This document shows, one piece after another, positions 1-64,000 of a DNA stretch of 64,000 nucleotides (within the stretch, counting starts at the first letter, position 1; the number at the start of each line of letters is the position of its first letter). The translations under genes were made by a program, and so were the position numbers. The notes below the pieces were generated by a model. That model saw only the letters and a program-made list of their open reading frames with translations. It searched no databases and was not told the origin of the DNA. The stretch is from a virus. The DNA is taken from IMG/VR virus record IMGVR_UViG_3300031857_000076, positions 27,626-91,625 of that record; one strand, written 5' to 3'.

Positions 1-393
1 ATGTGGCTTCAATTTGTCTGGAATCCTTGCATCATACAACTCTTGTAGAGCGATGTCAAGGCTTTTTCTATCACGCTCGCATTTTGCGATTGCGACTGCT
101 GCTGGGCTGCGGCTGTATCCAGCAAAACAATGAACCAACAACTTGTCAATAGGATACAAATCGCGAATGAAATCCAAAAACTTTTGTATATGGGATTCTT
201 GGGGAGCATATTTTGCATTAGTTGGGTCTATATTAATAGAGGCAAAGGTTTCGTCTTCAAAATCTAAAAACAGATATTTTTTCCCTTCACGAAATCTTTC
301 AGGAAGAAAATGACCAAGAGAAACTACTGCGTCATAATTTTTAGCATATTTTTCAGCATTGGCAAAGTCTGTGTAGTGGTTGATTGTATTCAT
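1..393 (-). CDS. Cys-based protein tyrosine/dual-specificity phosphatase (partial, runs off left edge)
   Basis: Not in the ORF track. Manual translation from ATG at 393 gives MNTINHYTDF...LLVHCFAGYSRSPAAVA, containing the HCxxGxxRS PTP loop; frame stays open to position 1. Confidence 0.85.
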   Translation of the reverse strand, partial: MNTINHYTDFANAEKYAKNYDAVVSLGHFLPERFREGKKYLFLDFEDETFASINIDPTNAKYAPQESHIQKFLDFIRDLYPIDKLLVHCFAGYSRSPAAVAIAKCERDRKSLDIALQELYDARIPDKLKPH

Positions 394-426
394 GCTGCAA
401 TATAGACTAATATCCAAAAGCGTCAA
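394..426 (-). promoter_or_regulatory. sigma70-type promoter, leaderless geometry
   Basis: TTGACG-N16-TATATT-N5-ATG on - strand. Confidence 0.6.
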
Positions 427-1084
427 GTGCGTATTTGAAGGGGTTGCCTTCAATATATTTTACAAGAAGAAGCATATATTCTGCAATATCGCGAATTTCT
501 TTCTGCGCCTCTGGTTTGTTGCGAAGCTCTAAGAAATGATGGAAGCTGCGCCAATTGAACATCACATCAGCTTGAATTTGCGAATTGTAAGTCTTGAAGA
601 AGCGAGCAGATTCTTTTGCGCGTTTGCGACCAAGAACGGGTTCAAGCTCTTTGAGGCACTGATGGTATAATGCATTACCTTCTTCGGTAAACTTTTGAAG
701 TGTTTCTGCCCAACTATCAACAGAAAAATTTGTCCAAGGACAGTCCCATTCCTCACCACTATGACCATCTAATGCAGCCCAATCATCAGGAATATAAAAC
801 TTATCTTCTTTCAGTTCTTTGTACCTAGCACTTTCTCCATTGATCGAAACGCCAATACGGTGCTTGAGTAGGTGGATGTGAGAAGCAATGTCGCAATCCA
901 CAAGAAAATGCAGGCTGCTTTTTTCAAAAGGAGTGTGATGTCCCTGTTCTGCAAGCATCTTCAAAAGCTTGGGAATACGTTCGCGCTTTTCTTCCGTGAT
1001 GTCGCGGCTAGTGGATGTCCAAGCAGAACATGCATGAATCTCGTCGCTACCATAGAATCCAATGAGTTCAACTTTATTAGTCAT
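407..1084 (-). CDS. thyX: FAD-dependent thymidylate synthase
   Basis: GHHTPFE, HLLKHR...SINGESARY ThyX motif, NWRSFHHFLELR, AQKEIR. Confidence 0.95.
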   Translation of the reverse strand: MTNKVELIGFYGSDEIHACSAWTSTSRDITEEKRERIPKLLKMLAEQGHHTPFEKSSLHFLVDCDIASHIHLLKHRIGVSINGESARYKELKEDKFYIPDDWAALDGHSGEEWDCPWTNFSVDSWAETLQKFTEEGNALYHQCLKELEPVLGRKRAKESARFFKTYNSQIQADVMFNWRSFHHFLELRNKPEAQKEIRDIAEYMLLLVKYIEGNPFKYALDAFGY

Positions 1085-1235
1085 TTTTAATTAGTTCGGG
1101 GTTTTGTTCTAGAACTCTCGATACAAGATACACGCATTCTTGTGCAGTGAAATGCGTTTTCCAATCGCACTCGTCAAGAATTTCATCCATTGCTTGTAGA
1201 TAAAGTTCGTATAGTTTTTCTCTATTGATTTTCAT
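1077..1235 (-). CDS. small hypothetical protein (52 aa)
   Basis: Manual translation MKINREKLYELY...PELIKND; fills the gap and overlaps both neighbours by 4-8 nt. Confidence 0.6.
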   Translation of the reverse strand: MKINREKLYELYLQAMDEILDECDWKTHFTAQECVYLVSRVLEQNPELIKND

Positions 1236-1801
1236 GTCCAAAAGTAATCGCGGTATTCAACCATTTGTTTGAGAATGCTAGTGTCTGTTTGAGCAATCAG
1301 TGCTTCAACTTTATTAAGTTCACCATAAAGTTCATCATAAGTTTTATTTTTTAATTCTGGTGGCAGAGGATGTGGAGGATACAAAACGTCTCGCTGCGCT
1401 TCACAATTTGGCCTGCCTTCTTCAATCCAATGAACAGCAGAATCAAGCCAGTTCTTGAATTTGCGATGTTCGGGTGTGCCATCCCAATCTACAAAAGAAG
1501 ATTCAGCCTCTTTCTTAAACGAAAGAATCATGGCAAAATTAACCTCAACAATTAAATTAGAGATGTCGCTCCACTGACGAGGAATAACCTTGCGAATATC
1601 CTTATGACATGGCTTGAAAAAACGATAAACTTTCCAGTATAGTTCTCGACATGGCCATTTGATATGAATTGAGAACCAATGAGGCGCAGTTTCGCGCATC
1701 CAATACTGAATTGGATATTGTTTCTTAATGTTTTTGCGCCAAGTTTCCCAACCCTCCCATGTTTGAGAAGCTGGAACAGGGTACCAAAATTTGTTTTTCA
1801 T
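1232..1801 (-). CDS. hypothetical Trp-rich protein
   Basis: 189-aa ORF with its own promoter-like element; no motif recognised. Confidence 0.7.
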   Translation of the reverse strand: MKNKFWYPVPASQTWEGWETWRKNIKKQYPIQYWMRETAPHWFSIHIKWPCRELYWKVYRFFKPCHKDIRKVIPRQWSDISNLIVEVNFAMILSFKKEAESSFVDWDGTPEHRKFKNWLDSAVHWIEEGRPNCEAQRDVLYPPHPLPPELKNKTYDELYGELNKVEALIAQTDTSILKQMVEYRDYFWT

Positions 1802-1835
1802 GCTTACATTATGCGGAGATTGCTTGCTTTGTCAA
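1802..1835 (-). promoter_or_regulatory. sigma70-type promoter, leaderless geometry
   Basis: TTGACA-N16-CATAAT-N6-ATG. Confidence 0.65.
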
Positions 1836-2720
1836 CTCACGAATGCGGAAAATAGCTTGGCATTTGTGTTTGAGTTCCACATCAAAATAAACATCACGGC
1901 CATAGTTGTTGGGAATTGAAACTGGCATGTCAGCATGTTTACGAGTGCCATCAATGCCTTCGCTGTAGTGAAACAGTGGAGTAGTTGGCCAAGTTTCGTA
2001 AGCAAGATTGAATGCTTCCTCTGCTGCTAGATTGTCATGCAAGATGCTGTGATGCAAAGAGTCGTAAGTGATGGGGATGTTGCGAGAACCGTAGAAATAC
2101 TTGACAAGATTCTTGATGCCCCAAACACCTTTGGCATTGTCATTGTTCTCAAGCACAAGGCGTTGACGAATATTGTCTGGCAGTTGATCGTAAACGCGCA
2201 ATACCTTGTCTGCAATGGTTTGAGGGTCGCCATCCTGTCTAACATGTATGTTGAGCGGCGAACGATAGTCTTGAGGAAGACCAAGCAAGTCAAACACTTC
2301 TGCATGTTGCTGTAGGTCAAGGATGCTGTTATTGATGCATTCTGGATTGTCAGACGATAGTGTGATGTATTCGCTAGGATGAGCAGACAAGCGAAGAGGA
2401 TGCTGCGCCAAAAGTTGCTTGATAGAGTCACAAACACTACGGATAGCAGCGATGTTGGGCAGGTCTGCAATGCGCAGATTGACGTTCTTGTGCGTCAATA
2501 CTGGAGCAAGAGAAGAGGACAAGCGATAGCCTTGAATGTTGTTAAGCTGACAGAAGCGAATAGTATTGAGCGTCATCTTGAAATTGTGCAAGATGCGCTC
2601 GGAAAGCTCGCTGATAGCAGCGTTGAATGGCAGCTTGGCAAACTGCGTATAAGTCATAGAGCGAAAGCTCTGCCCGTTATCAGACAATGTTTTTGAGATG
2701 CAGCAAAGGGATAGGTTCAT
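1809..2720 (-). CDS. uvsE: UV DNA damage endonuclease (UvdE/UvsE)
   Basis: YRLSSSL, RLSAHPSEY, NIHV, RLVLENND, YDSLHH, HYSEG, HAD, DVELKHK motifs; start moved to ATG 2720 behind a promoter. Confidence 0.92.
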   Translation of the reverse strand: MNLSLCCISKTLSDNGQSFRSMTYTQFAKLPFNAAISELSERILHNFKMTLNTIRFCQLNNIQGYRLSSSLAPVLTHKNVNLRIADLPNIAAIRSVCDSIKQLLAQHPLRLSAHPSEYITLSSDNPECINNSILDLQQHAEVFDLLGLPQDYRSPLNIHVRQDGDPQTIADKVLRVYDQLPDNIRQRLVLENNDNAKGVWGIKNLVKYFYGSRNIPITYDSLHHSILHDNLAAEEAFNLAYETWPTTPLFHYSEGIDGTRKHADMPVSIPNNYGRDVYFDVELKHKCQAIFRIRELTKQAISA

Positions 2721-2753
2721 AGTAAACAGTAACCCATGCTTGTCTTTTGTCAA
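2721..2753 (-). promoter_or_regulatory. sigma70-type promoter, leaderless geometry
   Basis: TTGACA-N16-TACTGT-N5-ATG. Confidence 0.55.
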
Positions 2754-3181
2754 GATAAGATTTTTTCAGGGTCGCGCTCTTTGGAGCCTTTTTCTGTTGA
2801 GGTCCAAGATTCAAAATCAATTAAAAACAATTTGCCGTCATCAGACTCTACCACATTTTTCCACCGAATGTCATTGTGATGAATTCCATAAACATGAACT
2901 AATTCATGATTCATATTTTGGATTTGAGTTTTAAACTTTTTTCTCTCTGGTGGAAGGTATTTTAAATTTAACGATTGGCCAACATATTTAGTGACAATCA
3001 CTCTATCATCTATGGAACTTGCCAATAATTTTGGCACAAACTCGCAAGACTCCAGTATTCTGTAAGCATCTAGTTCTCTTATGAATTTGCCATTTGTTTT
3101 TAGGTATTTAAAAACAGCAGTTTCTCCGCGCCAGTTTCCTAACTCTACCTTCTCTGTTGAAACACCTTTTTTAAACTGCAT
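2750..3181 (-). CDS. minimal protein-kinase-like protein (RIO/Bud32/APH superfamily)
   Basis: AVFK (VAIK-like), RELDAY, HNDIRWKN catalytic loop, LIDFE; C-lobe truncated. Confidence 0.75.
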   Translation of the reverse strand: MQFKKGVSTEKVELGNWRGETAVFKYLKTNGKFIRELDAYRILESCEFVPKLLASSIDDRVIVTKYVGQSLNLKYLPPERKKFKTQIQNMNHELVHVYGIHHNDIRWKNVVESDDGKLFLIDFESWTSTEKGSKERDPEKILS

Positions 3182-3768
3182 TAGTAGTTTGGCTCTTCGC
3201 AGAGGATTCTGCTGACTTCCTCTTTGATTTTTTTGATCATGCGGTGTTTAGCAATGTAAACTGTGCCACAGTTCACTTTGTATTTCTTCATCAACTGATC
3301 ATTATTTAGTTGGTTAAAATGCATATCGCAAAAGATCATATAGTCTTTGCTCTTGTGAACTTTGCCAAGATTTTTCAAAGCTTGAACAAAGAGTTTTTGC
3401 TGATAATTATTCTCAAGTTTTGCATCAAGGTCTTGATTCTCGTCTGGCTGCATTTCCATGAGAAGATCGTCGCCAGTTGTAACATGCTTGTGCTGACGTT
3501 GATTGCGGCGAATAATGTCAACCATTCTCCACTTGGCAAATGTTGTGACCCAAGAATAAATGTTTCCCTTTGACGAGTCGAACTTATTTTCGCGAAAGTA
3601 ATTCGCCATTGAAATGAAAACCTCTTGAACAACATCATCCACATCTTGTGATGGAAGTTTGTATGAGTGGGCCAATGTTTTTAAATACTCATTAAATTGT
3701 TCAAAAAATGCATTCCAGCTTTGGCTGTTATTCCAATCGGAGAGTTGACGCTCTTGTAGTTCGCTCAT
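3181..3768 (-). CDS. ECF-like RNA polymerase sigma factor
   Basis: SWNAFF...DVDDVVQEVF...FDSSKGNIYSWV...MVDIIRR region 2; C-terminal region-4-like TVYIAKHRM. Confidence 0.85.
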   Translation of the reverse strand: MSELQERQLSDWNNSQSWNAFFEQFNEYLKTLAHSYKLPSQDVDDVVQEVFISMANYFRENKFDSSKGNIYSWVTTFAKWRMVDIIRRNQRQHKHVTTGDDLLMEMQPDENQDLDAKLENNYQQKLFVQALKNLGKVHKSKDYMIFCDMHFNQLNNDQLMKKYKVNCGTVYIAKHRMIKKIKEEVSRILCEEPNY

Positions 3769-3774
3769 TAGTCT

Positions 3775-3999
3775 TTAGTTTAGTGGTCTGAATTTGGAAA
3801 GCTCGTCTTGCAAAGAAGAGTATTTCTTGTGAGAGTGCCAGATTTCAATGTCTTTACCAGTGGTATAGACTCCTTGAGTAGTGGCTACGCTTGTGTTTGG
3901 CGGAATGAAAAGCTCTGGAGGTTGCTGTTCCAGATTCCTTTCGGGAATGTATTTTTGGCAACATCCGCAAATCATTAATGCTAGAATAGTCTTTTTCAT
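3775..3999 (-). CDS. putative small lipoprotein
   Basis: MKKTILALMICGC signal/lipobox-like N-terminus. Confidence 0.55.
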   Translation of the reverse strand: MKKTILALMICGCCQKYIPERNLEQQPPELFIPPNTSVATTQGVYTTGKDIEIWHSHKKYSSLQDELSKFRPLN

Positions 4000-4244
4000 T
4001 TTTTTAAATCTTGTAGGAAGATGTGCATTTTTTGCTGCTCTTCAATAATTTCTTCATCGAATTCAGTGGCTCTTTTCTGGCCTTCGGGAGTGGGTATTTG
4101 ACGCGCTTGATTTCTTTGAGAGGTTAGTTTATCAATCCTGTTGTCAAACTTCTCCAAAATATCGAAAAGAAAGGATTTATTACGCAACTTGAAGTATTCA
4201 ACCGCAAGCTGCAATAACAAAGGAATTGCGTCCAATATTTTCAC
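3996..4244 (-). CDS. hypothetical coiled-coil protein
   Basis: Start reassigned to GTG 4244 (GTGA overlap with upstream stop); short hydrophobic N-terminus then charged helix. Confidence 0.55.
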   Translation of the reverse strand: MKILDAIPLLLQLAVEYFKLRNKSFLFDILEKFDNRIDKLTSQRNQARQIPTPEGQKRATEFDEEIIEEQQKMHIFLQDLKK

Positions 4245-4438
4245 GGCTGCTTTTTGAGAGCATTGAAAATCACTTTTTCCTCTTGGCCAACCTCGCACTC
4301 GCAAATGTAGCCACCAATATGTTTGGCACAATCTAAGGCCCAAACATACGCATCAGAGAAATACTGATCATAAGAGGCTTGATGCTCGCCCTTTTGACTA
4401 TAAACTGAATACCACTTAACGCCTGATTTGTTTTCCAT
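4241..4438 (-). CDS. hypothetical protein
   Basis: Tightly packed co-oriented ORF. Confidence 0.6.
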   Translation of the reverse strand: MENKSGVKWYSVYSQKGEHQASYDQYFSDAYVWALDCAKHIGGYICECEVGQEEKVIFNALKKQP

Positions 4439-4439
4439 G

Positions 4440-4691
4440 TTATTGCTTGTTGATTTTGGTCATCTTGATAAGGGAGTCGTGAATCATGTGACGGGTTTCC
4501 CAATCAATGATGCGACCATTTTCTTCTTTTGGAAGCTCGGACACTACTTGTTCCAAGTCCAAACCAAATGCCGAACAAAGGGCTTTGACTTTGCGAAGAA
4601 CGCCGATTTCCTTATACTTGAGGATTGCCCAACAGAGGTCAATCTGTTCGGGTCCGCTTTTTTCAATTGCCTTGGCAATGGTGTTGCTCAT
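4440..4691 (-). CDS. hypothetical protein
   Basis: First gene after a strong promoter and A-rich leader. Confidence 0.65.
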   Translation of the reverse strand: MSNTIAKAIEKSGPEQIDLCWAILKYKEIGVLRKVKALCSAFGLDLEQVVSELPKEENGRIIDWETRHMIHDSLIKMTKINKQ

Positions 4692-4736
4692 AGGTTTTAT
4701 TTATTTTTTATTTGTTTGTGGTTGTGTTGTTGTTAA

Positions 4737-5660
4737 CTATTCTACAATGAGAAGGATTTTTGTCAAGGTTTCTTTTACCTCTTCTGCTGCTTTTTCTTTC
4801 CAGACTCGCAAACAATAGTCGCGAATTTCTGGCATTTGAAATTGAGTTTTTAGTGCGAGTTCTTGCTCATTACCAATAATGCAATAAGGAGGTACGTCAT
4901 AACCAGACATGGCAATGGTGTTTTTACACTCATAATCGAATAGAGTAAGAACGCTATAATTGAGAGCTTCATAGAATCGGTTAGCCAAACAATTATAGTT
5001 GACATGGTTAATCTCGTCCTCAATGTAGAGACTAGAGTAGAAAGCAGAGAGTCCTTCTTTTGACCAGTTGATTCGATCAATGAATGGGCCGTTGACCTCA
5101 ATTGCGTTAAATTTTTCACGGTTTTTTTGGTGTGTTGAAACAGTTACTTTGCCTTTTAAATATTTACGGAATGAGACTTCGCGATTCTTGCGAAAAGAAC
5201 CATAATAAATGCATCCTTCTTTTGGGGCCGTTGTTTCTTTGGGGTCAAAAACTAGACAGTTCAAATTAACAAAGTGCCAACCGTTCAAATATTTTTCTAC
5301 GATTTTAGAAATGCTGCCACCATGATTGGCAATAACTTCGTAGCGACGACCTTCTTTCACTCCCATCCACAAAGCTCTTGGTTCGCCAAGGTTGTATTCG
5401 TTTGTGATGTAAAAGATTTTTGCTTCTGGACTAGCTTTTAGCCAAGCGTAGTCAACGTAAGAATAGTGACTTGCATGATTAAAAATGATTCGGTCATAGC
5501 CACCTTTAATGTTGTCGTTGACTGTTGGATAGCTCCAGATGAGGTCAGCCTCATGGCCGCTTTGAATCAAAAAGTCTTTGATCTTTTTGGCATTTAGCCA
5601 GTGAAGATTTTGAGGTTCTTTCAGCGAACCTTTGTGAGAATCAATAATTAAATATTTCAT
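4737..5660 (-). CDS. GT-B glycosyltransferase resembling T4 DNA beta-glucosyltransferase
   Basis: Collinear motifs MKYLII, YDRIIFNHAS, KIFYITNE, IYYGSFRKNRE, LYIED, NRFYEAL, LFDYE match recalled T4 BGT motifs. Confidence 0.6.
   Translation of the reverse strand: MKYLIIDSHKGSLKEPQNLHWLNAKKIKDFLIQSGHEADLIWSYPTVNDNIKGGYDRIIFNHASHYSYVDYAWLKASPEAKIFYITNEYNLGEPRALWMGVKEGRRYEVIANHGGSISKIVEKYLNGWHFVNLNCLVFDPKETTAPKEGCIYYGSFRKNREVSFRKYLKGKVTVSTHQKNREKFNAIEVNGPFIDRINWSKEGLSAFYSSLYIEDEINHVNYNCLANRFYEALNYSVLTLFDYECKNTIAMSGYDVPPYCIIGNEQELALKTQFQMPEIRDYCLRVWKEKAAEEVKETLTKILLIVE
4739..4766 (-). promoter_or_regulatory. sigma70-type promoter
   Basis: TTGACA-N16-TAGAAT followed by an A/C-rich leader to ATG 4691. 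Confidence 0.7.
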
Positions 5661-5911
5661 TGAGGAAAGAATTCGATTGCTAAACGGCCAAGATTATCTT
5701 CAAAATGAGCATAGCCCTCAAAGATGATGCGGTCTTGAATAACAATAGTTTTGTAAAGCTCAAAAGGAAACTCGCCTCGATCTGGAACTTTAACACTGTG
5801 AACTGCTGCGTTTCCGCCAGCGTGTTCAATCGTGCAGTTCTCAAATTCTTTTTCCATCCAATCAAGATGGGCTTGATTGTTTGCGCCAATGATTTTAATT
5901 TTACCAGTCAT
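5657..5911 (-). CDS. hypothetical protein
   Basis: ATGA overlap with downstream gene. Confidence 0.6.
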   Translation of the reverse strand: MTGKIKIIGANNQAHLDWMEKEFENCTIEHAGGNAAVHSVKVPDRGEFPFELYKTIVIQDRIIFEGYAHFEDNLGRLAIEFFPQ

Positions 5912-5919
5912 GTCTTACC

Positions 5920-6588
5920 TTAATAGGTATATTTGAATGTGTCAATGTCTTTTTCAAAGATTTTTTCAACTATCTTTTTTGTATTGGAATTGTAATAGTC
6001 TTTATAATCTGATCTTTTGCTTGCGTTTTCGTGCGGAATATCTGGATTAATGTGTTTGATTTCGCAAAGATCAAGCATTTCTTTAAAATCATTTTTAATA
6101 TTTTCGAAACGAAGAATAAAATTAGGCTGAAATGCGCCTTCGAACCACTCAACTTGTTGATGAGTAGCAATAAAATCTTTTGTATTATTTGCGTAATTTT
6201 CACTCATAATTTCGCAAAAATCTTCGAAAGATGCGTCATTTGATCTTTGATAAAGATTGCCTAGTTTTTTTTCTTTGGCATACTGAAATAAGGAAACTGT
6301 ACGATCAAATGGATTTCTAACTACAGAAAAAGACATGTAATTGTGAACCATTGAACCAAAAATTTGATAAATTTCGTTTGGTTTAACGTGCGTAGTCGAG
6401 ACTCGTTGATTATATGGGTTTCTTTTAAAGAAAACATCATGAAAGGTTTTTTCATGTTTTTTAATCAAATTAAGATCGCCAAGGTGAGAATAGATAGAAG
6501 TGCTGGCGTTTTTAGGAACACGAATAAAAATCATGCTCCAAATCCATTTATGCTTGCATGGAGAAAATTCCATCATGGCTTCTTCCAA
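5920..6588 (-). CDS. sulfotransferase family 2 (carbohydrate sulfotransferase-like)
   Basis: FIRVPKNASTS (5'-PSB), VRNPFDRTVS (3'-PB), RFEN, D...FKY. Confidence 0.85.
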   Translation of the reverse strand: MEEAMMEFSPCKHKWIWSMIFIRVPKNASTSIYSHLGDLNLIKKHEKTFHDVFFKRNPYNQRVSTTHVKPNEIYQIFGSMVHNYMSFSVVRNPFDRTVSLFQYAKEKKLGNLYQRSNDASFEDFCEIMSENYANNTKDFIATHQQVEWFEGAFQPNFILRFENIKNDFKEMLDLCEIKHINPDIPHENASKRSDYKDYYNSNTKKIVEKIFEKDIDTFKYTY

Positions 6589-7091
6589 AGAGAATAAGAT
6601 AAATGCTCTCTAATATCTTTTATAGGAATCAGTGAAATCTCATCTTTGCGGCCTTTTCGCTGATAAATGCGATACACTGCCTCACCAGAACTCTCAACCT
6701 TATCAGAGAAGTCCACGTTCTTTTCGCAGAAATCTAACAAAGCTTGTCTCCTAACAATTAAGAAATTCTTCTCTTGTTCAAAAGCAATCAAATCAGCACT
6801 GCCGCGAAGCCAACCCTCTTTGCCAGCCACATTCGCGAACTCTACCCACAAATATTTATCGTTTGTATTTGAGTCTGTGCGTTTCACTTTCTTTTGAGCT
6901 TTAACATCAAAAGAAACAGTGCCGTGTTTTTTGTGGTCTAAATAAACATCAACATGGGAGAGTTGTTGTTTGCGGTCTGCTTTTAAGACTTTCCAACCTC
7001 GTTTTTCAGCCATTTCTGAAAAAAGAGTTTCGGCAGAGTATCCTGAATCGGAACATTGGCCATTATAGTCAAACTGATTACGGTATTTCAT
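6573..7091 (-). CDS. putative PD-(D/E)xK-fold nuclease
   Basis: G..AE, HVD, FDVKAQK, WVE...GWL pattern. Confidence 0.55.
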   Translation of the reverse strand: MKYRNQFDYNGQCSDSGYSAETLFSEMAEKRGWKVLKADRKQQLSHVDVYLDHKKHGTVSFDVKAQKKVKRTDSNTNDKYLWVEFANVAGKEGWLRGSADLIAFEQEKNFLIVRRQALLDFCEKNVDFSDKVESSGEAVYRIYQRKGRKDEISLIPIKDIREHLSYSLWKKP

Positions 7092-7602
7092 AATATGCGA
7101 AGTCTTCTATGGTTTTAAATTTAAAAAGTTTTTGGGCAATTGCAATGAATTGTCTTTTTTTATGTTTTCTGCGCACGTTTCCAGCTATATATTTTACATT
7201 ATATTTGGCCTTAATCAACTGAAAAATTCCAAAAGCTGATTGTTGAAAAAGGTTCCAATTAAAATATCTCGAAGCAGCAAAAACAAATTCGCATGTGTGT
7301 TGTGGTTTGATGATTTGTTCTAGTTCTTTTGGAATTTCAAGTGTTTTTAAGCCAATATCAAAAGATATGAATCCAATAAAGCGATTGTCTTGCAATACAT
7401 AGAATATTTTCGTTTGATCAATTAGGTATTTAAAATGTTCGTCGTATTTGGTTTTTTGCTCAGAAAGAGTTTTGTATTTGAAGTCTAATGGCCTAGAGCG
7501 ATTGAAGAATTCCAAATAAACAAGCAGCAGTTTTTGCCTTTCGTCCTCACTTCCTAAAAATTCGTGTAATTTATAGTTTGAACCGTTATTATTTTTAGTC
7601 AT
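7078..7602 (-). CDS. hypothetical protein, possible GNAT fold
   Basis: FIGFISFD / CEFVFAA strands; start uncertain. Confidence 0.45.
   Translation of the reverse strand: MTKNNNGSNYKLHEFLGSEDERQKLLLVYLEFFNRSRPLDFKYKTLSEQKTKYDEHFKYLIDQTKIFYVLQDNRFIGFISFDIGLKTLEIPKELEQIIKPQHTCEFVFAASRYFNWNLFQQSAFGIFQLIKAKYNVKYIAGNVRRKHKKRQFIAIAQKLFKFKTIEDFAYYEIP
7564..7569 (+). promoter_or_regulatory. GTGTAA putative phage (late) promoter element upstream of tail operon
   Basis: Same hexamer precedes many gene starts in the window. Confidence 0.45.
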
Positions 7603-8617
7603 GCCCATTAACAACAAAGTTTCTAAAGACTTACTTGATTTAGAGCCAACAGCCGTTTTAGAGTTTTACAAAATCTATTACGATACGGTTAATGAGCCAG
7701 ACTCTTTCTTCCCGTTCCATCCATGCTCTAATGGATTACAAGGCAAGATTGTGTTGAATAACATTGCTTATGTGCCTTTGGCAGTTGAAGTTGAGGATTT
7801 TGAAACAAATATTTTCAATCGAATCAGTCGTCCAAAGATTAGAATCAGCAATGAACAGTTGGTAATTAGTCAGATTTTGCGCCGAAAAAACGATTTTAAA
7901 TTCGCAAAACTAGAAAGAATTAAAATTTTTGTTAAATACATTGACGATGTAAATTTTGAAGGAGGCATTAATCCTTATGGAGTTGCAGACCCAAATTCTG
8001 AAATTTCTCGCGACTCTTATGTAATTTCTCAAAAGACACAAGAAAACAAGTCTCTTGTGGAGTTTGAATTGACTGCTCCATTTGACTTGGAAAACTTTTC
8101 CATCCCTGGAAGATTGGTGATGGGAAGATACTGTTATTGGCAGTATCGCGGATTGGGATGTCACTATTTTGGTGCTCCAGTTTGCCAAGAAGATGACACG
8201 CCATTTACTTATGTTCCAACTGGCAGCTTTAACTTTCAAAGCAGTAGTAATGAGTGGACCTATAATATAACCTACAATCCAGGAATGATTGTTTATGTTT
8301 CTACTCCGAAAGACCCGTTTAGAACTTGGTATGTTTGCACACAAACGCATGTAGCAACAGAAAACAACATGCCTGGCCTTGATGACGCTCCTTGGGAAAA
8401 AGATGGCTGTTCCAAGTCTATTGGAGCTTGCAAAAAGCGGTTTTATAATTCCACCCTATCTTATAGCGGTATTTCTGGCTCTCAAACGGTTACTGGCTCC
8501 GTTTATAATCCTGTTCCTAGCGCTCAAACAGCTAGTTTAGGCGCATTTTATCTGCCATTTGGGGGCTTTCCAGCCACAGACAATTATCAATATGGACAAT
8601 CCTATCGTCAAAAATAA
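7601..8617 (+). CDS. lambda gpL-like minor tail tip protein
   Basis: VEFELTAPFD, CYWQYRGLGC, GCSKSIGACKKRF, LPFGGFP; four Cys of the gpL Fe-S site. Confidence 0.9.
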   Translation: MPINNKVSKDLLDLEPTAVLEFYKIYYDTVNEPDSFFPFHPCSNGLQGKIVLNNIAYVPLAVEVEDFETNIFNRISRPKIRISNEQLVISQILRRKNDFKFAKLERIKIFVKYIDDVNFEGGINPYGVADPNSEISRDSYVISQKTQENKSLVEFELTAPFDLENFSIPGRLVMGRYCYWQYRGLGCHYFGAPVCQEDDTPFTYVPTGSFNFQSSSNEWTYNITYNPGMIVYVSTPKDPFRTWYVCTQTHVATENNMPGLDDAPWEKDGCSKSIGACKKRFYNSTLSYSGISGSQTVTGSVYNPVPSAQTASLGAFYLPFGGFPATDNYQYGQSYRQK

Positions 8618-8996
8618 AAGCTTTAAAAAAATTCTGGAGTCTGTTCGTGAGCATTGTGATAGATATTTCTCGTTAGAGTGCTGCGGTTTTGTTGGCAAAA
8701 ATGGCAAAGACTATATAGTGCAGTTTGTTAATAATCGCTCACCAAATCCAAAACAGTTTTTTTGTGTTGATCCTTTGGACTATTTGAGGTTCAAAAACGA
8801 AAACGAATTTATTTCATTGATTCACTCTCACCCTGATGGAGACGAGTCTTTTTCAGAAATGGACCAAGCAAATTCAGAGGCTACTTGTTTGCCGTCCATT
8901 ATTTACTCACTCCAAACTAAGAAATTTGCAATTTATGAGCCAAAAGAGCATGAAGTTGATGTAAATACTCTTAATAAGGTAAAAGGCTTCTTATGA
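8592..8996 (+). CDS. JAB/MPN domain tail assembly protein (gpK-like, no NlpC/P60 domain)
   Basis: ECCG, IHSHPDG...S..D JAMM motif; position between gpL and gpI. Confidence 0.88.
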   Translation: MDNPIVKNKSFKKILESVREHCDRYFSLECCGFVGKNGKDYIVQFVNNRSPNPKQFFCVDPLDYLRFKNENEFISLIHSHPDGDESFSEMDQANSEATCLPSIIYSLQTKKFAIYEPKEHEVDVNTLNKVKGFL

Positions 8997-9601
8997 CAGA
9001 AATTCATCTACATGGTATTTTAGGCAAAAAATATGGGCGATTGCATAGATTTGCAATCAAAGAACCTAGAGATGTGGTTCGAGCTTTAGAAGCTAATTAT
9101 GAAAATTTCTCAAAAGACCTCAAAGACTTATTAAAGAAAAAAATTGTTTACTCAATTGTTGCTGACAACCAGTGGGTTCAAGGCAACTCTTTTACAGAGA
9201 TTAAAAAAATCAAGAAAATTGATTTTGTGCCAACAATTATTGGTTCAACAGTAGGGCAAATTATTATGTTAGTTATTGCTGTGGCTTCTGCGGTATATTC
9301 CTATGTTCAAGCTGGCAAGCAACAATATCCTCAAATTCCTGGAGCAGAAGGAATTTCATCAGCTAATTCTAAATCATTAGCTTTCTCCAATCGAGAAAAT
9401 ATCACTGAGCAAGGCAATCCAGTTCCTCTTGTTTATGGGCGATTAAAAGTTGGCTCTTTTGTTGTTCAAAGCTCCATTAAATCTTTCCCGCTCACACTCA
9501 CTTTAACAGACGAATTTTTAAATTCAACAGCTAAAAAATCTGCCAACCAAGTTGCTATTATTGATAGTGCCGATTCGGTTTTGAGCAATCCAAAATACTA
9601 A
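8993..9601 (+). CDS. lambda gpI-like tail assembly protein (ubiquitin-like N-domain)
   Basis: IHLHGILGKKYG, FVPTIIG, hydrophobic stretch, QGNPVPLVYG...VGS. Confidence 0.88.
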   Translation: MTEIHLHGILGKKYGRLHRFAIKEPRDVVRALEANYENFSKDLKDLLKKKIVYSIVADNQWVQGNSFTEIKKIKKIDFVPTIIGSTVGQIIMLVIAVASAVYSYVQAGKQQYPQIPGAEGISSANSKSLAFSNRENITEQGNPVPLVYGRLKVGSFVVQSSIKSFPLTLTLTDEFLNSTAKKSANQVAIIDSADSVLSNPKY

Positions 9602-9602
9602 A

Positions 9603-12600
9603 ATGAGCCATTTTTCTAAAAAATATATCAAAGGAATTGTTGGTGCGGGTGGAGGTCCAGATGCTCCACCACCACCTACTCCACCAACATTTAAGCCGCC
9701 AAAGTTAGGAGACTTGCAAGCTGTTTCTTCTTATGACTATGTAGAAAATATTGATCTTATTTCAGACGGAGAAATTGATGGTTTTGTTGGGCAGAATGGC
9801 GAATATGTTGACAATATCCGTTTATTTGAAAGTATTTATTTGGAAGATGTTATTGTGCGTCAGCCAGTTGACAGCGATTCATTTAACACTATTGCGGACC
9901 TTGACTTGAGTTTTATTGGCTCCGCTTTTCAAAATAAGTTCTACTCTAATTCGGAGTTTATTGAAACTTTAATAACAGATTTGAGTGATTTAAGTGGTTC
10001 AAACACTCAAGGTGTTTCATTTTCTGTTTTATCTGGCAAAGATAGAATAGCTGATTCTATTTTTCAATCAATTCAAAATATTGAGAATGTGTATGCTGGT
10101 ATTCAACCATCGGCTCAAAATGATTCGATTTTTAAACAATTGAGATTATTAAGAGCACAGTTTAATTTCACTTCTCAGAGAGAGGTTTTAGCTTATCTTT
10201 TACCAGATTTTCCAGAATATTTCGCCACTGATTATCCGTTTTTGGCATTAAAAATTTCTTTAAATGTTGATCTTGCTCCTGATGGATACGTTCACTCCAT
10301 TGATGATTTGATTATCTTGTCTAATGACATTTATAATCAGATATATTATGATTTAGAGTCAACAGAATTGCAAAATAAAAAGATTTTATCTCCTAAAAAG
10401 AAAATTAACACATGTTTTTTTCAAAGTGCTGGTGGCAATACGTCAGCAAAAGGGGATTTTTATGTTTTCTTCTATCAAAGAAATAATTATGTTTTAAAAA
10501 ATGGAGTTGATGCAATAATTAATTTCATCAAATCTGTTAAGATTATCAATACCACGGCTAAATTTAATTATGCTAACGCGACCTTTGAAACAAGAGACGG
10601 AGCTGATCTTCAAAAACCATTAAGTTTATTCAATAAAACTTATTTAGATACTCAATTTAACTCTAAACTTAGGGGTCCGTTTGAGCAAGGCAAGCCTGTA
10701 TTAACGCTGTTAAATAAAGAATACACTGAGGTTGATTCAAGATACAACGAATCATCTGTTATGGCGAGTTCTGGATTAATATCTGATTCTGAATTCAAAC
10801 AAGGAACAACTGAATTCTTTTCAATTCAAGAACTAAGTGAATTAAAAACTTTGCATACTGATTTATTTAAAAATGAATCTGAATTTGTTAGTTTAACAAA
10901 ACAACTAATGAGCGGTAATACTTTATCCCTTGGCCTTTTAAATCCTAATCCAGAATTTAGAAGTAGTTCTTGGTCCATTGAATCATTGAATAAAACTGGA
11001 AATATCATTCAGATGGTATTAGCTGGCAAGGTAAGTTATCGCTTTTATTCAAATGATATAAAAATTACGCTTTCTTTTGATAAATCAACAAAATGTTTTA
11101 AAAGAAACATTGTTAAAAACAATGGTGATCAGTTTAATATATTAGCCACGGATACTGTTTACATAACGGATTATCAAAAAGATTTGATAAATGCAAATAA
11201 TTTTGATTTTACTTTAATATATGAATATTCTTCTTTTAGTGGTCAAGTATTTTTAACATCCTACTCTCCTTCAACTGGTTGGCCTTTATTTTTCAGAATC
11301 GCTTTTCGCGCTTTATTAGAAGGCGCTTACGCCAACGAAGGAAGTGATGATTTTAGAAAAGTTAATGGTGCTATTGAGAGCTATACTAATTGGAATAAAA
11401 ATTATGTCAAGTATTTATCGGAACCTGGATCAAGAATTACGCATATAGTTTTAAATCCCAATGTTGATCAAGTATTTATTTCTTTGCAGATCACAAGTTT
11501 ACAAGATACGGCTCAACAAAATTTACTTTTATTGAAGTCAGATGGCACAAAAGAAGACGTTCAAGCTGGCACAAGCATTCCTTCCGTAATAGAATTTAGA
11601 ATTGAAACTGGATACCAAACGCTAACTGGAGAAGAAGAGTTGTTTGTTTCAAGATTGTTCCAAGTTAGAGGCTTGGTTAATTCGCCAGTATCAATTGATG
11701 TTGGTCGAGAAGAAAACGCTTCAGTAATTCAACAATATAGCCGCTTTATTCTAGGAAGTCAGAATATTGCACAGCCAATTTCTCTTCCTCCCCATGTAGT
11801 TAATAAAAATAGATTTGTAAGAGCCTATAGAACAACTGCGGAATCTTACTCTTCACTTATCCGCCGTGAAATATATTTGCAAAAAATCACCGAAATTATT
11901 AATGTTCCATTTTCTTATCCATACTCAACCATTTGTGGTTTAAAATTAGATGCTAGAACATTCACTTCCATTCCTGCTCGCAGTTATGACGCGAGATTTA
12001 AGAAAGTTTTCGTCCCAAGCAATTATTTTCCACTCAAGGCAAATGGTCAAGACAAAAGATATATTGCTGGAAAGAATTTGGCTTCATTCAATAGCCTAAG
12101 CAATTCTAGTGATGAAAAAACAATTTATAAAGGCAATTGGGATGGAACATTTAAACTAGCTTGGACCGATAATCCTGTTTGGGTTCTTTTTGATATTCTA
12201 ATCAATCGTAGATATGGATTAGGCAACTTTATTTCGCCATCTGAGGTTAACTATTGGGAGCTTTATAAGATTGGCCGCTATTGTGATGGTGTTGATATTA
12301 ATGGCGTATTTGTTGGCGTTCCTGCTGCTGATGGCGGACTAGAGCCAAGATATGCCTTTAATGGCGTAATTGCTGATAAAACCAATGTGTTTGAATCATT
12401 GAAGTCTCTAGTGGCTTGCTTTAGAGGCAACATGTTTTACACAAACTCAGAAATCAACTTCACAAACGATAGGCTCAAGCCAATCATGGGCTTCTTCAAT
12501 AATTCGAATGTGAAAGATGGTATGTTCAACTACTCAAATGAGCGTCGAGATTTACAATACAATGTTATTGAAGTGACTTATTTAGATCGCGACGACTTGT

Positions 12601-13769
12601 TCAAACAGAAAATTGAATATGTGGAAGACCCTGATGACATTAAAACTCGCGGCATTTTAAGAACCACAGCGCAAACTTTTGGCATTACTAGCCGCGCTCA
12701 CGCCAAACGCCTTGGTGAACACATCATCTACTCCACCATTAATGAAGACGAAAATGTGGCCTTTGTTGGCAACTTGGAAACTCTCTTATGCAGGCCAGGA
12801 GATTTGATCGCAATCAATGACAATGTTAAAACCCTTAAAAATCATGTGGGGCGAGTTTTAGATGTTGATACAATTAATAACTCTATATATACTAATGTTT
12901 CTCTTAAATCGTCTGATTTTAGCTCTTCTGGACTAACGGGAGAAATTTCTGTTCTGATTCCAACTGGCAAATATCAGTCTAATGACTTTTATGATTTGGC
13001 CAAGTCTCCAACAAAGTTAAGTGTTTCTGAACTCTATCAAACAGATGTTCCGATCAGAGTGACGCTTCAAGCAACTGGAACTCAAGTCATTGACTCTTCT
13101 CCAGCATTGGATTATGGTTCCAAGTTCTTTATTGATACTGGATGTTCTGGCTATCCATTGTTGCAGCAAGTTCGCGCTGGAACACCTTGCTCCATTACAA
13201 TCGCTAACACTAAACAGCAGGTTTATAAAATTCAATCAATCAAAGAACTAAACCTCAATGAATATGAGGTCATTGCTTCAAAGTTTGACACTGGTAAATT
13301 TGCAGAGATTGAACAAGGCGAAACTGGCTTGATGCAAGATTTCTTCTCCGCCTTCCCACCAGCTAGAAATACAGCAGTGAGCGAAGGCCAAGCAGAATTG
13401 CTGCAAAATAAATATGTGTATGACTTGGGATTCCCAAGAATTTTAACATTAAGAACTGGCAATTGGGACATGCAAGCAGATACAGCAGATTTGTCTGGAA
13501 GCTGGTTGCCTGTTAATGGCGCAAACGCCTACAATGTTGAATTAATTACTCCAAAATTTAAAAGCATCAAACAAACTGTTACTGGTAACTCTGCTATTTT
13601 TGAAGATCAAACAGAAGTTGGAACCTTTACTTTAAAAGTAACTGCCAGAAACACTGGTTCATATCCAAACCCAATATCAGCAACCGCATCCAGATCACTA
13701 TCTGTTGTTTCTTATGTGGCTCCAGTAAGAACAAACGGAATCATTCAAGGATTCGTAATTAATAAATAA
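9603..13769 (+). CDS. lambda gpJ-like central tail tip / host specificity protein
   Basis: DLISDGEIDG, YPY...GLKLDA, WDGTFKLAWTDNPVW, RYGLG, YCD, EPRY, RPGDLI; C-terminal FN3-like domain. Confidence 0.92.
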   Translation: MSHFSKKYIKGIVGAGGGPDAPPPPTPPTFKPPKLGDLQAVSSYDYVENIDLISDGEIDGFVGQNGEYVDNIRLFESIYLEDVIVRQPVDSDSFNTIADLDLSFIGSAFQNKFYSNSEFIETLITDLSDLSGSNTQGVSFSVLSGKDRIADSIFQSIQNIENVYAGIQPSAQNDSIFKQLRLLRAQFNFTSQREVLAYLLPDFPEYFATDYPFLALKISLNVDLAPDGYVHSIDDLIILSNDIYNQIYYDLESTELQNKKILSPKKKINTCFFQSAGGNTSAKGDFYVFFYQRNNYVLKNGVDAIINFIKSVKIINTTAKFNYANATFETRDGADLQKPLSLFNKTYLDTQFNSKLRGPFEQGKPVLTLLNKEYTEVDSRYNESSVMASSGLISDSEFKQGTTEFFSIQELSELKTLHTDLFKNESEFVSLTKQLMSGNTLSLGLLNPNPEFRSSSWSIESLNKTGNIIQMVLAGKVSYRFYSNDIKITLSFDKSTKCFKRNIVKNNGDQFNILATDTVYITDYQKDLINANNFDFTLIYEYSSFSGQVFLTSYSPSTGWPLFFRIAFRALLEGAYANEGSDDFRKVNGAIESYTNWNKNYVKYLSEPGSRITHIVLNPNVDQVFISLQITSLQDTAQQNLLLLKSDGTKEDVQAGTSIPSVIEFRIETGYQTLTGEEELFVSRLFQVRGLVNSPVSIDVGREENASVIQQYSRFILGSQNIAQPISLPPHVVNKNRFVRAYRTTAESYSSLIRREIYLQKITEIINVPFSYPYSTICGLKLDARTFTSIPARSYDARFKKVFVPSNYFPLKANGQDKRYIAGKNLASFNSLSNSSDEKTIYKGNWDGTFKLAWTDNPVWVLFDILINRRYGLGNFISPSEVNYWELYKIGRYCDGVDINGVFVGVPAADGGLEPRYAFNGVIADKTNVFESLKSLVACFRGNMFYTNSEINFTNDRLKPIMGFFNNSNVKDGMFNYSNERRDLQYNVIEVTYLDRDDLFKQKIEYVEDPDDIKTRGILRTTAQTFGITSRAHAKRLGEHIIYSTINEDENVAFVGNLETLLCRPGDLIAINDNVKTLKNHVGRVLDVDTINNSIYTNVSLKSSDFSSSGLTGEISVLIPTGKYQSNDFYDLAKSPTKLSVSELYQTDVPIRVTLQATGTQVIDSSPALDYGSKFFIDTGCSGYPLLQQVRAGTPCSITIANTKQQVYKIQSIKELNLNEYEVIASKFDTGKFAEIEQGETGLMQDFFSAFPPARNTAVSEGQAELLQNKYVYDLGFPRILTLRTGNWDMQADTADLSGSWLPVNGANAYNVELITPKFKSIKQTVTGNSAIFEDQTEVGTFTLKVTARNTGSYPNPISATASRSLSVVSYVAPVRTNGIIQGFVINK

Positions 13770-13773
13770 CTCT

Positions 13774-16764
13774 ATGCCTTCTTATTTTCATACTGGTCAA
13801 GATTGTAGTGGTAATACAGTAGGTCTTTATACTGAAAATCCCACATGGGTTTCAACTGATATTGCTTATTCTGACTCCGCTTTATCTTCGTTTTTTAATG
13901 GGGAATTTAATTCTTTATTTTATTCTGACGGTATATCATATCCTTACGATTGTCCATCTCCGCCTCCCTCACCAACGCCTTCACCGCCTTCACCGCCGTC
14001 TCCGCCTACACCGCCTCCTACACCGCCTCCTACACCGCCTCCTACACCGCCTCCTACACCGCCACCTCCTTCGCCTACACCGCCGCCAATTATTCCGCCA
14101 GCGCCTCCAGCGCCACCGTTTCCAGTTGGTTTTTATCCATCTGCAACGTCCAAAGGCACGGGAGAGAGTTTCTATTATTCAAGATTTAAAGACTCTTCTT
14201 TCAATTTTCAATATAGAGATATTTATGATAATGAAATCACAAGCGATTTACAGTTAGCGCAAAATCAAGGCTTCTCCAACTATAATTTCTCGTATAAAGC
14301 TTCTTTGCTTTCCACTGGAGCTACGCCTGCCACTGCTCAATCGCATTTAATTGCCTCAAATTTTGCAACAAATCAAACAAGCTTATCTTTTAATTTTCCT
14401 CAAACTAAAAATGCTGAACTTTTTGGACTGCCTTCTGGAGAAAGATATTATTCATTACTATTCAACATCAAAAATCAAGGTGCTGAAAACTCTGTATTAG
14501 CAACAGTTTACCATTTGCCAGCTAATATTGATTTTATTAGTGTTGAAGATTATTTCTCATCTCAAACTTCTGGAGTTCTTAATAATGTTTTAACAACATG
14601 GAATTATGTTGGAGACGGGGTTTTGACGGGGTTTGATGTCACTGGTAAAACTAATTCATTTATTACTGGATTGACCTCTGGCCTTACTCAAGTTTTAAAT
14701 TGGAGTTATAATCCGACTGGAGATGTTTCTGGTTTTGCTATCACTGGCTACATCAATAGCGGAGATTTTTACAGTGTTTATTCTGGAGGTAACTTAGTGC
14801 CTTCGAGCGAATACGAAATTAAGTTCACCCCAACACCACAAGTTAATTTTTATAGTTTGCCTAATTTATTTGCCCTTAATATTGTTGAATCAACAGGAAA
14901 CACAGGATTCTTATCAACGAACTATAGAGCGTTTATTGGTGGCTTTGAAGAGCTTTCGGGAGATTATTCTATTGATGGAAATAATGATCAATTAATTTTT
15001 AATGTCCCTCCAGCAAGCGGTTCAACAATTGTCATTCAAGAGCTTACAGGTGTCACACAATTATTAAATGCTCCCTTGAGTGGCCAAATTAATTTTACAG
15101 TTAACTTCGATGCCGATGCTGTCGAAAATTATATTACAAAAGGTATTGATGTTTATACTGGTGCTAATACTGGAACGCCATATTCATTATCTGGTTTCGC
15201 ATTATTAAAAACAGTCAATTTCTTGGAAAACGCCTCTTCACAAAGCTTTTCAATTTTTGCCAATGAAGTGCCAAACAATCAGTTTGTTTACTATAAATTT
15301 GTGGGTCAAGATGATTTTGGAACTGGCTACGTTTATGGCGCAGAAACGAGTGGGTATTTGTTCTCTCCACCAGAACAATTATTTTATACAAATGGTATTC
15401 CTCCTACCTTATCTTTTGATCGGAGAACGGGTAATTTCTTTAGTGGCTATAATTCACCTGCTAATGTTCCAAATTCAGATGGAGCACTTATTTACCAAAC
15501 GGGAAGCTCTGGACAAAATCTTTATTTAGTCAAGTCTGGACAATGGAAAACTATTCTGCCCTACGAGGAAATTACTGGAAACATTGATCAAACATATTTA
15601 AAAAAATCTGATGGCCTATATATTAGTGGTCGCGCAATTACTGGATACAATCAATCAATTACTGGTTTACAATTTTCTGGTACAACAACAAAAACTCTTT
15701 TCTTATATCCTAGAAATGGGCAAACAATTTCTGGTTCATTTACCGATAATGCTTCTATTGGTGATGTAGTTTATGCAACTGGAAACCAAACCATCAGTGG
15801 AGAAAAAACTTTTATCGGAAAGCTTATTACTGAAACTGGGTTTTTTGGTAAAAATAATTCTTTTGGTAGTTATGTTCAAAATTACTATCCAACAATTGCT
15901 GGTGGTTCTGGAAACTCTGGAAATTCTCGCTATGGTTTGATTGGTGGCGGTCAAGGTAATGTATTAAATACTGGTTCTCATAATACAATTGCTGGTGGAT
16001 GGAACAATAAAACAGATGATGGAAGTTGGCAATCTATCTTGGGCGGGGTAGGTAATATCACTTCTGGTTCTTTTACCACAATTGGCGGTGGTCAAGATAA
16101 TTTAGCAAGTAATAGTTACGCTTCTGTTTTAGGGGGCTATTATAATACTTCTAGTGGATATTCAGCGTCTTGTTTGGGTGGAGAGAATAATAGTGCTGGA
16201 GGTTTGTGTTCAGTTATTTTGGCAGGTATAGGCTGTAGCACAACTCCAAATGCGGCATATTCAATTGCTGGTGGATACTACTCTAAAGCTGATCGTTATG
16301 GTTCAAGGGCTTACAGTTCAGATAAATTTAGTGCCGATGGAGATTGTCAAAATATTCAGTTTGTTTTAAACGCTACTACTTATGATTCTGGAGTTTCAGT
16401 TTTATCTATGGATGGTGCAGGTTTATATTTTAATATTTTAGAAAACCAAACCGATAAAATCATGATGCTTACAGTTAAAGTTCTTGGTGTAGATGAAGAC
16501 GCTAATCTTTCTCAATATATGAGAAAAGCAGTCATTAGCACCCTTGCATCCAATACAGGCTATCAAAGAATCCATCATATTGAATCAATAGGAACCGATT
16601 TAGAAAACGCTGGTAAAGCGGTCTTTTCTGTAACAGGCAGTTTTAATACAGGAAGCTATAGTGATGTTTTTTGTATTTTTGGCAGCGGAGTTAGCGGCCA
16701 AAATACTAGATGGGCAGCTAGTATAGATGCTATTGAATTAATTAAACCAGCCGCTTATCCATAA
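13774..16764 (+). CDS. tail fibre / adhesin-like virion protein
   Basis: Follows gpJ; Pro-rich linker, TGNQTISGEKTF fibre motif, ~14-aa IxGGxxN beta-roll repeats. Confidence 0.75.
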   Translation: MPSYFHTGQDCSGNTVGLYTENPTWVSTDIAYSDSALSSFFNGEFNSLFYSDGISYPYDCPSPPPSPTPSPPSPPSPPTPPPTPPPTPPPTPPPTPPPPSPTPPPIIPPAPPAPPFPVGFYPSATSKGTGESFYYSRFKDSSFNFQYRDIYDNEITSDLQLAQNQGFSNYNFSYKASLLSTGATPATAQSHLIASNFATNQTSLSFNFPQTKNAELFGLPSGERYYSLLFNIKNQGAENSVLATVYHLPANIDFISVEDYFSSQTSGVLNNVLTTWNYVGDGVLTGFDVTGKTNSFITGLTSGLTQVLNWSYNPTGDVSGFAITGYINSGDFYSVYSGGNLVPSSEYEIKFTPTPQVNFYSLPNLFALNIVESTGNTGFLSTNYRAFIGGFEELSGDYSIDGNNDQLIFNVPPASGSTIVIQELTGVTQLLNAPLSGQINFTVNFDADAVENYITKGIDVYTGANTGTPYSLSGFALLKTVNFLENASSQSFSIFANEVPNNQFVYYKFVGQDDFGTGYVYGAETSGYLFSPPEQLFYTNGIPPTLSFDRRTGNFFSGYNSPANVPNSDGALIYQTGSSGQNLYLVKSGQWKTILPYEEITGNIDQTYLKKSDGLYISGRAITGYNQSITGLQFSGTTTKTLFLYPRNGQTISGSFTDNASIGDVVYATGNQTISGEKTFIGKLITETGFFGKNNSFGSYVQNYYPTIAGGSGNSGNSRYGLIGGGQGNVLNTGSHNTIAGGWNNKTDDGSWQSILGGVGNITSGSFTTIGGGQDNLASNSYASVLGGYYNTSSGYSASCLGGENNSAGGLCSVILAGIGCSTTPNAAYSIAGGYYSKADRYGSRAYSSDKFSADGDCQNIQFVLNATTYDSGVSVLSMDGAGLYFNILENQTDKIMMLTVKVLGVDEDANLSQYMRKAVISTLASNTGYQRIHHIESIGTDLENAGKAVFSVTGSFNTGSYSDVFCIFGSGVSGQNTRWAASIDAIELIKPAAYP
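14011..14058 (+). repeat. 4 perfect 12-bp tandem repeats (CCGCCTCCTACA, encoding PPPT) within a Pro-rich tract (~13954-14118)
   Basis: Directly visible. Confidence 0.95.
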
Positions 16765-16765
16765 A

Positions 16766-17953
16766 ATGATAAAATTGATTCCTTTTGCGAATTTAAACTT
16801 AAAAGAAATTAATAAAGCCTCTTTAAGAGTATGGTATAGCGATCATGATTATGAAGATTTATTTTTAGACCCTAGCAAAATTAGGCAAGATCATTTTCAA
16901 ATGCCCAAGAAAGAATTTGACAAATGTGCATTTTTGGTATTAATCGTAGAATACAAAGATGGGTCAATTCAAAAATTTAGAAGAAGCGATAAATATGAAT
17001 GGCTTAATGGCCAAAAACCCAAGAACATTCAGTTCTATTTAAGAAAGAATGAAAACTCTTTTTATGATGATAGCGATTTTGGCAAAAAAACCGTTTTAAA
17101 AATACTAGACGCTCGCTTCTCAAAAATTCAAAATTGCTCAAAAGAAACGGTTGGAACTAAAAATTTAATATACTATGCTGTTGGCGGAGATTTAAATTAT
17201 CTAAACTTATTAGACACTTCCATTAATTCGATTGTTGATTTAGCAAGCGAAAAGAGTTTTGAGTTTTTATTTATATGCCCCGAATCTTGGCAATCTAAAA
17301 TTAGAAATTTAGACGGATTAAGGGGTATTAACTATCATTTTCACACAGTAGATGACTCAACTGACGGCGTTGAAATCTCAAAAAATAAAACGAAGATTTA
17401 TGATTTTGATAAAGTTAATGAATTCGCAAAAATTCTTTTTATTGATAGCGATGTGATTGCTATTAAAAATATCAATGAAGTATTTGATCTTGAAATCAAG
17501 AACGGCAAACTATACACAGCATATAGCGAAAAAATTATTAAATTAGATTCTCACTTGGGTCAATATCACGGCATAGTGAAAGACGATGTATTCTATAAGA
17601 GAATATGTGAAAATCAACAAATGCCATTTAATGCTGGTCAGTTTTTATTCATGAACTGCGAGTTGATGAAAGAGCATTTTTATAATGTCAATTGGCTGAT
17701 GAAATCGTGGCCAAGTGAATACTTTTTTGAGCAAGCATTCATGAATTACTATTTTTGCAACTATAATTTAACCGAATATGTTACTTTTAATAGTAAGGTA
17801 AAAATTCATTCCGCCATAGATCAAAACAAATCTAGGTACAATCCTGAAATAAAAGACTCAGATGTTTTGATACATTTCATCGGTCCTTGTTTGGAGCCAA
17901 TCGCAAAATCAAACTTCATCAAAGAATATTCTCATGCCTATTTGTCAAGATAA
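16766..17953 (+). CDS. GT-A glycosyltransferase (GT8-like) with N-terminal extension
   Basis: ILFIDSDV DxD motif, FNAGQFL, EQAFMN, IHFIG. Confidence 0.8.
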   Translation: MIKLIPFANLNLKEINKASLRVWYSDHDYEDLFLDPSKIRQDHFQMPKKEFDKCAFLVLIVEYKDGSIQKFRRSDKYEWLNGQKPKNIQFYLRKNENSFYDDSDFGKKTVLKILDARFSKIQNCSKETVGTKNLIYYAVGGDLNYLNLLDTSINSIVDLASEKSFEFLFICPESWQSKIRNLDGLRGINYHFHTVDDSTDGVEISKNKTKIYDFDKVNEFAKILFIDSDVIAIKNINEVFDLEIKNGKLYTAYSEKIIKLDSHLGQYHGIVKDDVFYKRICENQQMPFNAGQFLFMNCELMKEHFYNVNWLMKSWPSEYFFEQAFMNYYFCNYNLTEYVTFNSKVKIHSAIDQNKSRYNPEIKDSDVLIHFIGPCLEPIAKSNFIKEYSHAYLSR

Positions 17954-18524
17954 AAAATTAGCTTTTATACATATTCCGAAAACTGCTGGAACCACAATTG
18001 AAACAGCTTTGGGCATGAAAACTATTAATAATTTCTATAATGAATATAAGTTCAAACACTATTGCGTTTGTCCGCAGCACTTGACATGCGAAGAACTATC
18101 ACATGAAATTGACTTAGCCGATCTTGAACTATTTACAATTGTTCGAAACCCCTATGATAGATTGGTTTCTGAATATAACTATATTCAGAATAACGAATGG
18201 CTATTCAAACTCAAACACGCAACATTTAAAGAATTTATTAAACTAATTCCAAACTTGGACCAAGTAGAGAGAAAATACATTTTTGATGGTCACTTAGAGA
18301 CTCAGAGTTCCTTTGTTAAAGGTTATGAAGACAGAATCAAAATCTTTCATTACGAGAAAATAAATGAATGTTTTGACTATTTAAATTCTAAATATGGTCC
18401 GCTAGAATTTGGACTCGAAAGAAAACCAATTGAGAAAAAAAATATTAAATGGACGAAAGAACTAAAAAAAATAGTTCAATCAGTTTACGCAGAAGACTTT
18501 GATAGATTTAATTATAAAATGTAA
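17934..18524 (+). CDS. sulfotransferase family 2
   Basis: FIHIPKTAGTT, VRNPYDRLVSEY, H..TQ, EDFDRFNY. Confidence 0.88.
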   Translation: MPICQDKKLAFIHIPKTAGTTIETALGMKTINNFYNEYKFKHYCVCPQHLTCEELSHEIDLADLELFTIVRNPYDRLVSEYNYIQNNEWLFKLKHATFKEFIKLIPNLDQVERKYIFDGHLETQSSFVKGYEDRIKIFHYEKINECFDYLNSKYGPLEFGLERKPIEKKNIKWTKELKKIVQSVYAEDFDRFNYKM

Positions 18525-18767
18525 TCAGTTTTGATTTGCCTCAAAAGGCTTAAAGATTACATAATCTGGATGATTGTCTTTTTCTTTATACTTGTTTTTA
18601 AAAACAATAATATTTTGAGTGATTGTTTCTCCGTTTGAGTCTTGCAGCACTATCTTACCAGATAGATATTTGCTATTCTTGCCCTGTTTCAGCCACAGGC
18701 TCCCTAGATTGTTTTTGGACCAATTCGTAGAATTGCTTTGTTGCTTCGATGAAGTCTTTTCGTGCAT
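18525..18767 (-). CDS. small hypothetical protein (DUF736-like)
   Basis: LGSLW...KYLSG...FKNKYK...HPDY pattern; start uncertain. Confidence 0.55.
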   Translation of the reverse strand: MHEKTSSKQQSNSTNWSKNNLGSLWLKQGKNSKYLSGKIVLQDSNGETITQNIIVFKNKYKEKDNHPDYVIFKPFEANQN

Positions 18768-18879
18768 GTTTTGGAACCTTGTTGTATTGCTTCTTTAAAC
18801 GTCTATAAACTCTTTTGTTGATAGCGTTATCTTCTGCGTTAGTGATTGCTCTAAGTTGTTTTGCGATTGTTTTTCTCAT
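18673..18879 (-). CDS. basic hypothetical protein
   Basis: ATGA overlap with upstream gene. Confidence 0.6.
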   Translation of the reverse strand: MRKTIAKQLRAITNAEDNAINKRVYRRLKKQYNKVPKHARKDFIEATKQFYELVQKQSREPVAETGQE

Positions 18880-19331
18880 ATTCTTTTGATATACGATTCT
18901 GAATCTTTTTTAAAACCCATTTTTTGATAAATTTTCTTTAACTTATTAGATGTTGGATAGTTTTCAACACAGTTCATGATAACATATTCTATGCCTCTTT
19001 TTTGGGCAAATTTAATTGCTGTCTTGTATAAGGCAAATGATTTTTTTGGATTTTTACTAACCCAACAATATTCAGTAAACATTCTTTTGCCTAAAAATGG
19101 ATGCATACCATCCATAAACATAATTAAGCCATCCACTTGATTATTTTCAAAATTTGCCCAACAGTGAATACTATTATTTAGTAACGCTGGATGAGCAAAT
19201 GAATCAATGACACATTGAGGATTGATCGGCAAATATGCGTGTCCATATTTGGAGTTTTCCTCTTTAAAAATAGACTCTAAATCTCTGAAAGCTTTTTCAA
19301 ACTTTTGAGCAGATATGACTTTTTCAATCAT
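18876..19331 (-). CDS. GNAT-family acetyltransferase-like protein
   Basis: TEYCWVS, LYKTAIKFAQKRG, KIYQKMGF motif B. Confidence 0.7.
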   Translation of the reverse strand: MIEKVISAQKFEKAFRDLESIFKEENSKYGHAYLPINPQCVIDSFAHPALLNNSIHCWANFENNQVDGLIMFMDGMHPFLGKRMFTEYCWVSKNPKKSFALYKTAIKFAQKRGIEYVIMNCVENYPTSNKLKKIYQKMGFKKDSESYIKRI

Positions 19332-20062
19332 TTTGTCACAAGGGACAATAGCTTACGGCTTTCTTTAATTGGAATATCTTCGAAAGAGTTCCAATTTGCA
19401 GCCTCTTCATTCTTATAGGTTTCGTCTTTCCACATCTTCCTCAAATGCTTTTTGAAAGCTTCAAAATCTGCGCAGCCAAGATTTTGTTTAGCTGCATTCT
19501 TGAGAGCGTTCTGTGGTGTTAGCGATTGAACAATTGCTTCGCTTTCCTCATAAGCGACCTTGTTTTTAGACTTATCAATTTCATCATCACCAACAATATG
19601 AATATTGAGATAATTGCGAACAGCGCGAACAAAAGCGCGATTTTCAGCGATAGTCTCAAGAAACTTAATGCCAAAGCCTGAACAGTTGTCAAACGTGGCG
19701 TTTGCGGTGCTGCTGAAAATTTGGGAAATTCCATTTGTTTCATAGTTTGGCATCCAACGAATTTCGCAAACCGCTGTTGCGTAATTTGAAGATACAGTGT
19801 TAATTGTATAACGAACAGTTTCAAGACCACGAAAACGAGCTAGTTCTTTGATGCCTGCAAGCTTAATAAGAAGCTGATGATCACCAAGACCTTCAATTGA
19901 ATCTGGCATTTGCATTTTACGAGTTTCAAACCAATCCTTGTTAGGATATAAATGCTCTGGTTTGATCATTGCTCGCCAGTTAATTGAGCCGTCTTCATTG
20001 AATTTATATTCAACGCCTTCGATAAGGCCCATTTCGTTACGCTTGTATTTGTTAGGATTCAT
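19328..20062 (-). CDS. putative ssDNA annealing protein (Rad52/Sak/RecT-like)
   Basis: IKLAGIKELA...ATANA-like...IAENRAFVRAVRNYLNI resembles the annealase AETRA..RA.R motif. Confidence 0.5.
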   Translation of the reverse strand: MNPNKYKRNEMGLIEGVEYKFNEDGSINWRAMIKPEHLYPNKDWFETRKMQMPDSIEGLGDHQLLIKLAGIKELARFRGLETVRYTINTVSSNYATAVCEIRWMPNYETNGISQIFSSTANATFDNCSGFGIKFLETIAENRAFVRAVRNYLNIHIVGDDEIDKSKNKVAYEESEAIVQSLTPQNALKNAAKQNLGCADFEAFKKHLRKMWKDETYKNEEAANWNSFEDIPIKESRKLLSLVTK

Positions 20063-21215
20063 AAATAAAATAGTGATCTAAATCTGTCCAGAATGATTCA
20101 TTATAGATCACATCTGATGCTCTGTCAACAAAAACTTGATCACAATCAACATGAGCTTTGGAAGGATAACGCTTGCCGCTGGAAAAAATATCCTTTTTGG
20201 TCAAAAATTTCAAATTTGGAATTTGAGATAGCTCACTTACTCTTTCTTGATTTGGTGGTTCGTCAAGTTCAACTCTAAAATCAAAATAAAAATTACGAAT
20301 CTCTGCTAACTCTTCTTTATTTTTAGTTGAACAAGAAATATCTAAACCCAAGTTCTTGACTGATTCTAAATATTCTTTGGAAAAGTCTTTTGTGTTTTGG
20401 ATTTGAAAAGTGATTTTTTTGATATTGTTTTTGCACTGAGCTAAGAGATTAGTCTCAATTGGTTGACTCGCTATAACGTGGCAAGCATAGTTTGAGCACC
20501 AAGCAAGTAGATTGTTTTCATTATGAAAATAATCCATTCTGATATTGATGAGTCTATTTTTTAATTCTTCGGCAAAGCCATAAAAGTCTGGAATGATTTC
20601 AACAACAGCTTGTGAATAAAGTTCGCCAATGAATTTGGTGTTGATGCTTTTTGTGTATGGCACATTTAACAATTCACACACATTTTTAACAACATCTTCT
20701 GGCTTAATGGTATTGATTGATTTGGGCTTTTCGTGATAAGTGTAGCTTGGTTTACGGCCACCGCGATCAGCCTCTAAGATGCGAACTTTGCTTGGAGTGC
20801 TCCAATACGGATTGGCATGGCTTGGATAAATGTGAGAGTAAAGAACAACAATTGGCACATCAAAAGCGCTCGCTTGATGAACAGGAAAACTATCAATTCC
20901 CAAATGAAGGCTTGAATTCTTAACAATGTATGATGTTTGCTTTCTGGAGAAACCAAGGAAAGCTTTGTCAACAAGAGGCAACTGAGGATCATCGCCGCCG
21001 CCAATTTGATAAATTTTGTATCCAAGTGGTCGCAGCAAATTCTTCAAAAGCTCAATAACTTCTGGAAAGAACTCATAAAATTTTGAGTCAATTTTGTTAT
21101 CCACATGAACCGTGATATATTTATCGTCAATCACAGGAATGTAGTGGGTGGGGAAAATTGGTTTGCCGATTTTTACCCCTAAACTTTTAGCGTATTCTTG
21201 TATTAAATGACTCAT
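20052..21215 (-). CDS. GT9 (heptosyltransferase-like) C-terminal half plus extra domain
   Basis: Starts at HLIQEY; QIGGGDD, LGIDSFPVHQASAFDVPIVVLY. Confidence 0.8.
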   Translation of the reverse strand: MSHLIQEYAKSLGVKIGKPIFPTHYIPVIDDKYITVHVDNKIDSKFYEFFPEVIELLKNLLRPLGYKIYQIGGGDDPQLPLVDKAFLGFSRKQTSYIVKNSSLHLGIDSFPVHQASAFDVPIVVLYSHIYPSHANPYWSTPSKVRILEADRGGRKPSYTYHEKPKSINTIKPEDVVKNVCELLNVPYTKSINTKFIGELYSQAVVEIIPDFYGFAEELKNRLINIRMDYFHNENNLLAWCSNYACHVIASQPIETNLLAQCKNNIKKITFQIQNTKDFSKEYLESVKNLGLDISCSTKNKEELAEIRNFYFDFRVELDEPPNQERVSELSQIPNLKFLTKKDIFSSGKRYPSKAHVDCDQVFVDRASDVIYNESFWTDLDHYFIYES

Positions 21216-21216
21216 A

Positions 21217-21609
21217 TTAATCTCCTTTTTCAATGCGAATAGAATCGCTATCCTCATGGTGAGTGGAAAACTCAATAATTTCTGAATTTTCCAAAGCTAA
21301 TAGGCGATGCCGCAAACCAACTGGAACATGAAAAATATCTCCTTCATAAAGCTCTTGCATGATAGCTGCATTTATATCGTTGCCAGTTCCATAATAAAGA
21401 ACAACAGAGCCTTTGTTCACATAGAAGGTTTCAGTTTTCTTTTCGTGGTAATGCCAAGAAAGCTTTTTTCCTTTAAAAAGAAAAAGAAGTTTGCCGCAAT
21501 AATCATCGCGATTTACTAACCATTTTTCATATCCCCATCCTTTAGGGACATAGTGTGAAGTTTTGCATCCTTCTTTAATGAAATTGCAATTGAGTTCGGT
21601 CTTTTCCAT
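21217..21609 (-). CDS. cupin, mannose-6-phosphate isomerase-like
   Basis: PKGWGYE, LSWHYHEKKTETF, HRL, EFST. Confidence 0.8.
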   Translation of the reverse strand: MEKTELNCNFIKEGCKTSHYVPKGWGYEKWLVNRDDYCGKLLFLFKGKKLSWHYHEKKTETFYVNKGSVVLYYGTGNDINAAIMQELYEGDIFHVPVGLRHRLLALENSEIIEFSTHHEDSDSIRIEKGD

Positions 21610-23464
21610 TATGTTGATAGGTAAAATGTCTTTGTGTTGTGATGAAAGGTAAGAACGCTAGTTCAAAATATCCTTTGTGCTCACCTTGCCCTTCCAAGAA
21701 AAGAAGATTGTCAAAGATTGGCGAATATGGTAAAATTTTGTGAACGCATGGATGCTCATCTACAATCTCAAAAAACTGTGGCAGCGTAATAAAGTAAATA
21801 TGATGGTCTGGATAAAGTTCTTGCAAATTTTCTAGCAACGCATTCACCATTAATACGTCACCAGCAGATTGAGGCATAACAACAGCAATTCTTTTTCCTT
21901 CATCATCTTTATCCAAAACATCTCCAATATCAATTGTTTTGGGTTCAATTTTAGCAGCAGTATTTTTAAAATGATTTAAAACTTGCTCTCTATTAAGGTC
22001 TGATTTGAGCCTTTCAATCCAATGCAAGCAGCCTTGATGATTGCGATCAACTGTTTCTCCAAGAATATTCTTGTATAAGTCAATGATCCATTCACAATTA
22101 TCTTCAATATTTGGAGGTTGATAGTTGGGATTTTTAACTCTCTCTTGAATGCTCCAATCTTCAACAAAAGGCGCATTATCAAACATCTCTTCTAATTGCT
22201 TGCAAACAACCTCAATAGAGCAATGATTGATTACAAAATCTCTGGCCTTTTTGCCAATTTCAGCACGTTTTTCAGGCTTCATATTGTAAACTTTTTCTAA
22301 TTGTTTACAAATGCTAAATGCACTGGTTGATGCCTTAATAAATTGAGTTCCTGGCTCACGATACTCTGACCAATCCAAGGGCAAGCCTCCACTCTCATCT
22401 GTGCAGTAGTCTTCGCCGCAAGAATAATTTGTAACAAGCGTGATGAGTTCAGCGAGTTTGGCTTCTTGAACAGGAATCTCTTGTCCTCCGCTTGTGAATG
22501 GATGACAATAAACATCCATAAGATTATAAACCTCATTCAATTGAGCCTCATTGACTCCATGAACAATATTGGTTGTGGAAACGCTTTTTTGAGCTTTGCA
22601 GTATGGACAGTTCAAGTCTTGGCCCTGATATGGCTTAATTTCGTATTGGCGGCAATTCTTGCAGAAGTATGTTGTTAAAACATCAGAATTGTCAATATTC
22701 TTTTCTCTCAAGAGTCTTGGAATATCCCATCCCTCCATCCAGTGAGTATGAAGCAATAGCTTGGGTTTTGATTCTGGATTTTTTGCTTTGAATTCACAAA
22801 AACCATCTAAAAGATTTGGGACGCTTTTTCTAAGCTGATTGCGAAACACAAACCCAATAATAAAGTTATCTTTGATATTGAATTTTTTTCTCAGGTCGTT
22901 TTTAATTTTTGGACCAAGGTTGTAGAACTGGTTGACATCGAGAGTTCCAGGGAGTGTTCTCACATGGCCATATCCCATCTCTTTTAAAGCCTTTTCTGCG
23001 AACGAGGCCCATACAAGATAGTTCTTGACCTTTGGCGCTGCATCAACAGCGTCAGGAAGGATTGGAAGCGAATCTAGCGTGGTCCAAATGATTGAGGTGA
23101 TGTGATTCCACCAAGGCTTGTCACAAAAACCATTAAAGGCCCAAATATCTTCAATGCCAAGATAAACATCTGGCTTTAATTTTTCAATAGCATTGTCAAT
23201 GCCGTAAGCACCATAATGGGCCGCTCTTTCTTTTCCAGCGTCTCCCTTAATTTGTGCCATGACATTTGGATTTGGCATGGAACCATAGCACTGCCAAGGT
23301 TGAAACTTACAATCTGGCGCATCCCAAGGCAAGCCATTAGCGAATTCTATGAGTTCATATTTGCCAGTTTCATGCAGTTTGCGTAAAATGTTTTTATTAT
23401 TTTTCCCGAAGCCAGTAAAGAGTCGCGAAAAATTAGTATGAAATAGAATTCTTTTTTTTCTCAT
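21575..23464 (-). CDS. multidomain glycosyltransferase: GT4 + Zn ribbon + GT9 N-terminal domain
   Basis: TGFG, RNQLRK, YNLMD...GGQEIPVQEA; CKNC/CPYC; C-terminal IAVVMPQSAGDVL...LYPD. Confidence 0.8.
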   Translation of the reverse strand: MRKKRILFHTNFSRLFTGFGKNNKNILRKLHETGKYELIEFANGLPWDAPDCKFQPWQCYGSMPNPNVMAQIKGDAGKERAAHYGAYGIDNAIEKLKPDVYLGIEDIWAFNGFCDKPWWNHITSIIWTTLDSLPILPDAVDAAPKVKNYLVWASFAEKALKEMGYGHVRTLPGTLDVNQFYNLGPKIKNDLRKKFNIKDNFIIGFVFRNQLRKSVPNLLDGFCEFKAKNPESKPKLLLHTHWMEGWDIPRLLREKNIDNSDVLTTYFCKNCRQYEIKPYQGQDLNCPYCKAQKSVSTTNIVHGVNEAQLNEVYNLMDVYCHPFTSGGQEIPVQEAKLAELITLVTNYSCGEDYCTDESGGLPLDWSEYREPGTQFIKASTSAFSICKQLEKVYNMKPEKRAEIGKKARDFVINHCSIEVVCKQLEEMFDNAPFVEDWSIQERVKNPNYQPPNIEDNCEWIIDLYKNILGETVDRNHQGCLHWIERLKSDLNREQVLNHFKNTAAKIEPKTIDIGDVLDKDDEGKRIAVVMPQSAGDVLMVNALLENLQELYPDHHIYFITLPQFFEIVDEHPCVHKILPYSPIFDNLLFLEGQGEHKGYFELAFLPFITTQRHFTYQHNGKDRTQLQFH

Positions 23465-23465
23465 G

Positions 23466-23924
23466 TTATTCTGAGGCTTGGGCTTTTGATTCAAAAATTT
23501 TAACTAGGCAGGTTTCAAGAAACACTCTTAGAGCTTCTGCTTCTGAAAGCTCTACACCCATGCCAAATTTTTGATTGCCGTTGCGAGAAACAGAGAACGA
23601 GAAGGCATCTGCGCCATCTTTCTTTTTGTATCGAGTCCAAGAGATTTGAGTTTTATTTTCTTCAAATGAGTGAAAAGCTTTCCATTCGCCATAAGTGCGA
23701 ATTGCATGAATCAATCCACCAATCTCATTTTCGTTGAGCTTAATGGCTATGGTCTTTTCAGGGTTCTTTTGGTTGCCAGAAAATGATCCATTTTTTGTTT
23801 GCTCATTCCAAGAGAATTGTTGAATACCGTTTACATAAACGGTTGGTTGTCCTTTGGAAGATAGTTGGAAAGAAAAGGCGCAACCAGTATTTTTGCTATT
23901 TGGCTTGTAGAAGGCGAGATTCAT
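23466..23924 (-). CDS. hypothetical protein, possible Whirly/PC4-like ssDNA-binding fold
   Basis: Twice-repeated beta-strands followed by L...E helix. Confidence 0.45.
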   Translation of the reverse strand: MNLAFYKPNSKNTGCAFSFQLSSKGQPTVYVNGIQQFSWNEQTKNGSFSGNQKNPEKTIAIKLNENEIGGLIHAIRTYGEWKAFHSFEENKTQISWTRYKKKDGADAFSFSVSRNGNQKFGMGVELSEAEALRVFLETCLVKIFESKAQASE

Positions 23925-23938
23925 ATAGGATAGTAAAT

Positions 23939-24556
23939 TTACTGTTTCAAAAATCTATGATATAAAGCAATAGATTGATAATGAACAGAAGTAAATTTAT
24001 CCTTCATTTCTTTGGACCAAGACTCTCCAGTATATGTTGTGGCCCAAAGTTTTTTATCTCTTTCAATTTTTAAGTCAAATTGTTTTTCTACAAAATCCTG
24101 CGCTTCATGGTAACGATCAAAAACAAATACTTTATCAATAGCTAGTTCACCATTAAGGTGAGTGTATTCGTATTGATTAATGTAGTGATTTAAATTCTGA
24201 AATGAGTTCTTTTCATCTGATAAGATGAAGTGCTCCAATGAAGGAATCTTCATGGACGATTTCATCTGGTTATATAGGCTAGTAACCTGATCAAATGGAT
24301 TTCTTAATACAGTAAATTTTAAATAAGAATTAATCTGTAAGAATTTGTGATACTCTGAAATATAACTATGAGGGTGTCCGCGAGGCGTGTTTTTTTCTAT
24401 GCAACACATTGCGCCTCTGATGGTGAATATCTTATAAGAGTCTTCGTTTAAGTTGGAGCTTTCTGGAAGATGTTTTTTACAAATAGCAAATTCTAAACTG
24501 GAACCTCCAGTTTTAGGAATATGCACAAAGATGGTTTTATAGACCGAAAAAAACAT
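23939..24556 (-). CDS. sulfotransferase family 2
   Basis: FVHIPKTGGSSLE, LRNPFDQVTSLY. Confidence 0.82.
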   Translation of the reverse strand: MFFSVYKTIFVHIPKTGGSSLEFAICKKHLPESSNLNEDSYKIFTIRGAMCCIEKNTPRGHPHSYISEYHKFLQINSYLKFTVLRNPFDQVTSLYNQMKSSMKIPSLEHFILSDEKNSFQNLNHYINQYEYTHLNGELAIDKVFVFDRYHEAQDFVEKQFDLKIERDKKLWATTYTGESWSKEMKDKFTSVHYQSIALYHRFLKQ

Positions 24557-25116
24557 TATTCTAGTGTGAAGTGACAATACATGTTGGCATAATAATTGCC
24601 GTTAAACGATGTTTTACGTCCATGAAGACAGAGAGCAGATTCATAATAAACACATTCTCCAGGTTCTATTAAAACTTGATGCTCAACTCCAGAATGGTCC
24701 ACAATGTCAAATAGCCAAGGTTGCCCATCTAATGCCACGCTCATGTTTACACTAATATGATGCGTTTCTTTTTTATCCACATGCATTCCTAAAGTGGCCC
24801 CATTCTTATAGAAGCGAATGCCGTAAATGATTCCTTTGGGGTTTAGTTTTGCACCCGACCAAGATGAAAGAGCATCATACATTTCTAGTATAACTTGTTT
24901 TTTAAGTTCTGGAAATCTCTGCAAGCAAAGTAGGTCTGTGGCAACTTCAAATTGACTTGATTTAATCCACCCTTTTAAGTCTGGCTTTAGGGTATCAGAA
25001 TATTCTGGAACTCGCTCATTAATATGATTGGCCAAAACCTCTTGAATCATTTGCCATGATTTTTCTGGAATTTTTGTTTTATAAAAACCCTTATCAGTAA
25101 ACTTAGGGATGTTCAT
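24556..25116 (-). CDS. 2OG-Fe(II) oxygenase, prolyl-hydroxylase-like
   Basis: YGIRFY...MHVD (HxD), LHGR distal His, YANMYCHF. Confidence 0.8.
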   Translation of the reverse strand: MNIPKFTDKGFYKTKIPEKSWQMIQEVLANHINERVPEYSDTLKPDLKGWIKSSQFEVATDLLCLQRFPELKKQVILEMYDALSSWSGAKLNPKGIIYGIRFYKNGATLGMHVDKKETHHISVNMSVALDGQPWLFDIVDHSGVEHQVLIEPGECVYYESALCLHGRKTSFNGNYYANMYCHFTLE

Positions 25117-25496
25117 AATTCGACCTTAATGTTTTTGCTCTCAATGGTTTTAGGTTGCTCTGAGGCGTGTTTTGCACCATTTCTCTTTTTAGAATAGTCT
25201 TCCAAGTATTGCTTTTTAACAGGGTCAACACCGCCAGCTTTCTCTGCTCGTTGAGCACTCATTTCTGCGCTATAATTAAGCAAGTCTCCATAAGAACCTT
25301 TCTTGGCCGCTGTGCGCTCTACAAACTTCTGTTGACTAAAAGCATCCATCTTTGTATCAATGCTTGCATTGGGCGAAAAAAACACTCTGTCCCATTTTAG
25401 TCCATTTGAATCAACGAATTCATGAATGTCATTCATTCTTTGAATGATTTCAATCTCTTCACCAGTTTGCGGGTTACGATAGCAGTATAGCGGCAT
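25113..25496 (-). CDS. FmdB-like (degenerate Zn-ribbon) protein
   Basis: MPLYCY...TGEEIEIIQRM...W.RVF..P. Confidence 0.6.
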   Translation of the reverse strand: MPLYCYRNPQTGEEIEIIQRMNDIHEFVDSNGLKWDRVFFSPNASIDTKMDAFSQQKFVERTAAKKGSYGDLLNYSAEMSAQRAEKAGGVDPVKKQYLEDYSKKRNGAKHASEQPKTIESKNIKVEL

Positions 25497-25510
25497 AACC
25501 ATTTTAAAAC

Positions 25511-25538
25511 AAAAAAGCGGGTTTTTCAACCCGCTTTT
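25511..25538 (-). terminator. intrinsic terminator after the Hsp20 gene (possibly bidirectional)
   Basis: AAAAGCGGGTT-tttc-AACCCGCTTTT stem with T-tract on - strand. Confidence 0.8.
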
Positions 25539-25542
25539 CTTA

Positions 25543-25788
25543 TTATTGAATTTGAACAACTCTTGTTTCTTTTGGCTTTTGAGGAATCCTGATTTCTAGG
25601 ATGCCATCTTCAAGTTTAGCAGAAGTGCTGGTAATCTCATAAGCTTGAGGAATAGTTTCTGCAAGATAACTCGAACCATACTTTTCGCTATTTGCTGAAA
25701 TGATTAAGTAGCGGTTATCGAATTCGATTTGAATTTCGTTTTTCTTATATCCAGGCGCTTGGATTTCTAATACTAGGTCTTCTTTCAT
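25543..25788 (-). CDS. Hsp20/alpha-crystallin domain small heat-shock protein
   Basis: APGYKKNEIQI...SAKLEDGILEIRIP. Confidence 0.85.
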   Translation of the reverse strand: MKEDLVLEIQAPGYKKNEIQIEFDNRYLIISANSEKYGSSYLAETIPQAYEITSTSAKLEDGILEIRIPQKPKETRVVQIQ

Positions 25789-26855
25789 AGGTGAGAGATG
25801 ATTTGGTTAAGAGTGTTTTCGTAGGTTAGTTCTTTGGAGAGTTGAATGCCAGCCTCGTTAACTGTTCCAACTTTTTGCTCTGCTCTTTCAAACGCAGAAA
25901 TCACAGATTCCTTACTCCAATTCCACATATTTCCTTGATTATACATGTCATTTTCGCGGAAGAAAACTCCATCATAAATTGGAATCATACCATTAGGTTC
26001 AACAAGAATAGTGTTGGTTTCATTGGCCCAATCTTTGTGAGCGGTTGCATTCAAGACAATTGACCACTTACCTAAACAAGTAGCATTGAAAGCTGGCAAG
26101 TTCCAACCTTCTGCTCCACTCAAGCCAGTGAGGTCAATGTCAATAGCATTGAGAAAATCATTGACTTCCGCATTGGTTTGAAGGAATGGCAAGAAGTTGA
26201 TGTTGCTATACCTCTTTCCTCCAAGAACAGAATCATAAATCTGCTTCATTTGCTCATGCGGCAAGAATGGATTTGTAACGCAGCAACTTAACAAGTAGCG
26301 TGGATTATTACCATATTTTTCTAGCCAAGTTTGAATGATTTTAGCAGTATGTTTGCGATTTTCAAACTTGCCCATGAGTCCAAAGTGAATTCTTTCTGGC
26401 AAGTATTTTTTACCAGTGACATGAAAGGTTTGGTCAAATCCAAGTTTATATGAGGCGATGTTTTCGCAACCTTCTTTCCTAAAGGCATTTGCGGCATAAT
26501 CTCCACAAAATAGAGTTTTTGTCTGTAGATTGGAGAGGGCTTTTTCAACAAATGTTGGTTGAGACGCTTCGTAAAAAGTAATTAAATATTGCTTTTCAGT
26601 TTTGCGATTATCGCTACCGTTTAGATGCCAAAGTTTCAAACTTGGCACTTCTTTCTTCAAGTATAAGAACCGATTATTAACTGCGTTTTGAAGCCAATTG
26701 GAGAACTCTGGTTCAAGATTGTGAGCAGATGGGTCAACTTTTCCAATGGGGAAAAGACCAACTTGCATATTTTTGCGCCACATCTCGCGCAGTAGATTAA
26801 TTGCCACATTTCCAAAGGAAAGGGAATTAATTGGAGCTTCAACAATTAATTGCAT
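25785..26855 (-). CDS. GT4 glycosyltransferase
   Basis: GKFENRK, EGWNLPAFNATCLGK. Confidence 0.82.
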   Translation of the reverse strand: MQLIVEAPINSLSFGNVAINLLREMWRKNMQVGLFPIGKVDPSAHNLEPEFSNWLQNAVNNRFLYLKKEVPSLKLWHLNGSDNRKTEKQYLITFYEASQPTFVEKALSNLQTKTLFCGDYAANAFRKEGCENIASYKLGFDQTFHVTGKKYLPERIHFGLMGKFENRKHTAKIIQTWLEKYGNNPRYLLSCCVTNPFLPHEQMKQIYDSVLGGKRYSNINFLPFLQTNAEVNDFLNAIDIDLTGLSGAEGWNLPAFNATCLGKWSIVLNATAHKDWANETNTILVEPNGMIPIYDGVFFRENDMYNQGNMWNWSKESVISAFERAEQKVGTVNEAGIQLSKELTYENTLNQIISHL

Positions 26856-26857
26856 AA

Positions 26858-27301
26858 TTAAAATGGAATGTCATCACCCTCTTCACCGCCAGTCCCAGAC
26901 TCTTCTTCCTCAACTGTGGCTGTGATCTTCTTTGGCGCGACTTTCTTTTCTTTTTGTGTCGGGGAGCTTTCAGTCTTTTCAGACTTTTCAAATCGAGGAA
27001 CAAAGTTAACACGATCAGCAACAATAAAGGTCTTGGTAGTTTTCTTACCTTCTTTGTTTTCGTAAGTATCGGTAGCCAAGCGACCATCAACAATAACACT
27101 AGAACCTTTCTTGAGATTTTTGGCGCAAATTTCGCCTTGTTTATCCCAAACATCAACGCTCATATAAAGAGGGTCTTTGTTTTCATCCTTATAATTTTCG
27201 CGATGAGCAATGCGAAGATTGCAAACGCACTTGCCAGTTTTTGTGTATCGAGCTTCGGGGTCAGCGACCAAAAAGCCGTAGAGAATTGTTTTATTTACCA
27301 T
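26858..27301 (-). CDS. ssb: single-stranded DNA-binding protein
   Basis: OB-fold NKTILYG..DPE.RYT, KGSSVIVDGRL, acidic tail ending DDIPF. Confidence 0.95.
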   Translation of the reverse strand: MVNKTILYGFLVADPEARYTKTGKCVCNLRIAHRENYKDENKDPLYMSVDVWDKQGEICAKNLKKGSSVIVDGRLATDTYENKEGKKTTKTFIVADRVNFVPRFEKSEKTESSPTQKEKKVAPKKITATVEEEESGTGGEEGDDIPF

Positions 27302-27309
27302 ATTCGTGT

Positions 27310-27876
27310 TTAATTATTGTTTAATTCGTGTTTAATTTCCTTGATGAACCTATTGTGAATATTAATGCATCCTTGTATTGATAATTTCAATTTTTTTGCA
27401 ATTCTTTTCCACGGTGTTAGTTTATTCTTTTTGCAATCTCTATAACGCATTTGAATAATTTTTCTTACCCTTTCATCGTGGTATTTGTCTGCCTTATCAT
27501 AAATCAGTGAGATGATTTCTTGGTTAATATACTCGCCAATATAATCTTTGTCAACTAAATGTTCAGACAAATCACCAACATCACAGTATTCATACTTTTT
27601 AACCTTGTTATGAATATTCAAGCATTTCCATTTTATTTCGTTGCCTAAATAAGTTGAAAACTTGATTCTTCTGTTGGGGTCAAACTTTAGAGCCTTCTCA
27701 TAGATGAAAAGGTCTTTATCGTCAATAATATCGTTTTTATTGATATTTGACTGATCAGAAATTGTTTGGTTAACAATCTGTAAATAAATTCCAGAGTGTT
27801 TTGCGATCAATTCTTTTAAACAACTTTCGTTGTTATTTATTTTGATTTCTTCGATAAGGGATAAGTCGTCTGCCAT
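27310..27876 (-). CDS. sigma70-family-like phage sigma factor
   Basis: LIAKHSG, FDPNRRIKFSTYL region 2, C-terminal HTH PWKRIAKKLKLS. Confidence 0.75.
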   Translation of the reverse strand: MADDLSLIEEIKINNNESCLKELIAKHSGIYLQIVNQTISDQSNINKNDIIDDKDLFIYEKALKFDPNRRIKFSTYLGNEIKWKCLNIHNKVKKYEYCDVGDLSEHLVDKDYIGEYINQEIISLIYDKADKYHDERVRKIIQMRYRDCKKNKLTPWKRIAKKLKLSIQGCINIHNRFIKEIKHELNNN

Positions 27877-28451
27877 TGTGTGATTTCCTCCGAGTCGAAG
27901 CATTGTTCAAAAATAGCCCAGCTATATTCAGAAAGCGAGAATGGATTGTCTTTTTCCTTGCTTTCTTCTACTGTTTGCCAAACATAAGACAAGTTGGCTT
28001 GTGCTTGTAGAATAGGGTCATTTTCAAGCTCTTCTGAATTTGCTGGTTTGATGAGATTGTTTTCTTTGTCAAGCCTCGCAATATGAATAAGAAAGCCATT
28101 TTTTTGAATCCAATCAGCCTCGTTCTTGTATCGAACGTCAGAAATGATTGCGATTTCGTTATTTTTTAAATATGAAGAAAGAGTATCAATCCAGCAGTTC
28201 TCATTGAGCGCTCTGCGAATATGCGTGCCATAAGCAACAAGAAATGGACGAATCATTTTCTTTTCGTCATCATTTTGAGTGAAGGAGTCTAATCCAGTTT
28301 TCTTTTTAAGAAATGGTCGCACTTCTCTCTTTAGCTCATCTGCAAAAGCATATCTCTTGGCTTTGATGCCAAGATGTTTAAAAATTTTTACAAAGTTGTT
28401 GGCAAGAGTGTCTTTGCCACTTCGGGCTACTCCTGAAATTCCAATAATCAT
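27837..28451 (-). CDS. deoxynucleoside monophosphate kinase
   Basis: IGISGVARSGKDT, AFADELK, ISDVRYKNE. Confidence 0.85.
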   Translation of the reverse strand: MIIGISGVARSGKDTLANNFVKIFKHLGIKAKRYAFADELKREVRPFLKKKTGLDSFTQNDDEKKMIRPFLVAYGTHIRRALNENCWIDTLSSYLKNNEIAIISDVRYKNEADWIQKNGFLIHIARLDKENNLIKPANSEELENDPILQAQANLSYVWQTVEESKEKDNPFSLSEYSWAIFEQCFDSEEITQWQTTYPLSKKSK

Positions 28452-28981
28452 AAGCCAGTGCTGCCAAAGCCTCCTTCGTTTCTTTCTGTTTGTTCAAGCT
28501 CTTCAACAAATTCAATAGATGGGTGAAAATGCTTTTGAAATACTAATTGGCAAACTTTATCACCTTTTTGATAAATTTTATTTTCATTAACTATACAGAG
28601 AATTTTATTATCAAAAAATACTAAATCTTCTGGCTGCATGATATACTTAAATCTAACTTTAATTGTAGATCGAAAACCAGAGTCAACAACTCCAATGGAG
28701 TTTGCTAAAAGCAAGTTATATTTGCTCACGCTTGATCTTGGAAAAACAAGAGTGTAGATGTCTTCATTTGGCGAATTGACTGGTTGAAAGCCGTCAACCT
28801 TGACGTTTAAATCATACTCAATGTAATCAATTCTTTTGTAAATGTTGGTGTCTTCAAAACATTCACCAACAATTTTTGGATTTGAAGCTGCAACTACATC
28901 ATATCCAACATCGCCATCATGGGCAGGATGGGATAAATTTGAATCTTGATCAACAACATAAAGCAGGTCAGGAAAATTCAT
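28448..28981 (-). CDS. dut: trimeric dUTPase
   Basis: GYD, PRSS, NSIGVVDSGFR, GDKVCQL, RNEGGFGSTG. Confidence 0.95.
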   Translation of the reverse strand: MNFPDLLYVVDQDSNLSHPAHDGDVGYDVVAASNPKIVGECFEDTNIYKRIDYIEYDLNVKVDGFQPVNSPNEDIYTLVFPRSSVSKYNLLLANSIGVVDSGFRSTIKVRFKYIMQPEDLVFFDNKILCIVNENKIYQKGDKVCQLVFQKHFHPSIEFVEELEQTERNEGGFGSTGL

Positions 28982-29255
28982 TATCTAAATTTTTAGCGAG
29001 TTCGTAGTGGCCATTGTTTGCTAAAATAGCCGCTGTATGAACATACGAAATATTTTCTAAATCTTCCTGAATTTCTTGACAAGACATTAAAAAACCAAGA
29101 CTGATATTTTCAAGACCAGCTTCTTTGTAGCAAGCCATTGCTTGTTCTAGTGCTTTTGAGCAAGCATCTGTAACGTCTTCTGCGTTAACTACACACTCCC
29201 AATCGCCACTTTGGACAAGGAAGATTTTTTGTTTGAAGTTTTTGAGGATAACCAT
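28968..29255 (-). CDS. hypothetical protein
   Basis: First gene of the leftward block; TTGACA 28 nt upstream. Confidence 0.65.
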   Translation of the reverse strand: MVILKNFKQKIFLVQSGDWECVVNAEDVTDACSKALEQAMACYKEAGLENISLGFLMSCQEIQEDLENISYVHTAAILANNGHYELAKNLDNEFS

Positions 29256-29495
29256 ATCTCAACTTCTTCCAGAAAACATCTTCTGTCAAGAAGATTTTTC
29301 TATATTTATACGATATATACTTTAAAGAAACTTTAGTATAAATATTATTTTAAGGACTATTTACGTTCGGCAAGGAAAGAACGCTAGGGATACGAAGGGA
29401 GAGGGGGTATTTCTTTCAAAAAATGTGAAAAAAGTTTGAGAAATTTTTCTGTTTCAAAATTCTTGACAGCGACCAACCAGTGTGTAATATATCGT
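29256..29495. promoter_or_regulatory. divergent control region (largest non-coding gap)
   Basis: TTGACA at 29284-29289 (-) and 29463-29468 (+), GTGTAA at 29482-29487, AT-rich and purine-rich tracts. Confidence 0.7.
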
Positions 29496-30470
29496 ATGAC
29501 TATTTTCGACGAGCAAATTTCGCGCAAGCCAGATCGGTATCCTTGGGTTCAAGATTTTATTTCAGCAATGCACGAAGGGTTCTGGACGCATAAAGAATTT
29601 AGCTTCTCCAGTGATCTTCAAGATTTCAAAGTAAATCTAAGCAAAGAAGAGCAAGAAGTTATTATTCGCACGCTTTCTGCCATTGGTCAGATCGAAGTGG
29701 CGGTTAAAAAGTTTTGGGCCAAGCTCGGAGACAATCTTCCCCACCCATCACTCACTGATCTTGGTTATGTGATGGCTGGAGTGGAAGTGATTCACAACAA
29801 TGCTTATCAGCGTCTTCTTGAAGTTCTTGATATGGAAGAAATCTTTGAGGAAAATCTCAAGCTTGATGTTGTGTCTGGTCGTGTCAACTATCTTCGCAAA
29901 TACACTCATCGTTTCTACAAAGACTCTCGTAAACAATATGTTTATGCACTCATTCTTTTTACTCTTTTCATTGAGAATGTTTCTTTGTTTTCTCAATTTT
30001 ACATTATTCTTTGGTTCGGGCGTTATCGCAATGTGCTAAAAGACACAACTCAACAAGTCACCTATACCAAGAACGAAGAACTCATTCATGCTAAAGTTGG
30101 CATGAAACTTGTGAACGTGATTCGCAAAGAGTGTCCAGAGCTTTTCGATGCTGATTTGGAGCAAAGAATCTTGCACGAAGCAGAAGAAGCTTTCAAAGCA
30201 GAATCCAAGATTATTGATTGGATTATTGGCGACTTTAGCGCACAAAGAATGAATGCTAATATTCTCAAAGAGTATGTGAAAAATAGAATCAATGATTCTT
30301 TGAAAGAGATTGGTTTCAAACCCTTATTTACCATTGACAAAACGCTTGCTAGAGACTATGAGTGGATGGATGAAGAAGTCTTGGCAAACAATGCTGTTGA
30401 CTTTTTCTACCAACGTCCTGTTGACTACGCAAAGAAAAATAAAACATTCGAACTAGAAGAACTCGTTTAA
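29496..30470 (+). CDS. nrdB: ribonucleotide reductase class I beta subunit
   Basis: FWTHKE, EVIHNNAY, FIENVSLFSQF, EELIH, DFF..RPVDY. Confidence 0.95.
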   Translation: MTIFDEQISRKPDRYPWVQDFISAMHEGFWTHKEFSFSSDLQDFKVNLSKEEQEVIIRTLSAIGQIEVAVKKFWAKLGDNLPHPSLTDLGYVMAGVEVIHNNAYQRLLEVLDMEEIFEENLKLDVVSGRVNYLRKYTHRFYKDSRKQYVYALILFTLFIENVSLFSQFYIILWFGRYRNVLKDTTQQVTYTKNEELIHAKVGMKLVNVIRKECPELFDADLEQRILHEAEEAFKAESKIIDWIIGDFSAQRMNANILKEYVKNRINDSLKEIGFKPLFTIDKTLARDYEWMDEEVLANNAVDFFYQRPVDYAKKNKTFELEELV

Positions 30471-30471
30471 A

Positions 30472-32118
30472 ATGACAAAATACTACTGGCTAAATCAAAA
30501 ATCCCGCGAATTTCTTGCTCGCGGTTACGTTAGAGAAGATCAAACCGCAGAAGAAAGAGTTAGAGAAATTGCTGAAACTGCCGAAAAGTATTTGAAGATC
30601 AGAGGCTTTGCAGACAAGTTCGAAGATTACATGTCGCGTGGCTGGTTTAGTTTGTCCTCTCCAGTATGGGCAAACTATGGTCTTGAAAGAGGCTTACCTT
30701 GCTCATGCAATGGCTCATTCATTGACGATACAATGGATAGCATTTTGTATAAGAATGCTGAAATTGGAATGATGACAAAGAACGCTGCTGGAACATCTGC
30801 TTATTTTGGCAAGCTGCGTCCAAGAGGCGCAACCATTAGTTCTGGCGGAACATCAAGTGGCAGCGTTCATTTCATGGAACTCTTTGACAAGGTAGCCAAC
30901 ATTGTTTCTCAATCCAATGTCCGCCGTGGTTCAATGGCAGCGTATTTGGATATTGATCATCCAGATTTAGAAGAGTTTCTTCGTATTCGTAGCGAAGGAC
31001 ATCCAATCCAAGAACTCAGCATTGGTGTTTGCATTTCAAACGAATGGATGGAAGGTCTTTTGAACAAAGACAAAGATAAGCTCAAAATTTGGGGCCAAGT
31101 TATCAAGAAGCGTTTTGAAAGTGGCTATCCATATATTCACTTCACTGGCAACGCAAATGAGCAAGCGCCAGCAGTTTATAAAGACAAAGGCGTAAAAATT
31201 TATGCCAGCAATCTCTGTAATGAGATTAATCTTTCTTCTGACAAGGATACTTCGTTTGTTTGCGTGCTTTCAAGCATTAATCTATTGCATTACGATGAAT
31301 GGAAGGACACTGACGCTGTTGAAGTATTGACCTACTTCCTTGATACTGTGACCGAAGAATACATTCGTAAGACTGAAAATATGCCGTTCATGGCTGCTGC
31401 TAATAAGTTTGCAAAAGAGCAGAGAGCGGTTGGTCTTGGAGTTTTAGGTTGGCATTCTCTCTTGCAAGCCAAAAACATTGCATGGGAAAGCATGGAAGCC
31501 AAACTATTGAACGCAAGCGTTTTCAAGCTCATTTCAGAAAAAAGCTTGAAGGCAAGCAAAGAAATGGCTGAAAAATATGGTGAGCCAGAAATGCTCAAAG
31601 GATATGGCGAAAGAATGGTTACTCGTTTAGCTATTGCTCCAACAGTTTCTTCTTCTTTTATTCTTGGTCAAGTTTCTCAAGGTATTGAGCCTCAAAACTC
31701 CAATTACTATGTCAAGAAACTTGCCAAAGGCTCTTTCACATACAAGAATCCATATCTTAAAGAACTCTTGAAGCAAAAAGATAAAGACGACCAAGAAGTT
31801 TGGAAGAGCATTCTGGAAAATGGCGGCTCAGTTCAGCATCTTGATTTCTTGACAGATCACGAAAAGGATGTGTTCAAGACCTTTGGAGAAATCTCCCAAA
31901 AGGAAATTGTTATCCAAGCTGCTCAACGCCAAAAGTTCATTGATCAAGGTCAGAGCCTCAATCTTATGATTCCTCCAGCAACAACCGTTGGAGAAGTAAG
32001 TAAACTAATGATCTTTGGCTGGCAGCAAGGCATCAAAGGCTTTTACTACCAAAAATCAAGCAATCCAAGTCAATTATTGGCTCGCTCCCTTAATGAGTGT
32101 AAGTCTTGCGAAGCTTAA
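30472..32118 (+). CDS. nrdA: ribonucleotide reductase class I alpha subunit (compact, no ATP cone)
   Basis: SSPVWAN, SC, RRG..A.YL, SNLCNE, AIAPT, IDQGQSLN, GFYY, C-terminal CKSC. Confidence 0.95.
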   Translation: MTKYYWLNQKSREFLARGYVREDQTAEERVREIAETAEKYLKIRGFADKFEDYMSRGWFSLSSPVWANYGLERGLPCSCNGSFIDDTMDSILYKNAEIGMMTKNAAGTSAYFGKLRPRGATISSGGTSSGSVHFMELFDKVANIVSQSNVRRGSMAAYLDIDHPDLEEFLRIRSEGHPIQELSIGVCISNEWMEGLLNKDKDKLKIWGQVIKKRFESGYPYIHFTGNANEQAPAVYKDKGVKIYASNLCNEINLSSDKDTSFVCVLSSINLLHYDEWKDTDAVEVLTYFLDTVTEEYIRKTENMPFMAAANKFAKEQRAVGLGVLGWHSLLQAKNIAWESMEAKLLNASVFKLISEKSLKASKEMAEKYGEPEMLKGYGERMVTRLAIAPTVSSSFILGQVSQGIEPQNSNYYVKKLAKGSFTYKNPYLKELLKQKDKDDQEVWKSILENGGSVQHLDFLTDHEKDVFKTFGEISQKEIVIQAAQRQKFIDQGQSLNLMIPPATTVGEVSKLMIFGWQQGIKGFYYQKSSNPSQLLARSLNECKSCEA

Positions 32119-32161
32119 CTAATTGTTGATAAAAATAATTTTTTAAGTGTAAAAAGTAAAC

Positions 32162-33196
32162 ATGGAAGTAGATTTTTCTCAACAGATTTTAGAGGCCAAG
32201 AACCGCCCTGGACCAAAAAGCTCCGCACAAACTCCTGCGAAGCCAGATGAGCGTAAAAAGGGTTCAAAAATGAATGAGCCAGGCTCTGCTGGCACTACTC
32301 CAGATGCTAAAGAACGCGCTGAGAAAAATCTTGAGAAAGATGATAAAAAAGAAGTTGTTAAGGCCGAAATCACTTTCAATGATAAAATCACTGAGTCTCT
32401 AAAAAAGAAAGTTGAAGATCATAACTCCAAGCACAGCCGTAAAGTTTCTCTTTCTCAATTAAAGAAAGTTTATCGCCGTGGCTTGGGTGCTTTTAGTTCC
32501 ACTCATCGTCCAGGCAAGAGTCGTCAGCAGTGGGCAATGGCTCGCGTCAATACTTTCTTGAAAATGATGCGTGGCGAAAAAGTCAAAGATGCATATAAAG
32601 CTGCTGATGGCGACATTGCCAAAGGTTCCGAAGCTTTTGATCATAATCACGACTATTATGATTTTGAAGACCTTGAGCTTCAATTAGCTCATATTAATCT
32701 AATCGAAGCTGGTGTTTTATTCGAAGAAATGGACATCTTCAATGAAGACATTGACTATACCGAAGCAGAAAAGAAAACTCTTAATAAGCCTTTCAGACTT
32801 CCTTCTGGCTCTAATAAGAAATTTGGCGTTTATGTTAAAAACGACAAAGGCAACACTGTGATGGTTAAATTTGGCGACCCTAACATGGAAATCAAACGCG
32901 ATGACCCTGAACGCCGCAAGAATTTCCGCGCAAGACATCAATGCGACAGCAACCCTGGTCCTAAATGGAAAGCTAGATATTGGGCTTGTAGAACTTGGGA
33001 GAAGGGCAAGACTGTTACTGAAATCACTAGCAGTGAAGACCCAATCGAAGCCTTTTATATCAAACAGGCCGAAAGAGAAATCAGAATGTCTGATGCTATT
33101 TTGAATGAAGAAGACTTTCCTTCTCAAGAAGAAGTTTTAGCTCTTAATCCTCTATTAGACAATGTTTATTACATTGAAGAGGAAGTGGGAATTTAA
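32162..33196 (+). CDS. hypothetical multidomain protein
   Basis: Two basic domains (KVYRRGLGAF...WAMARVN; KFGDP...RRKNFRARHQC...RYWAC); GTGTAA 9 nt upstream. Confidence 0.7.
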   Translation: MEVDFSQQILEAKNRPGPKSSAQTPAKPDERKKGSKMNEPGSAGTTPDAKERAEKNLEKDDKKEVVKAEITFNDKITESLKKKVEDHNSKHSRKVSLSQLKKVYRRGLGAFSSTHRPGKSRQQWAMARVNTFLKMMRGEKVKDAYKAADGDIAKGSEAFDHNHDYYDFEDLELQLAHINLIEAGVLFEEMDIFNEDIDYTEAEKKTLNKPFRLPSGSNKKFGVYVKNDKGNTVMVKFGDPNMEIKRDDPERRKNFRARHQCDSNPGPKWKARYWACRTWEKGKTVTEITSSEDPIEAFYIKQAEREIRMSDAILNEEDFPSQEEVLALNPLLDNVYYIEEEVGI

Positions 33197-33229
33197 TTAG
33201 AAAATTCTTTATTGTTTCGTATTATCCTA

Positions 33230-33496
33230 GTGATCGAACAGATTCTAGGTGTTATTTATACGTTCTGCTTCTCAGTCTGCTACATTCCTCAAATCTCCAA
33301 AAGTTTGAGGACAAAAAATGTGCAAGACGTTAGCGTTGGCATGTTTATTCTTTCAATAATTGGGTATGTCTCAGCAATGGGATATACCCTTTTGCGTGTT
33401 GGATGGGATTTTTGGTGGATAGTAAATTATTTTTGTGGCCTAGTTTCTGCAACAGTCATGGTGGCAATTTATTACATTTACAAAAAACATGTTTAG
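33230..33496 (+). CDS. SemiSWEET / PQ-loop sugar transporter
   Basis: YIPQISKSLRTKNVQDVS PQ-loop motif, three TM helices, conserved N in TM3. Confidence 0.82.
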   Translation: MIEQILGVIYTFCFSVCYIPQISKSLRTKNVQDVSVGMFILSIIGYVSAMGYTLLRVGWDFWWIVNYFCGLVSATVMVAIYYIYKKHV

Positions 33497-34259
33497 CATT
33501 TATCATTCAGCATTTAACCTCATCAAGCATGGCTTTGTTGGTTGGGAAAACAGCGTTCAAAATTCATGCAAATTTGCAGATGAAGTAATCATCGCAGTTA
33601 ATACTTCCGTAGATAATACAAAGGAAGCAATCTCAGAAACTTTAAAAGACTTTTCTAACTGGAAAATTATAGAAACCGATTTTTCATATCAAGACCCTTG
33701 GCTTGATGGCAAGATTAAAAATGCCGCCCTTCAAGCTTGCACGCAAGATTTTAAGATTCAACTCGATCTCGATGAGTACATTCCATTGTGGCAAAAACCA
33801 CTGTGGGAAATTTTAGCCATGCAAATTGCTCTTAGTCCAGTTCAGTGTGCAGCAGTTGCATCTGTGAATCTTTATAAAGATTGGAATCACTATTCTTCAA
33901 TTACTAACAAGCAATATTTCAATAAAGGACAAGCTTATCGTGCGCCAAGTAAAGCGGCCAGAAAACAAGACGGCACAATTAATACTAAAATGAGCGATGG
34001 TTGTGACTTGGTTAATGCTGATGGAGAATTTGTTTCAACAATGGCAACCACAACTGATCTACAACGCTTGGAGCTTGGTGTTTCACCATTTGTTGTTCAT
34101 TTTGGTTATGTAGATTTAGACTCTCGACTAAAGAGAAACCATGAGTTCTGGCACGAACATTGGTATGTTGAAGGCGGTGGGCAAGACCCCGCTCACAAGA
34201 TTCACATGAAACACGAAGACTTTGAATACCCTTATCTTAAACATAAATTAAAATTATAA
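33489..34259 (+). CDS. GT2-like glycosyltransferase
   Basis: ADEVIIAV..S.DNT, KNAALQAC, QLDLDE DxD motif, HFGY. Confidence 0.8.
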   Translation: MFSIYHSAFNLIKHGFVGWENSVQNSCKFADEVIIAVNTSVDNTKEAISETLKDFSNWKIIETDFSYQDPWLDGKIKNAALQACTQDFKIQLDLDEYIPLWQKPLWEILAMQIALSPVQCAAVASVNLYKDWNHYSSITNKQYFNKGQAYRAPSKAARKQDGTINTKMSDGCDLVNADGEFVSTMATTTDLQRLELGVSPFVVHFGYVDLDSRLKRNHEFWHEHWYVEGGGQDPAHKIHMKHEDFEYPYLKHKLKL

Positions 34260-34260
34260 C

Positions 34261-34959
34261 ATGGATAATTTAATTAAATTATCTTGTCCATCCGAGGGGT
34301 TAGGTGATACGTTAATACTTACTTGTATTTGTAAGCACTTGCTTGCAAATAATAAAAAACCAATTGTTTCATTGCCTGCTAAAATAAAAAGGTTTTCTAT
34401 TTTATTTGATGGCATCGCTGATGTTATAATAGAAGACGTTAATCAATATTTGCCCGATCTTGGTGGGGGTCACTATGCTACACGAAAACTAAGAAATTTT
34501 TTTCAACATGCAGAATTATTAGATAATAGACCTTTAGTTTTACATTCAAATCAAGAATCAGAAATTTGGACTGCAAATTATCTTATCAATAAGATTAATC
34601 CAGTAATTTTTGTGCCGCATTGTGCAAAACAGTGGCATGAAGTAAGAAGCTTAAAGGTTGATAGTTATGAGCAGTTATTTGATAAATTAATTTCTGATGG
34701 CTTAACTCCAATTATTTGTCAAAGCTCTAGTAATCCAGTTTCTATTAAATATGAAAATATTTTAACAGACTTGGAACTGAGTAAATATATTTGCTTATTG
34801 AGAAAAGTGGGCCTTTATGTTGGATGCAATACTGGAGATATGCACTTGGCTATTTCTGTTGGCGCTCATTGTCAAGTTATTCAGCCACAAAATCATCCAC
34901 TATTCAATGCAGATGAGTGGAATTACAATCATCCATCAATTACATATTATCAATTATGA
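34261..34959 (+). CDS. GT9-like glycosyltransferase
   Basis: GLGDTL N-motif; YVGCNTGDMHLAISVG. Confidence 0.78.
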   Translation: MDNLIKLSCPSEGLGDTLILTCICKHLLANNKKPIVSLPAKIKRFSILFDGIADVIIEDVNQYLPDLGGGHYATRKLRNFFQHAELLDNRPLVLHSNQESEIWTANYLINKINPVIFVPHCAKQWHEVRSLKVDSYEQLFDKLISDGLTPIICQSSSNPVSIKYENILTDLELSKYICLLRKVGLYVGCNTGDMHLAISVGAHCQVIQPQNHPLFNADEWNYNHPSITYYQL

Positions 34960-35303
34960 TCACAATTTTAGTAGATGAGGGGTACGCTTATGATTATTTA
35001 GCCATCCTTGCGGTTAAACACAAAATATTCAATAATGAAAAAACCCTTACCGCAAGAACTTTATGTAATGAACATATCCTGAATCAAATACCAGAAGACC
35101 AACATATTAAAATTGTGCGTTCTCAAGAATTTAAAAATTTAATTGACGCTAATTTTAAAACTTTTGAAGCTGTAGAAGAAGCTCGTTATGGAAAGATTTC
35201 CGCAAAAGAAGTGGACGATTTAAATATGAAAAGGTATTATTGCAAAGTGGCTTTACAAAATAAATTTTTCCCCGATATACAAACTACAGAACTTAAATCA
35301 TGA
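34956..35303 (+). CDS. hypothetical helical protein
   Basis: ATGA-coupled between the GT9 gene and gmd. Confidence 0.65.
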   Translation: MITILVDEGYAYDYLAILAVKHKIFNNEKTLTARTLCNEHILNQIPEDQHIKIVRSQEFKNLIDANFKTFEAVEEARYGKISAKEVDDLNMKRYYCKVALQNKFFPDIQTTELKS

Positions 35304-36337
35304 AAACAATTATTATAACTGGTATTACTGGTCAAGATGGCTCGCTGATGGCAGACCATCTGCTAAAAGACCCAAACAACTTTGTTTACGGGGCGCATAG
35401 ACGCTTGAGTGTTCCAAATCATCAAAACATTGAAAATATCAAGAACCACGAAAGATTTAAATTGTTAGAGTTGGACCTTACTGATGCGGAAAGCATTAAT
35501 CAAGCAATTAGAGAAATCAAGCCAGATTACTTCATCAACTTCGCTGCAAACTCTTTTGTTGGCAATAGTTGGAAGATGCCAATTAATCACATGCAAACAA
35601 ACTGCATGGGAGTGCTTCATTGTCTTGAAGCTATTAGAAACCTTTCTCCAGAAACTAGATTCTATAATGCTGGCAGCAGCGAACAGTTCGGAGATGTTGC
35701 ATATTCTCCACAAGACATCAACCATCCATTTCGTCCAAGATCGCCATACGGCGCTTCTAAGTGCGCTGCGCATCATTTGGTAAAGGTTTACCGAGAGTCT
35801 TATGGCATTTATGCTGTTCAAGGAATCTTATTTAATCACGAAGGCGTTCGTCGCGGAGAAGAGTTCGTAACGCGAAAAATCACTAAAAATGTAGCAAGAA
35901 TCTATAACGCCAAAAAAAGTGACGAATCTTTCTTGCCAATGGAGCTTGGCAATGTTGACGCCAAAAGAGATTGGAGCGATGCTCAAGATTTTGTGCGCGG
36001 TGTTTGGCTGATGCTTAATCAAGAAAAGCCAAAAGACTATGTTCTCTCTGCTAATGAAACTCACTCAGTAAGAGAATTTATTGAACTAGCCTTCGAAGCT
36101 GCTTCTATTGAAGGTGAGTGGATTGGCAACGGTTTAGATGAAGTTTTTATTGACAAAAACACGAAACAAAAGCTTGTAGTAATTAATCCAGCTTTCTATC
36201 GTCCAGCAGAAGTTGATCTTCTTTGGGGTGATTCGACACCAGCAAGAGAAGAGCTTGGCTGGATTCCAAACACATCTTTCTCGCAACTTGTTGAGAAAAT
36301 GGTTGCGCGAGACTCAGGTTGGCCTTACATTAATTAA
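35300..36337 (+). CDS. gmd: GDP-mannose 4,6-dehydratase
   Basis: ITGITGQDGS, SSEQFG, PRSPYGASK, GILFNHE, FVTRKIT, RDW, RPAEVDLL.GD. Confidence 0.96.
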   Translation: MKTIIITGITGQDGSLMADHLLKDPNNFVYGAHRRLSVPNHQNIENIKNHERFKLLELDLTDAESINQAIREIKPDYFINFAANSFVGNSWKMPINHMQTNCMGVLHCLEAIRNLSPETRFYNAGSSEQFGDVAYSPQDINHPFRPRSPYGASKCAAHHLVKVYRESYGIYAVQGILFNHEGVRRGEEFVTRKITKNVARIYNAKKSDESFLPMELGNVDAKRDWSDAQDFVRGVWLMLNQEKPKDYVLSANETHSVREFIELAFEAASIEGEWIGNGLDEVFIDKNTKQKLVVINPAFYRPAEVDLLWGDSTPAREELGWIPNTSFSQLVEKMVARDSGWPYIN

Positions 36338-36341
36338 TTTT

Positions 36342-36908
36342 ATGAATATTCTTCAAATAGGATGTAATAATTGTGACGATCATGTTTTTGATTTCGTCAA
36401 AGATAACCAAAATGTTATTGAGAATTTTTTTGTTGTTGATGCTCTGCCCAAATGCTGCGAAAAGGCTCAAAAAGTTTATAGTTTTGTTAATAACTTAAAA
36501 GTATTTAACAAAGCAATCGGTTTGGAAAATACAACTTGTAGATTTTACTTTCCAGAGGGCGATGAAGAATCTGCACATGCATCTTTAAATAAAGATCATG
36601 TATTGAAACATCATCATCCCAATGTGAATTTTATTGACGCCGAATGTATTGATATTAATGACTTTTTAAAAAATTTACCACCGCTAGACCGTTTATATAT
36701 TGATATTGAAGGTTTAGATGTTAAAACACTAATGCACATGAAAGATGAATATTTTACTATTCCATATATTGAATATGAATTTTATCATGGTCAAGACACA
36801 TTTAATCCTGGTATCATGCATCATTTTCTCTTGCAAAAGTTTGAGTATCATGGATATTCTGTAAAGCAAATATCTGAATATAATTGTGCCGCAGAAAAAA
36901 CCAAATAA
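36342..36908 (+). CDS. FkbM-family methyltransferase
   Basis: ILQIGCN, NKAIG, LYIDIEGLD. Confidence 0.75.
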   Translation: MNILQIGCNNCDDHVFDFVKDNQNVIENFFVVDALPKCCEKAQKVYSFVNNLKVFNKAIGLENTTCRFYFPEGDEESAHASLNKDHVLKHHHPNVNFIDAECIDINDFLKNLPPLDRLYIDIEGLDVKTLMHMKDEYFTIPYIEYEFYHGQDTFNPGIMHHFLLQKFEYHGYSVKQISEYNCAAEKTK

Positions 36909-37239
36909 AAAACTTATAGTCTCCAAATTTGTCGAGATTCCCGCTAAATCAAAGCGAGAATTTTGGCAAAGAGAATATGTTTTATTGGCTCGTTTGGTTG
37001 AAAGATATAGCTTAGAATTTTTAAGAGATACCAGCTTCTCCTTTAAAGGAGATAGTTTAGCTATTTTGTTTGCGCCAAAAATCCTTCAAGACTTGGATAA
37101 AAGATTCAAAATTTATAGCAGCGAATCTCGTATAAGTAGAGAACCGCAAATCATCTTGAAAGATGACCCATTGCATCAACCAGTTTTAATTGAACGTAAA
37201 CCTAGAACCATTAGAGACTTTTTAAATGAAAAAGACTAA
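36886..37239 (+). CDS. hypothetical protein
   Basis: Coupled upstream of recA. Confidence 0.6.
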   Translation: MPQKKPNKKLIVSKFVEIPAKSKREFWQREYVLLARLVERYSLEFLRDTSFSFKGDSLAILFAPKILQDLDKRFKIYSSESRISREPQIILKDDPLHQPVLIERKPRTIRDFLNEKD

Positions 37240-38365
37240 AGACACAGAAGAAAAGAAGATTACTTCAAGCGAAGTGCTTGAATCTTTCCTGAAACAAAAT
37301 GCGGAAGATCACTACAACTTTGAAGAAACAGTAGATTATAAAGTATCGAGTGGTTCACTCCAGCTTGACTTGCAACTTGGTGGCGGCTTTGGTCCAGGAC
37401 TGCACAGGTTCGTGGGTATGAATGAGGGTGGCAAAACTAGCGAAGCTCTTGAAGTGATGAAGAATTTCCTGCTTGATATTCCAAATAGCAAAGGCTTTTA
37501 CATCAAGGCAGAAGGTCGCCTTTCTCCAGAAATGCAAAAGCGTTCTGGCATCAAGTTTGTATTTTCAGCAGAAGATTGGGTGGCTGGAACTTGCTTTGTT
37601 TTTGAGAGCAACATCTATGAAACTGTTGTTGATGCTATGAGACAATTAGTTTCCAAGAACGAAGAGAAGATCAAATTCTGTTTCCTCTTGGATGCGGTTG
37701 ATGGCCTTATTGCCAAGAATGATATGGACAAATCCTTTGAGGAAAGTTCAAAGGTTGCGGGTGGCGCAGTGATTGCTGCGACATTCATGAAGAAACTTTC
37801 GATTGCGCTTGCAAAGCGCGGTCACATGGCAATCTTTATCTCTCAAGTTCGAGCAGACATCAAGCTTGACCCATATTCAAAAGCACCAATTCGCCAAACC
37901 TCTGCTACAGGAGGCAATGCCTTGCTACACTTTGCCAACTGGATTCTTGAGTTCGAACCCCGCTTTAAAGGCGATCTTATTCTTAAAAATCCTAGCGAAA
38001 AAAGCATTGACTTGGAAAAAAATCCGCCAATTGGACATTGGGCCAAAGTCACAGTCAAAAAGTCTCCAAACGAGAAAACCAATCTCACTATTCCATATCC
38101 TATTCGATATGGTCGCACAGGTGGCAAATCCATCTGGATTGAAAAGGAGATTGTTGACCTACTGCTTGCTTGGGAACTTGTTAATAAGAGCGGAGCTTGG
38201 TTTTCTCCAAGCGAAGACTTCCTGCAATTATTAGCTGAAAATTCTCTTGAGTTTCCAGCTAAGATTCAAGGCGAGGCTTCCTTGTTTAAAACTGTTGAGG
38301 ATGATGCAGCTTTATTGAAGTTTTTAATTGAATATTTTCGCAAAATGATTTCCAATGAGGTTTAA
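37226..38365 (+). CDS. recA: RecA-like recombinase
   Basis: SSGSLQLD..LGGG, GMNEGGKT, LLDAVD, ISQVR, TGGNALLHF, KSGAWF. Confidence 0.9.
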   Translation: MKKTKDTEEKKITSSEVLESFLKQNAEDHYNFEETVDYKVSSGSLQLDLQLGGGFGPGLHRFVGMNEGGKTSEALEVMKNFLLDIPNSKGFYIKAEGRLSPEMQKRSGIKFVFSAEDWVAGTCFVFESNIYETVVDAMRQLVSKNEEKIKFCFLLDAVDGLIAKNDMDKSFEESSKVAGGAVIAATFMKKLSIALAKRGHMAIFISQVRADIKLDPYSKAPIRQTSATGGNALLHFANWILEFEPRFKGDLILKNPSEKSIDLEKNPPIGHWAKVTVKKSPNEKTNLTIPYPIRYGRTGGKSIWIEKEIVDLLLAWELVNKSGAWFSPSEDFLQLLAENSLEFPAKIQGEASLFKTVEDDAALLKFLIEYFRKMISNEV

Positions 38366-38762
38366 AACTCTATACGGAAAAGAAAAATATCTCAAGAATG
38401 CGTCAAAATATTTAATCAATTGGCGCAAAAAAACTCGTAGCAAATTTCAAGACGAAGTTAAAAGATTCTTGAAGCTTTACTGGAGTGAAGACATTGTATT
38501 TGAAGAACTGAGAGTCATTGACACAAGAATGACTTTTGATTTTTACAATGCCAACAAAAAAATAGCAATCGAGGTCCAAGGACAGCAACACACAAAATTT
38601 GTTCCTTTCTTTCATGGCAGCAGAAATAAATTCTTGCAGCAATTAAAAAGAGACAATAAAAAGCTTGAGTTTTGCGAAATAAACGGCATTAAGCTTGTGG
38701 AAATTTATAGCGTTTCGGAATTGAATAAAGATTTTTTTGAATCGTACGAAATTTATCTGTAA
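38355..38762 (+). CDS. Vsr/DUF559-like endonuclease
   Basis: FDFY...IAIEVQGQQH...RD..K..FC..NGIKLVEI. Confidence 0.75.
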   Translation: MRFKTLYGKEKYLKNASKYLINWRKKTRSKFQDEVKRFLKLYWSEDIVFEELRVIDTRMTFDFYNANKKIAIEVQGQQHTKFVPFFHGSRNKFLQQLKRDNKKLEFCEINGIKLVEIYSVSELNKDFFESYEIYL

Positions 38763-38770
38763 TATAAGGT

Positions 38771-39058
38771 ATGCCGAAGAATAAAATCAAGGAAATTCCT
38801 CAGTTTGAAATGCCTTCAAACTTTATCGAACAAATTTATGAGTTAAGCGGCAATGCGGACAAGTATAAGGGTGTGCTATTAGCTTATGTTTCAGAAGATG
38901 GAACTCCAGTCATCTACTGTAAATATGATTCTCAAGTGGTTGAATTTGGCATGAGAAAAGCTTTGGAAAAATATCTTCAAAATTCAGACGATGCTGAAAC
39001 CGCATACAATCTTGGAGAAATGGGAAGAAATGATGAAGATGATGTTGACGAAGATTGA
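38771..39058 (+). CDS. hypothetical protein
   Basis: CTGTAA 8 nt upstream; acidic tail. Confidence 0.65.
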   Translation: MPKNKIKEIPQFEMPSNFIEQIYELSGNADKYKGVLLAYVSEDGTPVIYCKYDSQVVEFGMRKALEKYLQNSDDAETAYNLGEMGRNDEDDVDED

Positions 39059-39081
39059 TTGCTGAGTATCGTAAGAGTAGC

Positions 39082-40599
39082 ATGATATACTCTTATGAAC
39101 TTGAAAAACAATTGCTGGCGGCTCTCATTAAAAAGCCAGAGAACTATTTTGAAATCTCTGCATTCATAAATGAAAAAGATTTCTATAGTGAAGACAACAG
39201 TTTAAATAAAACGATCTTCACAATTGTTCGTCAGGCACTAGAAGCGCATGAAGAAATTGACGATGTAATCATCGCACAGCGAGTTCAGAATCTTGGTATC
39301 ACATTCGATGATGTAGTGAATGTGGCAGAATATGTGAAGAGTCTTGGCATGAGAAAGGTTGCTGATGGCAGTCTCATTAAAACAGCCAAAGAACTCAAGA
39401 AGTACACTATCCGCCGAGAAATCTACGAGTCTTCGCAAAACATTGCGAAGAAGATGAAAAGCTTGCCAGCAGAAAGCTCCTATTCAGAAATCATTTCTGT
39501 AGCTGATAAAGAATACAACAGCCGCATCAATCAGTATGAAGTTGGTAACGATTCTCCAGAAAACATCTATGATGAAATGGAGGTAATGATTGAAGATCGT
39601 GGCGCAAATCCTGTTAGCGAGTTCGGCATGATGGGACCACATGAAAAAATTAATAGCATCTATGGTTCATTGCTTAGACCAGGAAATATCACCGTCATTG
39701 TTGCTCGATCTGGTGTCGGCAAGACTCAGTTTACTATGGATTACTCAACCAAGGTGAGTTTGAAATATAATGTTCCTGTTCTTCATTTTGATAATGGAGA
39801 AATGAGCAAGGAAGAACTCATTATGCGCCAGTGTTCTGCTCTTAGTGGAGTTCCAATGCATTTGATTGAAAGTGGTCAATGGCTGCGAGCAGGCAAAGAA
39901 ACAGTTGATAAGGTTCGGTCTGTTTGGGCAAAGGTCAAGAAGATGCAATTTTATTATTATAATGTTGGGGGATTGGATGTTGATTCCATGATCAACACGC
40001 TAAAGCGTTTTTACTACTCCAAGGTTGGGCGTGGCAATCGAATGATTTTTAGCTTCGACTACATCAAAACAACATCTGATAATGGTGGCGCAAACAAAAC
40101 AGAGTGGCAAATGGTTGGAGAGATGGTTGATAAATTTAAGCGCTGCGTGCAGAAAGAAATCTTGCATGATGGATTGCCCATAATTCCCATGATTACTTCT
40201 GTTCAATCCAATCGCTCTGGCATTACCAATAATCGCAATTCACAAAATGTCATTGACGATGAAAGCATTGTTTCTTTATCTGACCGAATCACTCAATTCT
40301 GCTCTCACATGTTCATCTTGCGAAATAAGACAACGGATGAAGTTCTAAATGAAGGCGTTAGATTTGGCACTCATAAATTGATTAACGTGAAAGCTCGACA
40401 CTTGGGCAAAGATATTGCTGGTGCAGTTGAACCAGTGCGCGTTGGAGACACTCTTCGCAAGAACTTTATTAATTTGGAATTTAAAAACTTCTGCATCACT
40501 GAAAGAGGTGATCTTCGCGATGTTGTTGAATTCAATGATATTGGAGAAGGCGCAGAAGAGAATGGCAGAAACACCGCTCCCGACTTTGATGAACTCTGA
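39082..40599 (+). CDS. dnaB: replicative DNA helicase
   Basis: N-terminal LEKQLLAAL, ARSGVGKT Walker A, EMSKEE, DYIK, QSNR, KARH; TTGACG promoter at 39045. Confidence 0.92.
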   Translation: MIYSYELEKQLLAALIKKPENYFEISAFINEKDFYSEDNSLNKTIFTIVRQALEAHEEIDDVIIAQRVQNLGITFDDVVNVAEYVKSLGMRKVADGSLIKTAKELKKYTIRREIYESSQNIAKKMKSLPAESSYSEIISVADKEYNSRINQYEVGNDSPENIYDEMEVMIEDRGANPVSEFGMMGPHEKINSIYGSLLRPGNITVIVARSGVGKTQFTMDYSTKVSLKYNVPVLHFDNGEMSKEELIMRQCSALSGVPMHLIESGQWLRAGKETVDKVRSVWAKVKKMQFYYYNVGGLDVDSMINTLKRFYYSKVGRGNRMIFSFDYIKTTSDNGGANKTEWQMVGEMVDKFKRCVQKEILHDGLPIIPMITSVQSNRSGITNNRNSQNVIDDESIVSLSDRITQFCSHMFILRNKTTDEVLNEGVRFGTHKLINVKARHLGKDIAGAVEPVRVGDTLRKNFINLEFKNFCITERGDLRDVVEFNDIGEGAEENGRNTAPDFDEL

Positions 40600-41635
40600 T
40601 GAAATAAAAAACTCGCTCGAAAAGCTTGGCTATACTCTAAAGGATTTTGGCAATCATTGGAGAACCAAAGCTTTGTATCGTGGCGGCGATAATCCCACAG
40701 CGATTAAAGTGTATAAGAATAGTGGAGTATGGCAAGACTATGTGCAGGGTCATTCTTCCATGCCGCTTGTTAAGCTGGTTGAACTAACGCTACAAACAAA
40801 AGACCCCAAAATCATCAAAGAATATGTCTCAACTAATCAAGAGATTCAGGCCCACTATATCGCGAAAGAAAAAATAGAAATGGATAAAATTTACCCCAAA
40901 GAATGCTTAAACAGGCTGTTCCCAAACTTTTCCTTTTATAAGAAGCGTGGAATCAGTGAAGAAACGCAAAAACTCTATCAGTGCGGTTTGGCTGGTAATG
41001 GCCAAATGTATCAAAGAATTGTTTTTCCAGTTTATAACTCTGATGGTGAGATTTTTGGTTTTAGCGGCAGAAAAATCAACGATAATAACGAAGCTCCAAA
41101 GTGGAAGCATGTTGGCACAAAAACTCGATGGGTTTATCCAGCATTTGTTCCAAGAGAGCAAACAGTTGATTCTCTTATTGATGAGAAAAAGGAAGTCATC
41201 TTAGTAGAAAGCATTGGAGATAGCTTGGCCTTGACAGAAGAAGGCTACGCTCATAACCTCGTTACTTTTGGATTGGACTGCTCTCCAGCACTGCTGAACT
41301 ATCTTTGCTCCAAAGACCTTCGCAAGATCATTATCGCCACAAATAACGACAATGAGAAGCAAAAGAATCATGGCAAGATTGCTGCAATGAAAAACTACAT
41401 GAAACTCAGTCAATTTTTTGACTTTGAGCAACTATCAGTGCAACTACCTTGGGCAAATGATTTTGGCGAGATGAGGCAGAAAGAAATGCCATTTAAAGAT
41501 TGGTATGAACAACCAAGCGCTTCTCAAGAAGCTAAATTAAATGATTACAAAGATTACTGCTCTGCTAATCGTAATGCTTTCCAAGATAAAAAACTACAGA
41601 AATTTTTTAAAAAACTAGAAAACTTTGGAATTTAA
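40589..41635 (+). CDS. dnaG: DnaG-like primase (TOPRIM), atypical
   Basis: RIVFPV...GFSGR, PKWKH, VILVESIGD, P.ANDFGE; follows dnaB. Confidence 0.8.
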   Translation: MNSDEIKNSLEKLGYTLKDFGNHWRTKALYRGGDNPTAIKVYKNSGVWQDYVQGHSSMPLVKLVELTLQTKDPKIIKEYVSTNQEIQAHYIAKEKIEMDKIYPKECLNRLFPNFSFYKKRGISEETQKLYQCGLAGNGQMYQRIVFPVYNSDGEIFGFSGRKINDNNEAPKWKHVGTKTRWVYPAFVPREQTVDSLIDEKKEVILVESIGDSLALTEEGYAHNLVTFGLDCSPALLNYLCSKDLRKIIIATNNDNEKQKNHGKIAAMKNYMKLSQFFDFEQLSVQLPWANDFGEMRQKEMPFKDWYEQPSASQEAKLNDYKDYCSANRNAFQDKKLQKFFKKLENFGI

Positions 41636-41640
41636 AATAA

Positions 41641-41859
41641 ATGAGCGAACCTAAAAATAGAACTTTATTTGGCCAGCCAATTAGACAAGAAACAACGGCA
41701 TTCTTTTTTCCAAAAGAAATCTCTGTCGAAGAGTTTTGTGGAATGATTCTAAATAATAAAGAAGCGTTCATGAAAAATATGAAAACCATCTTTGGCGATG
41801 AGAAAAGATTCGTAGAGGATTGGTTTGAAACTTTTGCAGCATGGTCTGAAATCGAATAA
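41641..41859 (+). CDS. hypothetical protein
   Basis: Packed ORF. Confidence 0.55.
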   Translation: MSEPKNRTLFGQPIRQETTAFFFPKEISVEEFCGMILNNKEAFMKNMKTIFGDEKRFVEDWFETFAAWSEIE

Positions 41860-41879
41860 ATTTTACTATCAACTAAACT

Positions 41880-42917
41880 TTGGAATCTAAAAATCGAACA
41901 TCACTATCGGCAAGTCGCATCAAAACTGCTCAATCGTGCAGTTGGAAGTATTGGTGTTCATATCACTTGAAACTTCCTGATCGAAGCAATAGTGGAGCAA
42001 AGCGCGGCTCTGTATGCCATTTGGTTTTCGAATGCTTGGGCGAAAATCGCCACAAGAAGCATTTTTCCATTATTATTAAAAAGAGAAATGTTTTTGCTAG
42101 TAAAGCTATTGAAAGATTGATTCGCAAACATGCCAAAAAAGAAGGCATTAATGACGAAGAAAACATTAAACAAATCTGCGACATGACGCTTGCAGGTTTA
42201 CAATATGACTTTTTTGGAACAGAATGTGGCAAACCATCCGAAGCATTAAGCGAACAAGACTTTGAAATTGATGTTAAAGAAGGCAAGTTTGATTATAAAA
42301 TCAAAGGCTTCATTGACAAGCTTTTCTTATACAAGAAGCAGGGCTTGGCTATTATTCGCGACTTCAAAAGCAGCAAAGAAGTTTTCAAGGGCAAAGACCT
42401 CGAAAACAACTTGCAAGACTTGATGTATTCACTAGCTGTTAAAAAGCAGTTTCCAGATTATAAAAATCGCCGCTCTGAATTCTTGTTTTTAAAGTTTTTG
42501 CCAACAGAAAAAGGTGTTGTAAGAATGCCAGCTTTAACAGAAGAAGAGCTAGATGGGTTTCAATCTGAACTCACCGAAATCCAAAAATACTTGGATAATT
42601 TTAATATTCAAACTGCCTTTTCAAATTTGGCAGCGCGTCAAGACTATCCAAAAGATAACTCATTCAGTGGGCCGCTTCAATGTGGTTTCGCTTCTAAAAA
42701 GGGTGAATTAAAAAAAGACGGCAATCCCAAATATCATTGTCCATACAAGTTTGATTTTTATTATTACAAAATCAGCGACATGAAAGGCACAATGATTACG
42801 TCTTGCTTCTTAGATGAGTTTGATGATTACCTTAAAAAATATCCAGAAGACAAGTTTTTATACCAGATAATGCACTATGCTGGTTGTCCTGCTTTCAATA
42901 AAGGAATTGACAGGTAG
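41880..42917 (+). CDS. PD-(D/E)xK exonuclease (Cas4/AddB-like)
   Basis: LSASRIK...C, GSVCHLVFE, SEQ, GFIDKL, IRDFKSS, Q..MY, C-terminal Cys residues. Confidence 0.85.
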   Translation: MESKNRTSLSASRIKTAQSCSWKYWCSYHLKLPDRSNSGAKRGSVCHLVFECLGENRHKKHFSIIIKKRNVFASKAIERLIRKHAKKEGINDEENIKQICDMTLAGLQYDFFGTECGKPSEALSEQDFEIDVKEGKFDYKIKGFIDKLFLYKKQGLAIIRDFKSSKEVFKGKDLENNLQDLMYSLAVKKQFPDYKNRRSEFLFLKFLPTEKGVVRMPALTEEELDGFQSELTEIQKYLDNFNIQTAFSNLAARQDYPKDNSFSGPLQCGFASKKGELKKDGNPKYHCPYKFDFYYYKISDMKGTMITSCFLDEFDDYLKKYPEDKFLYQIMHYAGCPAFNKGIDR

Positions 42918-42940
42918 AACGTATCATGCTAGATTAAAGC
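42907..42940 (+). promoter_or_regulatory. sigma70-type extended -10 promoter, leaderless geometry
   Basis: TTGACA-N17 (ending TGC)-TAGATT-N5-ATG. Confidence 0.7.
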
Positions 42941-43687
42941 ATGATTCCTCTCTTCAAGAGCACATATAGTATTGGCAAATCAATACTCACACTAGATCAT
43001 CCAAAAGAAACCAAAGAAGGCGGTTCTGACAGCATCATTTCGATTGCTCAAGAAAATAAACTAAAATCAGTCTTCTTGGTTGAGGATTCAATGATTGGTT
43101 TTTTGGACGCTTATCAGAAATGTAAAGAGCACGATATTCAACTAATCTTTGGTTTGAGAATTTCATGTTGTAATTCAGTCTCAGAAGAGGACAAAAAATC
43201 ATCCGAGCACAAGATCGTCTTATTCGCTAAAAATGATAATGGTGTCAAAAACCTTATTCGTATTTTTTCTCTAGCAAACAAGAATGGTGGCTTCGTTGAC
43301 TCTGTATTTTTACAAAACAATTGGTCGAACGATTTGATGCTGTGCATTCCATTTTACGACTCTTTCATCTATAATAATAATTTTAGAGGTAAACAGTGCT
43401 TGCCAAACTTTAACTTTACAAAAGCAACCTACTTTGTCGAAAACAATAGTTTGCCTTTTGATCACATCTTAAAACTCAAGGTGGAAAAATGGGCTTCGGC
43501 GCAGGGTGAAGAAATTCAGCAAACAAAATCCATCTATTACAAAAATCGTAAAGACTTTGAAGCTTGGCAAACATACAAGTGTTTATGCAATCGTTCTTTT
43601 GGCAAAGAGCAATCGCTCTCTAGCCCAAACTTAGAACACTGTGGCAGCGATTCATTCTCTTGGGAGGCTTTTAAAAATGAAAGATAA
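42941..43687 (+). CDS. stand-alone PHP domain of DNA polymerase III alpha
   Basis: STYSIGKS, EDSMIGF, IQLIFGL, VLFAKNDNGVKNL match the DnaE N-terminal PHP layout; metal ligands degenerate. Confidence 0.82.
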   Translation: MIPLFKSTYSIGKSILTLDHPKETKEGGSDSIISIAQENKLKSVFLVEDSMIGFLDAYQKCKEHDIQLIFGLRISCCNSVSEEDKKSSEHKIVLFAKNDNGVKNLIRIFSLANKNGGFVDSVFLQNNWSNDLMLCIPFYDSFIYNNNFRGKQCLPNFNFTKATYFVENNSLPFDHILKLKVEKWASAQGEEIQQTKSIYYKNRKDFEAWQTYKCLCNRSFGKEQSLSSPNLEHCGSDSFSWEAFKNER

Positions 43688-44324
43688 TTTACTGAGATTT
43701 AATTTCAATCAAAAATATATCGTCTTGGATACTGAGACGGAAGGATTGAATCTTTTACATTCAAGACCTTGGCAGATTGCGTGGATTGAAGCTGTTGGCA
43801 AAAAAATCGTTTCTCGTCAAGAGAGATACATTTATTGGCCAGATTTGAAAATGAGCGAAGGTGCCGCTAAGATTACTGGATTTGACTATGGCAAATATCG
43901 TTCTCTCGCCAAAAGCCCTAGAGAAGTTTGGGATGAGTTCTGTCCACTTTTAGATAATCATCTTGAAGATAGTAAAACAAAAATCATTGGCCAAAATATT
44001 CTTGGCTTTGATGTTTATATGCTCAATTCATGGCAGAGAGCAATGGGTTTAGATTCCAACTTCAATTATGTGAATCGCGTGCTTGATACAAAAGCAATGG
44101 CAATGGCAATCGCTAAAGAGTGCAAGTCTGTTGACCCTGATGACTTGATTTGCTGGCAGTATCGTTGGCTAAACCATCGTGAAAAAGGAATCAAAACAAG
44201 TCAAGCTCACTTGCTCAAGCATTACAACATTGACCATGATCCAAGCAAGCTTCATAACGCATTAGTGGACATTGAGATGACATTCGCTATTTTTCAGAAG
44301 CAGATTTTTGAGATAGAAATTTAA
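43677..44324 (+). CDS. DEDDh 3'-5' exonuclease (epsilon-like)
   Basis: LDTETEG, QN..GFD, LDT, HNALVD. Confidence 0.9.
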   Translation: MKDNLLRFNFNQKYIVLDTETEGLNLLHSRPWQIAWIEAVGKKIVSRQERYIYWPDLKMSEGAAKITGFDYGKYRSLAKSPREVWDEFCPLLDNHLEDSKTKIIGQNILGFDVYMLNSWQRAMGLDSNFNYVNRVLDTKAMAMAIAKECKSVDPDDLICWQYRWLNHREKGIKTSQAHLLKHYNIDHDPSKLHNALVDIEMTFAIFQKQIFEIEI

Positions 44325-45072
44325 TTCTAGCTGAATAAGCCTCTTCTTCTGTATTCCACCATCCTAAAAATTGACGCTTTACATAAGCTCTCCATTTTTT
44401 AATTCCTTTATGGAAAGAAATACCCTTTTTATTTGAAGTTAGTTTTTCTAAAGAGTTAGAAATTTCTATAAACTTATCAAATTTTCTTTTCAAACCTATT
44501 CCATCAAATTCATTTCCATAAATAAAATTGCCAAATTTTTTAATATCAGGGCCATATTTTACTTCGAAAGTGGAACTATTGCCATTATCTGTTTGCTTTT
44601 TAAAAATTGAAAAATTGTCAATTTCCAAAGAAATAAATAAGTTTTTGACTTCACACCAATCTTGGTTTATAGATGATGAAAAAGAAAACTTGCCGCCCTT
44701 TTTATCCTTATTCTTATAAAAACAACCATCAGCATCAACGTATCCGCGCCAAAAATATTTATGCAAATGAATGGGTATGGCTTTTAAAATTTTTGTTGGA
44801 GCTAGATAAGATTTATTCAAACCATCCATTTCTAAAAGAAACGTTTTTAAACCCTTATTTTTAAAATAAAAAATTGAACGAAGTTTTCTATTAGGCTGGG
44901 CGTATTCTGAATAAGAAAATTCAAAGCACTCTTTAAACGTCTCGTATAAATTTTCTGCATCTTCCTTTACAATGCATATTTTTGGAATCGTAGGTTTATT
45001 ATTAGATTTCATGCCTCCATCACCCCAAAAGAAACCAAAGAAATAAGCCATTTTTTCATTTATATCATACAT
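44287..45072 (-). mobile_element. free-standing LAGLIDADG homing endonuclease with C-terminal AP2-like domain
   Basis: YFFGFFWGDGG and FWRGYVDADGC motifs, LKRK; KGISF...KWRAY...LGWWNTEEEAYSAR; antisense and more AT-rich than flanks. Confidence 0.85.
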
Positions 45073-45101
45073 AGCATTGTATTTACACTTTTAAACCTAA
45101 A

Positions 45102-47657
45102 ATGATCGAAAACTTTCAAAAATACGAGCAACCAACACTCCCTGGAGTTAAGCTTCCTCAAATCATTATCGAGCAAAAGTATTATGATGCTTTGGGTATT
45201 CCAAACACATCATCAAATTATCAATTTCTTCGCAAGCTTTGTCATAAAGGAGTCTTGGAAAAAGGTATTGACAAAAAAGACAACTCACAAGTGTATTATG
45301 AGCGCGTCAAAACAGAACTGAGTTTGTTTGAAGAGCTTGGGTTTATTGACTATGTTTTGTTGAATTGGGACATCTTGAAATTTTGTCATGAGAATGGAAT
45401 TCCAACTGGTCCTGGCCGTGGTTCAGCAGCAGGTTCTCTAGTGTTATATTTGATTGGAGTCACGAAGGTTGACCCGATTCAGTATGAGTTGTATTTTGAG
45501 CGATTTGTTTCCAAGAGCCGCGCCAAGAAGATTGTGGTTAACGGAGAAACTTATTTGGACGGTTCTCTCTTGGCAGACGTTGACAATGACATTGCTTATG
45601 AACGCCGCCAAGAAGTGATCAAATTTATTGAAGAGAAATACTCTGGCAAAACATGTAAAATTCTTACGCTCAATACTTTGAGCAGCAAGCTTTGCGTGAA
45701 AGAATGTGGAAAGCTTGTTGGAGAACTGCCAGAATCAGCAGTTAATGAAATCAGCGACTTGATTCCAAAGAAGTTTGGCAAAGTAGCTTCTCTCAAGAAC
45801 GCTTGTGAAGAAAGTGATAAGTTCAAAGAGTGGGCATCTGATAATAAAAAAATCTTTGAAATTGCTTTGAAGCTGGAAGGCTTGATTAAGAATACAGGAG
45901 TTCACCCATCTGGCATTGCAATCAGCCATTACAACTTGGAAGAGATTATGCCACTGCAAACAACTGGCGATGGCGACTTGGTTTCTGGTTATGACATGAA
46001 TGATGTTGCAAGTTTGTGTGTGAAGTTTGATATTCTTGGCTTGCGAACACTTTCAGTGATTCATGATGTTTGTAAGCAGATTGGTTTTGACATTACAACC
46101 TTGGATTTGCAAAGCAGGGAAATCTATGATCATCTTCAAAACCTGCAAACTCCGCAGGGACTCTTTCAAATCGAAGCTGATACAAACTTTAAAGTTGCAC
46201 AAAAGGTTCGACCAAAGAGCCTTGAAGAGCTTTCTGCTGTGGTGGCTATTGCACGCCCTGGAGCCTTGGACTTCTTAGACCGATATGCGCAATATGTTAA
46301 TACTGGCGACTTCCAAAGCGTTCATCCTTTCTTTGATGATATTCTGCAATACACTGGCGGTATTCCATTGTATCAAGAACAGTTGATGCGAATGGCTGTA
46401 AAGGTTGGTTTCACCTTGGATGAATCTGAACAGCTTAGAAGAATCGTGGGTAAGAAGAAGGTTGATCAAATGTCTTCTTGGCAAGACAAGATCAAGGAGA
46501 AAATTCAGCAAAACAATCTCGACCCTGTTATTGGAGAAGTGTTATGGAAGGTCGCAGAAGACTCGGCAAACTATTCGTTTAATAAATCTCACTCCATCTC
46601 TTATGCTATTCTTGCTGCTTGGACACTATATCTCAAATTCAAACATCCTCAAAATTTCTTTTTGAGCTTGCTGAAAATGACTCAGTTTGAGCCAGACTCC
46701 TATGCAGAAATCAACAAGATCACTCAAGAGCTTCCATATTTTGATATGAAGCTTCTAGCTCCAGACCTTACAAAATCCAAGGCTGATTTCACTATTGAGA
46801 AAAAAGATATTCGATACGGGCTGAACAGTATCAAGGGCATTTCTGACAATACCATGTCAGCTTTGATGGAGTTTTGCAATGCTGAACTCAAGAACAAATA
46901 TGATGTTTTTACAGTGGCAAAGCAAGTGGGATTGAATATTGGTGCTCTTTCCGCCCTTATTCAAGCTGGAGCCTTAAATAGCTTTTCAGAAGATCGTTGC
47001 CGCATGGTTCTTGAAGCTCAATCGTTCAATATTCTCACAGATAGGGAAAAGCGACTTTTCTGCTCTTTGGGCGAAAAATACAACTACGATATTCTAAAAA
47101 CCGTTCACGATTGCGTTAAAAACAAACAAGTTGGTGACGATAACAAAGTCATCATGAGTGACAAGAGATTCCAAACATTCAAACAAAAATATGCAGGGTA
47201 TCGAGAAATCTACGATAAGAACTCAAAATATCCCAAATTCGCAAACTGGTATTTTGAAACCAAACTGCTTGGATATTCTTATTCACAAATTATTAAAAAT
47301 ATTTTTTCAGAGCAAAGTTCAGAGAGATATGTTAACTGCATGACATTCAACTCGCTTGACATGAACGAGAATGTGCGTATGGTTGGCGTTGTCAAAGACT
47401 GCTATCGCAAAAAAAGTGCAAATGGAAACAAATACGCAAAACTCGAAATCGCTGACGAAAGCGGCAAAATCAAAGCAATGCTGCTCGATACTAATCAAAA
47501 AGCGCGGCTCACCGAATATCTCGAAAATGGCAATAAATTACCCAAAGAAGAAAACATCATAATTGTTACTGGCAAGAAGGGCGAAGACATTTTATTCGTA
47601 GATAAACTTGCCATTTTGGACGAGAAAATTTATATGAAACTATCAGAAATCAAATAG
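45102..47657 (+). CDS. dnaE: DNA polymerase III alpha, catalytic part without PHP
   Basis: GPGRGSAAGSLV.Y, FERF, DVDND, GVHPSG, KFDILGL, YQEQ, YSFNKSH, GLNSIKG, OB-fold. Confidence 0.95.
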   Translation: MIENFQKYEQPTLPGVKLPQIIIEQKYYDALGIPNTSSNYQFLRKLCHKGVLEKGIDKKDNSQVYYERVKTELSLFEELGFIDYVLLNWDILKFCHENGIPTGPGRGSAAGSLVLYLIGVTKVDPIQYELYFERFVSKSRAKKIVVNGETYLDGSLLADVDNDIAYERRQEVIKFIEEKYSGKTCKILTLNTLSSKLCVKECGKLVGELPESAVNEISDLIPKKFGKVASLKNACEESDKFKEWASDNKKIFEIALKLEGLIKNTGVHPSGIAISHYNLEEIMPLQTTGDGDLVSGYDMNDVASLCVKFDILGLRTLSVIHDVCKQIGFDITTLDLQSREIYDHLQNLQTPQGLFQIEADTNFKVAQKVRPKSLEELSAVVAIARPGALDFLDRYAQYVNTGDFQSVHPFFDDILQYTGGIPLYQEQLMRMAVKVGFTLDESEQLRRIVGKKKVDQMSSWQDKIKEKIQQNNLDPVIGEVLWKVAEDSANYSFNKSHSISYAILAAWTLYLKFKHPQNFFLSLLKMTQFEPDSYAEINKITQELPYFDMKLLAPDLTKSKADFTIEKKDIRYGLNSIKGISDNTMSALMEFCNAELKNKYDVFTVAKQVGLNIGALSALIQAGALNSFSEDRCRMVLEAQSFNILTDREKRLFCSLGEKYNYDILKTVHDCVKNKQVGDDNKVIMSDKRFQTFKQKYAGYREIYDKNSKYPKFANWYFETKLLGYSYSQIIKNIFSEQSSERYVNCMTFNSLDMNENVRMVGVVKDCYRKKSANGNKYAKLEIADESGKIKAMLLDTNQKARLTEYLENGNKLPKEENIIIVTGKKGEDILFVDKLAILDEKIYMKLSEIK

Positions 47658-47672
47658 TGTAAAAACATGAGG

Positions 47673-50054
47673 ATGAAAAACTTCAACTTGACTCCGCGAG
47701 TCAAAAAAGCTCTGGAACAAGCTCAGGAACTAGCAAGGTCTTTGGGGCATGAAAGAATTAACTGCGCCCATGTGTTTAAAACGATTGTTGAGCTTGATTA
47801 TCCATTGTTTCGCACGGTTTTCAGACCATTCATGGTAAATCAGTACAATTTGGCTGATAAAATTATTCCGTTTGTTGAAGAGAATCATCCAGCTTTTTTT
47901 AAAAAGAAAACTAATCAAAAGGCTTGGCACAACGAAATTGAGGAAATTCTTAAATTTGCGAACGAGACAAGCGCCCAATTAAATCAAGAATATGTTGGCG
48001 TTGAGCATGTTTTATATGCTTTAATTATGACATCCCCAACTGTGAGGGGATTTCTAGAGCATAGCAAGTTTCCCATAGATGACTTTGCTGAACTTCTTAT
48101 TAGCCATTTGGACCCAAATTCTGTTAAAAAGAAACCAGAAAAAGTTCCAGAGATTGAAGAAGAGAATGTGGAAAAGCAAACCTACATTAAAAAGTATTGC
48201 ACCAACCTAACTGAACTTGCTTTGCAGAATAAGTTGAACAATGTATATGGGAGAGAAACTGAAATCGCCACTCTTGCTGAAACTATTCTTCGTAAAACAA
48301 AGAACAACATTATTTTGATTGGAGATCCTGGCGTTGGCAAAACAGCTATTGTTGAAGGACTAGCTTATAAAATCATGGTGGACGAAACAACCGCATTGCT
48401 TAAAAATAAAATTGTTGTGTCTTTGAACATGGCATCCATGATTGCAGGTACAAAATATCGCGGTCAATTTGAACAGCGATTCCAAGGCTTGCTCGATGAA
48501 CTCAAAAAGAATAATAACTATATTGTTTTTATTGATGAGATTCACACCATGATTGGCGCTGGAAACGGCGAAGGCGCTCTTGATGTGGCAAACATGCTGA
48601 AACCTGCCCTAGCTCGCGGAGAAATCACTTGTATTGGCGCTACAACCCATGCTGAATACAAGAAGCTGTTTGAGAAGGATGGTGCTTTAAAACGCAGATT
48701 TGAAGCTATTACAATCGAAGAGCCAAATAACGAGCAAACAAAAAAGATATTAATGTCTTCTAAAGCTCAATTTGAGCAGTTTCATGGAGTCACTTACTCC
48801 GAACAAATCATTGAAGATATAATCTTCTTGTGCGAAAAGTATATCCCATACCGCAAATTTCCCGACAAGGCTTTTGACATTATTGATTTACTTGGTTCTA
48901 AAGTTAAAATATCCAATTTTGTCATTCCAAAGAAGATTAAAAATCTTGAAACTAAAATTAAAAAGAACCTTGAAAAGATTAATGACCCAAAGCATTCTGG
49001 CGAGTGCGAGAAGATGATTGAAGAATTTGGGCTAAAGCTTGTAGAATGGGCCGAAAAAGGACGCAAGTTTGTACCAATCTCAACAGAGAATCTGATTGAT
49101 GTTTTTGCTGAAAAGCTAAGTATCAGTAAAAATAAAATTATTTTCGCGAATAATCTACAAAACGAAAACATTTTAGAGATTTTGAAAAACGATGTTTATG
49201 GTCAAGATGAAGGTTTGGAGAAAATTGCCAATATTCTTATCTGCTCAAAGGCTGGACTAAAGCCCAAAAACAAACCAATGGGTAAGTTTTTATTTGTTGG
49301 GCCTACTGGCGTGGGCAAAACTTGGACAGCTAAACTCTTGGCTGAAAAGTTCTTTGGCAATGAAAAAGCCTTGCTAAAGCTTGACATGAGTGAATACCAA
49401 GAGTCTAGTTCAATCAATAAATTAATTGGTTCGGCAATTGGTTATATAAAATGCGAGGAAGGCGGCGTTTTAACTGAATTCGTGCGCAATCGCCCTAATA
49501 GTGTGATTCTTTTTGATGAAATTGAAAAGGCCCATAGAGACATCAATAATTTGTTCTTGCAAATCATGGATGATGGCTATTTGACTGATAATTTGGGTAG
49601 AAAAATAGACTTCTCTAATTCTATCATCATTCTCACCAGCAATCTAGGACATGAACAAGTTGCCAAGCCATCAATGGGTTTCCTTCCAGCAGAAGACAGT
49701 CAAGATTCGAAATATAAAAAATCAATTGAGAACTTCTTTAGGCCAGAATTCTTGGCTCGACTAGATGATGTAATTGTATTTAACAAAATCTCTAAAAACG
49801 AATTCTGCAAAATCTTTGACCGCATGATCGAGAAAACAAATGAAATGCTCAAGCAAAATAATAAAACTATTGAGATTTCAGAAGAAACCAAAGATTTCTT
49901 GTTAAAGAAAATCGAGGAAAATGGCAACAATGCTCGCTCAATTCAAAAAGTCTATCGCCAGTATTTTGAAATTCCCTTGGCTAAGTTTATGCTAAAGGAT
50001 TCTAAATCAGAAATTCATGCTAAATTTATTGACTCTACGGTAATGTTTGAATAA
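47673..50054 (+). CDS. ClpC/ClpA-like AAA+ ATPase
   Basis: Clp-N repeats, GDPGVGKT, KYRGQFE, FIDEIH, PDKAFD, GPTGVGKT, DEIEKAH, SMGF loop; start 47667 or 47673. Confidence 0.92.
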   Translation: MKNFNLTPRVKKALEQAQELARSLGHERINCAHVFKTIVELDYPLFRTVFRPFMVNQYNLADKIIPFVEENHPAFFKKKTNQKAWHNEIEEILKFANETSAQLNQEYVGVEHVLYALIMTSPTVRGFLEHSKFPIDDFAELLISHLDPNSVKKKPEKVPEIEEENVEKQTYIKKYCTNLTELALQNKLNNVYGRETEIATLAETILRKTKNNIILIGDPGVGKTAIVEGLAYKIMVDETTALLKNKIVVSLNMASMIAGTKYRGQFEQRFQGLLDELKKNNNYIVFIDEIHTMIGAGNGEGALDVANMLKPALARGEITCIGATTHAEYKKLFEKDGALKRRFEAITIEEPNNEQTKKILMSSKAQFEQFHGVTYSEQIIEDIIFLCEKYIPYRKFPDKAFDIIDLLGSKVKISNFVIPKKIKNLETKIKKNLEKINDPKHSGECEKMIEEFGLKLVEWAEKGRKFVPISTENLIDVFAEKLSISKNKIIFANNLQNENILEILKNDVYGQDEGLEKIANILICSKAGLKPKNKPMGKFLFVGPTGVGKTWTAKLLAEKFFGNEKALLKLDMSEYQESSSINKLIGSAIGYIKCEEGGVLTEFVRNRPNSVILFDEIEKAHRDINNLFLQIMDDGYLTDNLGRKIDFSNSIIILTSNLGHEQVAKPSMGFLPAEDSQDSKYKKSIENFFRPEFLARLDDVIVFNKISKNEFCKIFDRMIEKTNEMLKQNNKTIEISEETKDFLLKKIEENGNNARSIQKVYRQYFEIPLAKFMLKDSKSEIHAKFIDSTVMFE

Positions 50055-50075
50055 AGAATGCGTATAAACTGTGCA

Positions 50076-50291
50076 ATGAATACAAGAATTAATAAAATTA
50101 TCAGCGCAATGCGTTCTAGCCGTGGCCGTTTTTTCGGTCTAACTACCACTCAAGGTCAGTCCGTGAATGGTCGTTTTGTATCAGAAACACCAAACTATGT
50201 TCGTGTTTATGACCGCAATCGGGACGAAAACCTTACTCTTGCCAAGACCAGTCTAGCTGGCTACCGTCAAGGTAAGAAGGTTATCGCCTAA
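50076..50291 (+). CDS. small basic hypothetical protein
   Basis: Followed by a terminator; start 50058 or 50076. Confidence 0.65.
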   Translation: MNTRINKIISAMRSSRGRFFGLTTTQGQSVNGRFVSETPNYVRVYDRNRDENLTLAKTSLAGYRQGKKVIA

Positions 50292-50309
50292 TCCGATTAG
50301 CACCATCTT

Positions 50310-50341
50310 AGAAACCCGTCGAATTCGACGGGTTTCTTTTT
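50310..50341 (+). terminator. intrinsic terminator, perfect 28-bp palindrome
   Basis: AGAAACCCGTCGAA|TTCGACGGGTTTCT followed by T tract. Confidence 0.85.
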
Positions 50342-50350
50342 ATTATAGAT

Positions 50351-51400
50351 ATGCCAAGAGTCACAAACCTTTTCCAAGAAAAAGTTTACGTCTTTTCTCG
50401 TCAACAAGAAGTATATGAGAACGAAAAAGTTTTAATAGAAAAACTCTGCGATGAGAAGGAGCTTGGTCGCGTTATTAAAATAGATTTTATTGACGCTAAT
50501 ACTAATAATGACATTTTTTTAGTAAAAACAGCCGTTGGCGAAGTTTGCATAAAGCTTTCTTTGGATGCGGGTTCATCAAATCTAAAGAAGGAATTTGATA
50601 TTTTACAAAAAAACATTCGCAAAAAGGTATCGGCATATCCAATCGCTTATGGCATAGATAACTCTGTTGAGTATTCTATTACTGGATTTTTGCCAATGCC
50701 TAACATTGCAAGTGCTGGCATTGCTTCAATTGTGGAACAAGACTATGCTGTTCCCTTTTTTCTCAAACAGTTATCAGAGTTTGAAGCAGTTGAAGAACTG
50801 CCATCAGTTTCAGATTACTTGGATGGCTATCTAAACTTTGATATTTTTAAAGTTCCAGATGCCGAAATTGATTGGCTCAAAAACCATTCAAAACTCAGAA
50901 AGCTTCTTTCGGAAGAGATTTTGTATATTCAAAATATCCTTAAAAACAAAAAATCTTTGATTGATTCATCTGCTGGTCAGCTTTGTCATGGCAATTTGAA
51001 TCAATCAACCATGTTGATTTTGAGTGACTATGTTCACGCAATTAATTGGGAAAATGCCTACAAAGGCGATCTTCTTTTGGATATTTTATCGCTTAGATAT
51101 GAGTTTTTCTTTTCAGAAGCCTTTGAAGACCAAATGATTCAAAAATATGTTGAGTTTTCCAAGCAAAAAATTGACGAAGGTTATTTAAGAAAAATGAAAA
51201 ACTTTGCTGGATACTTTAATTTGCTTAAAATCATGGTAGAATACTTAAAGGAAGTTTATGTTTTAAAAGCTTACAAAAAGAACAAGGTTTTGAATTGCGC
51301 CATCAAATTTAGTAAAAACTATGATACCTTTTATCAACTACCGAGTTTTGACAAAAAACTAAAACCCATAGCTGAATTTTTCGTAGAAAGTGTAATTTAA
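50351..51400 (+). CDS. APH/choline-kinase-fold protein, probable pseudokinase
   Basis: CIKL, KKEFDIL, LCHGNL, AINWENA.KGD...D; both catalytic Asp replaced by Asn. Confidence 0.7.
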   Translation: MPRVTNLFQEKVYVFSRQQEVYENEKVLIEKLCDEKELGRVIKIDFIDANTNNDIFLVKTAVGEVCIKLSLDAGSSNLKKEFDILQKNIRKKVSAYPIAYGIDNSVEYSITGFLPMPNIASAGIASIVEQDYAVPFFLKQLSEFEAVEELPSVSDYLDGYLNFDIFKVPDAEIDWLKNHSKLRKLLSEEILYIQNILKNKKSLIDSSAGQLCHGNLNQSTMLILSDYVHAINWENAYKGDLLLDILSLRYEFFFSEAFEDQMIQKYVEFSKQKIDEGYLRKMKNFAGYFNLLKIMVEYLKEVYVLKAYKKNKVLNCAIKFSKNYDTFYQLPSFDKKLKPIAEFFVESVI

Positions 51401-51404
51401 TTAT

Positions 51405-51608
51405 ATGCCTTTACCAACCCCATCCAAGAAAGAGAAAGAACAAGAATTTGTTAGTCGCTGCATGGCAGACGATATGATGAACAAAGACTATAAAGATCAA
51501 AAACAAAGAGCCGCTGTATGCTATTCCCAATATCGTCGTCGCGTCAAGAACAAGGGCCAAGCCTCTTGGGATGATGTTCGTAAGGGCGATTCTCTCGGAT
51601 TAGTGTAA
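51405..51608 (+). CDS. small phage protein
   Basis: MPLP.P...E...FVSRCM...QRAAVCYSQ; GTGTAA 9 nt upstream. Confidence 0.7.
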   Translation: MPLPTPSKKEKEQEFVSRCMADDMMNKDYKDQKQRAAVCYSQYRRRVKNKGQASWDDVRKGDSLGLV

Positions 51609-51633
51609 TTATACCAAAGGTAAAAGGAAAAAT

Positions 51634-53301
51634 ATGGCAACTTACGTTCTTCAAAATTCCGCTCAACAAATTGATCAAGCTGTTACAGCAGCTTATTCTG
51701 GTCTTGTCTTAGGTGGCACAGGATTGGCTCGCACAACTGGCAATCAAACAATTAGTGGAGTTAAAACTTTTGTTGATCAGGCCGTATTTTCTAGTGGCGC
51801 TGTTTTAAACGGCTCAACACAACTCAACGGTGTTCAAGCTATCACTCCTACAGGTAATGCTGCTGTAGATTTGGGTAGCGCATCCAATAGATTTAAAACT
51901 GGCTGGTTTAGTGGAGTTTCTGGTTCTACTGGTGTTTTCCAAAATTTAACTATTTTAGGCACTTTAAATGCCACAATTCCAGCTTCAACTCTAAATAATT
52001 CTACAGGTAATAATGTTACGCTTTCTGGCACAACGAATTTAAATGCTGCCAATTTTAGTGGAAATATCAATTCTGCTGGAACAAATACTTTCAGTGGAGA
52101 TTTAAATGTTTCTGGAAATTCCATTTTTAATGGAACGATTCTCGCTACTGGAAATAAAACATTTTCTGGCTCGCTTTCTCAATCAGGCAATTCAAACTTT
52201 TTTGGGGCTTTGGGGCATTCAGGAACTCTTGTTTCAACTGGAGCTTGGAATCACACTGGAGCTTTTAACCAAACTGGAGATTCCTTTTTTAAAGGCAATG
52301 TTTCAATTGATGCTGCGAGTTCAGCATTGACCTTTTCTGGCACTGCTGCAAAGTTTAATGTTATTTCTGATTTTGGAGTTAGTGGTGTTACCAATATTAC
52401 TGGTAGTTGCAATATTAGCGGCGTGCAACATGTCATTCAAGGCAACATCACACACACTGGTAATTTTAACCATTCTGGCACAACACTATTAATTGGCGAA
52501 ACAAGAAACACTGGAAACTTTGCTGTCATTGGTGACGCTTCATTTAGTGGAAGTGCAAATTTTACAGGTCGCGCAACAATAACAAGCGGAATTAGTGCGA
52601 GCGGAAACGCCTCTGCTCCAGCCTTGGTATTAAATCGTAATCTAACAACTTCTCCCTCTGGTGGAGCAATTGAATATGGTTCTAATGGGCTGTTTTATTT
52701 CACCAATGAAATTTCTGGTGCCGCAAACAGAACAGCATTAAATCCAGTTTATTCCTATGTAGCTCCTCAACCATTCTTTGTTGGAAACGGTACTAGCGGT
52801 ACAGTCAATACGCTTCTTGGTTCTACAGGCATTTATTTAAATACTGGCACTTATCATATTTACTATAATACAAGATTAATTAAAGGCACAACTAATCGTG
52901 CAATTAATCTTGGAATTACTGGTAGCGCAGTTACTTTTACACATCGTTTTGGTCTTGCTGAAAAAAGATACTATACAAATAGTAGTAACGCAAACGGATC
53001 AAGTTTCAATATCACTGGCACTGATGCAGTTTCAGCAGTATTTGCAACAGGAACTACTGACGTAGATAGTTTAGTAATTGACACATCAAGCGTCTCAGAT
53101 ATAAGATATTTAAATAATTTCATATTTGATTGTGTTGTTACAATCACTGGAGCAACAAAAGTTAGACCATATTTGAGGTTTGTTGACAACATTACCGCCG
53201 AGGCCGTAACTGGAACGCAGTTTAATATGCGTGTAACTCAACTAACTACTGGAACTGGAGTTGGCTTGAGTTCTGCCTCTGGTCCTTGGTCTGACCTATA
53301 A
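51634..53301 (+). CDS. beta-helical fibre-like virion protein
   Basis: TGNQTISGVKTF, DLGSASNRF, 6-residue xSGN/xTGN periodicity. Confidence 0.7.
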   Translation: MATYVLQNSAQQIDQAVTAAYSGLVLGGTGLARTTGNQTISGVKTFVDQAVFSSGAVLNGSTQLNGVQAITPTGNAAVDLGSASNRFKTGWFSGVSGSTGVFQNLTILGTLNATIPASTLNNSTGNNVTLSGTTNLNAANFSGNINSAGTNTFSGDLNVSGNSIFNGTILATGNKTFSGSLSQSGNSNFFGALGHSGTLVSTGAWNHTGAFNQTGDSFFKGNVSIDAASSALTFSGTAAKFNVISDFGVSGVTNITGSCNISGVQHVIQGNITHTGNFNHSGTTLLIGETRNTGNFAVIGDASFSGSANFTGRATITSGISASGNASAPALVLNRNLTTSPSGGAIEYGSNGLFYFTNEISGAANRTALNPVYSYVAPQPFFVGNGTSGTVNTLLGSTGIYLNTGTYHIYYNTRLIKGTTNRAINLGITGSAVTFTHRFGLAEKRYYTNSSNANGSSFNITGTDAVSAVFATGTTDVDSLVIDTSSVSDIRYLNNFIFDCVVTITGATKVRPYLRFVDNITAEAVTGTQFNMRVTQLTTGTGVGLSSASGPWSDL

Positions 53302-53303
53302 TT

Positions 53304-53963
53304 ATGGCCTATCTCAATCATAATATTCCAACGATTACTTGTTTAATCCGAAACGAATATTTATTTAACCACGAAAAAGGTCACGGCGAATATACACCAG
53401 CAGATGTTCATTCTGTTGCTTCTATTGAGAAGCGTGTGCCGCTTTTTGAGGCATATTTAAATAATGGCGTGAATTGGACACGGCGACCAATCACAGCATT
53501 TTGCTGGAAACAATGCGATCCTGTGCCGCTTGAACAAGCAATGTATTGGGACTGCTTCTCTCCCTATATTGACGTTCAGGTGCGTCAAAGACTGCGTGGT
53601 TTACGCGCCAAATTAATCACTCCATCAAACACAAAAGAGTGCGGTGAATACTTGTTCACTCTTGATTGGAGTTGGGAAAATAAAAGCGTTTTAGACACTA
53701 ATTTCAGCGAAACTCCAGAGCATAAATGCGCCCACTTATTTAAAATGGATAATGGCAACTTTTACGCTTATCCTAACAACCGCATCATCTGGCACGATGA
53801 CGCATGGGTTTACAACCCAATAGATAAAAATCCAGGATATAAAATTGACTTAAATATTTATTCAGTTGAAAACAAGAGAAACAAGTTTACAGATTATAGC
53901 TACATGACTGAATTTTCCGATGCGCCAATCCATTATACAGAACCTCAAACTGCCACAATGTAA
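53304..53963 (+). CDS. hypothetical phage protein
   Basis: MAYLNHNIP...WDCFS...EHKCAH...PNNR; no function recognised. Confidence 0.7.
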   Translation: MAYLNHNIPTITCLIRNEYLFNHEKGHGEYTPADVHSVASIEKRVPLFEAYLNNGVNWTRRPITAFCWKQCDPVPLEQAMYWDCFSPYIDVQVRQRLRGLRAKLITPSNTKECGEYLFTLDWSWENKSVLDTNFSETPEHKCAHLFKMDNGNFYAYPNNRIIWHDDAWVYNPIDKNPGYKIDLNIYSVENKRNKFTDYSYMTEFSDAPIHYTEPQTATM

Positions 53964-54327
53964 GCTTGGCGTTTCAAAGATTAATGGCGCAGGAGTTGGA
54001 GTTTTTGCGCTCTCTAAGATTCCCAAAGACTATCCAATCTTCGCTCCAAGAGCAGAAAACCATTTTATTTGCTGGAGTGAAATATCTGACGTATCGGACG
54101 CTATCAAAAATTACATCCGATATATCTGTCACTCAGACAAAGACGGGTTCTTTATTGATGGTTTTTTGGATCAAATTGATTTGAGTTTTTACGTCAATCA
54201 TTCTGAAACGCCAAACTTAATTCATGACGAAAATGCAGATATTTATTTCTCCGCTAGAGAAATTAACGAAGGCGAAGAACTAACTGTTCTCTATCCAATC
54301 AATGAAAGAGATTGGTTAAACTGTTAA
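53920..54327 (+). CDS. SET-domain lysine methyltransferase-like protein
   Basis: SKINGAGVGVFA, YVNHSETPN, AREINEGEELTVLY. Confidence 0.88.
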   Translation: MRQSIIQNLKLPQCKLGVSKINGAGVGVFALSKIPKDYPIFAPRAENHFICWSEISDVSDAIKNYIRYICHSDKDGFFIDGFLDQIDLSFYVNHSETPNLIHDENADIYFSAREINEGEELTVLYPINERDWLNC

Positions 54328-55527
54328 TTAAAGTATTGATGCCCATACAGGATTTGCGCCACTGCCGTTTGTTTTAAGAAATTGGCCGCTGGTTCCTGCT
54401 GGTAAAAGCACCCATGATGAAGGTCCACGATAAAGAATATCGCCGTGTGAGCCTCCGCTTACGGATATAAATGAACCTGTAGAACCAGTGCCAACAAACT
54501 GTCCAGTTTGCGAAGGGCGCACAACAGCACCTTGAACATATCCATTTGGATTAGATGAATATGGATAAAAAACACCAGTATAAAAGCCTGTTTGACCTGT
54601 GCCAACAAATCCGCCTGTTTGAGAGGCTGAGATGAAGCTGCCTGTTTGAGAGGTTGTTAAAAACGAACCTGTTTCAGAAGGTCTAACTACTGATCCTGTA
54701 ATAAAATTGCCTGTTGAGCCAGTCCAAACGAATTGTCCAGTTTGAGATGATGTTATAAAAGAACCTGTAGAACCAGTGCTTACAAACCGACCTGTTTGAC
54801 CAGTTGTAATAAACTGTCCAGTTTGACTAGCGGCGGCAAAAATGCCTGAATTAACAGAAGATATTCGATAATTACTACCAACAGTTAAAAGAGCGCCTGG
54901 CCCCGCATAATAAATTCTGCCAAAGCTTAAATCTGGACCTTTATAAGTATAAATCCACGCTGATCCATTATATACCAAATCAGCAAATAATGGAGCTTGA
55001 AGGGGAGCAAAAATAGAAAAATCTCCAGTCCATGAAATTTCATTTTGCCAACCAGTTGCTAAATTACCGTTGGCGTTAATATTTAAACCTTTGGCAAATC
55101 CCCATCCAGATTCAAGAAATTCTGTTTGTAATTCAATGAAACTACCGCTCTGTGGATTAGATGGCAAATAAACATTTAGAGTAGAAGAGGGTGAACCAGG
55201 CGGTATTCTTACTAAATAAGATTTGTTTGCAGCAAGTGTTGTATCGCCAGTAATAACTTCGGTATTACTAAAAGACAATTGACCAGTTGTAGCAAACTGT
55301 CCAGTTTGACCAGTGGTAATAAAACTACCAGTTTCGCTTGGGCGAACAACGTCACCAGTGATATAATAAGCGCCAAGCGAATCGCTTCCATTTGGAGCGT
55401 GAGTTGTTGCGTGCGGTGGGACATCCCCAAATTGATTCACTGTCAAATCAATCTGGTTTGGATTGGTTTGTAGGGTTGCATTAACTTGCTCAGGGGGATT
55501 GATTACAACTGAAATATCAGTAGGCAT
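54328..55527 (-). CDS. Thr-Gly repeat virion/fibre protein
   Basis: 9-aa (Q/S)TGxFxxxx repeats, VVRPS(E/Q)TG x3, C-terminal GDILY...LPAGTSGQFL...P.W. Confidence 0.7.
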   Translation of the reverse strand: MPTDISVVINPPEQVNATLQTNPNQIDLTVNQFGDVPPHATTHAPNGSDSLGAYYITGDVVRPSETGSFITTGQTGQFATTGQLSFSNTEVITGDTTLAANKSYLVRIPPGSPSSTLNVYLPSNPQSGSFIELQTEFLESGWGFAKGLNINANGNLATGWQNEISWTGDFSIFAPLQAPLFADLVYNGSAWIYTYKGPDLSFGRIYYAGPGALLTVGSNYRISSVNSGIFAAASQTGQFITTGQTGRFVSTGSTGSFITSSQTGQFVWTGSTGNFITGSVVRPSETGSFLTTSQTGSFISASQTGGFVGTGQTGFYTGVFYPYSSNPNGYVQGAVVRPSQTGQFVGTGSTGSFISVSGGSHGDILYRGPSSWVLLPAGTSGQFLKTNGSGANPVWASIL

Positions 55528-55874
55528 TATTCAAACCCCCCTCCCTGAATATCTACATCGCCTTTGATGATTCTAACAGGGCAACCACTATTCGGCGGAT
55601 AGATGAAAATCTCTTGCTCGTAAGAGTCATAAGACAATTCTGATGTTTTGGCAGCATCAAGCGATAAAGTGATGATGCCAGAACCAGTGCTTAAAATACT
55701 GGTTGTCCAATCAGGGCCAAAAGAGCCATCCCATTTTCGGCGCAGGTATCCTGATACAGCATAGCCAGAAAGGGTATATTCTCCAGTTGTGGTGCTCAAA
55801 TCAATAGAGTAGGAATAACATGCCCCTCTCTCGATTGCGTTTGAACCAGTTAAATTGTATGTTCCTGCGGCCAT
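55527..55874 (-). CDS. putative virion accessory protein (Ig-like)
   Basis: IERGA...LSGY...G.ITLSL...T...Y..EI...IIKG pattern; GTGTAA 8 nt upstream. Confidence 0.6.
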   Translation of the reverse strand: MAAGTYNLTGSNAIERGACYSYSIDLSTTTGEYTLSGYAVSGYLRRKWDGSFGPDWTTSILSTGSGIITLSLDAAKTSELSYDSYEQEIFIYPPNSGCPVRIIKGDVDIQGGGFE

Positions 55875-55889
55875 ATATAGAATTACACT

Positions 55890-56105
55890 TTAAACATTTG
55901 GATTTTGAACTTCTACCACGGAAATTTGACCATCTCCAGAATAAAAATAATAATTGGGGCTTTCGTCTTTGGATGGAATACACAGATCAGAATCCGAATA
56001 GTCTCCCCCAAGGAATAAAAGATGATAGATTTCCCCATCTTCTGATTTCAAAACTTCAGAAACAGAAGAGATTTCAACCTTTGGATAATTAAAAAGAACT
56101 GTCAT
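55890..56105 (-). CDS. hypothetical protein
   Basis: Packed ORF. Confidence 0.5.
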   Translation of the reverse strand: MTVLFNYPKVEISSVSEVLKSEDGEIYHLLFLGGDYSDSDLCIPSKDESPNYYFYSGDGQISVVEVQNPNV

Positions 56106-56106
56106 A

Positions 56107-57810
56107 TTATGGGAAATAAACTATTTGATTAGTGCCGCTAGAAATTGTAGAAATTCCGCTAGAAACATAAACATTATTAAAAGCCACAACACTATACCAG
56201 TAATAATTTCCTCCAGCACTAACTCCATAATCTTCATAATTATTAGCTAATCCAGAAAAAATTTGTACATAAGCACCAGTTGGAGATTCTTCTGAACGGT
56301 AAACAATATAACCGAGAGCGCCAGAAGCATTTGTCCAATAAAGTTGACCATATTCAGTAGCATCATAAATCGCCGCTGCCTCAAAAGTAAAAGCTCCAAG
56401 CGGATTAGACTGGCAACTGTTGGTAATTTCAGTTGTATTATCTCTGGTTAATAAGAGAAGGCCATCGCTTGACAATCCTGGACTTGCACAGATAGACGGT
56501 ATAATCGCAGAACCAGTATCATTAAAATAAAGATAATTATCAAGGTCAATCTTTTCGCCATCACTAGACTGTAACTTTAGACCCTCGTATGTAAACAATT
56601 GCGCACCTTCTTTTTCTGATCTTTGGCCCCACTTCATTAACAAACCATTTTGCTCATTGCAAGCAAAAGAAAACCCAAACTCAACAGTGAGATTGGATGC
56701 ATAATCAATGTTGTGACTATGTGATTCTAGTTTGGCGTTGTTGATTTTTAAATATTTATTATTTGTCAAGAAACCGCTGTAGTTTTGGTCGGCATAACCA
56801 GATAGAGTGGCAATAGATTGGCCAATATATTTTAATTCATTAGGATCAATGAATTGAAGTTCAAGAGAGTATGAAGGCTCGTTGCTCATTGCTCCTGTGA
56901 GAATCGGCACGCCAGAATTAAGCGCCAAAGCTGTTGCAGTAACATTTAAGTTGCCAACAATCGGAAACTTAATTTTCTTATCGTAGATAAAGTCGCTGCC
57001 AAATCCATAACTTGCTTCGCGTTCAACTCCGATTGAAAAACCAATCGAGGAAATTGCCGCATCTGCCCAAGGAGAGATTTGAATTGACGGAACTTCTGGA
57101 TTTTCGGTGATGATGTTGAACGCTGTGGTTTTATATGTTGGCAAAATTGGTTGACCAGTTGCAGAAGTATTGAGAGCGTTAAGGTTAGTGATGAACTCTG
57201 AATTATTAATGCTTAGTTGAGCAGCGCCATCTTTGTTGCCAACGCTAAGATTAATCGCTGGAACATTAATAAGATTCGAGGAAACAACCTGCATTTCCAT
57301 ATTCACTGCTTCCATTTGAATCGAAGTCTTTGGAAGAGTTGCCGCTGCAATGGCCAAGTTGTAATTGCTTAGAGTGCAATTACCAAATGAAATAACTTCT
57401 AAACCATTTAGATTGCCGCGATCTTTGATTTGATAAATTAAATCAAGACCAAACAAATCACTCAAGATAAAATAAAGATTGCAAGATTGACCGTTGCTGC
57501 CTTTAAAGATGGATTGAAAATCTCCCCATCCTTTTAAAAACATTCCGAGCAAGTTTTCATTGTCAAATGTTAGCGATGAAACATAATCAAAGGAAAGAGA
57601 AACAGTTGGTGAAAAAGCCAAGTTCTCGACAGAGAACTCTTGACCCCCAACTTGTTTAGAGCGAATGCGATTGCCTTGAACATCGAACGCAAGATTATCA
57701 ACAAAAGCAATTGGAAACAAGCCTCTCTTATATGGCGCAAAATCTCCAACCGCTTGAAAAGCTGGACTTAAATCAGAAGCTAAGATGATTGAATTGCTTT
57801 TAATAATCAT
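56107..57810 (-). CDS. putative tail structural protein with C-terminal FN3-like domain
   Basis: In tail operon; LYW...GYIVYRS...YED...YWYSVVAFN. Confidence 0.6.
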   Translation of the reverse strand: MIIKSNSIILASDLSPAFQAVGDFAPYKRGLFPIAFVDNLAFDVQGNRIRSKQVGGQEFSVENLAFSPTVSLSFDYVSSLTFDNENLLGMFLKGWGDFQSIFKGSNGQSCNLYFILSDLFGLDLIYQIKDRGNLNGLEVISFGNCTLSNYNLAIAAATLPKTSIQMEAVNMEMQVVSSNLINVPAINLSVGNKDGAAQLSINNSEFITNLNALNTSATGQPILPTYKTTAFNIITENPEVPSIQISPWADAAISSIGFSIGVEREASYGFGSDFIYDKKIKFPIVGNLNVTATALALNSGVPILTGAMSNEPSYSLELQFIDPNELKYIGQSIATLSGYADQNYSGFLTNNKYLKINNAKLESHSHNIDYASNLTVEFGFSFACNEQNGLLMKWGQRSEKEGAQLFTYEGLKLQSSDGEKIDLDNYLYFNDTGSAIIPSICASPGLSSDGLLLLTRDNTTEITNSCQSNPLGAFTFEAAAIYDATEYGQLYWTNASGALGYIVYRSEESPTGAYVQIFSGLANNYEDYGVSAGGNYYWYSVVAFNNVYVSSGISTISSGTNQIVYFP

Positions 57811-60068
57811 GGCACAAATATGGCAAATCTAGCGTTAAAGGGTTTATGAAAAGCAGGGTCCAAATTAAAAGCGGAAGAATTTGAGAAAACTAAAACCTCG
57901 CCCAAATTACCCGCAAAATATCTTGGTGTTGCGCCTTCTGCTCCCCCAACAGAAAGCTTGATTGAATTTAAATTACTAGCAGAGAGAGTTCCAGAATTAC
58001 CAACCAAGCCATTCAGATAGCCAGTAAAATGCGTTGAGTTGCGCACGAAGCCAATAGAGTAATACTGATCTGTTGCAACATTTCCTGTCAAAACATTGAC
58101 TGTTGCTCCGTCCCTGAATGATACTGTTCCGCCGCTATAAAATAGTCCATAATTTTTATTTGGAGAAAAATTCAAAACGCATTGATCGCCGCTATTGTCA
58201 AACTTTGCAACCACAAAAGCTGATAAATAATCACCAGTATTATTGATAACTCCACCAGTTAACAAGCTATTATTAAATAGATATGCTGGTCTTTTATAAA
58301 ATTGATTTGGATTTAAAGTTGCCCACAAAGAAGGGTTTGGCGTGTAATCTTGGATTGTTTCGTAAGTGTTTTGGCTGGAAGTCCATTTTGAAGAATACTC
58401 GTTTGTTACTGCTTCAGAGAAAGAATCTCTAAGCCAAACCGTGAACACGTTGCTGCCCACAAAACCAGTTGGTTGAATTGGCAAGCTTAAATTTTTATAT
58501 GTTTGTGTCCAGTTGCGATAATCGAGAGAAGAAATACAAAAATAATCATTGCCAGACTGCGGCGTTGGATTTAATTGATAAAAGCTAACATCTCCAAGAA
58601 CAGAAATGTTGCCACTGGTCCCAGAACCAAAAGCCAAATTAACTAGCGCATCTGAAAAACTCTGCTGCGATATTTGATTCTCGTTAAGATTTAAACCAGT
58701 GATGCTGTTGCATCCACTGATGCCGATTGATGTTAGATTATTGTTTGATAGATTTAAGTTTTTCAATCCTGTAACACCATCAGCCGAAAATGTTGATAAA
58801 TTATTAGCTGTCAAATTTAAACCCACAACATCTTTCGCCCCTTCGAAAGAAACGCTATTGATTTGATTAACTGAAAGATCGCAATTACCCACATAACAGC
58901 GTGGATAAAAAATCACAGATTCAACTCCTTGGTTATAAGCTGAAAAGCTATCTAACTCACGATAAACTTTTAAATTTTTGACTGGATAACTGCCCCAATT
59001 GATTTGTTGAGAGCCTTCTGTTTTTGTTTCTTTAACGCCAGAAGCATCAATCACATAAGCTGACGATTTGGGGTCAGCATAATATGATAGCGAAGATTGA
59101 TTTAAAGCTTGTCCAACAAGAAAAGCGGGAACATCATCTTGGACCTTGATGCCGAGAGGGTCTTCAACAATTGATATTGTTAGGTTATTTGAGTCTTGAT
59201 AGTTCCAAGAGTGCTGCCAACTATCAACATAAAACAGTTTTGGGCGATCATAAATTTTTGGCAAATTGAATTGGAACCTTTTGTATCCAAGAGAATTCTC
59301 TAAAAAGTGAAGAAGAGATTTGAGCTTGAAATCAGTAATATTTTTATAAGTTAATTGCAATCCTTGGAAAGAGTGAATGTTTTCGCTGTCCTTGATTCTT
59401 TGAACAAAAGAATTTTTAAACTCATTTCTGGAAACCATTGGTTTTGTTTCAACAGTTAGTCCGAGTTCATTTTCATAGAATAGTGACTGTGACCAGTAGC
59501 CAGTGTTCGGCGGAGCATTATCTGCTGTGCTTGTATGGTCCTCGGTAGCATAATAAAAATTGACTAATTTATTTTGGGCCTGAATTTCAAAATAAACAGG
59601 CTGATATTTTTGATAAAATTGTCCAGTTTCCCAACTTACAAAATCGTAATTTACAAAAGACATTCCGCTCCAATTGAGAACGCTAGAGTTTCTTTCAACA
59701 GAAAAATTTAAAGCAATATTGTATTGGTTATTGGTTGTCATTGATATGCTGAAATCATCAGCAAAACCAGTTAGCGTGCGATAAATCTGAGAAGCATCAT
59801 TCACTGCAAAAGCGCCAGTTCCACTTTGACTCTCAAAAAAGTTCATGATGTTTTGCGCATCACTCTCATTCACATTAAAATTAAAACTGCATGTGGCAAC
59901 AATATTATTAAGCGTTGTTGGTATAATCGCAAAAGAATTATTGTTATACATGTACTTGTTCTTTTTGCAAGAGAACGAAACTGTTGAACCATAGTTGGGA
60001 CTAAAGTTGAAAGACGCTAGGTTTGCTGCGCCAGTGATGTTATTGTCTCTGTTGTAGAACAAGTTCAT
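57807..60068 (-). CDS. gpM/Dit-like tail protein with CBM-like, LRR and LamG-like domains
   Basis: Two gpM-like units (FFESQSG..AF; FLENSLG..RF), LxxLxLxxNxL repeats, C-terminal YLNG...GNLGEVLVF. Confidence 0.65.
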   Translation of the reverse strand: MNLFYNRDNNITGAANLASFNFSPNYGSTVSFSCKKNKYMYNNNSFAIIPTTLNNIVATCSFNFNVNESDAQNIMNFFESQSGTGAFAVNDASQIYRTLTGFADDFSISMTTNNQYNIALNFSVERNSSVLNWSGMSFVNYDFVSWETGQFYQKYQPVYFEIQAQNKLVNFYYATEDHTSTADNAPPNTGYWSQSLFYENELGLTVETKPMVSRNEFKNSFVQRIKDSENIHSFQGLQLTYKNITDFKLKSLLHFLENSLGYKRFQFNLPKIYDRPKLFYVDSWQHSWNYQDSNNLTISIVEDPLGIKVQDDVPAFLVGQALNQSSLSYYADPKSSAYVIDASGVKETKTEGSQQINWGSYPVKNLKVYRELDSFSAYNQGVESVIFYPRCYVGNCDLSVNQINSVSFEGAKDVVGLNLTANNLSTFSADGVTGLKNLNLSNNNLTSIGISGCNSITGLNLNENQISQQSFSDALVNLAFGSGTSGNISVLGDVSFYQLNPTPQSGNDYFCISSLDYRNWTQTYKNLSLPIQPTGFVGSNVFTVWLRDSFSEAVTNEYSSKWTSSQNTYETIQDYTPNPSLWATLNPNQFYKRPAYLFNNSLLTGGVINNTGDYLSAFVVAKFDNSGDQCVLNFSPNKNYGLFYSGGTVSFRDGATVNVLTGNVATDQYYSIGFVRNSTHFTGYLNGLVGNSGTLSASNLNSIKLSVGGAEGATPRYFAGNLGEVLVFSNSSAFNLDPAFHKPFNARFAIFVP

Positions 60069-60868
60069 TCTATGTATCCTATGTAGTTATTAACAATGGC
60101 CAAAGAGCTATCTGAACTTGCTGAAAGCTCTTGTGAAATTTCTTGAATGTTTGGAATCGTGAGATGAATAATTTCACTATTATTATCTCGACTTTTGATT
60201 GAAATGTCAAAATTTTTCTGTTCTGCGCTCTGCAAAAAGAATTCGTGATTTTCTGGAGTCATGTTCACTGCATCAAATGTTAGTGAAGCGGCAACATTAA
60301 CTGGCGGCAAAAACACAACCTCATCAACTTCTTTTGCACTATCAAGAGAATAGATGCCTTGACGATTAATGGAATACTCGAAAGAAAAGCTTTTGACGCG
60401 ATTGTTTGAAGTATTGTCTCCAGAAACCGTCATTGATCTTGGGCTTGGAATAAAAATGCTTGGATTCTCTTGTGTTTTTAAAACCTCAAGGGAGGGTTCA
60501 AGTTTTCCATAAACAGTGATGCCACAAGAGATGGATGGAATCTCGCCAACAGTGCAGGAAATGCTGTATCGGTTTAAAAAGCCGCTAGTGAAACCATAAG
60601 ACTTACCATTGTAGCTCAAACTGCCAGAAAAACTAGAATCGCCAGTAAAACCCAAAAGCGGGTCTTGGTATAACATGCTGCGTTGTAAAGAGATTTCGGC
60701 TTGGATAGGATTGTTGAGATTATAGCCATAAGTTGATCCTAGTGTTAAAGAGTTTTCTAATGGGACGCTATAGTTTATGCTGATGCTGTCAACTCCAGAG
60801 AGTTGCACACCATTCACGACAAAAACTTGATCGTATGGTTGAACTGAGAGTGATCGGTCTATGCTCAT
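60065..60868 (-). CDS. putative tail structural protein
   Basis: beta-rich; lies between tape measure and gpM-like genes. Confidence 0.55.
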   Translation of the reverse strand: MSIDRSLSVQPYDQVFVVNGVQLSGVDSISINYSVPLENSLTLGSTYGYNLNNPIQAEISLQRSMLYQDPLLGFTGDSSFSGSLSYNGKSYGFTSGFLNRYSISCTVGEIPSISCGITVYGKLEPSLEVLKTQENPSIFIPSPRSMTVSGDNTSNNRVKSFSFEYSINRQGIYSLDSAKEVDEVVFLPPVNVAASLTFDAVNMTPENHEFFLQSAEQKNFDISIKSRDNNSEIIHLTIPNIQEISQELSASSDSSLAIVNNYIGYIE

Positions 60869-63800
60869 CGTGATTTTTCAAGCGACCCTCCTAGTCTTTT
60901 TTCTTGAGCGATTACATCAAGCACAGCTTGGCGGATTTTCTTTTGTAAGTCTCTTTCTGTGCCAGTGGGATTTTCAGTTGTTTGACCACCAGCTTCATTT
61001 GTGGAAACATTCACAACTACATTTTCTTTGGAAGAGTTTGCAGTGGTTTGAATGAGTTCATCAAGCTTGGCAATCAAAGTTTGAGTCATCTCTGGTGAAG
61101 AACCTTCGCTAGAAACTGGCGCTCCGCTATTGAGTCTGTTGAGGTTTTGAAGACCAATGCGTTGAGTGGCGCGATTGTTCAAGACAAACTCGCCGCCAGT
61201 GAGCATGGCTGGAACATCATCGCGAATATTGGAACCACCAGAAATTAAACCACCAGCGGTTCTTTGTGGCAATAATATTGGTGTAGAAGATGATCCGCTT
61301 GTGGAAGTTGGAAGAGGCAAGGCAGATGTATTATTTGATACCCTTAAATAACTTGCTGCACCCGATCCACTTATCATTGGCTGACTTGGCCTTTGCGAAG
61401 TAGTACGAGTAATTCTAAATCCAGGATTATTTAATACAGAATATTCTTTTGATCCTTGTGGGAAATATTTATTTCCAGCATAGCTCAATGCGCTACTCAC
61501 AACTGCTGAAATGATTGCCATTTGCAACTGTTTTTTACGAGCTTTTTCATTTTTAGCTATTTGGTCGAGTAATTCAGCGTATTCTTTTTCTTTCTGTAAG
61601 CCTTCTAAGTAAACCTTAAAAGCTTCTTCTTTGGATTGCTGAACGCGTTCAAACATTGGACTATTTTCACGCCCAAAAGCAGATAAGCGAGCACTCTCAG
61701 GCTCAAGAGAAACTGTTGCGCCTCCCATGCCAAAACCGCCCATGTAGTCATATTGACCACCAGTGAAGCTTTGAGTGGCAAAAGTAAGAAGTTCATTCTT
61801 GCCAGTGATTGCGCCTTGGCCATAGTCGCCAGGAGTAAAGAATCCGCCGCGACCAGTTTGCGTTGGGAAAGTTTGTGGGTCAACCATGCCGCCAGCGGCA
61901 TAGCCACGCATTCTGCCACTGTTAATAGCATCAAAGAAACCTTTTCCGTATTTGTTCACAGCAGACTTCTTAACAACATATTCACCGCCCATGAGCATTG
62001 CTGGAACATCATCTCTGGTTCCAGAACCTCCTTTAATAAAACCACCAGAAGCAAAACCCAAAGCACCAAATCCAGTTTGCGCTAAACTTCCTAATCCTCT
62101 TGTTGCTAAATCAGCAAGATTAGAAATATTCTTACGCGTAATTTCTTGGAAGAAGGCTGTGGCCGCATCAGTAAGAGCTGTTTTGAGGTCTTTTGCTCCA
62201 GAGATTGCATCATTCAATCCTTGCGCAAGATTTTGAGAGAATAGGTCTGGAATTTCTTGACCGAGTTGATTACGGAAATCTTCTGTTCTAGCTCTAAGCT
62301 TATCCATTGCTTCGTCAAAACCATAACCAAAAGATGAACGATAATCTCTTTTTTCTTGCTCCGATCTTTTTGAAAGTTCTTTTGCGCCTCTTGTTAATAC
62401 GCCTTGTTTTAATAAAAACTCCCCTCTGGTTTGAGGATCGTTTAATGAATCTACAACTGATCTTAGCTGATCCCTTAATTTACCATTGTAACTATTAACT
62501 AAATCATTTATTTCTAATTCCCCTTTAAGTCTTTTTTCCATTGTTTCCAATGTTTGATCCATTGTAGCGCCTTGTAATTGGCTGGATTCATATACTTGTC
62601 TTGCAAATTCAACGAGTCTATCTTTGGCTCCCTGATTCAAGTCAAAGCCTTGTATTTCATTTTGTAATGTTTGCAAGTTATTTCCTTGGCGTATTGAGGC
62701 AACGATTTGTCTAACAAACTCACTCCCTGTTTGTAATCCACCTTGATTATTAAAAGATCGCGTAGATAAAGGAGAATAGGCAGATTTAAGATTATTGTAA
62801 TAATCAAGAAGTTGTTGATTGTTACTAATACCTGCTGGAAAAGGAACACCTCTTACAGCGCCTCCTGCACCGCCTGCTAGACCATAGCCGCTTTGATTAA
62901 CAAAATTTATAGCTTCATCTATTTTTTTGATAAAATCTTGCGCTAAAATACTTGTTAAGTTTTCAAGGGCTGTTGTATTTCGATTTAATTCTGCAATATT
63001 TTCTTTTGTAAAGAAGTCTCTTTCGGCAGCTATTTGTTTTTCTTGTAAATTAGCTTCTAATTCTTTAGGGCGTTTAAGGGCAAAAGCTTTACGTTCTTCT
63101 TCTTGGCGAATAAGTAATGCTTCTCTTGAACTAATTGCATAAGATGTTCGGCGTGCAATATTAGTTTCTTTATCAACATCAATCCTCTCAATTTCCCCTC
63201 TTAATTTAATAAGTGATTTTTCAGACTCAATAATTCCATCTACAAAATTAGCTAAATTATTACGATATGTATCATAAGCTTGAGCTTCTAAAATTCTTTC
63301 TTGATTGTTGAACTGTAAAATTGCTAACTCATTATCTTGTTCTTTAATTAACCTAGAAAATGCATTCGTTGAACTTATAACTTTATTTTTAAGTTCTTGA
63401 AACTTAGCGTTATCTAATGATACGCCAGCAGACTGTATTTGGCTCACAACATCTCTCAGAGCTTCTGCTAAACCTTTTTGATCTGTTGCTTTTCCAACAG
63501 CTTCAAACGCTTTTCGAATCGGTTCTTCTTTTTCTTGAGCAATACCTAATTCTGGCAGATAATCTTTTAATGCCGCTTGGGTTTCATTTAAAAATGTTTT
63601 TATTTTATTATTATATTCTGCATTGAATTGCTCTAATGATGAATTGATTTCAAAAGCTATTTTTGAAGAATCTCCTAAAGTAGCAAAACTCTTACTAGAA
63701 GTAATTGCACTAATTACTTTAGCTCTTCTTTGTAAATCTTGAGAAGCGTCTTCAATATCTTGAGCGCCTTGAAAAATAATGTTTTCTATTGTTCTTTTAA

Positions 63801-64000
63801 AGATTTGAAGTGGTTTATTAAATTCAATATTTGAAGTTTGAATTTCTAAAATTTTTGAAACTTCATCAGATTTTTTAATTAAATCTTTCACAACAGTATT
63901 TTCAAATACTTTTGATAAATCTAATTCTTCCAACCCACTAATTGAAGAGAAAGTGGTAGCTGCTTTAAAAATTCTAAAAACCTCTAATTGAGTTTCTTCT
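60865..64000 (-). CDS. tail tape measure protein (partial; frame open to right edge)
   Basis: Long helical/coiled-coil sequence; twice GG.I.GGS..RDDVPAML.GGE(Y/F)V; no stop in frame from 63933 to 64000. Confidence 0.82.
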   Translation of the reverse strand, partial: EETQLEVFRIFKAATTFSSISGLEELDLSKVFENTVVKDLIKKSDEVSKILEIQTSNIEFNKPLQIFKRTIENIIFQGAQDIEDASQDLQRRAKVISAITSSKSFATLGDSSKIAFEINSSLEQFNAEYNNKIKTFLNETQAALKDYLPELGIAQEKEEPIRKAFEAVGKATDQKGLAEALRDVVSQIQSAGVSLDNAKFQELKNKVISSTNAFSRLIKEQDNELAILQFNNQERILEAQAYDTYRNNLANFVDGIIESEKSLIKLRGEIERIDVDKETNIARRTSYAISSREALLIRQEEERKAFALKRPKELEANLQEKQIAAERDFFTKENIAELNRNTTALENLTSILAQDFIKKIDEAINFVNQSGYGLAGGAGGAVRGVPFPAGISNNQQLLDYYNNLKSAYSPLSTRSFNNQGGLQTGSEFVRQIVASIRQGNNLQTLQNEIQGFDLNQGAKDRLVEFARQVYESSQLQGATMDQTLETMEKRLKGELEINDLVNSYNGKLRDQLRSVVDSLNDPQTRGEFLLKQGVLTRGAKELSKRSEQEKRDYRSSFGYGFDEAMDKLRARTEDFRNQLGQEIPDLFSQNLAQGLNDAISGAKDLKTALTDAATAFFQEITRKNISNLADLATRGLGSLAQTGFGALGFASGGFIKGGSGTRDDVPAMLMGGEYVVKKSAVNKYGKGFFDAINSGRMRGYAAGGMVDPQTFPTQTGRGGFFTPGDYGQGAITGKNELLTFATQSFTGGQYDYMGGFGMGGATVSLEPESARLSAFGRENSPMFERVQQSKEEAFKVYLEGLQKEKEYAELLDQIAKNEKARKKQLQMAIISAVVSSALSYAGNKYFPQGSKEYSVLNNPGFRITRTTSQRPSQPMISGSGAASYLRVSNNTSALPLPTSTSGSSSTPILLPQRTAGGLISGGSNIRDDVPAMLTGGEFVLNNRATQRIGLQNLNRLNSGAPVSSEGSSPEMTQTLIAKLDELIQTTANSSKENVVVNVSTNEAGGQTTENPTGTERDLQKKIRQAVLDVIAQEKRLGGSLEKSR

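Follow-up and report, generated by a model that had tools for sequence, protein, structure and literature searches.

We show here that P0001, a protein encoded by a phage from lake water, is a true distant homologue of phage T4 beta-glucosyltransferase (BGT), the enzyme that attaches glucose to phage DNA, and that its gene is passed on its own between unrelated phages. The genomes that carry it almost never have a known hydroxypyrimidine-making enzyme. To our knowledge, glycosylation of unmodified DNA has no precedent, and the well-understood phage DNA sugar modifications we know of all build on a hydroxylated pyrimidine that is supplied by a homologue of thymidylate synthase or by a dioxygenase of the TET/JBP type. 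We tentatively favour the view that the BGT-like enzyme is a stand-alone, post-replicative DNA glycosyltransferase, a reading to which we give a little less than an even chance. The source record is 91.6 kb long and about 67% complete, and the window is the stretch of 64,000 nucleotides of it that was analysed. The gene and its active-site codons lie in the window as follows.

4737..5660, minus strand: BGT-like GT-B glycosyltransferase P0001, 307 residues, ATG start, span including the stop codon
5397..5399, minus strand: codon of Glu88 (TNEYNL motif), aligned with T4 BGT Asp100
5181..5192, minus strand: codons of Arg157 to Arg160 (YYGSFRKNR), aligned with T4 BGT Arg191 and Arg195
4968..4979, minus strand: codons of Arg228 to Glu231 (NRFYEAL), aligned with T4 BGT Arg269 and Glu272

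The initial annotation had recognised a BGT-like gene here from five motif pairs read as collinear with T4 BGT, and this reading was borne out. With the actual T4 BGT sequence from NC_000866 as target, hhalign aligned the two motifs of all five pairs with each other (YDRIIFNHAS with YDRLIVVNSS, KIFYITNE with KIYYLFTD, IYYGSFRKNRE with IYGGSFRSGQRE, NRFYEAL with LRVWETM, and LFDYE with LIDEE). The profile of the P0001 family (84 sequences) aligned with that of the BGT family (36 sequences) at a probability of 98.5% (E 1.6e-15) over 293 columns, the full length, which is well beyond chance, and with T4 alpha-glucosyltransferase (GT72) at 1.4%. Pairwise BLASTP between P0001 and T4 BGT was not significant (E 0.28), so the likeness is visible only at the level of profiles and structures; a PDB sequence search found no match with P0001 alone or with the family profile. 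T4 BGT itself belongs to CAZy GT63 and Pfam PF09198. PF09198 matched neither P0001 (hmmscan against Pfam) nor anything else in the whole record at E up to 10, and none of the 84 family members. P0001 has no match in Pfam, PHROGs or NCBIfam, and none of the three databases holds a model for its family. The family is a sister of PF09198 rather than a part of it, and in a tree the two form separate clades, divided by a branch that has 100% support and a length of about 2.3 changes per site. This long branch weakens the case for DNA as the substrate.

The AF2 model of P0001 (pLDDT 95.8) confirms a GT-B fold with two Rossmann-like domains, an N-terminal acceptor domain (residues ~1-140) and a C-terminal donor domain (~141-275), and a C-terminal helix (277-306) that crosses back. 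T4 BGT gives the best Foldseek matches in the PDB (TM 0.68-0.73) and ranks first in VIA-align, where the nearest structures are the two T4 DNA glucosyltransferases. That these are also the only characterised relatives, by sequence and by structure, supports DNA as the substrate. As for the generic CgeB-like GT-B enzymes, named at the outset as the alternative to BGT, PF13524 (Glyco_trans_1_2, CgeB/YkvP-like) does not match P0001 and matches 13 of the 84 members weakly (best E 7.8e-5). Since true BGTs often give the same weak match, it marks only the wider GT-B C-terminal domain.

In T4 BGT, Asp100 is the catalytic base, Arg191 and Arg195 bind the UDP phosphate, and Arg269 and Glu272 bind the UDP phosphate and ribose. 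In the sister family the column of Glu88 is acidic in 100% of members (Glu in 60 and Asp in 24 of 84), and Arg157, Arg160, Arg228 and Glu231 are invariant (84/84), just as Arg191 and Arg195 are invariant or nearly so, and Arg269 and Glu272 invariant, across the BGT family. The donor-binding Arg/Arg/Arg/Glu set is thus shared, and the catalytic position is acidic in both. Because this active site is intact, P0001 should be a working sugar-nucleotide-dependent transferase.

The acceptor side differs. P0001 is about 45 residues shorter than T4 BGT, and the invariant N70/G73/G74 acceptor-side loop of BGT is missing from the sister family, so acceptor recognition differs as well. The sister family has instead a conserved set of its own (H20, N23, N112, N132, N134, E214/D215, H219 and C245) and a polar, conserved acceptor pocket. 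H20, N23, D56, N87, Y89, N112, N132 and N134 are kept in carriers whose virions and hosts are unrelated; the acceptor is therefore the same in all of them. The protein has a near-neutral pI of 7.6 and lacks several of the sister family's conserved basic residues; these properties give no clear signal either way on DNA binding, and we count them, like the different acceptor-side loops, as weakening the DNA reading. In one rival reading, the acceptor would be a universal non-DNA molecule of the infected cell and the enzyme a host-takeover or anti-defence factor sharing its ancestry with BGT; candidates include RNA (e.g. a tRNA base with a diol), an immune signalling nucleotide, an envelope precursor and a conserved host protein. 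The conserved acceptor-side residues, which are Asn, Tyr and His and not Lys or Arg, would suit such an acceptor, and small-molecule GT-B enzymes (BshA, SenB and tetrahydrobiopterin glucosyltransferase) stand only 4-6 Z units below the T4 enzymes in the structure comparison. However, the two DNA glucosyltransferases remain the nearest structures, and no result supports any specific candidate. We consider this rival somewhat unlikely.

The sister family comprises 529 clusters at 50% identity, against 42 at 90% identity for BGT, which makes it roughly ten times more diverse. It is almost only viral, which supports DNA as the substrate; phage-only occurrence and a position in an early-gene block are features it shares with T4 BGT. 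Members occur in 334 IMG/VR loci. A profile scan of 185,579 species genomes, run with a narrow pattern of 17 sequences that covers probably about half of the family, found only two MAG contigs, and tblastn against plasmids found no member. With four different members as queries, tblastn of 50,697 phage records returned only the group of Cronobacter phages S13 and LPCS28 and Citrobacter phage Ci1, the cultured carriers; the first 20 kb of the window had no megablast match among cultured phages. In the tree close copies sit in unrelated phages, and the BGT-like protein is the sole protein common to four unrelated carriers (G000, G013, G023 and G027). A gene that stands alone in this way needs a donor and an acceptor that pre-exist in any host, and this point also favours a non-DNA acceptor.

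In the window itself, the gene closes an operon of five genes, which lies within a co-directional minus-strand block that runs from 7617 down to 1, with no terminator-like site found on that strand inside it. The block also carries a sigma factor, a kinase-like protein, UvdE and ThyX. Its features upstream of the BGT-like gene, in operon order, and ThyX are the following.

7078..7617, minus strand: 179-residue protein, first gene of the operon; a GNAT-like assignment is a lead only
6573..7091, minus strand: 172-residue protein with a PD-(D/E)XK nuclease-like fold (AF2 pLDDT 91.5)
5920..6588, minus strand: sulfotransferase of carbohydrate type (Sulfotransfer_2; PF03567, E 4e-18; phrog_3347)
5657..5911, minus strand: 84-residue ORF, translationally coupled to the BGT-like gene by an ATGA overlap
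407..1084, minus strand: ThyX flavin-dependent thymidylate synthase (PF02511, E 2.7e-31; phrog_85), in the same leftward block

The 179-, 172- and 84-residue proteins have no match in Pfam, PHROG or NCBIfam. For the first, the nearest named clusters in a language-model atlas are N-acetyltransferases, with few shared features. The second resembles I-Ssp6803I (Foldseek E 8.6e-4), Hjc resolvases, the SPARDA nuclease domain and NhoI, with Asp48, Asp62, Lys64 and Glu84 invariant; we count this nuclease-fold neighbour for the DNA reading. The 84-residue ORF, whose stop codon the ATG of the BGT-like gene overlaps, is kept at the same position in 16 related loci. Contigs from lake metatranscriptomes cover 4718-4970, 4451-4709 and parts of 6553-7168 at low depth, and as RNA libraries may contain DNA, they are no more than a hint that these parts are transcribed.

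The sulfotransferase and a genome rich in other glycan enzymes weaken the DNA reading. They would fit an enzyme of the phage's glycan toolkit that builds, together with the sulfotransferase, a sulfated glycan on a virion protein or host surface polymer, as would the weak CgeB-like matches in the family. Yet the sulfotransferase link is limited to one clade, in which the enzyme is a variable cassette: it is missing between the same neighbours in locus L018, and a DNA contig of run X15 joins 5997 to 6557. The BGT-like gene lies, as the initial annotation had stated, in an early block apart from the glycan clusters, and a 34-kb P22-like carrier has no other sugar genes. The four compared carriers have no virion protein in common and yet conserve the acceptor pocket, and this speaks against a virion protein as the acceptor. 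We regard a glycan-toolkit role as very improbable.

Elsewhere the gene usually lies in replication or DNA-modification neighbourhoods. It sits between uvsY and uvsW in the T4-like Cronobacter phage S13 (gp057 there), in the replication/nin region of the P22-like phage (G013), and near PolB and a clamp loader (L033), DnaB (G023), or a DUF2800 nuclease, PolA and an SNF2 helicase (G027 group). An N6_N4 DNA methylase flanks it on both sides in L065, and in L071-75 it stands between ParB_N and terminase. The anti-CBASS gene Acb1 lies two genes away in L064. We also count for the DNA reading the dCMP deaminase and the ThyA homologue that accompany some copies, as described below. That the gene is found among replication, DNA methylase, ParB/terminase and anti-defence genes in unrelated phages supports DNA as the substrate, and its repeated placement in replication modules, between DNA methylases and by ParB/terminase fits a DNA enzyme better than one with a non-DNA acceptor, even if the copy near Acb1 speaks for the latter. 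This evidence is circumstantial because early phage regions also hold host-takeover genes.

The acceptor of T4 BGT is 5-hydroxymethylcytosine in DNA, supplied by the phage dCMP hydroxymethylase; the sister family is found in genomes without that enzyme. The earlier observation that the window has no recognisable hydroxymethylase or TET/JBP gene holds, and it extends to the whole 91.6-kb record (~67% complete), in which PF00303, PF12851 and PF00145 match nothing. A ThyA-family gene was found in one of 32 carrier records and in none of the four that are at least 90% complete; Tet_JBP was found in none of 33, though very divergent dioxygenases could escape detection. C5 methylases, N6/N4 methylases and TGT/DpdA were not found in G000, G013, G020, G023 and G027 (PF00145 0/5); the four near-complete carriers are without C5, N6 and N4 DNA methylases and DpdA. 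The only thymidylate synthase of S13 is a typical one that adjoins frd.

The lack of such a pathway weakens the DNA reading and favours a non-DNA acceptor. It could also mean that a conventional BGT-type enzyme acts on a 5-hydroxymethyl- or 5-hydroxy-pyrimidine whose base-making gene is too divergent to be recognised or lies in the third of the genome that the record, at 67% completeness, is missing. In keeping with such an enzyme, L068 (G024) encodes a divergent homologue of ThyA three genes from the BGT-like gene, one that has the catalytic Cys and an Asn of the dUMP type, and an Asn-synthase-like gene is also present there. In two sub-lineages a dCMP deaminase lies directly upstream of the gene, an association that has been reported for ThyS-type pathways (bioRxiv 10.1101/2023.12.21.572611). 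The window also encodes a 186-residue protein (24559-25116) with a faint AlkB-type 2OG-oxygenase signal; we considered it as a DNA-acting 2OG oxygenase and set it aside, as it has no Pfam match and its homologues, found only in close relatives, are named prolyl 4-hydroxylase by JGI. However, ThyA-family and TET/JBP genes were found neither in four carriers at 93-100% completeness nor in five half-complete relatives, which come from sub-lineages of the window's own phage group, and the P22-like carrier has no nucleotide-metabolism gene at all. ThyX is retained in the window's phage, which thus makes ordinary dTMP. We judge a conventional enzyme of this kind to be quite improbable. ThyX as a flavin-dependent hydroxymethylase feeding the BGT-like enzyme was likewise dropped, because only 15 of 32 carriers, and one of the four near-complete ones, have it.

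The DNA glycosyltransferases that depend on a methyltransferase and 5mYOX (MT/5mYOX) are also phage GT-B enzymes whose models resemble T4 BGT, and their genes have similar neighbours, namely polymerases, ParB-like proteins, helicases, methylases, terminase and dCMP deaminase; of the contigs with a glycosyltransferase in that study, about 65% are reported to lack a base-modification enzyme in the vicinity (Pyle et al. 2023, bioRxiv 10.1101/2023.12.21.572611). Those tested use 5hmC made by a neighbouring C5 methylase and TET-like dioxygenase (bioRxiv 10.1101/2023.12.21.572611), whereas the absence of Tet_JBP from all 33 carrier records sets the sister family apart by gene content. The 5-hydroxycytosine arabinosyl and hexosyl transferases of RB69, DLP3 and RL38J1 offer another case of DNA glycosylation, in T4-like phages without the classical glucosyltransferases, but they resemble GT4-type enzymes (BshA, PimA, sucrose-phosphate synthase) rather than BGT and depend on a ThyA homologue with a D169N signature (Lee et al. 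2026, PMC13326640). In contrast, the ThyA homologue of L068 keeps Asp at that position, and ThyA homologues are otherwise absent from the 32 carrier records. BapA, the deglucosylase of the Brig3 system, was considered and dropped as unrelated, having an ASCH fold. Orphan phage DNA methyltransferases are single, horizontally mobile genes that need only a host cofactor and DNA. They occupy the same slots as the BGT-like gene (the nin/replication region, beside ParB_N/terminase, and in replication modules), an analogy of function only, as fold and chemistry are unrelated and DNA as the substrate of the BGT-like enzyme is itself inferred.

The initial annotation had proposed DNA hypermodification, possibly on a different base or with a different sugar. 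Its homology part stands by profile and by structure; action on DNA is plausible, and a different base is the part that fits the data best. In the stand-alone DNA glycosyltransferase that we tentatively favour, the ORF product would be an active, inverting, UDP-sugar-dependent GT-B enzyme that acts, as its only characterised relatives do, on DNA that has already been replicated. The duplex would be bound in the cleft between the two domains, with a base presented to Glu88, and the transferred sugar would come from a common host UDP-sugar, the nucleophile being either the product of an unrecognised enzyme or a group already in ordinary DNA. The gene would thus be a self-contained anti-restriction or anti-defence module, with a role like that of orphan DNA methyltransferases elsewhere. 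A bolder form of the idea, which we think unlikely, is that the family needs no hydroxymethyl- or hydroxy-pyrimidine precursor to glycosylate DNA and places the sugar straight onto a group of ordinary DNA, for instance an exocyclic amine or a ring atom of one of the canonical bases. If so, one horizontally mobile gene would suffice as an anti-restriction module, and the DNA modification would be of a new class. In the window's phage clade, the sulfotransferase encoded two genes upstream might then add sulfate to the DNA sugar.

Since three cultured phages (S13, LPCS28 and Ci1) carry a member, the question is directly testable. Either outcome concerns a family that has spread by single-gene transfer through unrelated phages from freshwater and elsewhere. 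If it acts on DNA, either an acceptor chemistry or a base-hydroxylating enzyme has so far escaped recognition, with a bearing on restriction and CRISPR evasion, on artefacts in native-DNA sequencing and on DNA-labelling tools. If it does not, the BGT scaffold would have a second, widespread role in phage infection.

The BGT-like protein of the window is homologous to T4 beta-glucosyltransferase (BGT; GT63, PF09198) and belongs to a family of its own. A Pfam search returned no family for it up to E 10, no NCBIfam model matched, PHROG gave nothing useful, similarity to T4 BGT in plain BLASTP was not significant, and a PDB sequence search found no match with either the protein alone or the family profile. 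An alignment of 84 full-length relatives of the window protein was compared, profile against profile, with one of 36 T4 BGT family members, all with PF09198, and the two aligned end to end in both proteins (98.5% probability, E 1.6e-15; 293 aligned columns). The new-family profile matched the single T4 BGT sequence (reference b-gt gene from NC_000866) at 89.8%, versus 1.4% for T4 alpha-glucosyltransferase, and the motif pairs that the initial annotation had listed all align in profile comparisons with the real T4 sequence. An AlphaFold2 model built on the 84 relatives had a mean pLDDT of 95.8 and a pTM of 0.92. In its Foldseek comparison with the PDB, T4 BGT entries came first (1nzd, 1j39, 1qkj; TM 0.68-0.73), above other GT-B enzymes (TM 0.46-0.60). 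In a viral structure library the best match was a family member from an uncultured phage (TM 0.83); the next matches were 351-359 aa long, close to the size of T4 BGT (351 aa).

Five columns are invariant in the new family (N134, R157, R160, R228 and E231). In the profile alignment the last four correspond to R191, R195, R269 and E272 of T4 BGT, which are invariant or nearly so in the T4 family and which, in the BGT structures of Moréra, Larivière and co-workers, bind the phosphates and ribose of UDP. Glu88, in a TNEYNL motif, aligns with Asp100, the catalytic base of T4 BGT in the same structures, and its column is always acidic (60 Glu and 24 Asp among the 84 sequences). The active site is intact, and because the donor-binding residues and the acidic residue 88 are kept, the enzyme should be catalytically competent, UDP-sugar-using and inverting. 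On the acceptor side T4 BGT has an invariant N70/G73/G74 loop, whereas the new family is without that loop; it has its own conserved polar set (H20, N23, D56, N87, Y89, N112, N132, N134) at the ends of N-domain strands.

An exhaustive HMMER search gave 529 representative clusters at 50% identity, and a 90%-identity collection yielded 446 matches, all unnamed and none with Pfam domains; IMG/VR holds at least 334 family loci. Among 50,697 cultured phage genomes the only carriers were the Cronobacter phages S13 and LPCS28 and the Citrobacter phage Ci1, whichever family member served as query. A plasmid search found no family member, and a scan of 185,579 prokaryotic species genomes with a narrow pattern returned two MAG contigs, one of 2 kb and the other with a phage-like gene layout. 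In the maximum-likelihood tree a long, fully supported branch parts the PF09198 clade from the new family, the S13 copy falling within the latter; the well-supported subclade of the window's protein also includes the copies of a methylase-flanked locus and of three phages (one P22-like, one jumbo, one with PolB). The window stretch recurs in freshwater and lake metagenomes across many studies; some of these carry the label fungus metagenome, and several could be the sample from which the sequence came.

GT-B enzymes resembling T4 BGT and found in methylase/TET clusters glycosylate 5hmC, and about 65% of phage GT contigs are without a base-modification neighbor (Pyle et al., bioRxiv 10.1101/2023.12.21.572611). 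5-Hydroxycytosine formed through ThyA homologues is glycosylated by GT4-like transferases (Lee et al. 2026, PMC13326640), some phage thymine dioxygenases are ParB-dependent (O'Toole et al. 2026, PMC13229309), and GT63 and GT72 are phage-only sister families (2026 NAR paper, PMC13216743). As far as the descriptions in these papers go, the new family is not among them, and none of the papers has a BGT-like enzyme in complete genomes that lack every known precursor route.

In the window the gene lies in an operon of overlapping or nearly abutting genes:

7078-7617, minus strand, first gene of the operon
6573-7091, minus strand, 172-aa protein with a PD-(D/E)XK nuclease-like fold
5920-6588, minus strand, sulfotransferase (Sulfotransfer_2 member)
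5657-5911, minus strand, 84-aa ORF
4737-5660, minus strand, BGT-like ORF, 307 residues

From 7617 to 4737 the junctions are a 14-nt overlap, a 16-nt overlap, an 8-nt gap and a 4-nt overlap, in the last of which the ATG of the BGT-like ORF overlaps the upstream stop (ATGA); no terminator-like site was found on the minus strand of the operon. The 172-aa protein had no family match; its predicted fold is confident (pLDDT 91.5), with I-Ssp6803I (a homing endonuclease), Hjc resolvases, the SPARDA nuclease domain and NhoI as nearest structures, its Asp, Asp-x-Lys and Glu residues are invariant, and it is conserved in 42 related loci. The sulfotransferase, placed between the nuclease-like and BGT-like genes, is an indel-variable cassette: in one related locus (L018) the same neighbors stand without it, and a freshwater DNA contig (run X15) joins 5997 directly to 6557. 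This neighbor is the only pointer to a role of the enzyme in the phage's sulfated-glycan toolkit, a reading that we consider very improbable, the sulfotransferase being clade-specific and dispensable. Transcription is only hinted at: in two metatranscriptome runs from lakes, short contigs of low depth cover the 3' end of the gene and its neighbors.

Several further features of the window were recorded. A near-consensus sigma-70-like promoter (TTGACA, 16 nt, TAGAAT; 11/12) stands at 4739-4766 on the minus strand, at the 3' end of the BGT-like gene, and is directed into the downstream small genes. The divergent genes 7078-7617 (minus) and 7601-8617 (plus) overlap at their 5' ends as called (7601-7617), and a public record uses a shorter start (residue 4) for the former; with either start, the promoters of both units must lie inside coding sequence. 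A 143-aa protein (2750-3181, minus) shows weak similarity, confined to the C-lobe, to protein-kinase-like folds (choline kinase, Bud32, Kdo kinase); it may be of interest, since known DNA-glycosylation clusters can include kinases of the sugar or aminoglycoside type. For a 186-aa protein (24559-25116, minus) Pfam gave nothing at E 0.01 and the sole signal was a faint one for AlkB (TIGR00568); some of its homologues are named prolyl 4-hydroxylase by JGI. Identity is 72% or more for each of the 28 homologues, so the protein is confined to close relatives of the window phage.

ORFs of 80 loci were clustered and the neighbors of the BGT-like gene annotated. The window clade has the order 179-aa protein, 172-aa protein, sulfotransferase, small ORF, BGT-like gene, small ORFs, sigma factor, kinase-like protein, UvdE, ThyX, and in two of its sister sub-lineages the gene immediately upstream of the BGT-like one encodes a dCMP deaminase. 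Elsewhere the settings are:

L065:2928-6063, flanked by an N6_N4 DNA methylase of 254 aa and by a 482-aa protein that also has an N6_N4 methylase domain, closely following split PolB genes
L071-L075 (e.g. L071:457-4056), order ParB_N protein, BGT-like gene, small ORF, large terminase
L033, between PolB and clamp loader
L050, L052, L074, adjoining PolA, DUF2800, SNF2
L067, adjoining DnaB
P22-like phages, after the DUF1376 replication gene
L064, two genes from Acb1
S13, between uvsY and uvsW
L068:6824-11185 (record G024), divergent ThyA homologue, two small ORFs, BGT-like member, two small ORFs, Asn-synthase-like enzyme

The gene recurs in positions that phages otherwise use for orphan DNA methylases and replication accessories. 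The L065 locus looks like a DNA-modification island. ParB-linked DNA methylases often show the ParB_N-gene-terminase order; the 23-kb record of this type contains no Tet_JBP. The L068 stretch is a possible thymidine-type hypermodification cluster: its BGT-like member is 38% identical to the window's, and its ThyA homologue has both the catalytic Cys and the dUMP-type Asn, and retains Asp at the position where 5-hydroxy-dCMP synthases carry Asn instead (criteria of PMC13326640).

The initial annotation had recognized no hydroxymethylase or TET/JBP in the window, and this holds for the whole record, in which neither PF00303 (thymidylate synthase, hydroxymethylases, 5hodCMP synthases) nor Tet_JBP was found; the wider search that it proposed also gave no C5 or N6/N4 methylase there, and TGT/DpdA is missing from the record too. 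These methylases and TGT/DpdA were likewise absent from four other carrier records (G013, G020, G023, G027). PF00303 occurs in 1 of 32 carrier records and in none of the four that are at least 90% complete, Tet_JBP in 0 of 33, and ThyX in 15 of 32 (one of the four near-complete). S13 has one ThyA-family gene, a full-length match beside frd, and it is an ordinary thymidylate synthase. A conventional hydroxymethyl route could have its genes in the missing third of the window phage genome; the complete carrier genomes disfavor this, and we regard it as quite improbable.

Three near-complete carriers were assembled (G013, 34 kb; G027, 47.7 kb; G023, 68.7 kb, with terminal repeats) and all their ORFs compared with the window's record. 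G+C ranges from 38% to 57% across these genomes, and the only protein common to all four is the BGT-like protein, at 30-49% identity. G013 is a P22-like phage (portal, coat, terminase, RusA, NinB, ERF, YqaJ, DUF1376) with no nucleotide metabolism genes. G027 is a temperate PolA phage of 57% G+C, encoding also a DUF2800 nuclease, Enc34-type SSB, primase, SNF2 helicase and serine recombinase. Its copy (L089:9890-10990) is sister, on short branches, to L078:10001-10861, which comes from a remote sub-lineage within the phage group of the window, and such close copies in unrelated genomes indicate that the gene was transferred recently from phage to phage.

Three observations speak for a single acceptor molecule common to all carriers, and against a virion protein in that role: the acceptor pocket is conserved, the gene is transferred singly, and the carriers have no virion proteins in common. 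Given that no known hydroxylating enzyme accompanies the gene, three options follow: a precursor enzyme that goes unrecognized, a sugar transfer straight onto ordinary DNA, which to our knowledge is unprecedented, or a universal non-DNA acceptor. We hold the last to be rather unlikely. The nearest characterized enzymes are the two DNA glucosyltransferases of T4, and the gene's sites are of the methylase and replication type; for these reasons we tentatively favor, with somewhat less than even confidence, the reading that the BGT-like enzyme would act as a stand-alone post-replicative DNA glycosyltransferase.

Follow-up and report, generated by a model that had tools for sequence, protein, structure and literature searches.

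The window, that is, the whole stretch of 64,000 nucleotides that was analysed, contains a tight gene string consisting of gpL-K-I-J, a 996-aa fibre, a GT8 glycosyltransferase and a PAPS-type sulfotransferase (ST2), and all catalytic motifs were intact. The open reading frames (ORFs) of this string were found exactly as claimed in the first-pass annotation of this DNA. From gpL to gpJ (7601-13769, plus strand) neighbouring genes overlap or sit 1-4 nt apart, and the 1-nt gap between fibre and GT8 and the 20-nt overlap of the GT8 3' end with ST2 were read directly. The convergent block claimed to follow the string was also found, as a minus-strand block starting at 18525. The features were as follows:

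5920-6588, minus strand: ST1, a paralogous sulfotransferase, divergent and upstream of gpL (PF03567 E 4e-18; ST profile E 1e-49)
7564-7569, plus strand: GTGTAA motif, candidate promoter element for the whole L-to-ST2 string, 37 nt 5' of the gpL start
7601-8617, plus strand: gpL (Phage_tail_L, E 2.7e-32)
8559-8996, plus strand: gpK (JAB)
8993-9601, plus strand: gpI (phrog_32)
9603-13769, plus strand: gpJ central fibre (phrog_31, E 2e-97)
13774-16764, plus strand: 996-aa side or distal tail-fibre protein, 4-nt gap from gpJ
13939-14118, plus strand: (S/T)-Pro-rich extensin-like tract, fibre residues ~56-115
15871-16278, plus strand: Gly-rich beta-roll repeats of the fibre shaft, residues ~700-835
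16291-16761, plus strand: fibre terminal beta-sandwich domain, residues 840-996, the conserved GT8 partner
16747-16761, plus strand: P-A-A-Y-P tail, proposed acceptor or docking site (consensus P-[PAS]-[ASV]-Y-P, then stop)
16766-17953, plus strand: GT8 glycosyltransferase (PF01501)
16766-17140, plus strand: small N-terminal beta domain of GT8, residues 1 to ~125 (AF2 pLDDT 82-96)
17141-17953, plus strand: catalytic GT-A domain of GT8, predicted to be retaining-type (PF01501, invariant motif residues, Foldseek)
17934-18524, plus strand: sulfotransferase ST2 (PF03567, phrog_3347)
23939-24577, minus strand: ST3, a paralogous sulfotransferase in the convergent sugar-gene block (PF03567 E 2e-4; ST profile E 2e-39)

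The GTGTAA motif at 7564-7569 is the sole plus-strand copy before position 29482, and several of the copies in the window lie directly 5' of operon starts. Considering that the window holds fewer copies than expected by chance (15 observed, 22.5 expected), this copy is only a weak candidate for the promoter of the string.

The 996-aa ORF was called a fibre because it follows gpJ, contains Gly-rich beta-roll repeats, has fibre-named relatives (source name ‘tail fiber domain-containing protein’) and gave weak tailspike and fibre fold matches; the assignment is reasonable but indirect. Its place directly 3' of gpJ, its fibrous repeats and its distal globular domain are those of a tail fibre or receptor-binding protein. 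The Gly-rich repeats match many tail-fibre proteins and form short, regular strands in the AF2 model. The (S/T)-Pro-rich (Pro/Thr-rich) tract was present only in the window phage and its 96%-identical relative L001, and it is placed by the sequence comparison outside the conserved cassette. At locus L006 the same fibre sequence is divided between two ORFs, a proximal part of 543 aa and a distal fibre of 1598 aa.

The terminal domain (158 aa) was modelled with a pLDDT of 80-95 across its strands, and its fold matches, all weak, were phage tailspikes, T4 gp9, TNF-like lectins and CBMs. We found that its profile matched the extreme C-terminus of the ORF lying 1-6 nt 5' of GT8 in L006, L007 and L008, and it also matched L066. 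Thus, the domain closes the fibre ORF directly 5' of GT8 in the window and L001, L006, L007, L008 and L066, with only 29-63% identity among these copies, and the 1-6-nt abutment persists at 34-58% GT8 identity.

In the same six sequences, the P, Y and P of the C-terminal tail were invariant, their codons differing synonymously, and the tyrosine is the sole invariant hydroxyl residue of this tail, which is unstructured in the AF2 model. Terminal-domain copies that do not adjoin GT8 (L064, L009 and L013) lack the tail. The copy of L064 is 72% identical to that of the window and yet has no tail, but its contig ends before a farther-downstream GT8 could show. The tail therefore covaries with GT8 adjacency, with about five lineages possessing it and three not. 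Among 531 background genes only four end in YP, three of them being the fibres. The nucleotides TAT-CCA-TAA at the fibre-GT8 junction are strongly conserved, which could partly reflect a recombination boundary instead of protein-level selection. L066 has lost the GT8 catalytic domain and the sulfotransferase, so the cassette is dispensable; it has kept the fibre tail, and the N-terminal beta domain of GT8 survives alone as an ORF after the fibre.

GT8 matched PF01501 (Glyco_transf_8) over residues 139-374 with 43.4 bits against a cut-off of 24.3, and the match was recovered again in a search of the whole record. Its motifs are intact, namely the DxD motif D227-S-D229 (F-I-D-S-D) and the C-terminal His motif H370-F-x-x-P, and D227, D229, H370 and K381 were invariant among 30 homologues. 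The AF2 model (pLDDT 90.7) gave a Foldseek probability of 1.0 to LARGE1, WbbM, XXYLT1, UGGT, glycogenin and LgtC, a predicted GT-A fold like that of solved GT8 or GT24 enzymes. The fold, the DxD and His motifs and the above-threshold PF01501 match are thus those of CAZy family GT8, in which glycogenin, XXYLT1 and LARGE1 act on protein or protein-linked glycans, while LgtC, RfaI/J and WbbM act on LPS. The acceptor cannot be inferred from the fold, because its neighbours include LPS and O-antigen enzymes (LgtC, WbbM) besides protein-acting members. The window enzyme differs from solved GT8s in its identity of only 11-17% and in its extra, viral-only N-terminal beta domain of ~125 aa, which is shared with a single Atlas cluster, 100% viral.

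The GT8 subfamily was found in viruses only (Atlas cluster 100% viral). No close relative was detected in 185,579 prokaryotic (bacterial and archaeal) species genomes, prophages included, and none was found in cultured phages. The lack of close relatives in these genomes, together with the viral Atlas cluster, speaks against lysogenic conversion and against recent capture of an LPS gene from a host. Neither a signal peptide nor a membrane or hydrophobic segment was detected in the GT8 and ST2 sequences, so both enzymes are predicted to be cytoplasmic, the cytoplasm being the site of virion assembly.

ST2 matched PF03567 (Sulfotransfer_2), its best Pfam family and a carbohydrate-type one, with 48.6 bits (cut-off 22), and phrog_3347 with an E value of 1.4e-19; its length of 196 aa is below the 252 positions of the Sulfotransfer_2 model. 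It contains the 5'-PSB loop H-I-P-K16-T-A-G-T-T (PKTAGT) and the 3'-PB motif R71-N-P73-Y-D-R-L-V-S79 (RNPYDRLVS), of which K16, R71, P73 and S79 were invariant in 16 homologues. Among solved sequences, cytosolic SULTs and heparan-sulfate 2-O/6-O enzymes came closest (E 3e-7 to 5e-5), and TPST gave no match. PHROG 3347, named ‘Galactose-3-O-sulfotransferase’ and known from cyanomyoviruses and Pelagibacter phage Mosig, shares the PAPS motifs with ST2 at ~30% identity. Its genes in cultured phages lie in sugar islands and have no GT8 partner, whereas ST2 appears to be translationally coupled to a GT8 behind a fibre gene.

The lack of a conserved link to fibre genes among relatives had been set beforehand as refuting the first-pass proposal; the link was found to extend far past close relatives. 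Of 34 non-redundant IMG/VR loci, 26 have an ST-family gene immediately 3' of GT8 on the same strand (gap -74 to +76 nt), and the pairing holds down to ~31% GT8 identity. Moreover, GT8 and ST co-diverge (Mantel r 0.67; none of 2000 permutations as high). The new finding is that GT8 followed by ST is a conserved, co-diverging pair located nearly always within tail, baseplate or neck modules. It recurs in the tail modules of at least four unrelated phage backbones: in lambda-like L-K-I-J siphoviruses (the window and L006), in myoviruses with a 1000-aa sheath (6 lineages), among T4-like neck and baseplate genes (6 lineages), beside a collagen-like fibre (L017) or a Laminin_G baseplate-like protein (L020), and also on jumbo contigs of 225-243 kb. 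Where GT8 homologues stand in non-structural contexts (L044 and L048), they are short, distant and without an ST.

Many of the other sugar genes listed for the window were also present, including the two further sulfotransferases ST1 and ST3, Gmd (35300-36337), the cupin (21217-21609) and the SemiSWEET/PQ-loop protein (33212-33496). FkbM was not found in the window. A 2OG oxygenase was only marginal within it (24556-25116, E 0.06), a clear one (PF13640) lying ~2 kb outside. The figure of about six more glycosyltransferases was overstated, as only three weak, sub-threshold matches were obtained:

21575-23494: GT1/4-like
33489-34259: GT2-like
34261-34959: GT9-like

ST1 and ST3 do not belong to the conserved cassette. 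Because Gmd, cupin, GNAT, GT4-like gene and ST3 are not conserved with the cassette, the deoxyhexose-containing, possibly methylated fibre glycan that had been proposed is not indicated. The further ideas, a proteoglycan-like coat over the whole virion and a lure for hosts that forage on polysaccharides, are unsupported. From the proposal of fibre glycosylation and sulfation there remains its core, a functional tie of GT8 and ST2 to tail or fibre proteins, which is supported by the genomic comparisons.

Based on the conserved linkage and the presence of the pair in virion tail modules of unrelated phages, fibre glycosylation and sulfation is the leading reading. The distal fibre domain, its P-x-x-Y-P tail, the phage-restricted GT8 and the PAPS-dependent sulfotransferase would form one mobile cassette, whose job would be post-translational modification of the phage's own tail apparatus. 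The packing of the genes suggests that fibre, GT8 and ST2 are transcribed late with gpL-K-I-J and that their translation is coupled. In the host cytoplasm, GT8, with a metal bound at its DxD motif, would transfer a hexose-type sugar from a host UDP-sugar to the newly made fibre tip. The best candidate attachment site is the exposed C-terminal tail with its invariant Tyr, for which the N-terminal beta domain of GT8 may serve as docking module. ST2 would then move sulfate from host PAPS onto the sugar attached by GT8, leaving each fibre subunit with a negatively charged, sulfated glycan at its tip. On other backbones, the pair would act on the tail, baseplate or fibre proteins encoded adjacently. 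The best reading, with a probability of about 0.5, is that the fibre tip or other tail proteins are glycosylated and sulfated in the cytoplasm.

Modification of a host receptor glycan, the main alternative, predicts the same linkage between fibre tip and enzymes. According to this assumption, GT8 and ST alter a host surface glycan (LPS core or O-antigen, capsule or S-layer glycan) recognised by the co-inherited fibre tip, so that superinfection is blocked or progeny are kept from sticking to debris, and enzyme and tip travel together since their specificities must match. The LPS enzymes among the nearest folds of GT8 are consistent with it, as are the JGI label ‘lipopolysaccharide biosynthesis glycosyltransferase’ on several GT8 homologues and the weak likeness of the beta-sandwich tip to lectins and CBMs, by which the receptor may be a glycan. 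The cassette runs against the flanking sheath genes in L027 and L045; it is thus not co-transcribed with structural genes everywhere, which also fits receptor masking. Cargo and receptor-modifying genes are known to accumulate 3' of tail-fibre genes (P22 gtr, Sf6 oac, T5 llp), and linkage of receptor-binding and receptor-blocking genes has precedents in T5 llp-oad and the P22 tailspike beside gtr. Nevertheless, the absence of the viral-only subfamily from the 185,579 bacterial and archaeal genomes is unlike gtr/oac-type genes, the window ORFs that were scanned included no integrase, and a flippase or other membrane component is absent. The 3' end of a late tail operon is also a poor place for early replacement of a pre-existing surface glycan, and the restriction of the tail to GT8-abutting domain copies is left unexplained. 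Masking of the receptor is thus possible but rather unlikely. Lysogenic conversion of the gtrABC/oac type was considered as well and is disfavoured: besides the lack of close relatives in the prokaryotic genomes searched and of an integrase in the scanned ORFs, no Pfam matches to GtrA flippase, GtrC or acyltransferase were found nearby, and GT8 and ST have no hydrophobic segments.

It is quite unlikely that GT8 and ST are generic cargo of a hypervariable auxiliary sugar island at the end of the tail operon, an insertion hot spot, serving host metabolism, exopolysaccharide synthesis or a small-molecule target with no specific relation to the fibre. The pair does adjoin the convergent sugar-gene block (GNAT, cupin, GT4-like, ST3) in the window. 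In addition, cultured cyanophages and pelagiphages carry ST-family genes in ordinary sugar islands that have no GT8, in Mosig and ACG-2014f near RNR, hli and psbA, and PHROG assigns the family to ‘moron, auxiliary metabolic gene and host takeover’. However, L006-L008 keep the fibre domain with GT8-ST and not the rest of the island, and the recurrence in unrelated tail modules, the abutment held across divergent GT8s and the covarying tail all speak against an unspecific insertion. Glycosylation of modified bases of phage DNA by GT8, with or without ST, as by T4-type and other phage GTs, is very improbable: DNA-modifying phage GTs are common (PMC12619734) and the window encodes a dNMP kinase, a dUTPase/dCTP-deaminase-like protein, ThyX and RNR, but the pair lies in tail modules at nearly all loci, apart from nucleotide-metabolism genes, neither hydroxymethylase nor TET/JBP was found among the scanned ORFs, no sulfated DNA glycan is known, and the fold is that of GT8, no known DNA-GT family.

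Modification of the phage's own tail can be compared with several known systems. Cassettes of a receptor-binding protein gene with accessory genes include fibres with the assembly chaperone Tfa/gp38, T5 pb5 with llp and the P22 tailspike beside gtrABC. There, as here, a distal fibre domain and its downstream gene or genes are exchanged between phages as a unit, but the downstream genes of the present cassette are two transferases and not chaperones, lipoproteins or membrane Gtr proteins. Adhesin glycosyltransferases encoded beside their substrates (Aah/AIDA-I, TibC/TibA and the GT8 enzymes GlyD/GlyE of SRRP) are likewise soluble enzymes next to a fibrous surface protein that is modified in the cytoplasm before export or assembly; they are bacterial, belong to GT9 or other GT8 subfamilies, and involve no sulfation. 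In mycobacteriophages (Che8, Rita and relatives), GTs are described as glycosylating the C-termini of capsid and tail-tube subunits (Freeman et al. 2023 Cell Host Microbe 31:1216, as summarised in PMC12619734 and PMC11256854). On that description, phage-encoded cytoplasmic GTs with the phage's own structural proteins as proposed targets are common to both systems, and the C-terminal glycans parallel the P-x-x-Y-P tail. The mycobacteriophage GT genes, as outlined in PMC11256854, lie near the genome 3' end, away from the structural genes. The hosts of these phages are actinobacteria, and their glycosylation involves no sulfotransferase. In contrast, the window phage has a putative fibre-tip target and both GT8 and sulfotransferase in the tail operon.

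Glycogenin glucosylates a tyrosine, and Tyr is the only invariant hydroxyl residue of the fibre tail. A narrower and unlikely version of tail modification is that GT8 is a glycogenin-like protein tyrosine glycosyltransferase acting on the penultimate tail Tyr, with ST2 sulfating the sugar and the O-tyrosine glycan aiding host recognition. If this were true, both a sulfated virion modification and a Tyr-linked glycan would be seen in a phage for the first time, carried by a cassette moving among sipho-, myo- and jumbo phages. To our knowledge, a sulfated sugar on a phage's own fibre has not been demonstrated for any phage. The gene content and its conservation suggest that this uncultured water phage probably adds a sulfated sugar to the fibre by which it recognises its host, and such a sulfated tip glycan could tune adsorption, stability or escape from decoys.

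In the window, the plus-strand tail genes gpL, gpK, gpI and gpJ begin at 7601 and run on into a fibre ORF, a glycosyltransferase and a sulfotransferase. We found the gene order, the spacing and the convergent block to be as the first-pass annotation had described them. The elements along this part of the window are as follows:

7564, plus strand: GTGTAA motif, 37 nt upstream of gpL (next plus-strand copy at 29482)
9603-13769, plus strand: gpJ
13774-16764, directly after gpJ: 996-aa fibre ORF
16766-17953: GT8 glycosyltransferase (PF01501, above threshold), 1-nt gap after the fibre ORF
17934-18524: Sulfotransfer_2 protein (ST2), overlapping GT8 by 20 nt
from 18525: convergent minus-strand block

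Only overlaps or gaps of 1-4 nt lie between the seven genes from gpL to ST2. The motif GTGTAA was rarer in the window than expected by chance (15 copies against about 22) and lay just ahead of several operon or gene starts (7564, 29482, 32147, 45083 on the minus strand, 47657, 51603 and 55883 on the minus strand); it is a candidate promoter element of the phage. The tight packing from gpL to ST2, together with the position of this motif, fits a single late transcription unit and does not prove it. A scan for sigma-70 promoters and terminators returned the same counts as shuffled expectation. A sigma-70-like gene is present at 3181-3768 on the minus strand.

The source record, on whose minus strand the window corresponds to G000:C1:25053-89052, is a 91.6-kb IMG/VR virus, about 67% complete according to CheckV, and represents a large, siphovirus-like phage with a GC content of about 37%, in which no tRNA genes were found. 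No close cultured phage was detected, the terminase and DnaE matching Firmicutes, actinobacterial and other phages only at <35% identity. Its replication and nucleotide genes include RNR, DnaB, primase, DnaE, ClpB, ThyX, dUTPase and dNMP kinase, and DnaE is split, with the PHP protein and the exonuclease encoded apart:

42941-43687: PHP protein of the split Pol III alpha
43641-44324: DEDD exonuclease of the split Pol III alpha
45102-47657: Pol III alpha catalytic core

A LAGLIDADG endonuclease gene (44287-45072) sits among these pieces on the opposite strand. The tail module falls into two blocks (7601-18524 and 54328-63933) that are oppositely oriented, are separated by about 40 kb and have the replication and nucleotide-metabolism genes between them; at 56-64 kb the minus strand encodes putative tape-measure, tube-like and gpM-like proteins. 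A SET-domain protein (53920-54327, plus strand, E 1.4e-9) adjoins a second, BppL_N-containing fibre-like protein (51634-53301), and the block u349, BppL555, u219 and SET is also conserved in the metagenome locus L066.

The 996-aa protein is credibly a fibre. It contains a Pro/Ser/Thr-rich tract (residues ~56-115), Gly-rich beta-roll repeats (residues ~700-835) and a terminal beta-sandwich domain of about 158 aa, whose fold weakly matched those of phage tailspikes and fibres, of T4 gp9, of TNF-like lectins and of CBMs. The Pro/Ser/Thr-rich tract was rejected as a conserved acceptor, since it is present only in the window and its 96%-identical relative L001. The first-pass annotation had also listed a 2OG oxygenase; the one inside the window proved marginal, and a clear PF13640 2OG-Fe(II) oxygenase (297 aa, E 1.2e-14) lies about 2 kb outside, at L052:1426-2319 (G000:C1:90425-91318 in the full viral record). 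The PF13640 family includes prolyl 4-hydroxylases, and this oxygenase shares a genome with a fibre in which an (S/T)PPP tract spans about 55 residues. With such an oxygenase encoded, the Pro-rich tract might carry a modification of its own, specific to this lineage. In Pfam, the 655-aa and 510-aa ORFs at L050:9024-13129 (G000:C1) gave no DUF1549, DUF1553 or DUF1501 match at E <= 0.01, so a planctomycete-type (PVC) module there was not borne out.

Synteny was examined at the loci of GT8 relatives. There were 92 full-length GT8 homologues that included the N-terminal domain, and an alignment of 30 of these (A1) retrieved 45 IMG/VR loci, whose ORFs were called and compared with every protein of the window as well as an iterated sulfotransferase profile. 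Once L001, which is nearly identical to the window, and ten duplicates had been set aside, 34 loci were left; in 26 of them a gene of the sulfotransferase family lay immediately 3' of GT8 on the same strand (gap -74 to +76 nt, mostly overlapping), and in one further locus (L013) it lay two genes farther along. Across 25 lineages the pairwise distances of GT8 and the sulfotransferase were correlated (Mantel r 0.67, a value reached by 0 of 2000 permutations), and therefore the pair moves and diverges as a unit. Its contexts, assigned by neighbour clustering and PHROG/Pfam annotation, were mainly those of tail modules: fibre-like neighbours at 12 loci, among them a collagen-like fibre in L017 and, in L020, a Laminin_G baseplate-wedge-like protein; a 1000-aa tail sheath in 6 lineages; a position between a baseplate/fibre-connector-like gene and neck genes (Ad2, Hc2) in 6 T4-like lineages; and, in 3 further lineages, neighbours weakly similar to tail proteins of the window phage. 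The clearly non-structural contexts belonged to two short, distant GT8 homologues without a sulfotransferase (L044 and L048). In L027 and L045 the cassette and the sheath gene are on opposite strands, which means that the pair is not co-transcribed with structural genes in every lineage.

The GT8 subfamily was restricted to viruses. A pattern-seeded scan of 185,579 prokaryotic species, one genome each, gave a best match of 26% identity that covered the catalytic core only, the sole ESM Atlas cluster with the GT8 N-terminal domain was 100% viral, and none of 50,697 cultured-phage genome records encoded this GT8. Cultured cyanomyoviruses and Pelagibacter phage Mosig have the sulfotransferase family without the GT8, in ordinary sugar-gene islands.

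When the window fibre was compared with the ORFs upstream of GT8, homology covered the last 300 residues up to the final residue, and the low-complexity Pro tract fell outside it. In three loci, a profile of fibre residues 840-996 matched the extreme C-terminus of an ORF whose end lies 1-6 nt ahead of GT8, and all domain copies abutting GT8 finish with P-[PAS]-[ASV]-Y-P, directly before the stop codon:

window: tail PAAYP
L006: upstream ORF of 1598 aa, GT8 58% identical to that of the window, tail PPSYP
L007 (225-kb contig): upstream ORF of 635 aa, GT8 41% identical, tail PPAYP
L008: upstream ORF of 510 aa, GT8 34% identical, tail PPVYP

The P, Y and P of this tail are invariant despite domain identities of 29-55%, and the Pro and middle codons vary. 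The same tail occurs in seven database homologues of the domain (P0097-P0101, P0105 and P0109), other members of the domain family stopping right after the last strand, and a YP ending was seen in just 4 of 531 other genes of the loci, three of them the fibres in question. The AF2 model of the fibre shows no structure for the six terminal residues, which extend past the final strand. As a general mark of genes next to the GT8-sulfotransferase pair the YP-type tail was rejected, being confined to the fibre-domain family. Other C-termini recur on ORFs directly upstream of GT8, namely S-C-[PS]-T (L009:8828-9964, L010:8470-9801 and L012:9306-9851) and -PYN (L021:7527-9488 and L042:8175-9797); they may be lineage-specific acceptor tails.

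A metagenome scan seeded with the fibre domain added three informative loci. L064 and L065 share gpJ with the window, and their terminal domain is 72% identical to that of the window; their fibre ends ...AIEMLIM, lacks the tail and precedes a second fibre gene rather than GT8. The contig stops 0.9 kb farther on, so that a GT8 may still lie beyond. In L066 the fibre carries a PSAYP tail, and 1 nt downstream an ORF encodes the GT8 N-terminal domain only (~82 aa; L066:1282-1569, JACCDP010009207.1); the catalytic domain and the sulfotransferase have been deleted, and a 220-aa fibre-like gene stands in their place. This ORF represents either ongoing decay or an N-terminal domain with a function of its own. 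A further domain copy, in L009, has no tail and lies 2 kb upstream of GT8. Thus, five lineages combine the tail with a directly adjacent GT8, and the three domain copies not abutting GT8 lack it, a covariation whose sample is small and partly circular, the reciprocal IMG/VR scan from the fibre domain having returned only the four seed loci. An alignment that took in distant members of the domain family diverged too far to yield search patterns.

The catalytic motifs of both enzymes are intact. Across 30 homologues GT8 showed an invariant DxD motif (D227, D229) and an invariant C-terminal His motif, and both PAPS-binding motifs of ST2 were invariant across 16. Signal peptides and membrane segments are lacking in both proteins. 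The AF2 model of GT8 (pLDDT 90.7) matched GT8/GT24 GT-A enzymes; its structural neighbours mix protein-directed and LPS enzymes, which ruled out reading the acceptor from the fold. The extra N-terminal domain of about 125 aa gave no informative structural match (best non-self TM 0.45). APS kinase is absent from the record.

We hypothesized that the cassette modifies the tail apparatus of the phage itself, a reading to which we assign a probability of about 0.5. GT8 would add a sugar from a presumed donor to the fibre tip in the cytoplasm, the best candidate site being the exposed tail with its invariant Tyr, and the sulfotransferase would next sulfate the added sugar with host PAPS, this order of reactions being a putative one. 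The first-pass annotation had proposed fibre-coupled glycosylation and sulfation, and with the linkage to fibre genes checked and found conserved in relatives, this is the best-supported reading. To our knowledge, glycosylated virions have been described for just a few actinobacteriophages. The precedent is that of mycobacteriophages, whose virions are glycosylated at the C-termini of capsid and tail-tube proteins (Freeman et al. 2023, as cited in PMC12619734 and PMC11256854); there, the glycosyltransferase genes are well removed from the structural genes and sulfation plays no part, whereas here the enzymes abut the fibre gene. Our literature search found no report of a sulfated phage particle or of a fibre-linked GT8-sulfotransferase cassette.

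The enzymes might instead alter the receptor glycan of the host and so mask it, a reading under which fibre tip and enzymes would be linked in just this way. We consider this main rival less likely, given that the GT8 family is missing from the scanned cellular genomes and their prophages, that the genes sit at the end of the late operon, that membrane components are lacking, and that masking offers nothing on the C-terminal tail. It is more doubtful still that the pair is part of a generic cargo island: the fibre domain alone is conserved with it, the neighbouring sugar genes are not, and the pair recurs in the tail modules of unrelated backbones. DNA modification, against which the genomic context counts, deserves scarcely any credence, and lysogenic conversion was rejected on the absence of the GT8 family from the cellular genomes scanned.

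The more elaborate glycan once envisaged for the virion fared less well. The window does encode another two sulfotransferases, along with Gmd, a cupin and a SemiSWEET, but FkbM was not found, and in place of about six more glycosyltransferases there were only three GT-like matches, all below threshold. Moreover, Gmd, the cupin, GNAT, the GT4-like gene and the sulfotransferase paralogue ST3 do not travel with the cassette. The 94-aa PQ-loop/SemiSWEET-type membrane protein (33212-33496, plus strand, E 4.8e-11) lies just ahead of the GT2-like, GT9-like and Gmd genes; a sugar transporter of this type is unusual in a phage. The suggested functions of the glycan as a coat or a bait are unsupported.

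The cassette is small, comprising a fibre fragment and two soluble enzymes. If the enzymes mask a host receptor, they would constitute a new matched module of receptor binder and receptor editor in lytic phages, which would also be of interest. If the pair modifies fibre tips, the host range of abundant uncultured aquatic phages would depend in part on post-translational chemistry, besides amino-acid sequence, and its prediction from the sequence of receptor-binding proteins alone would be incomplete. In that case the GT8 and sulfotransferase enzymes would also offer a new class of transferases that act on proteins.
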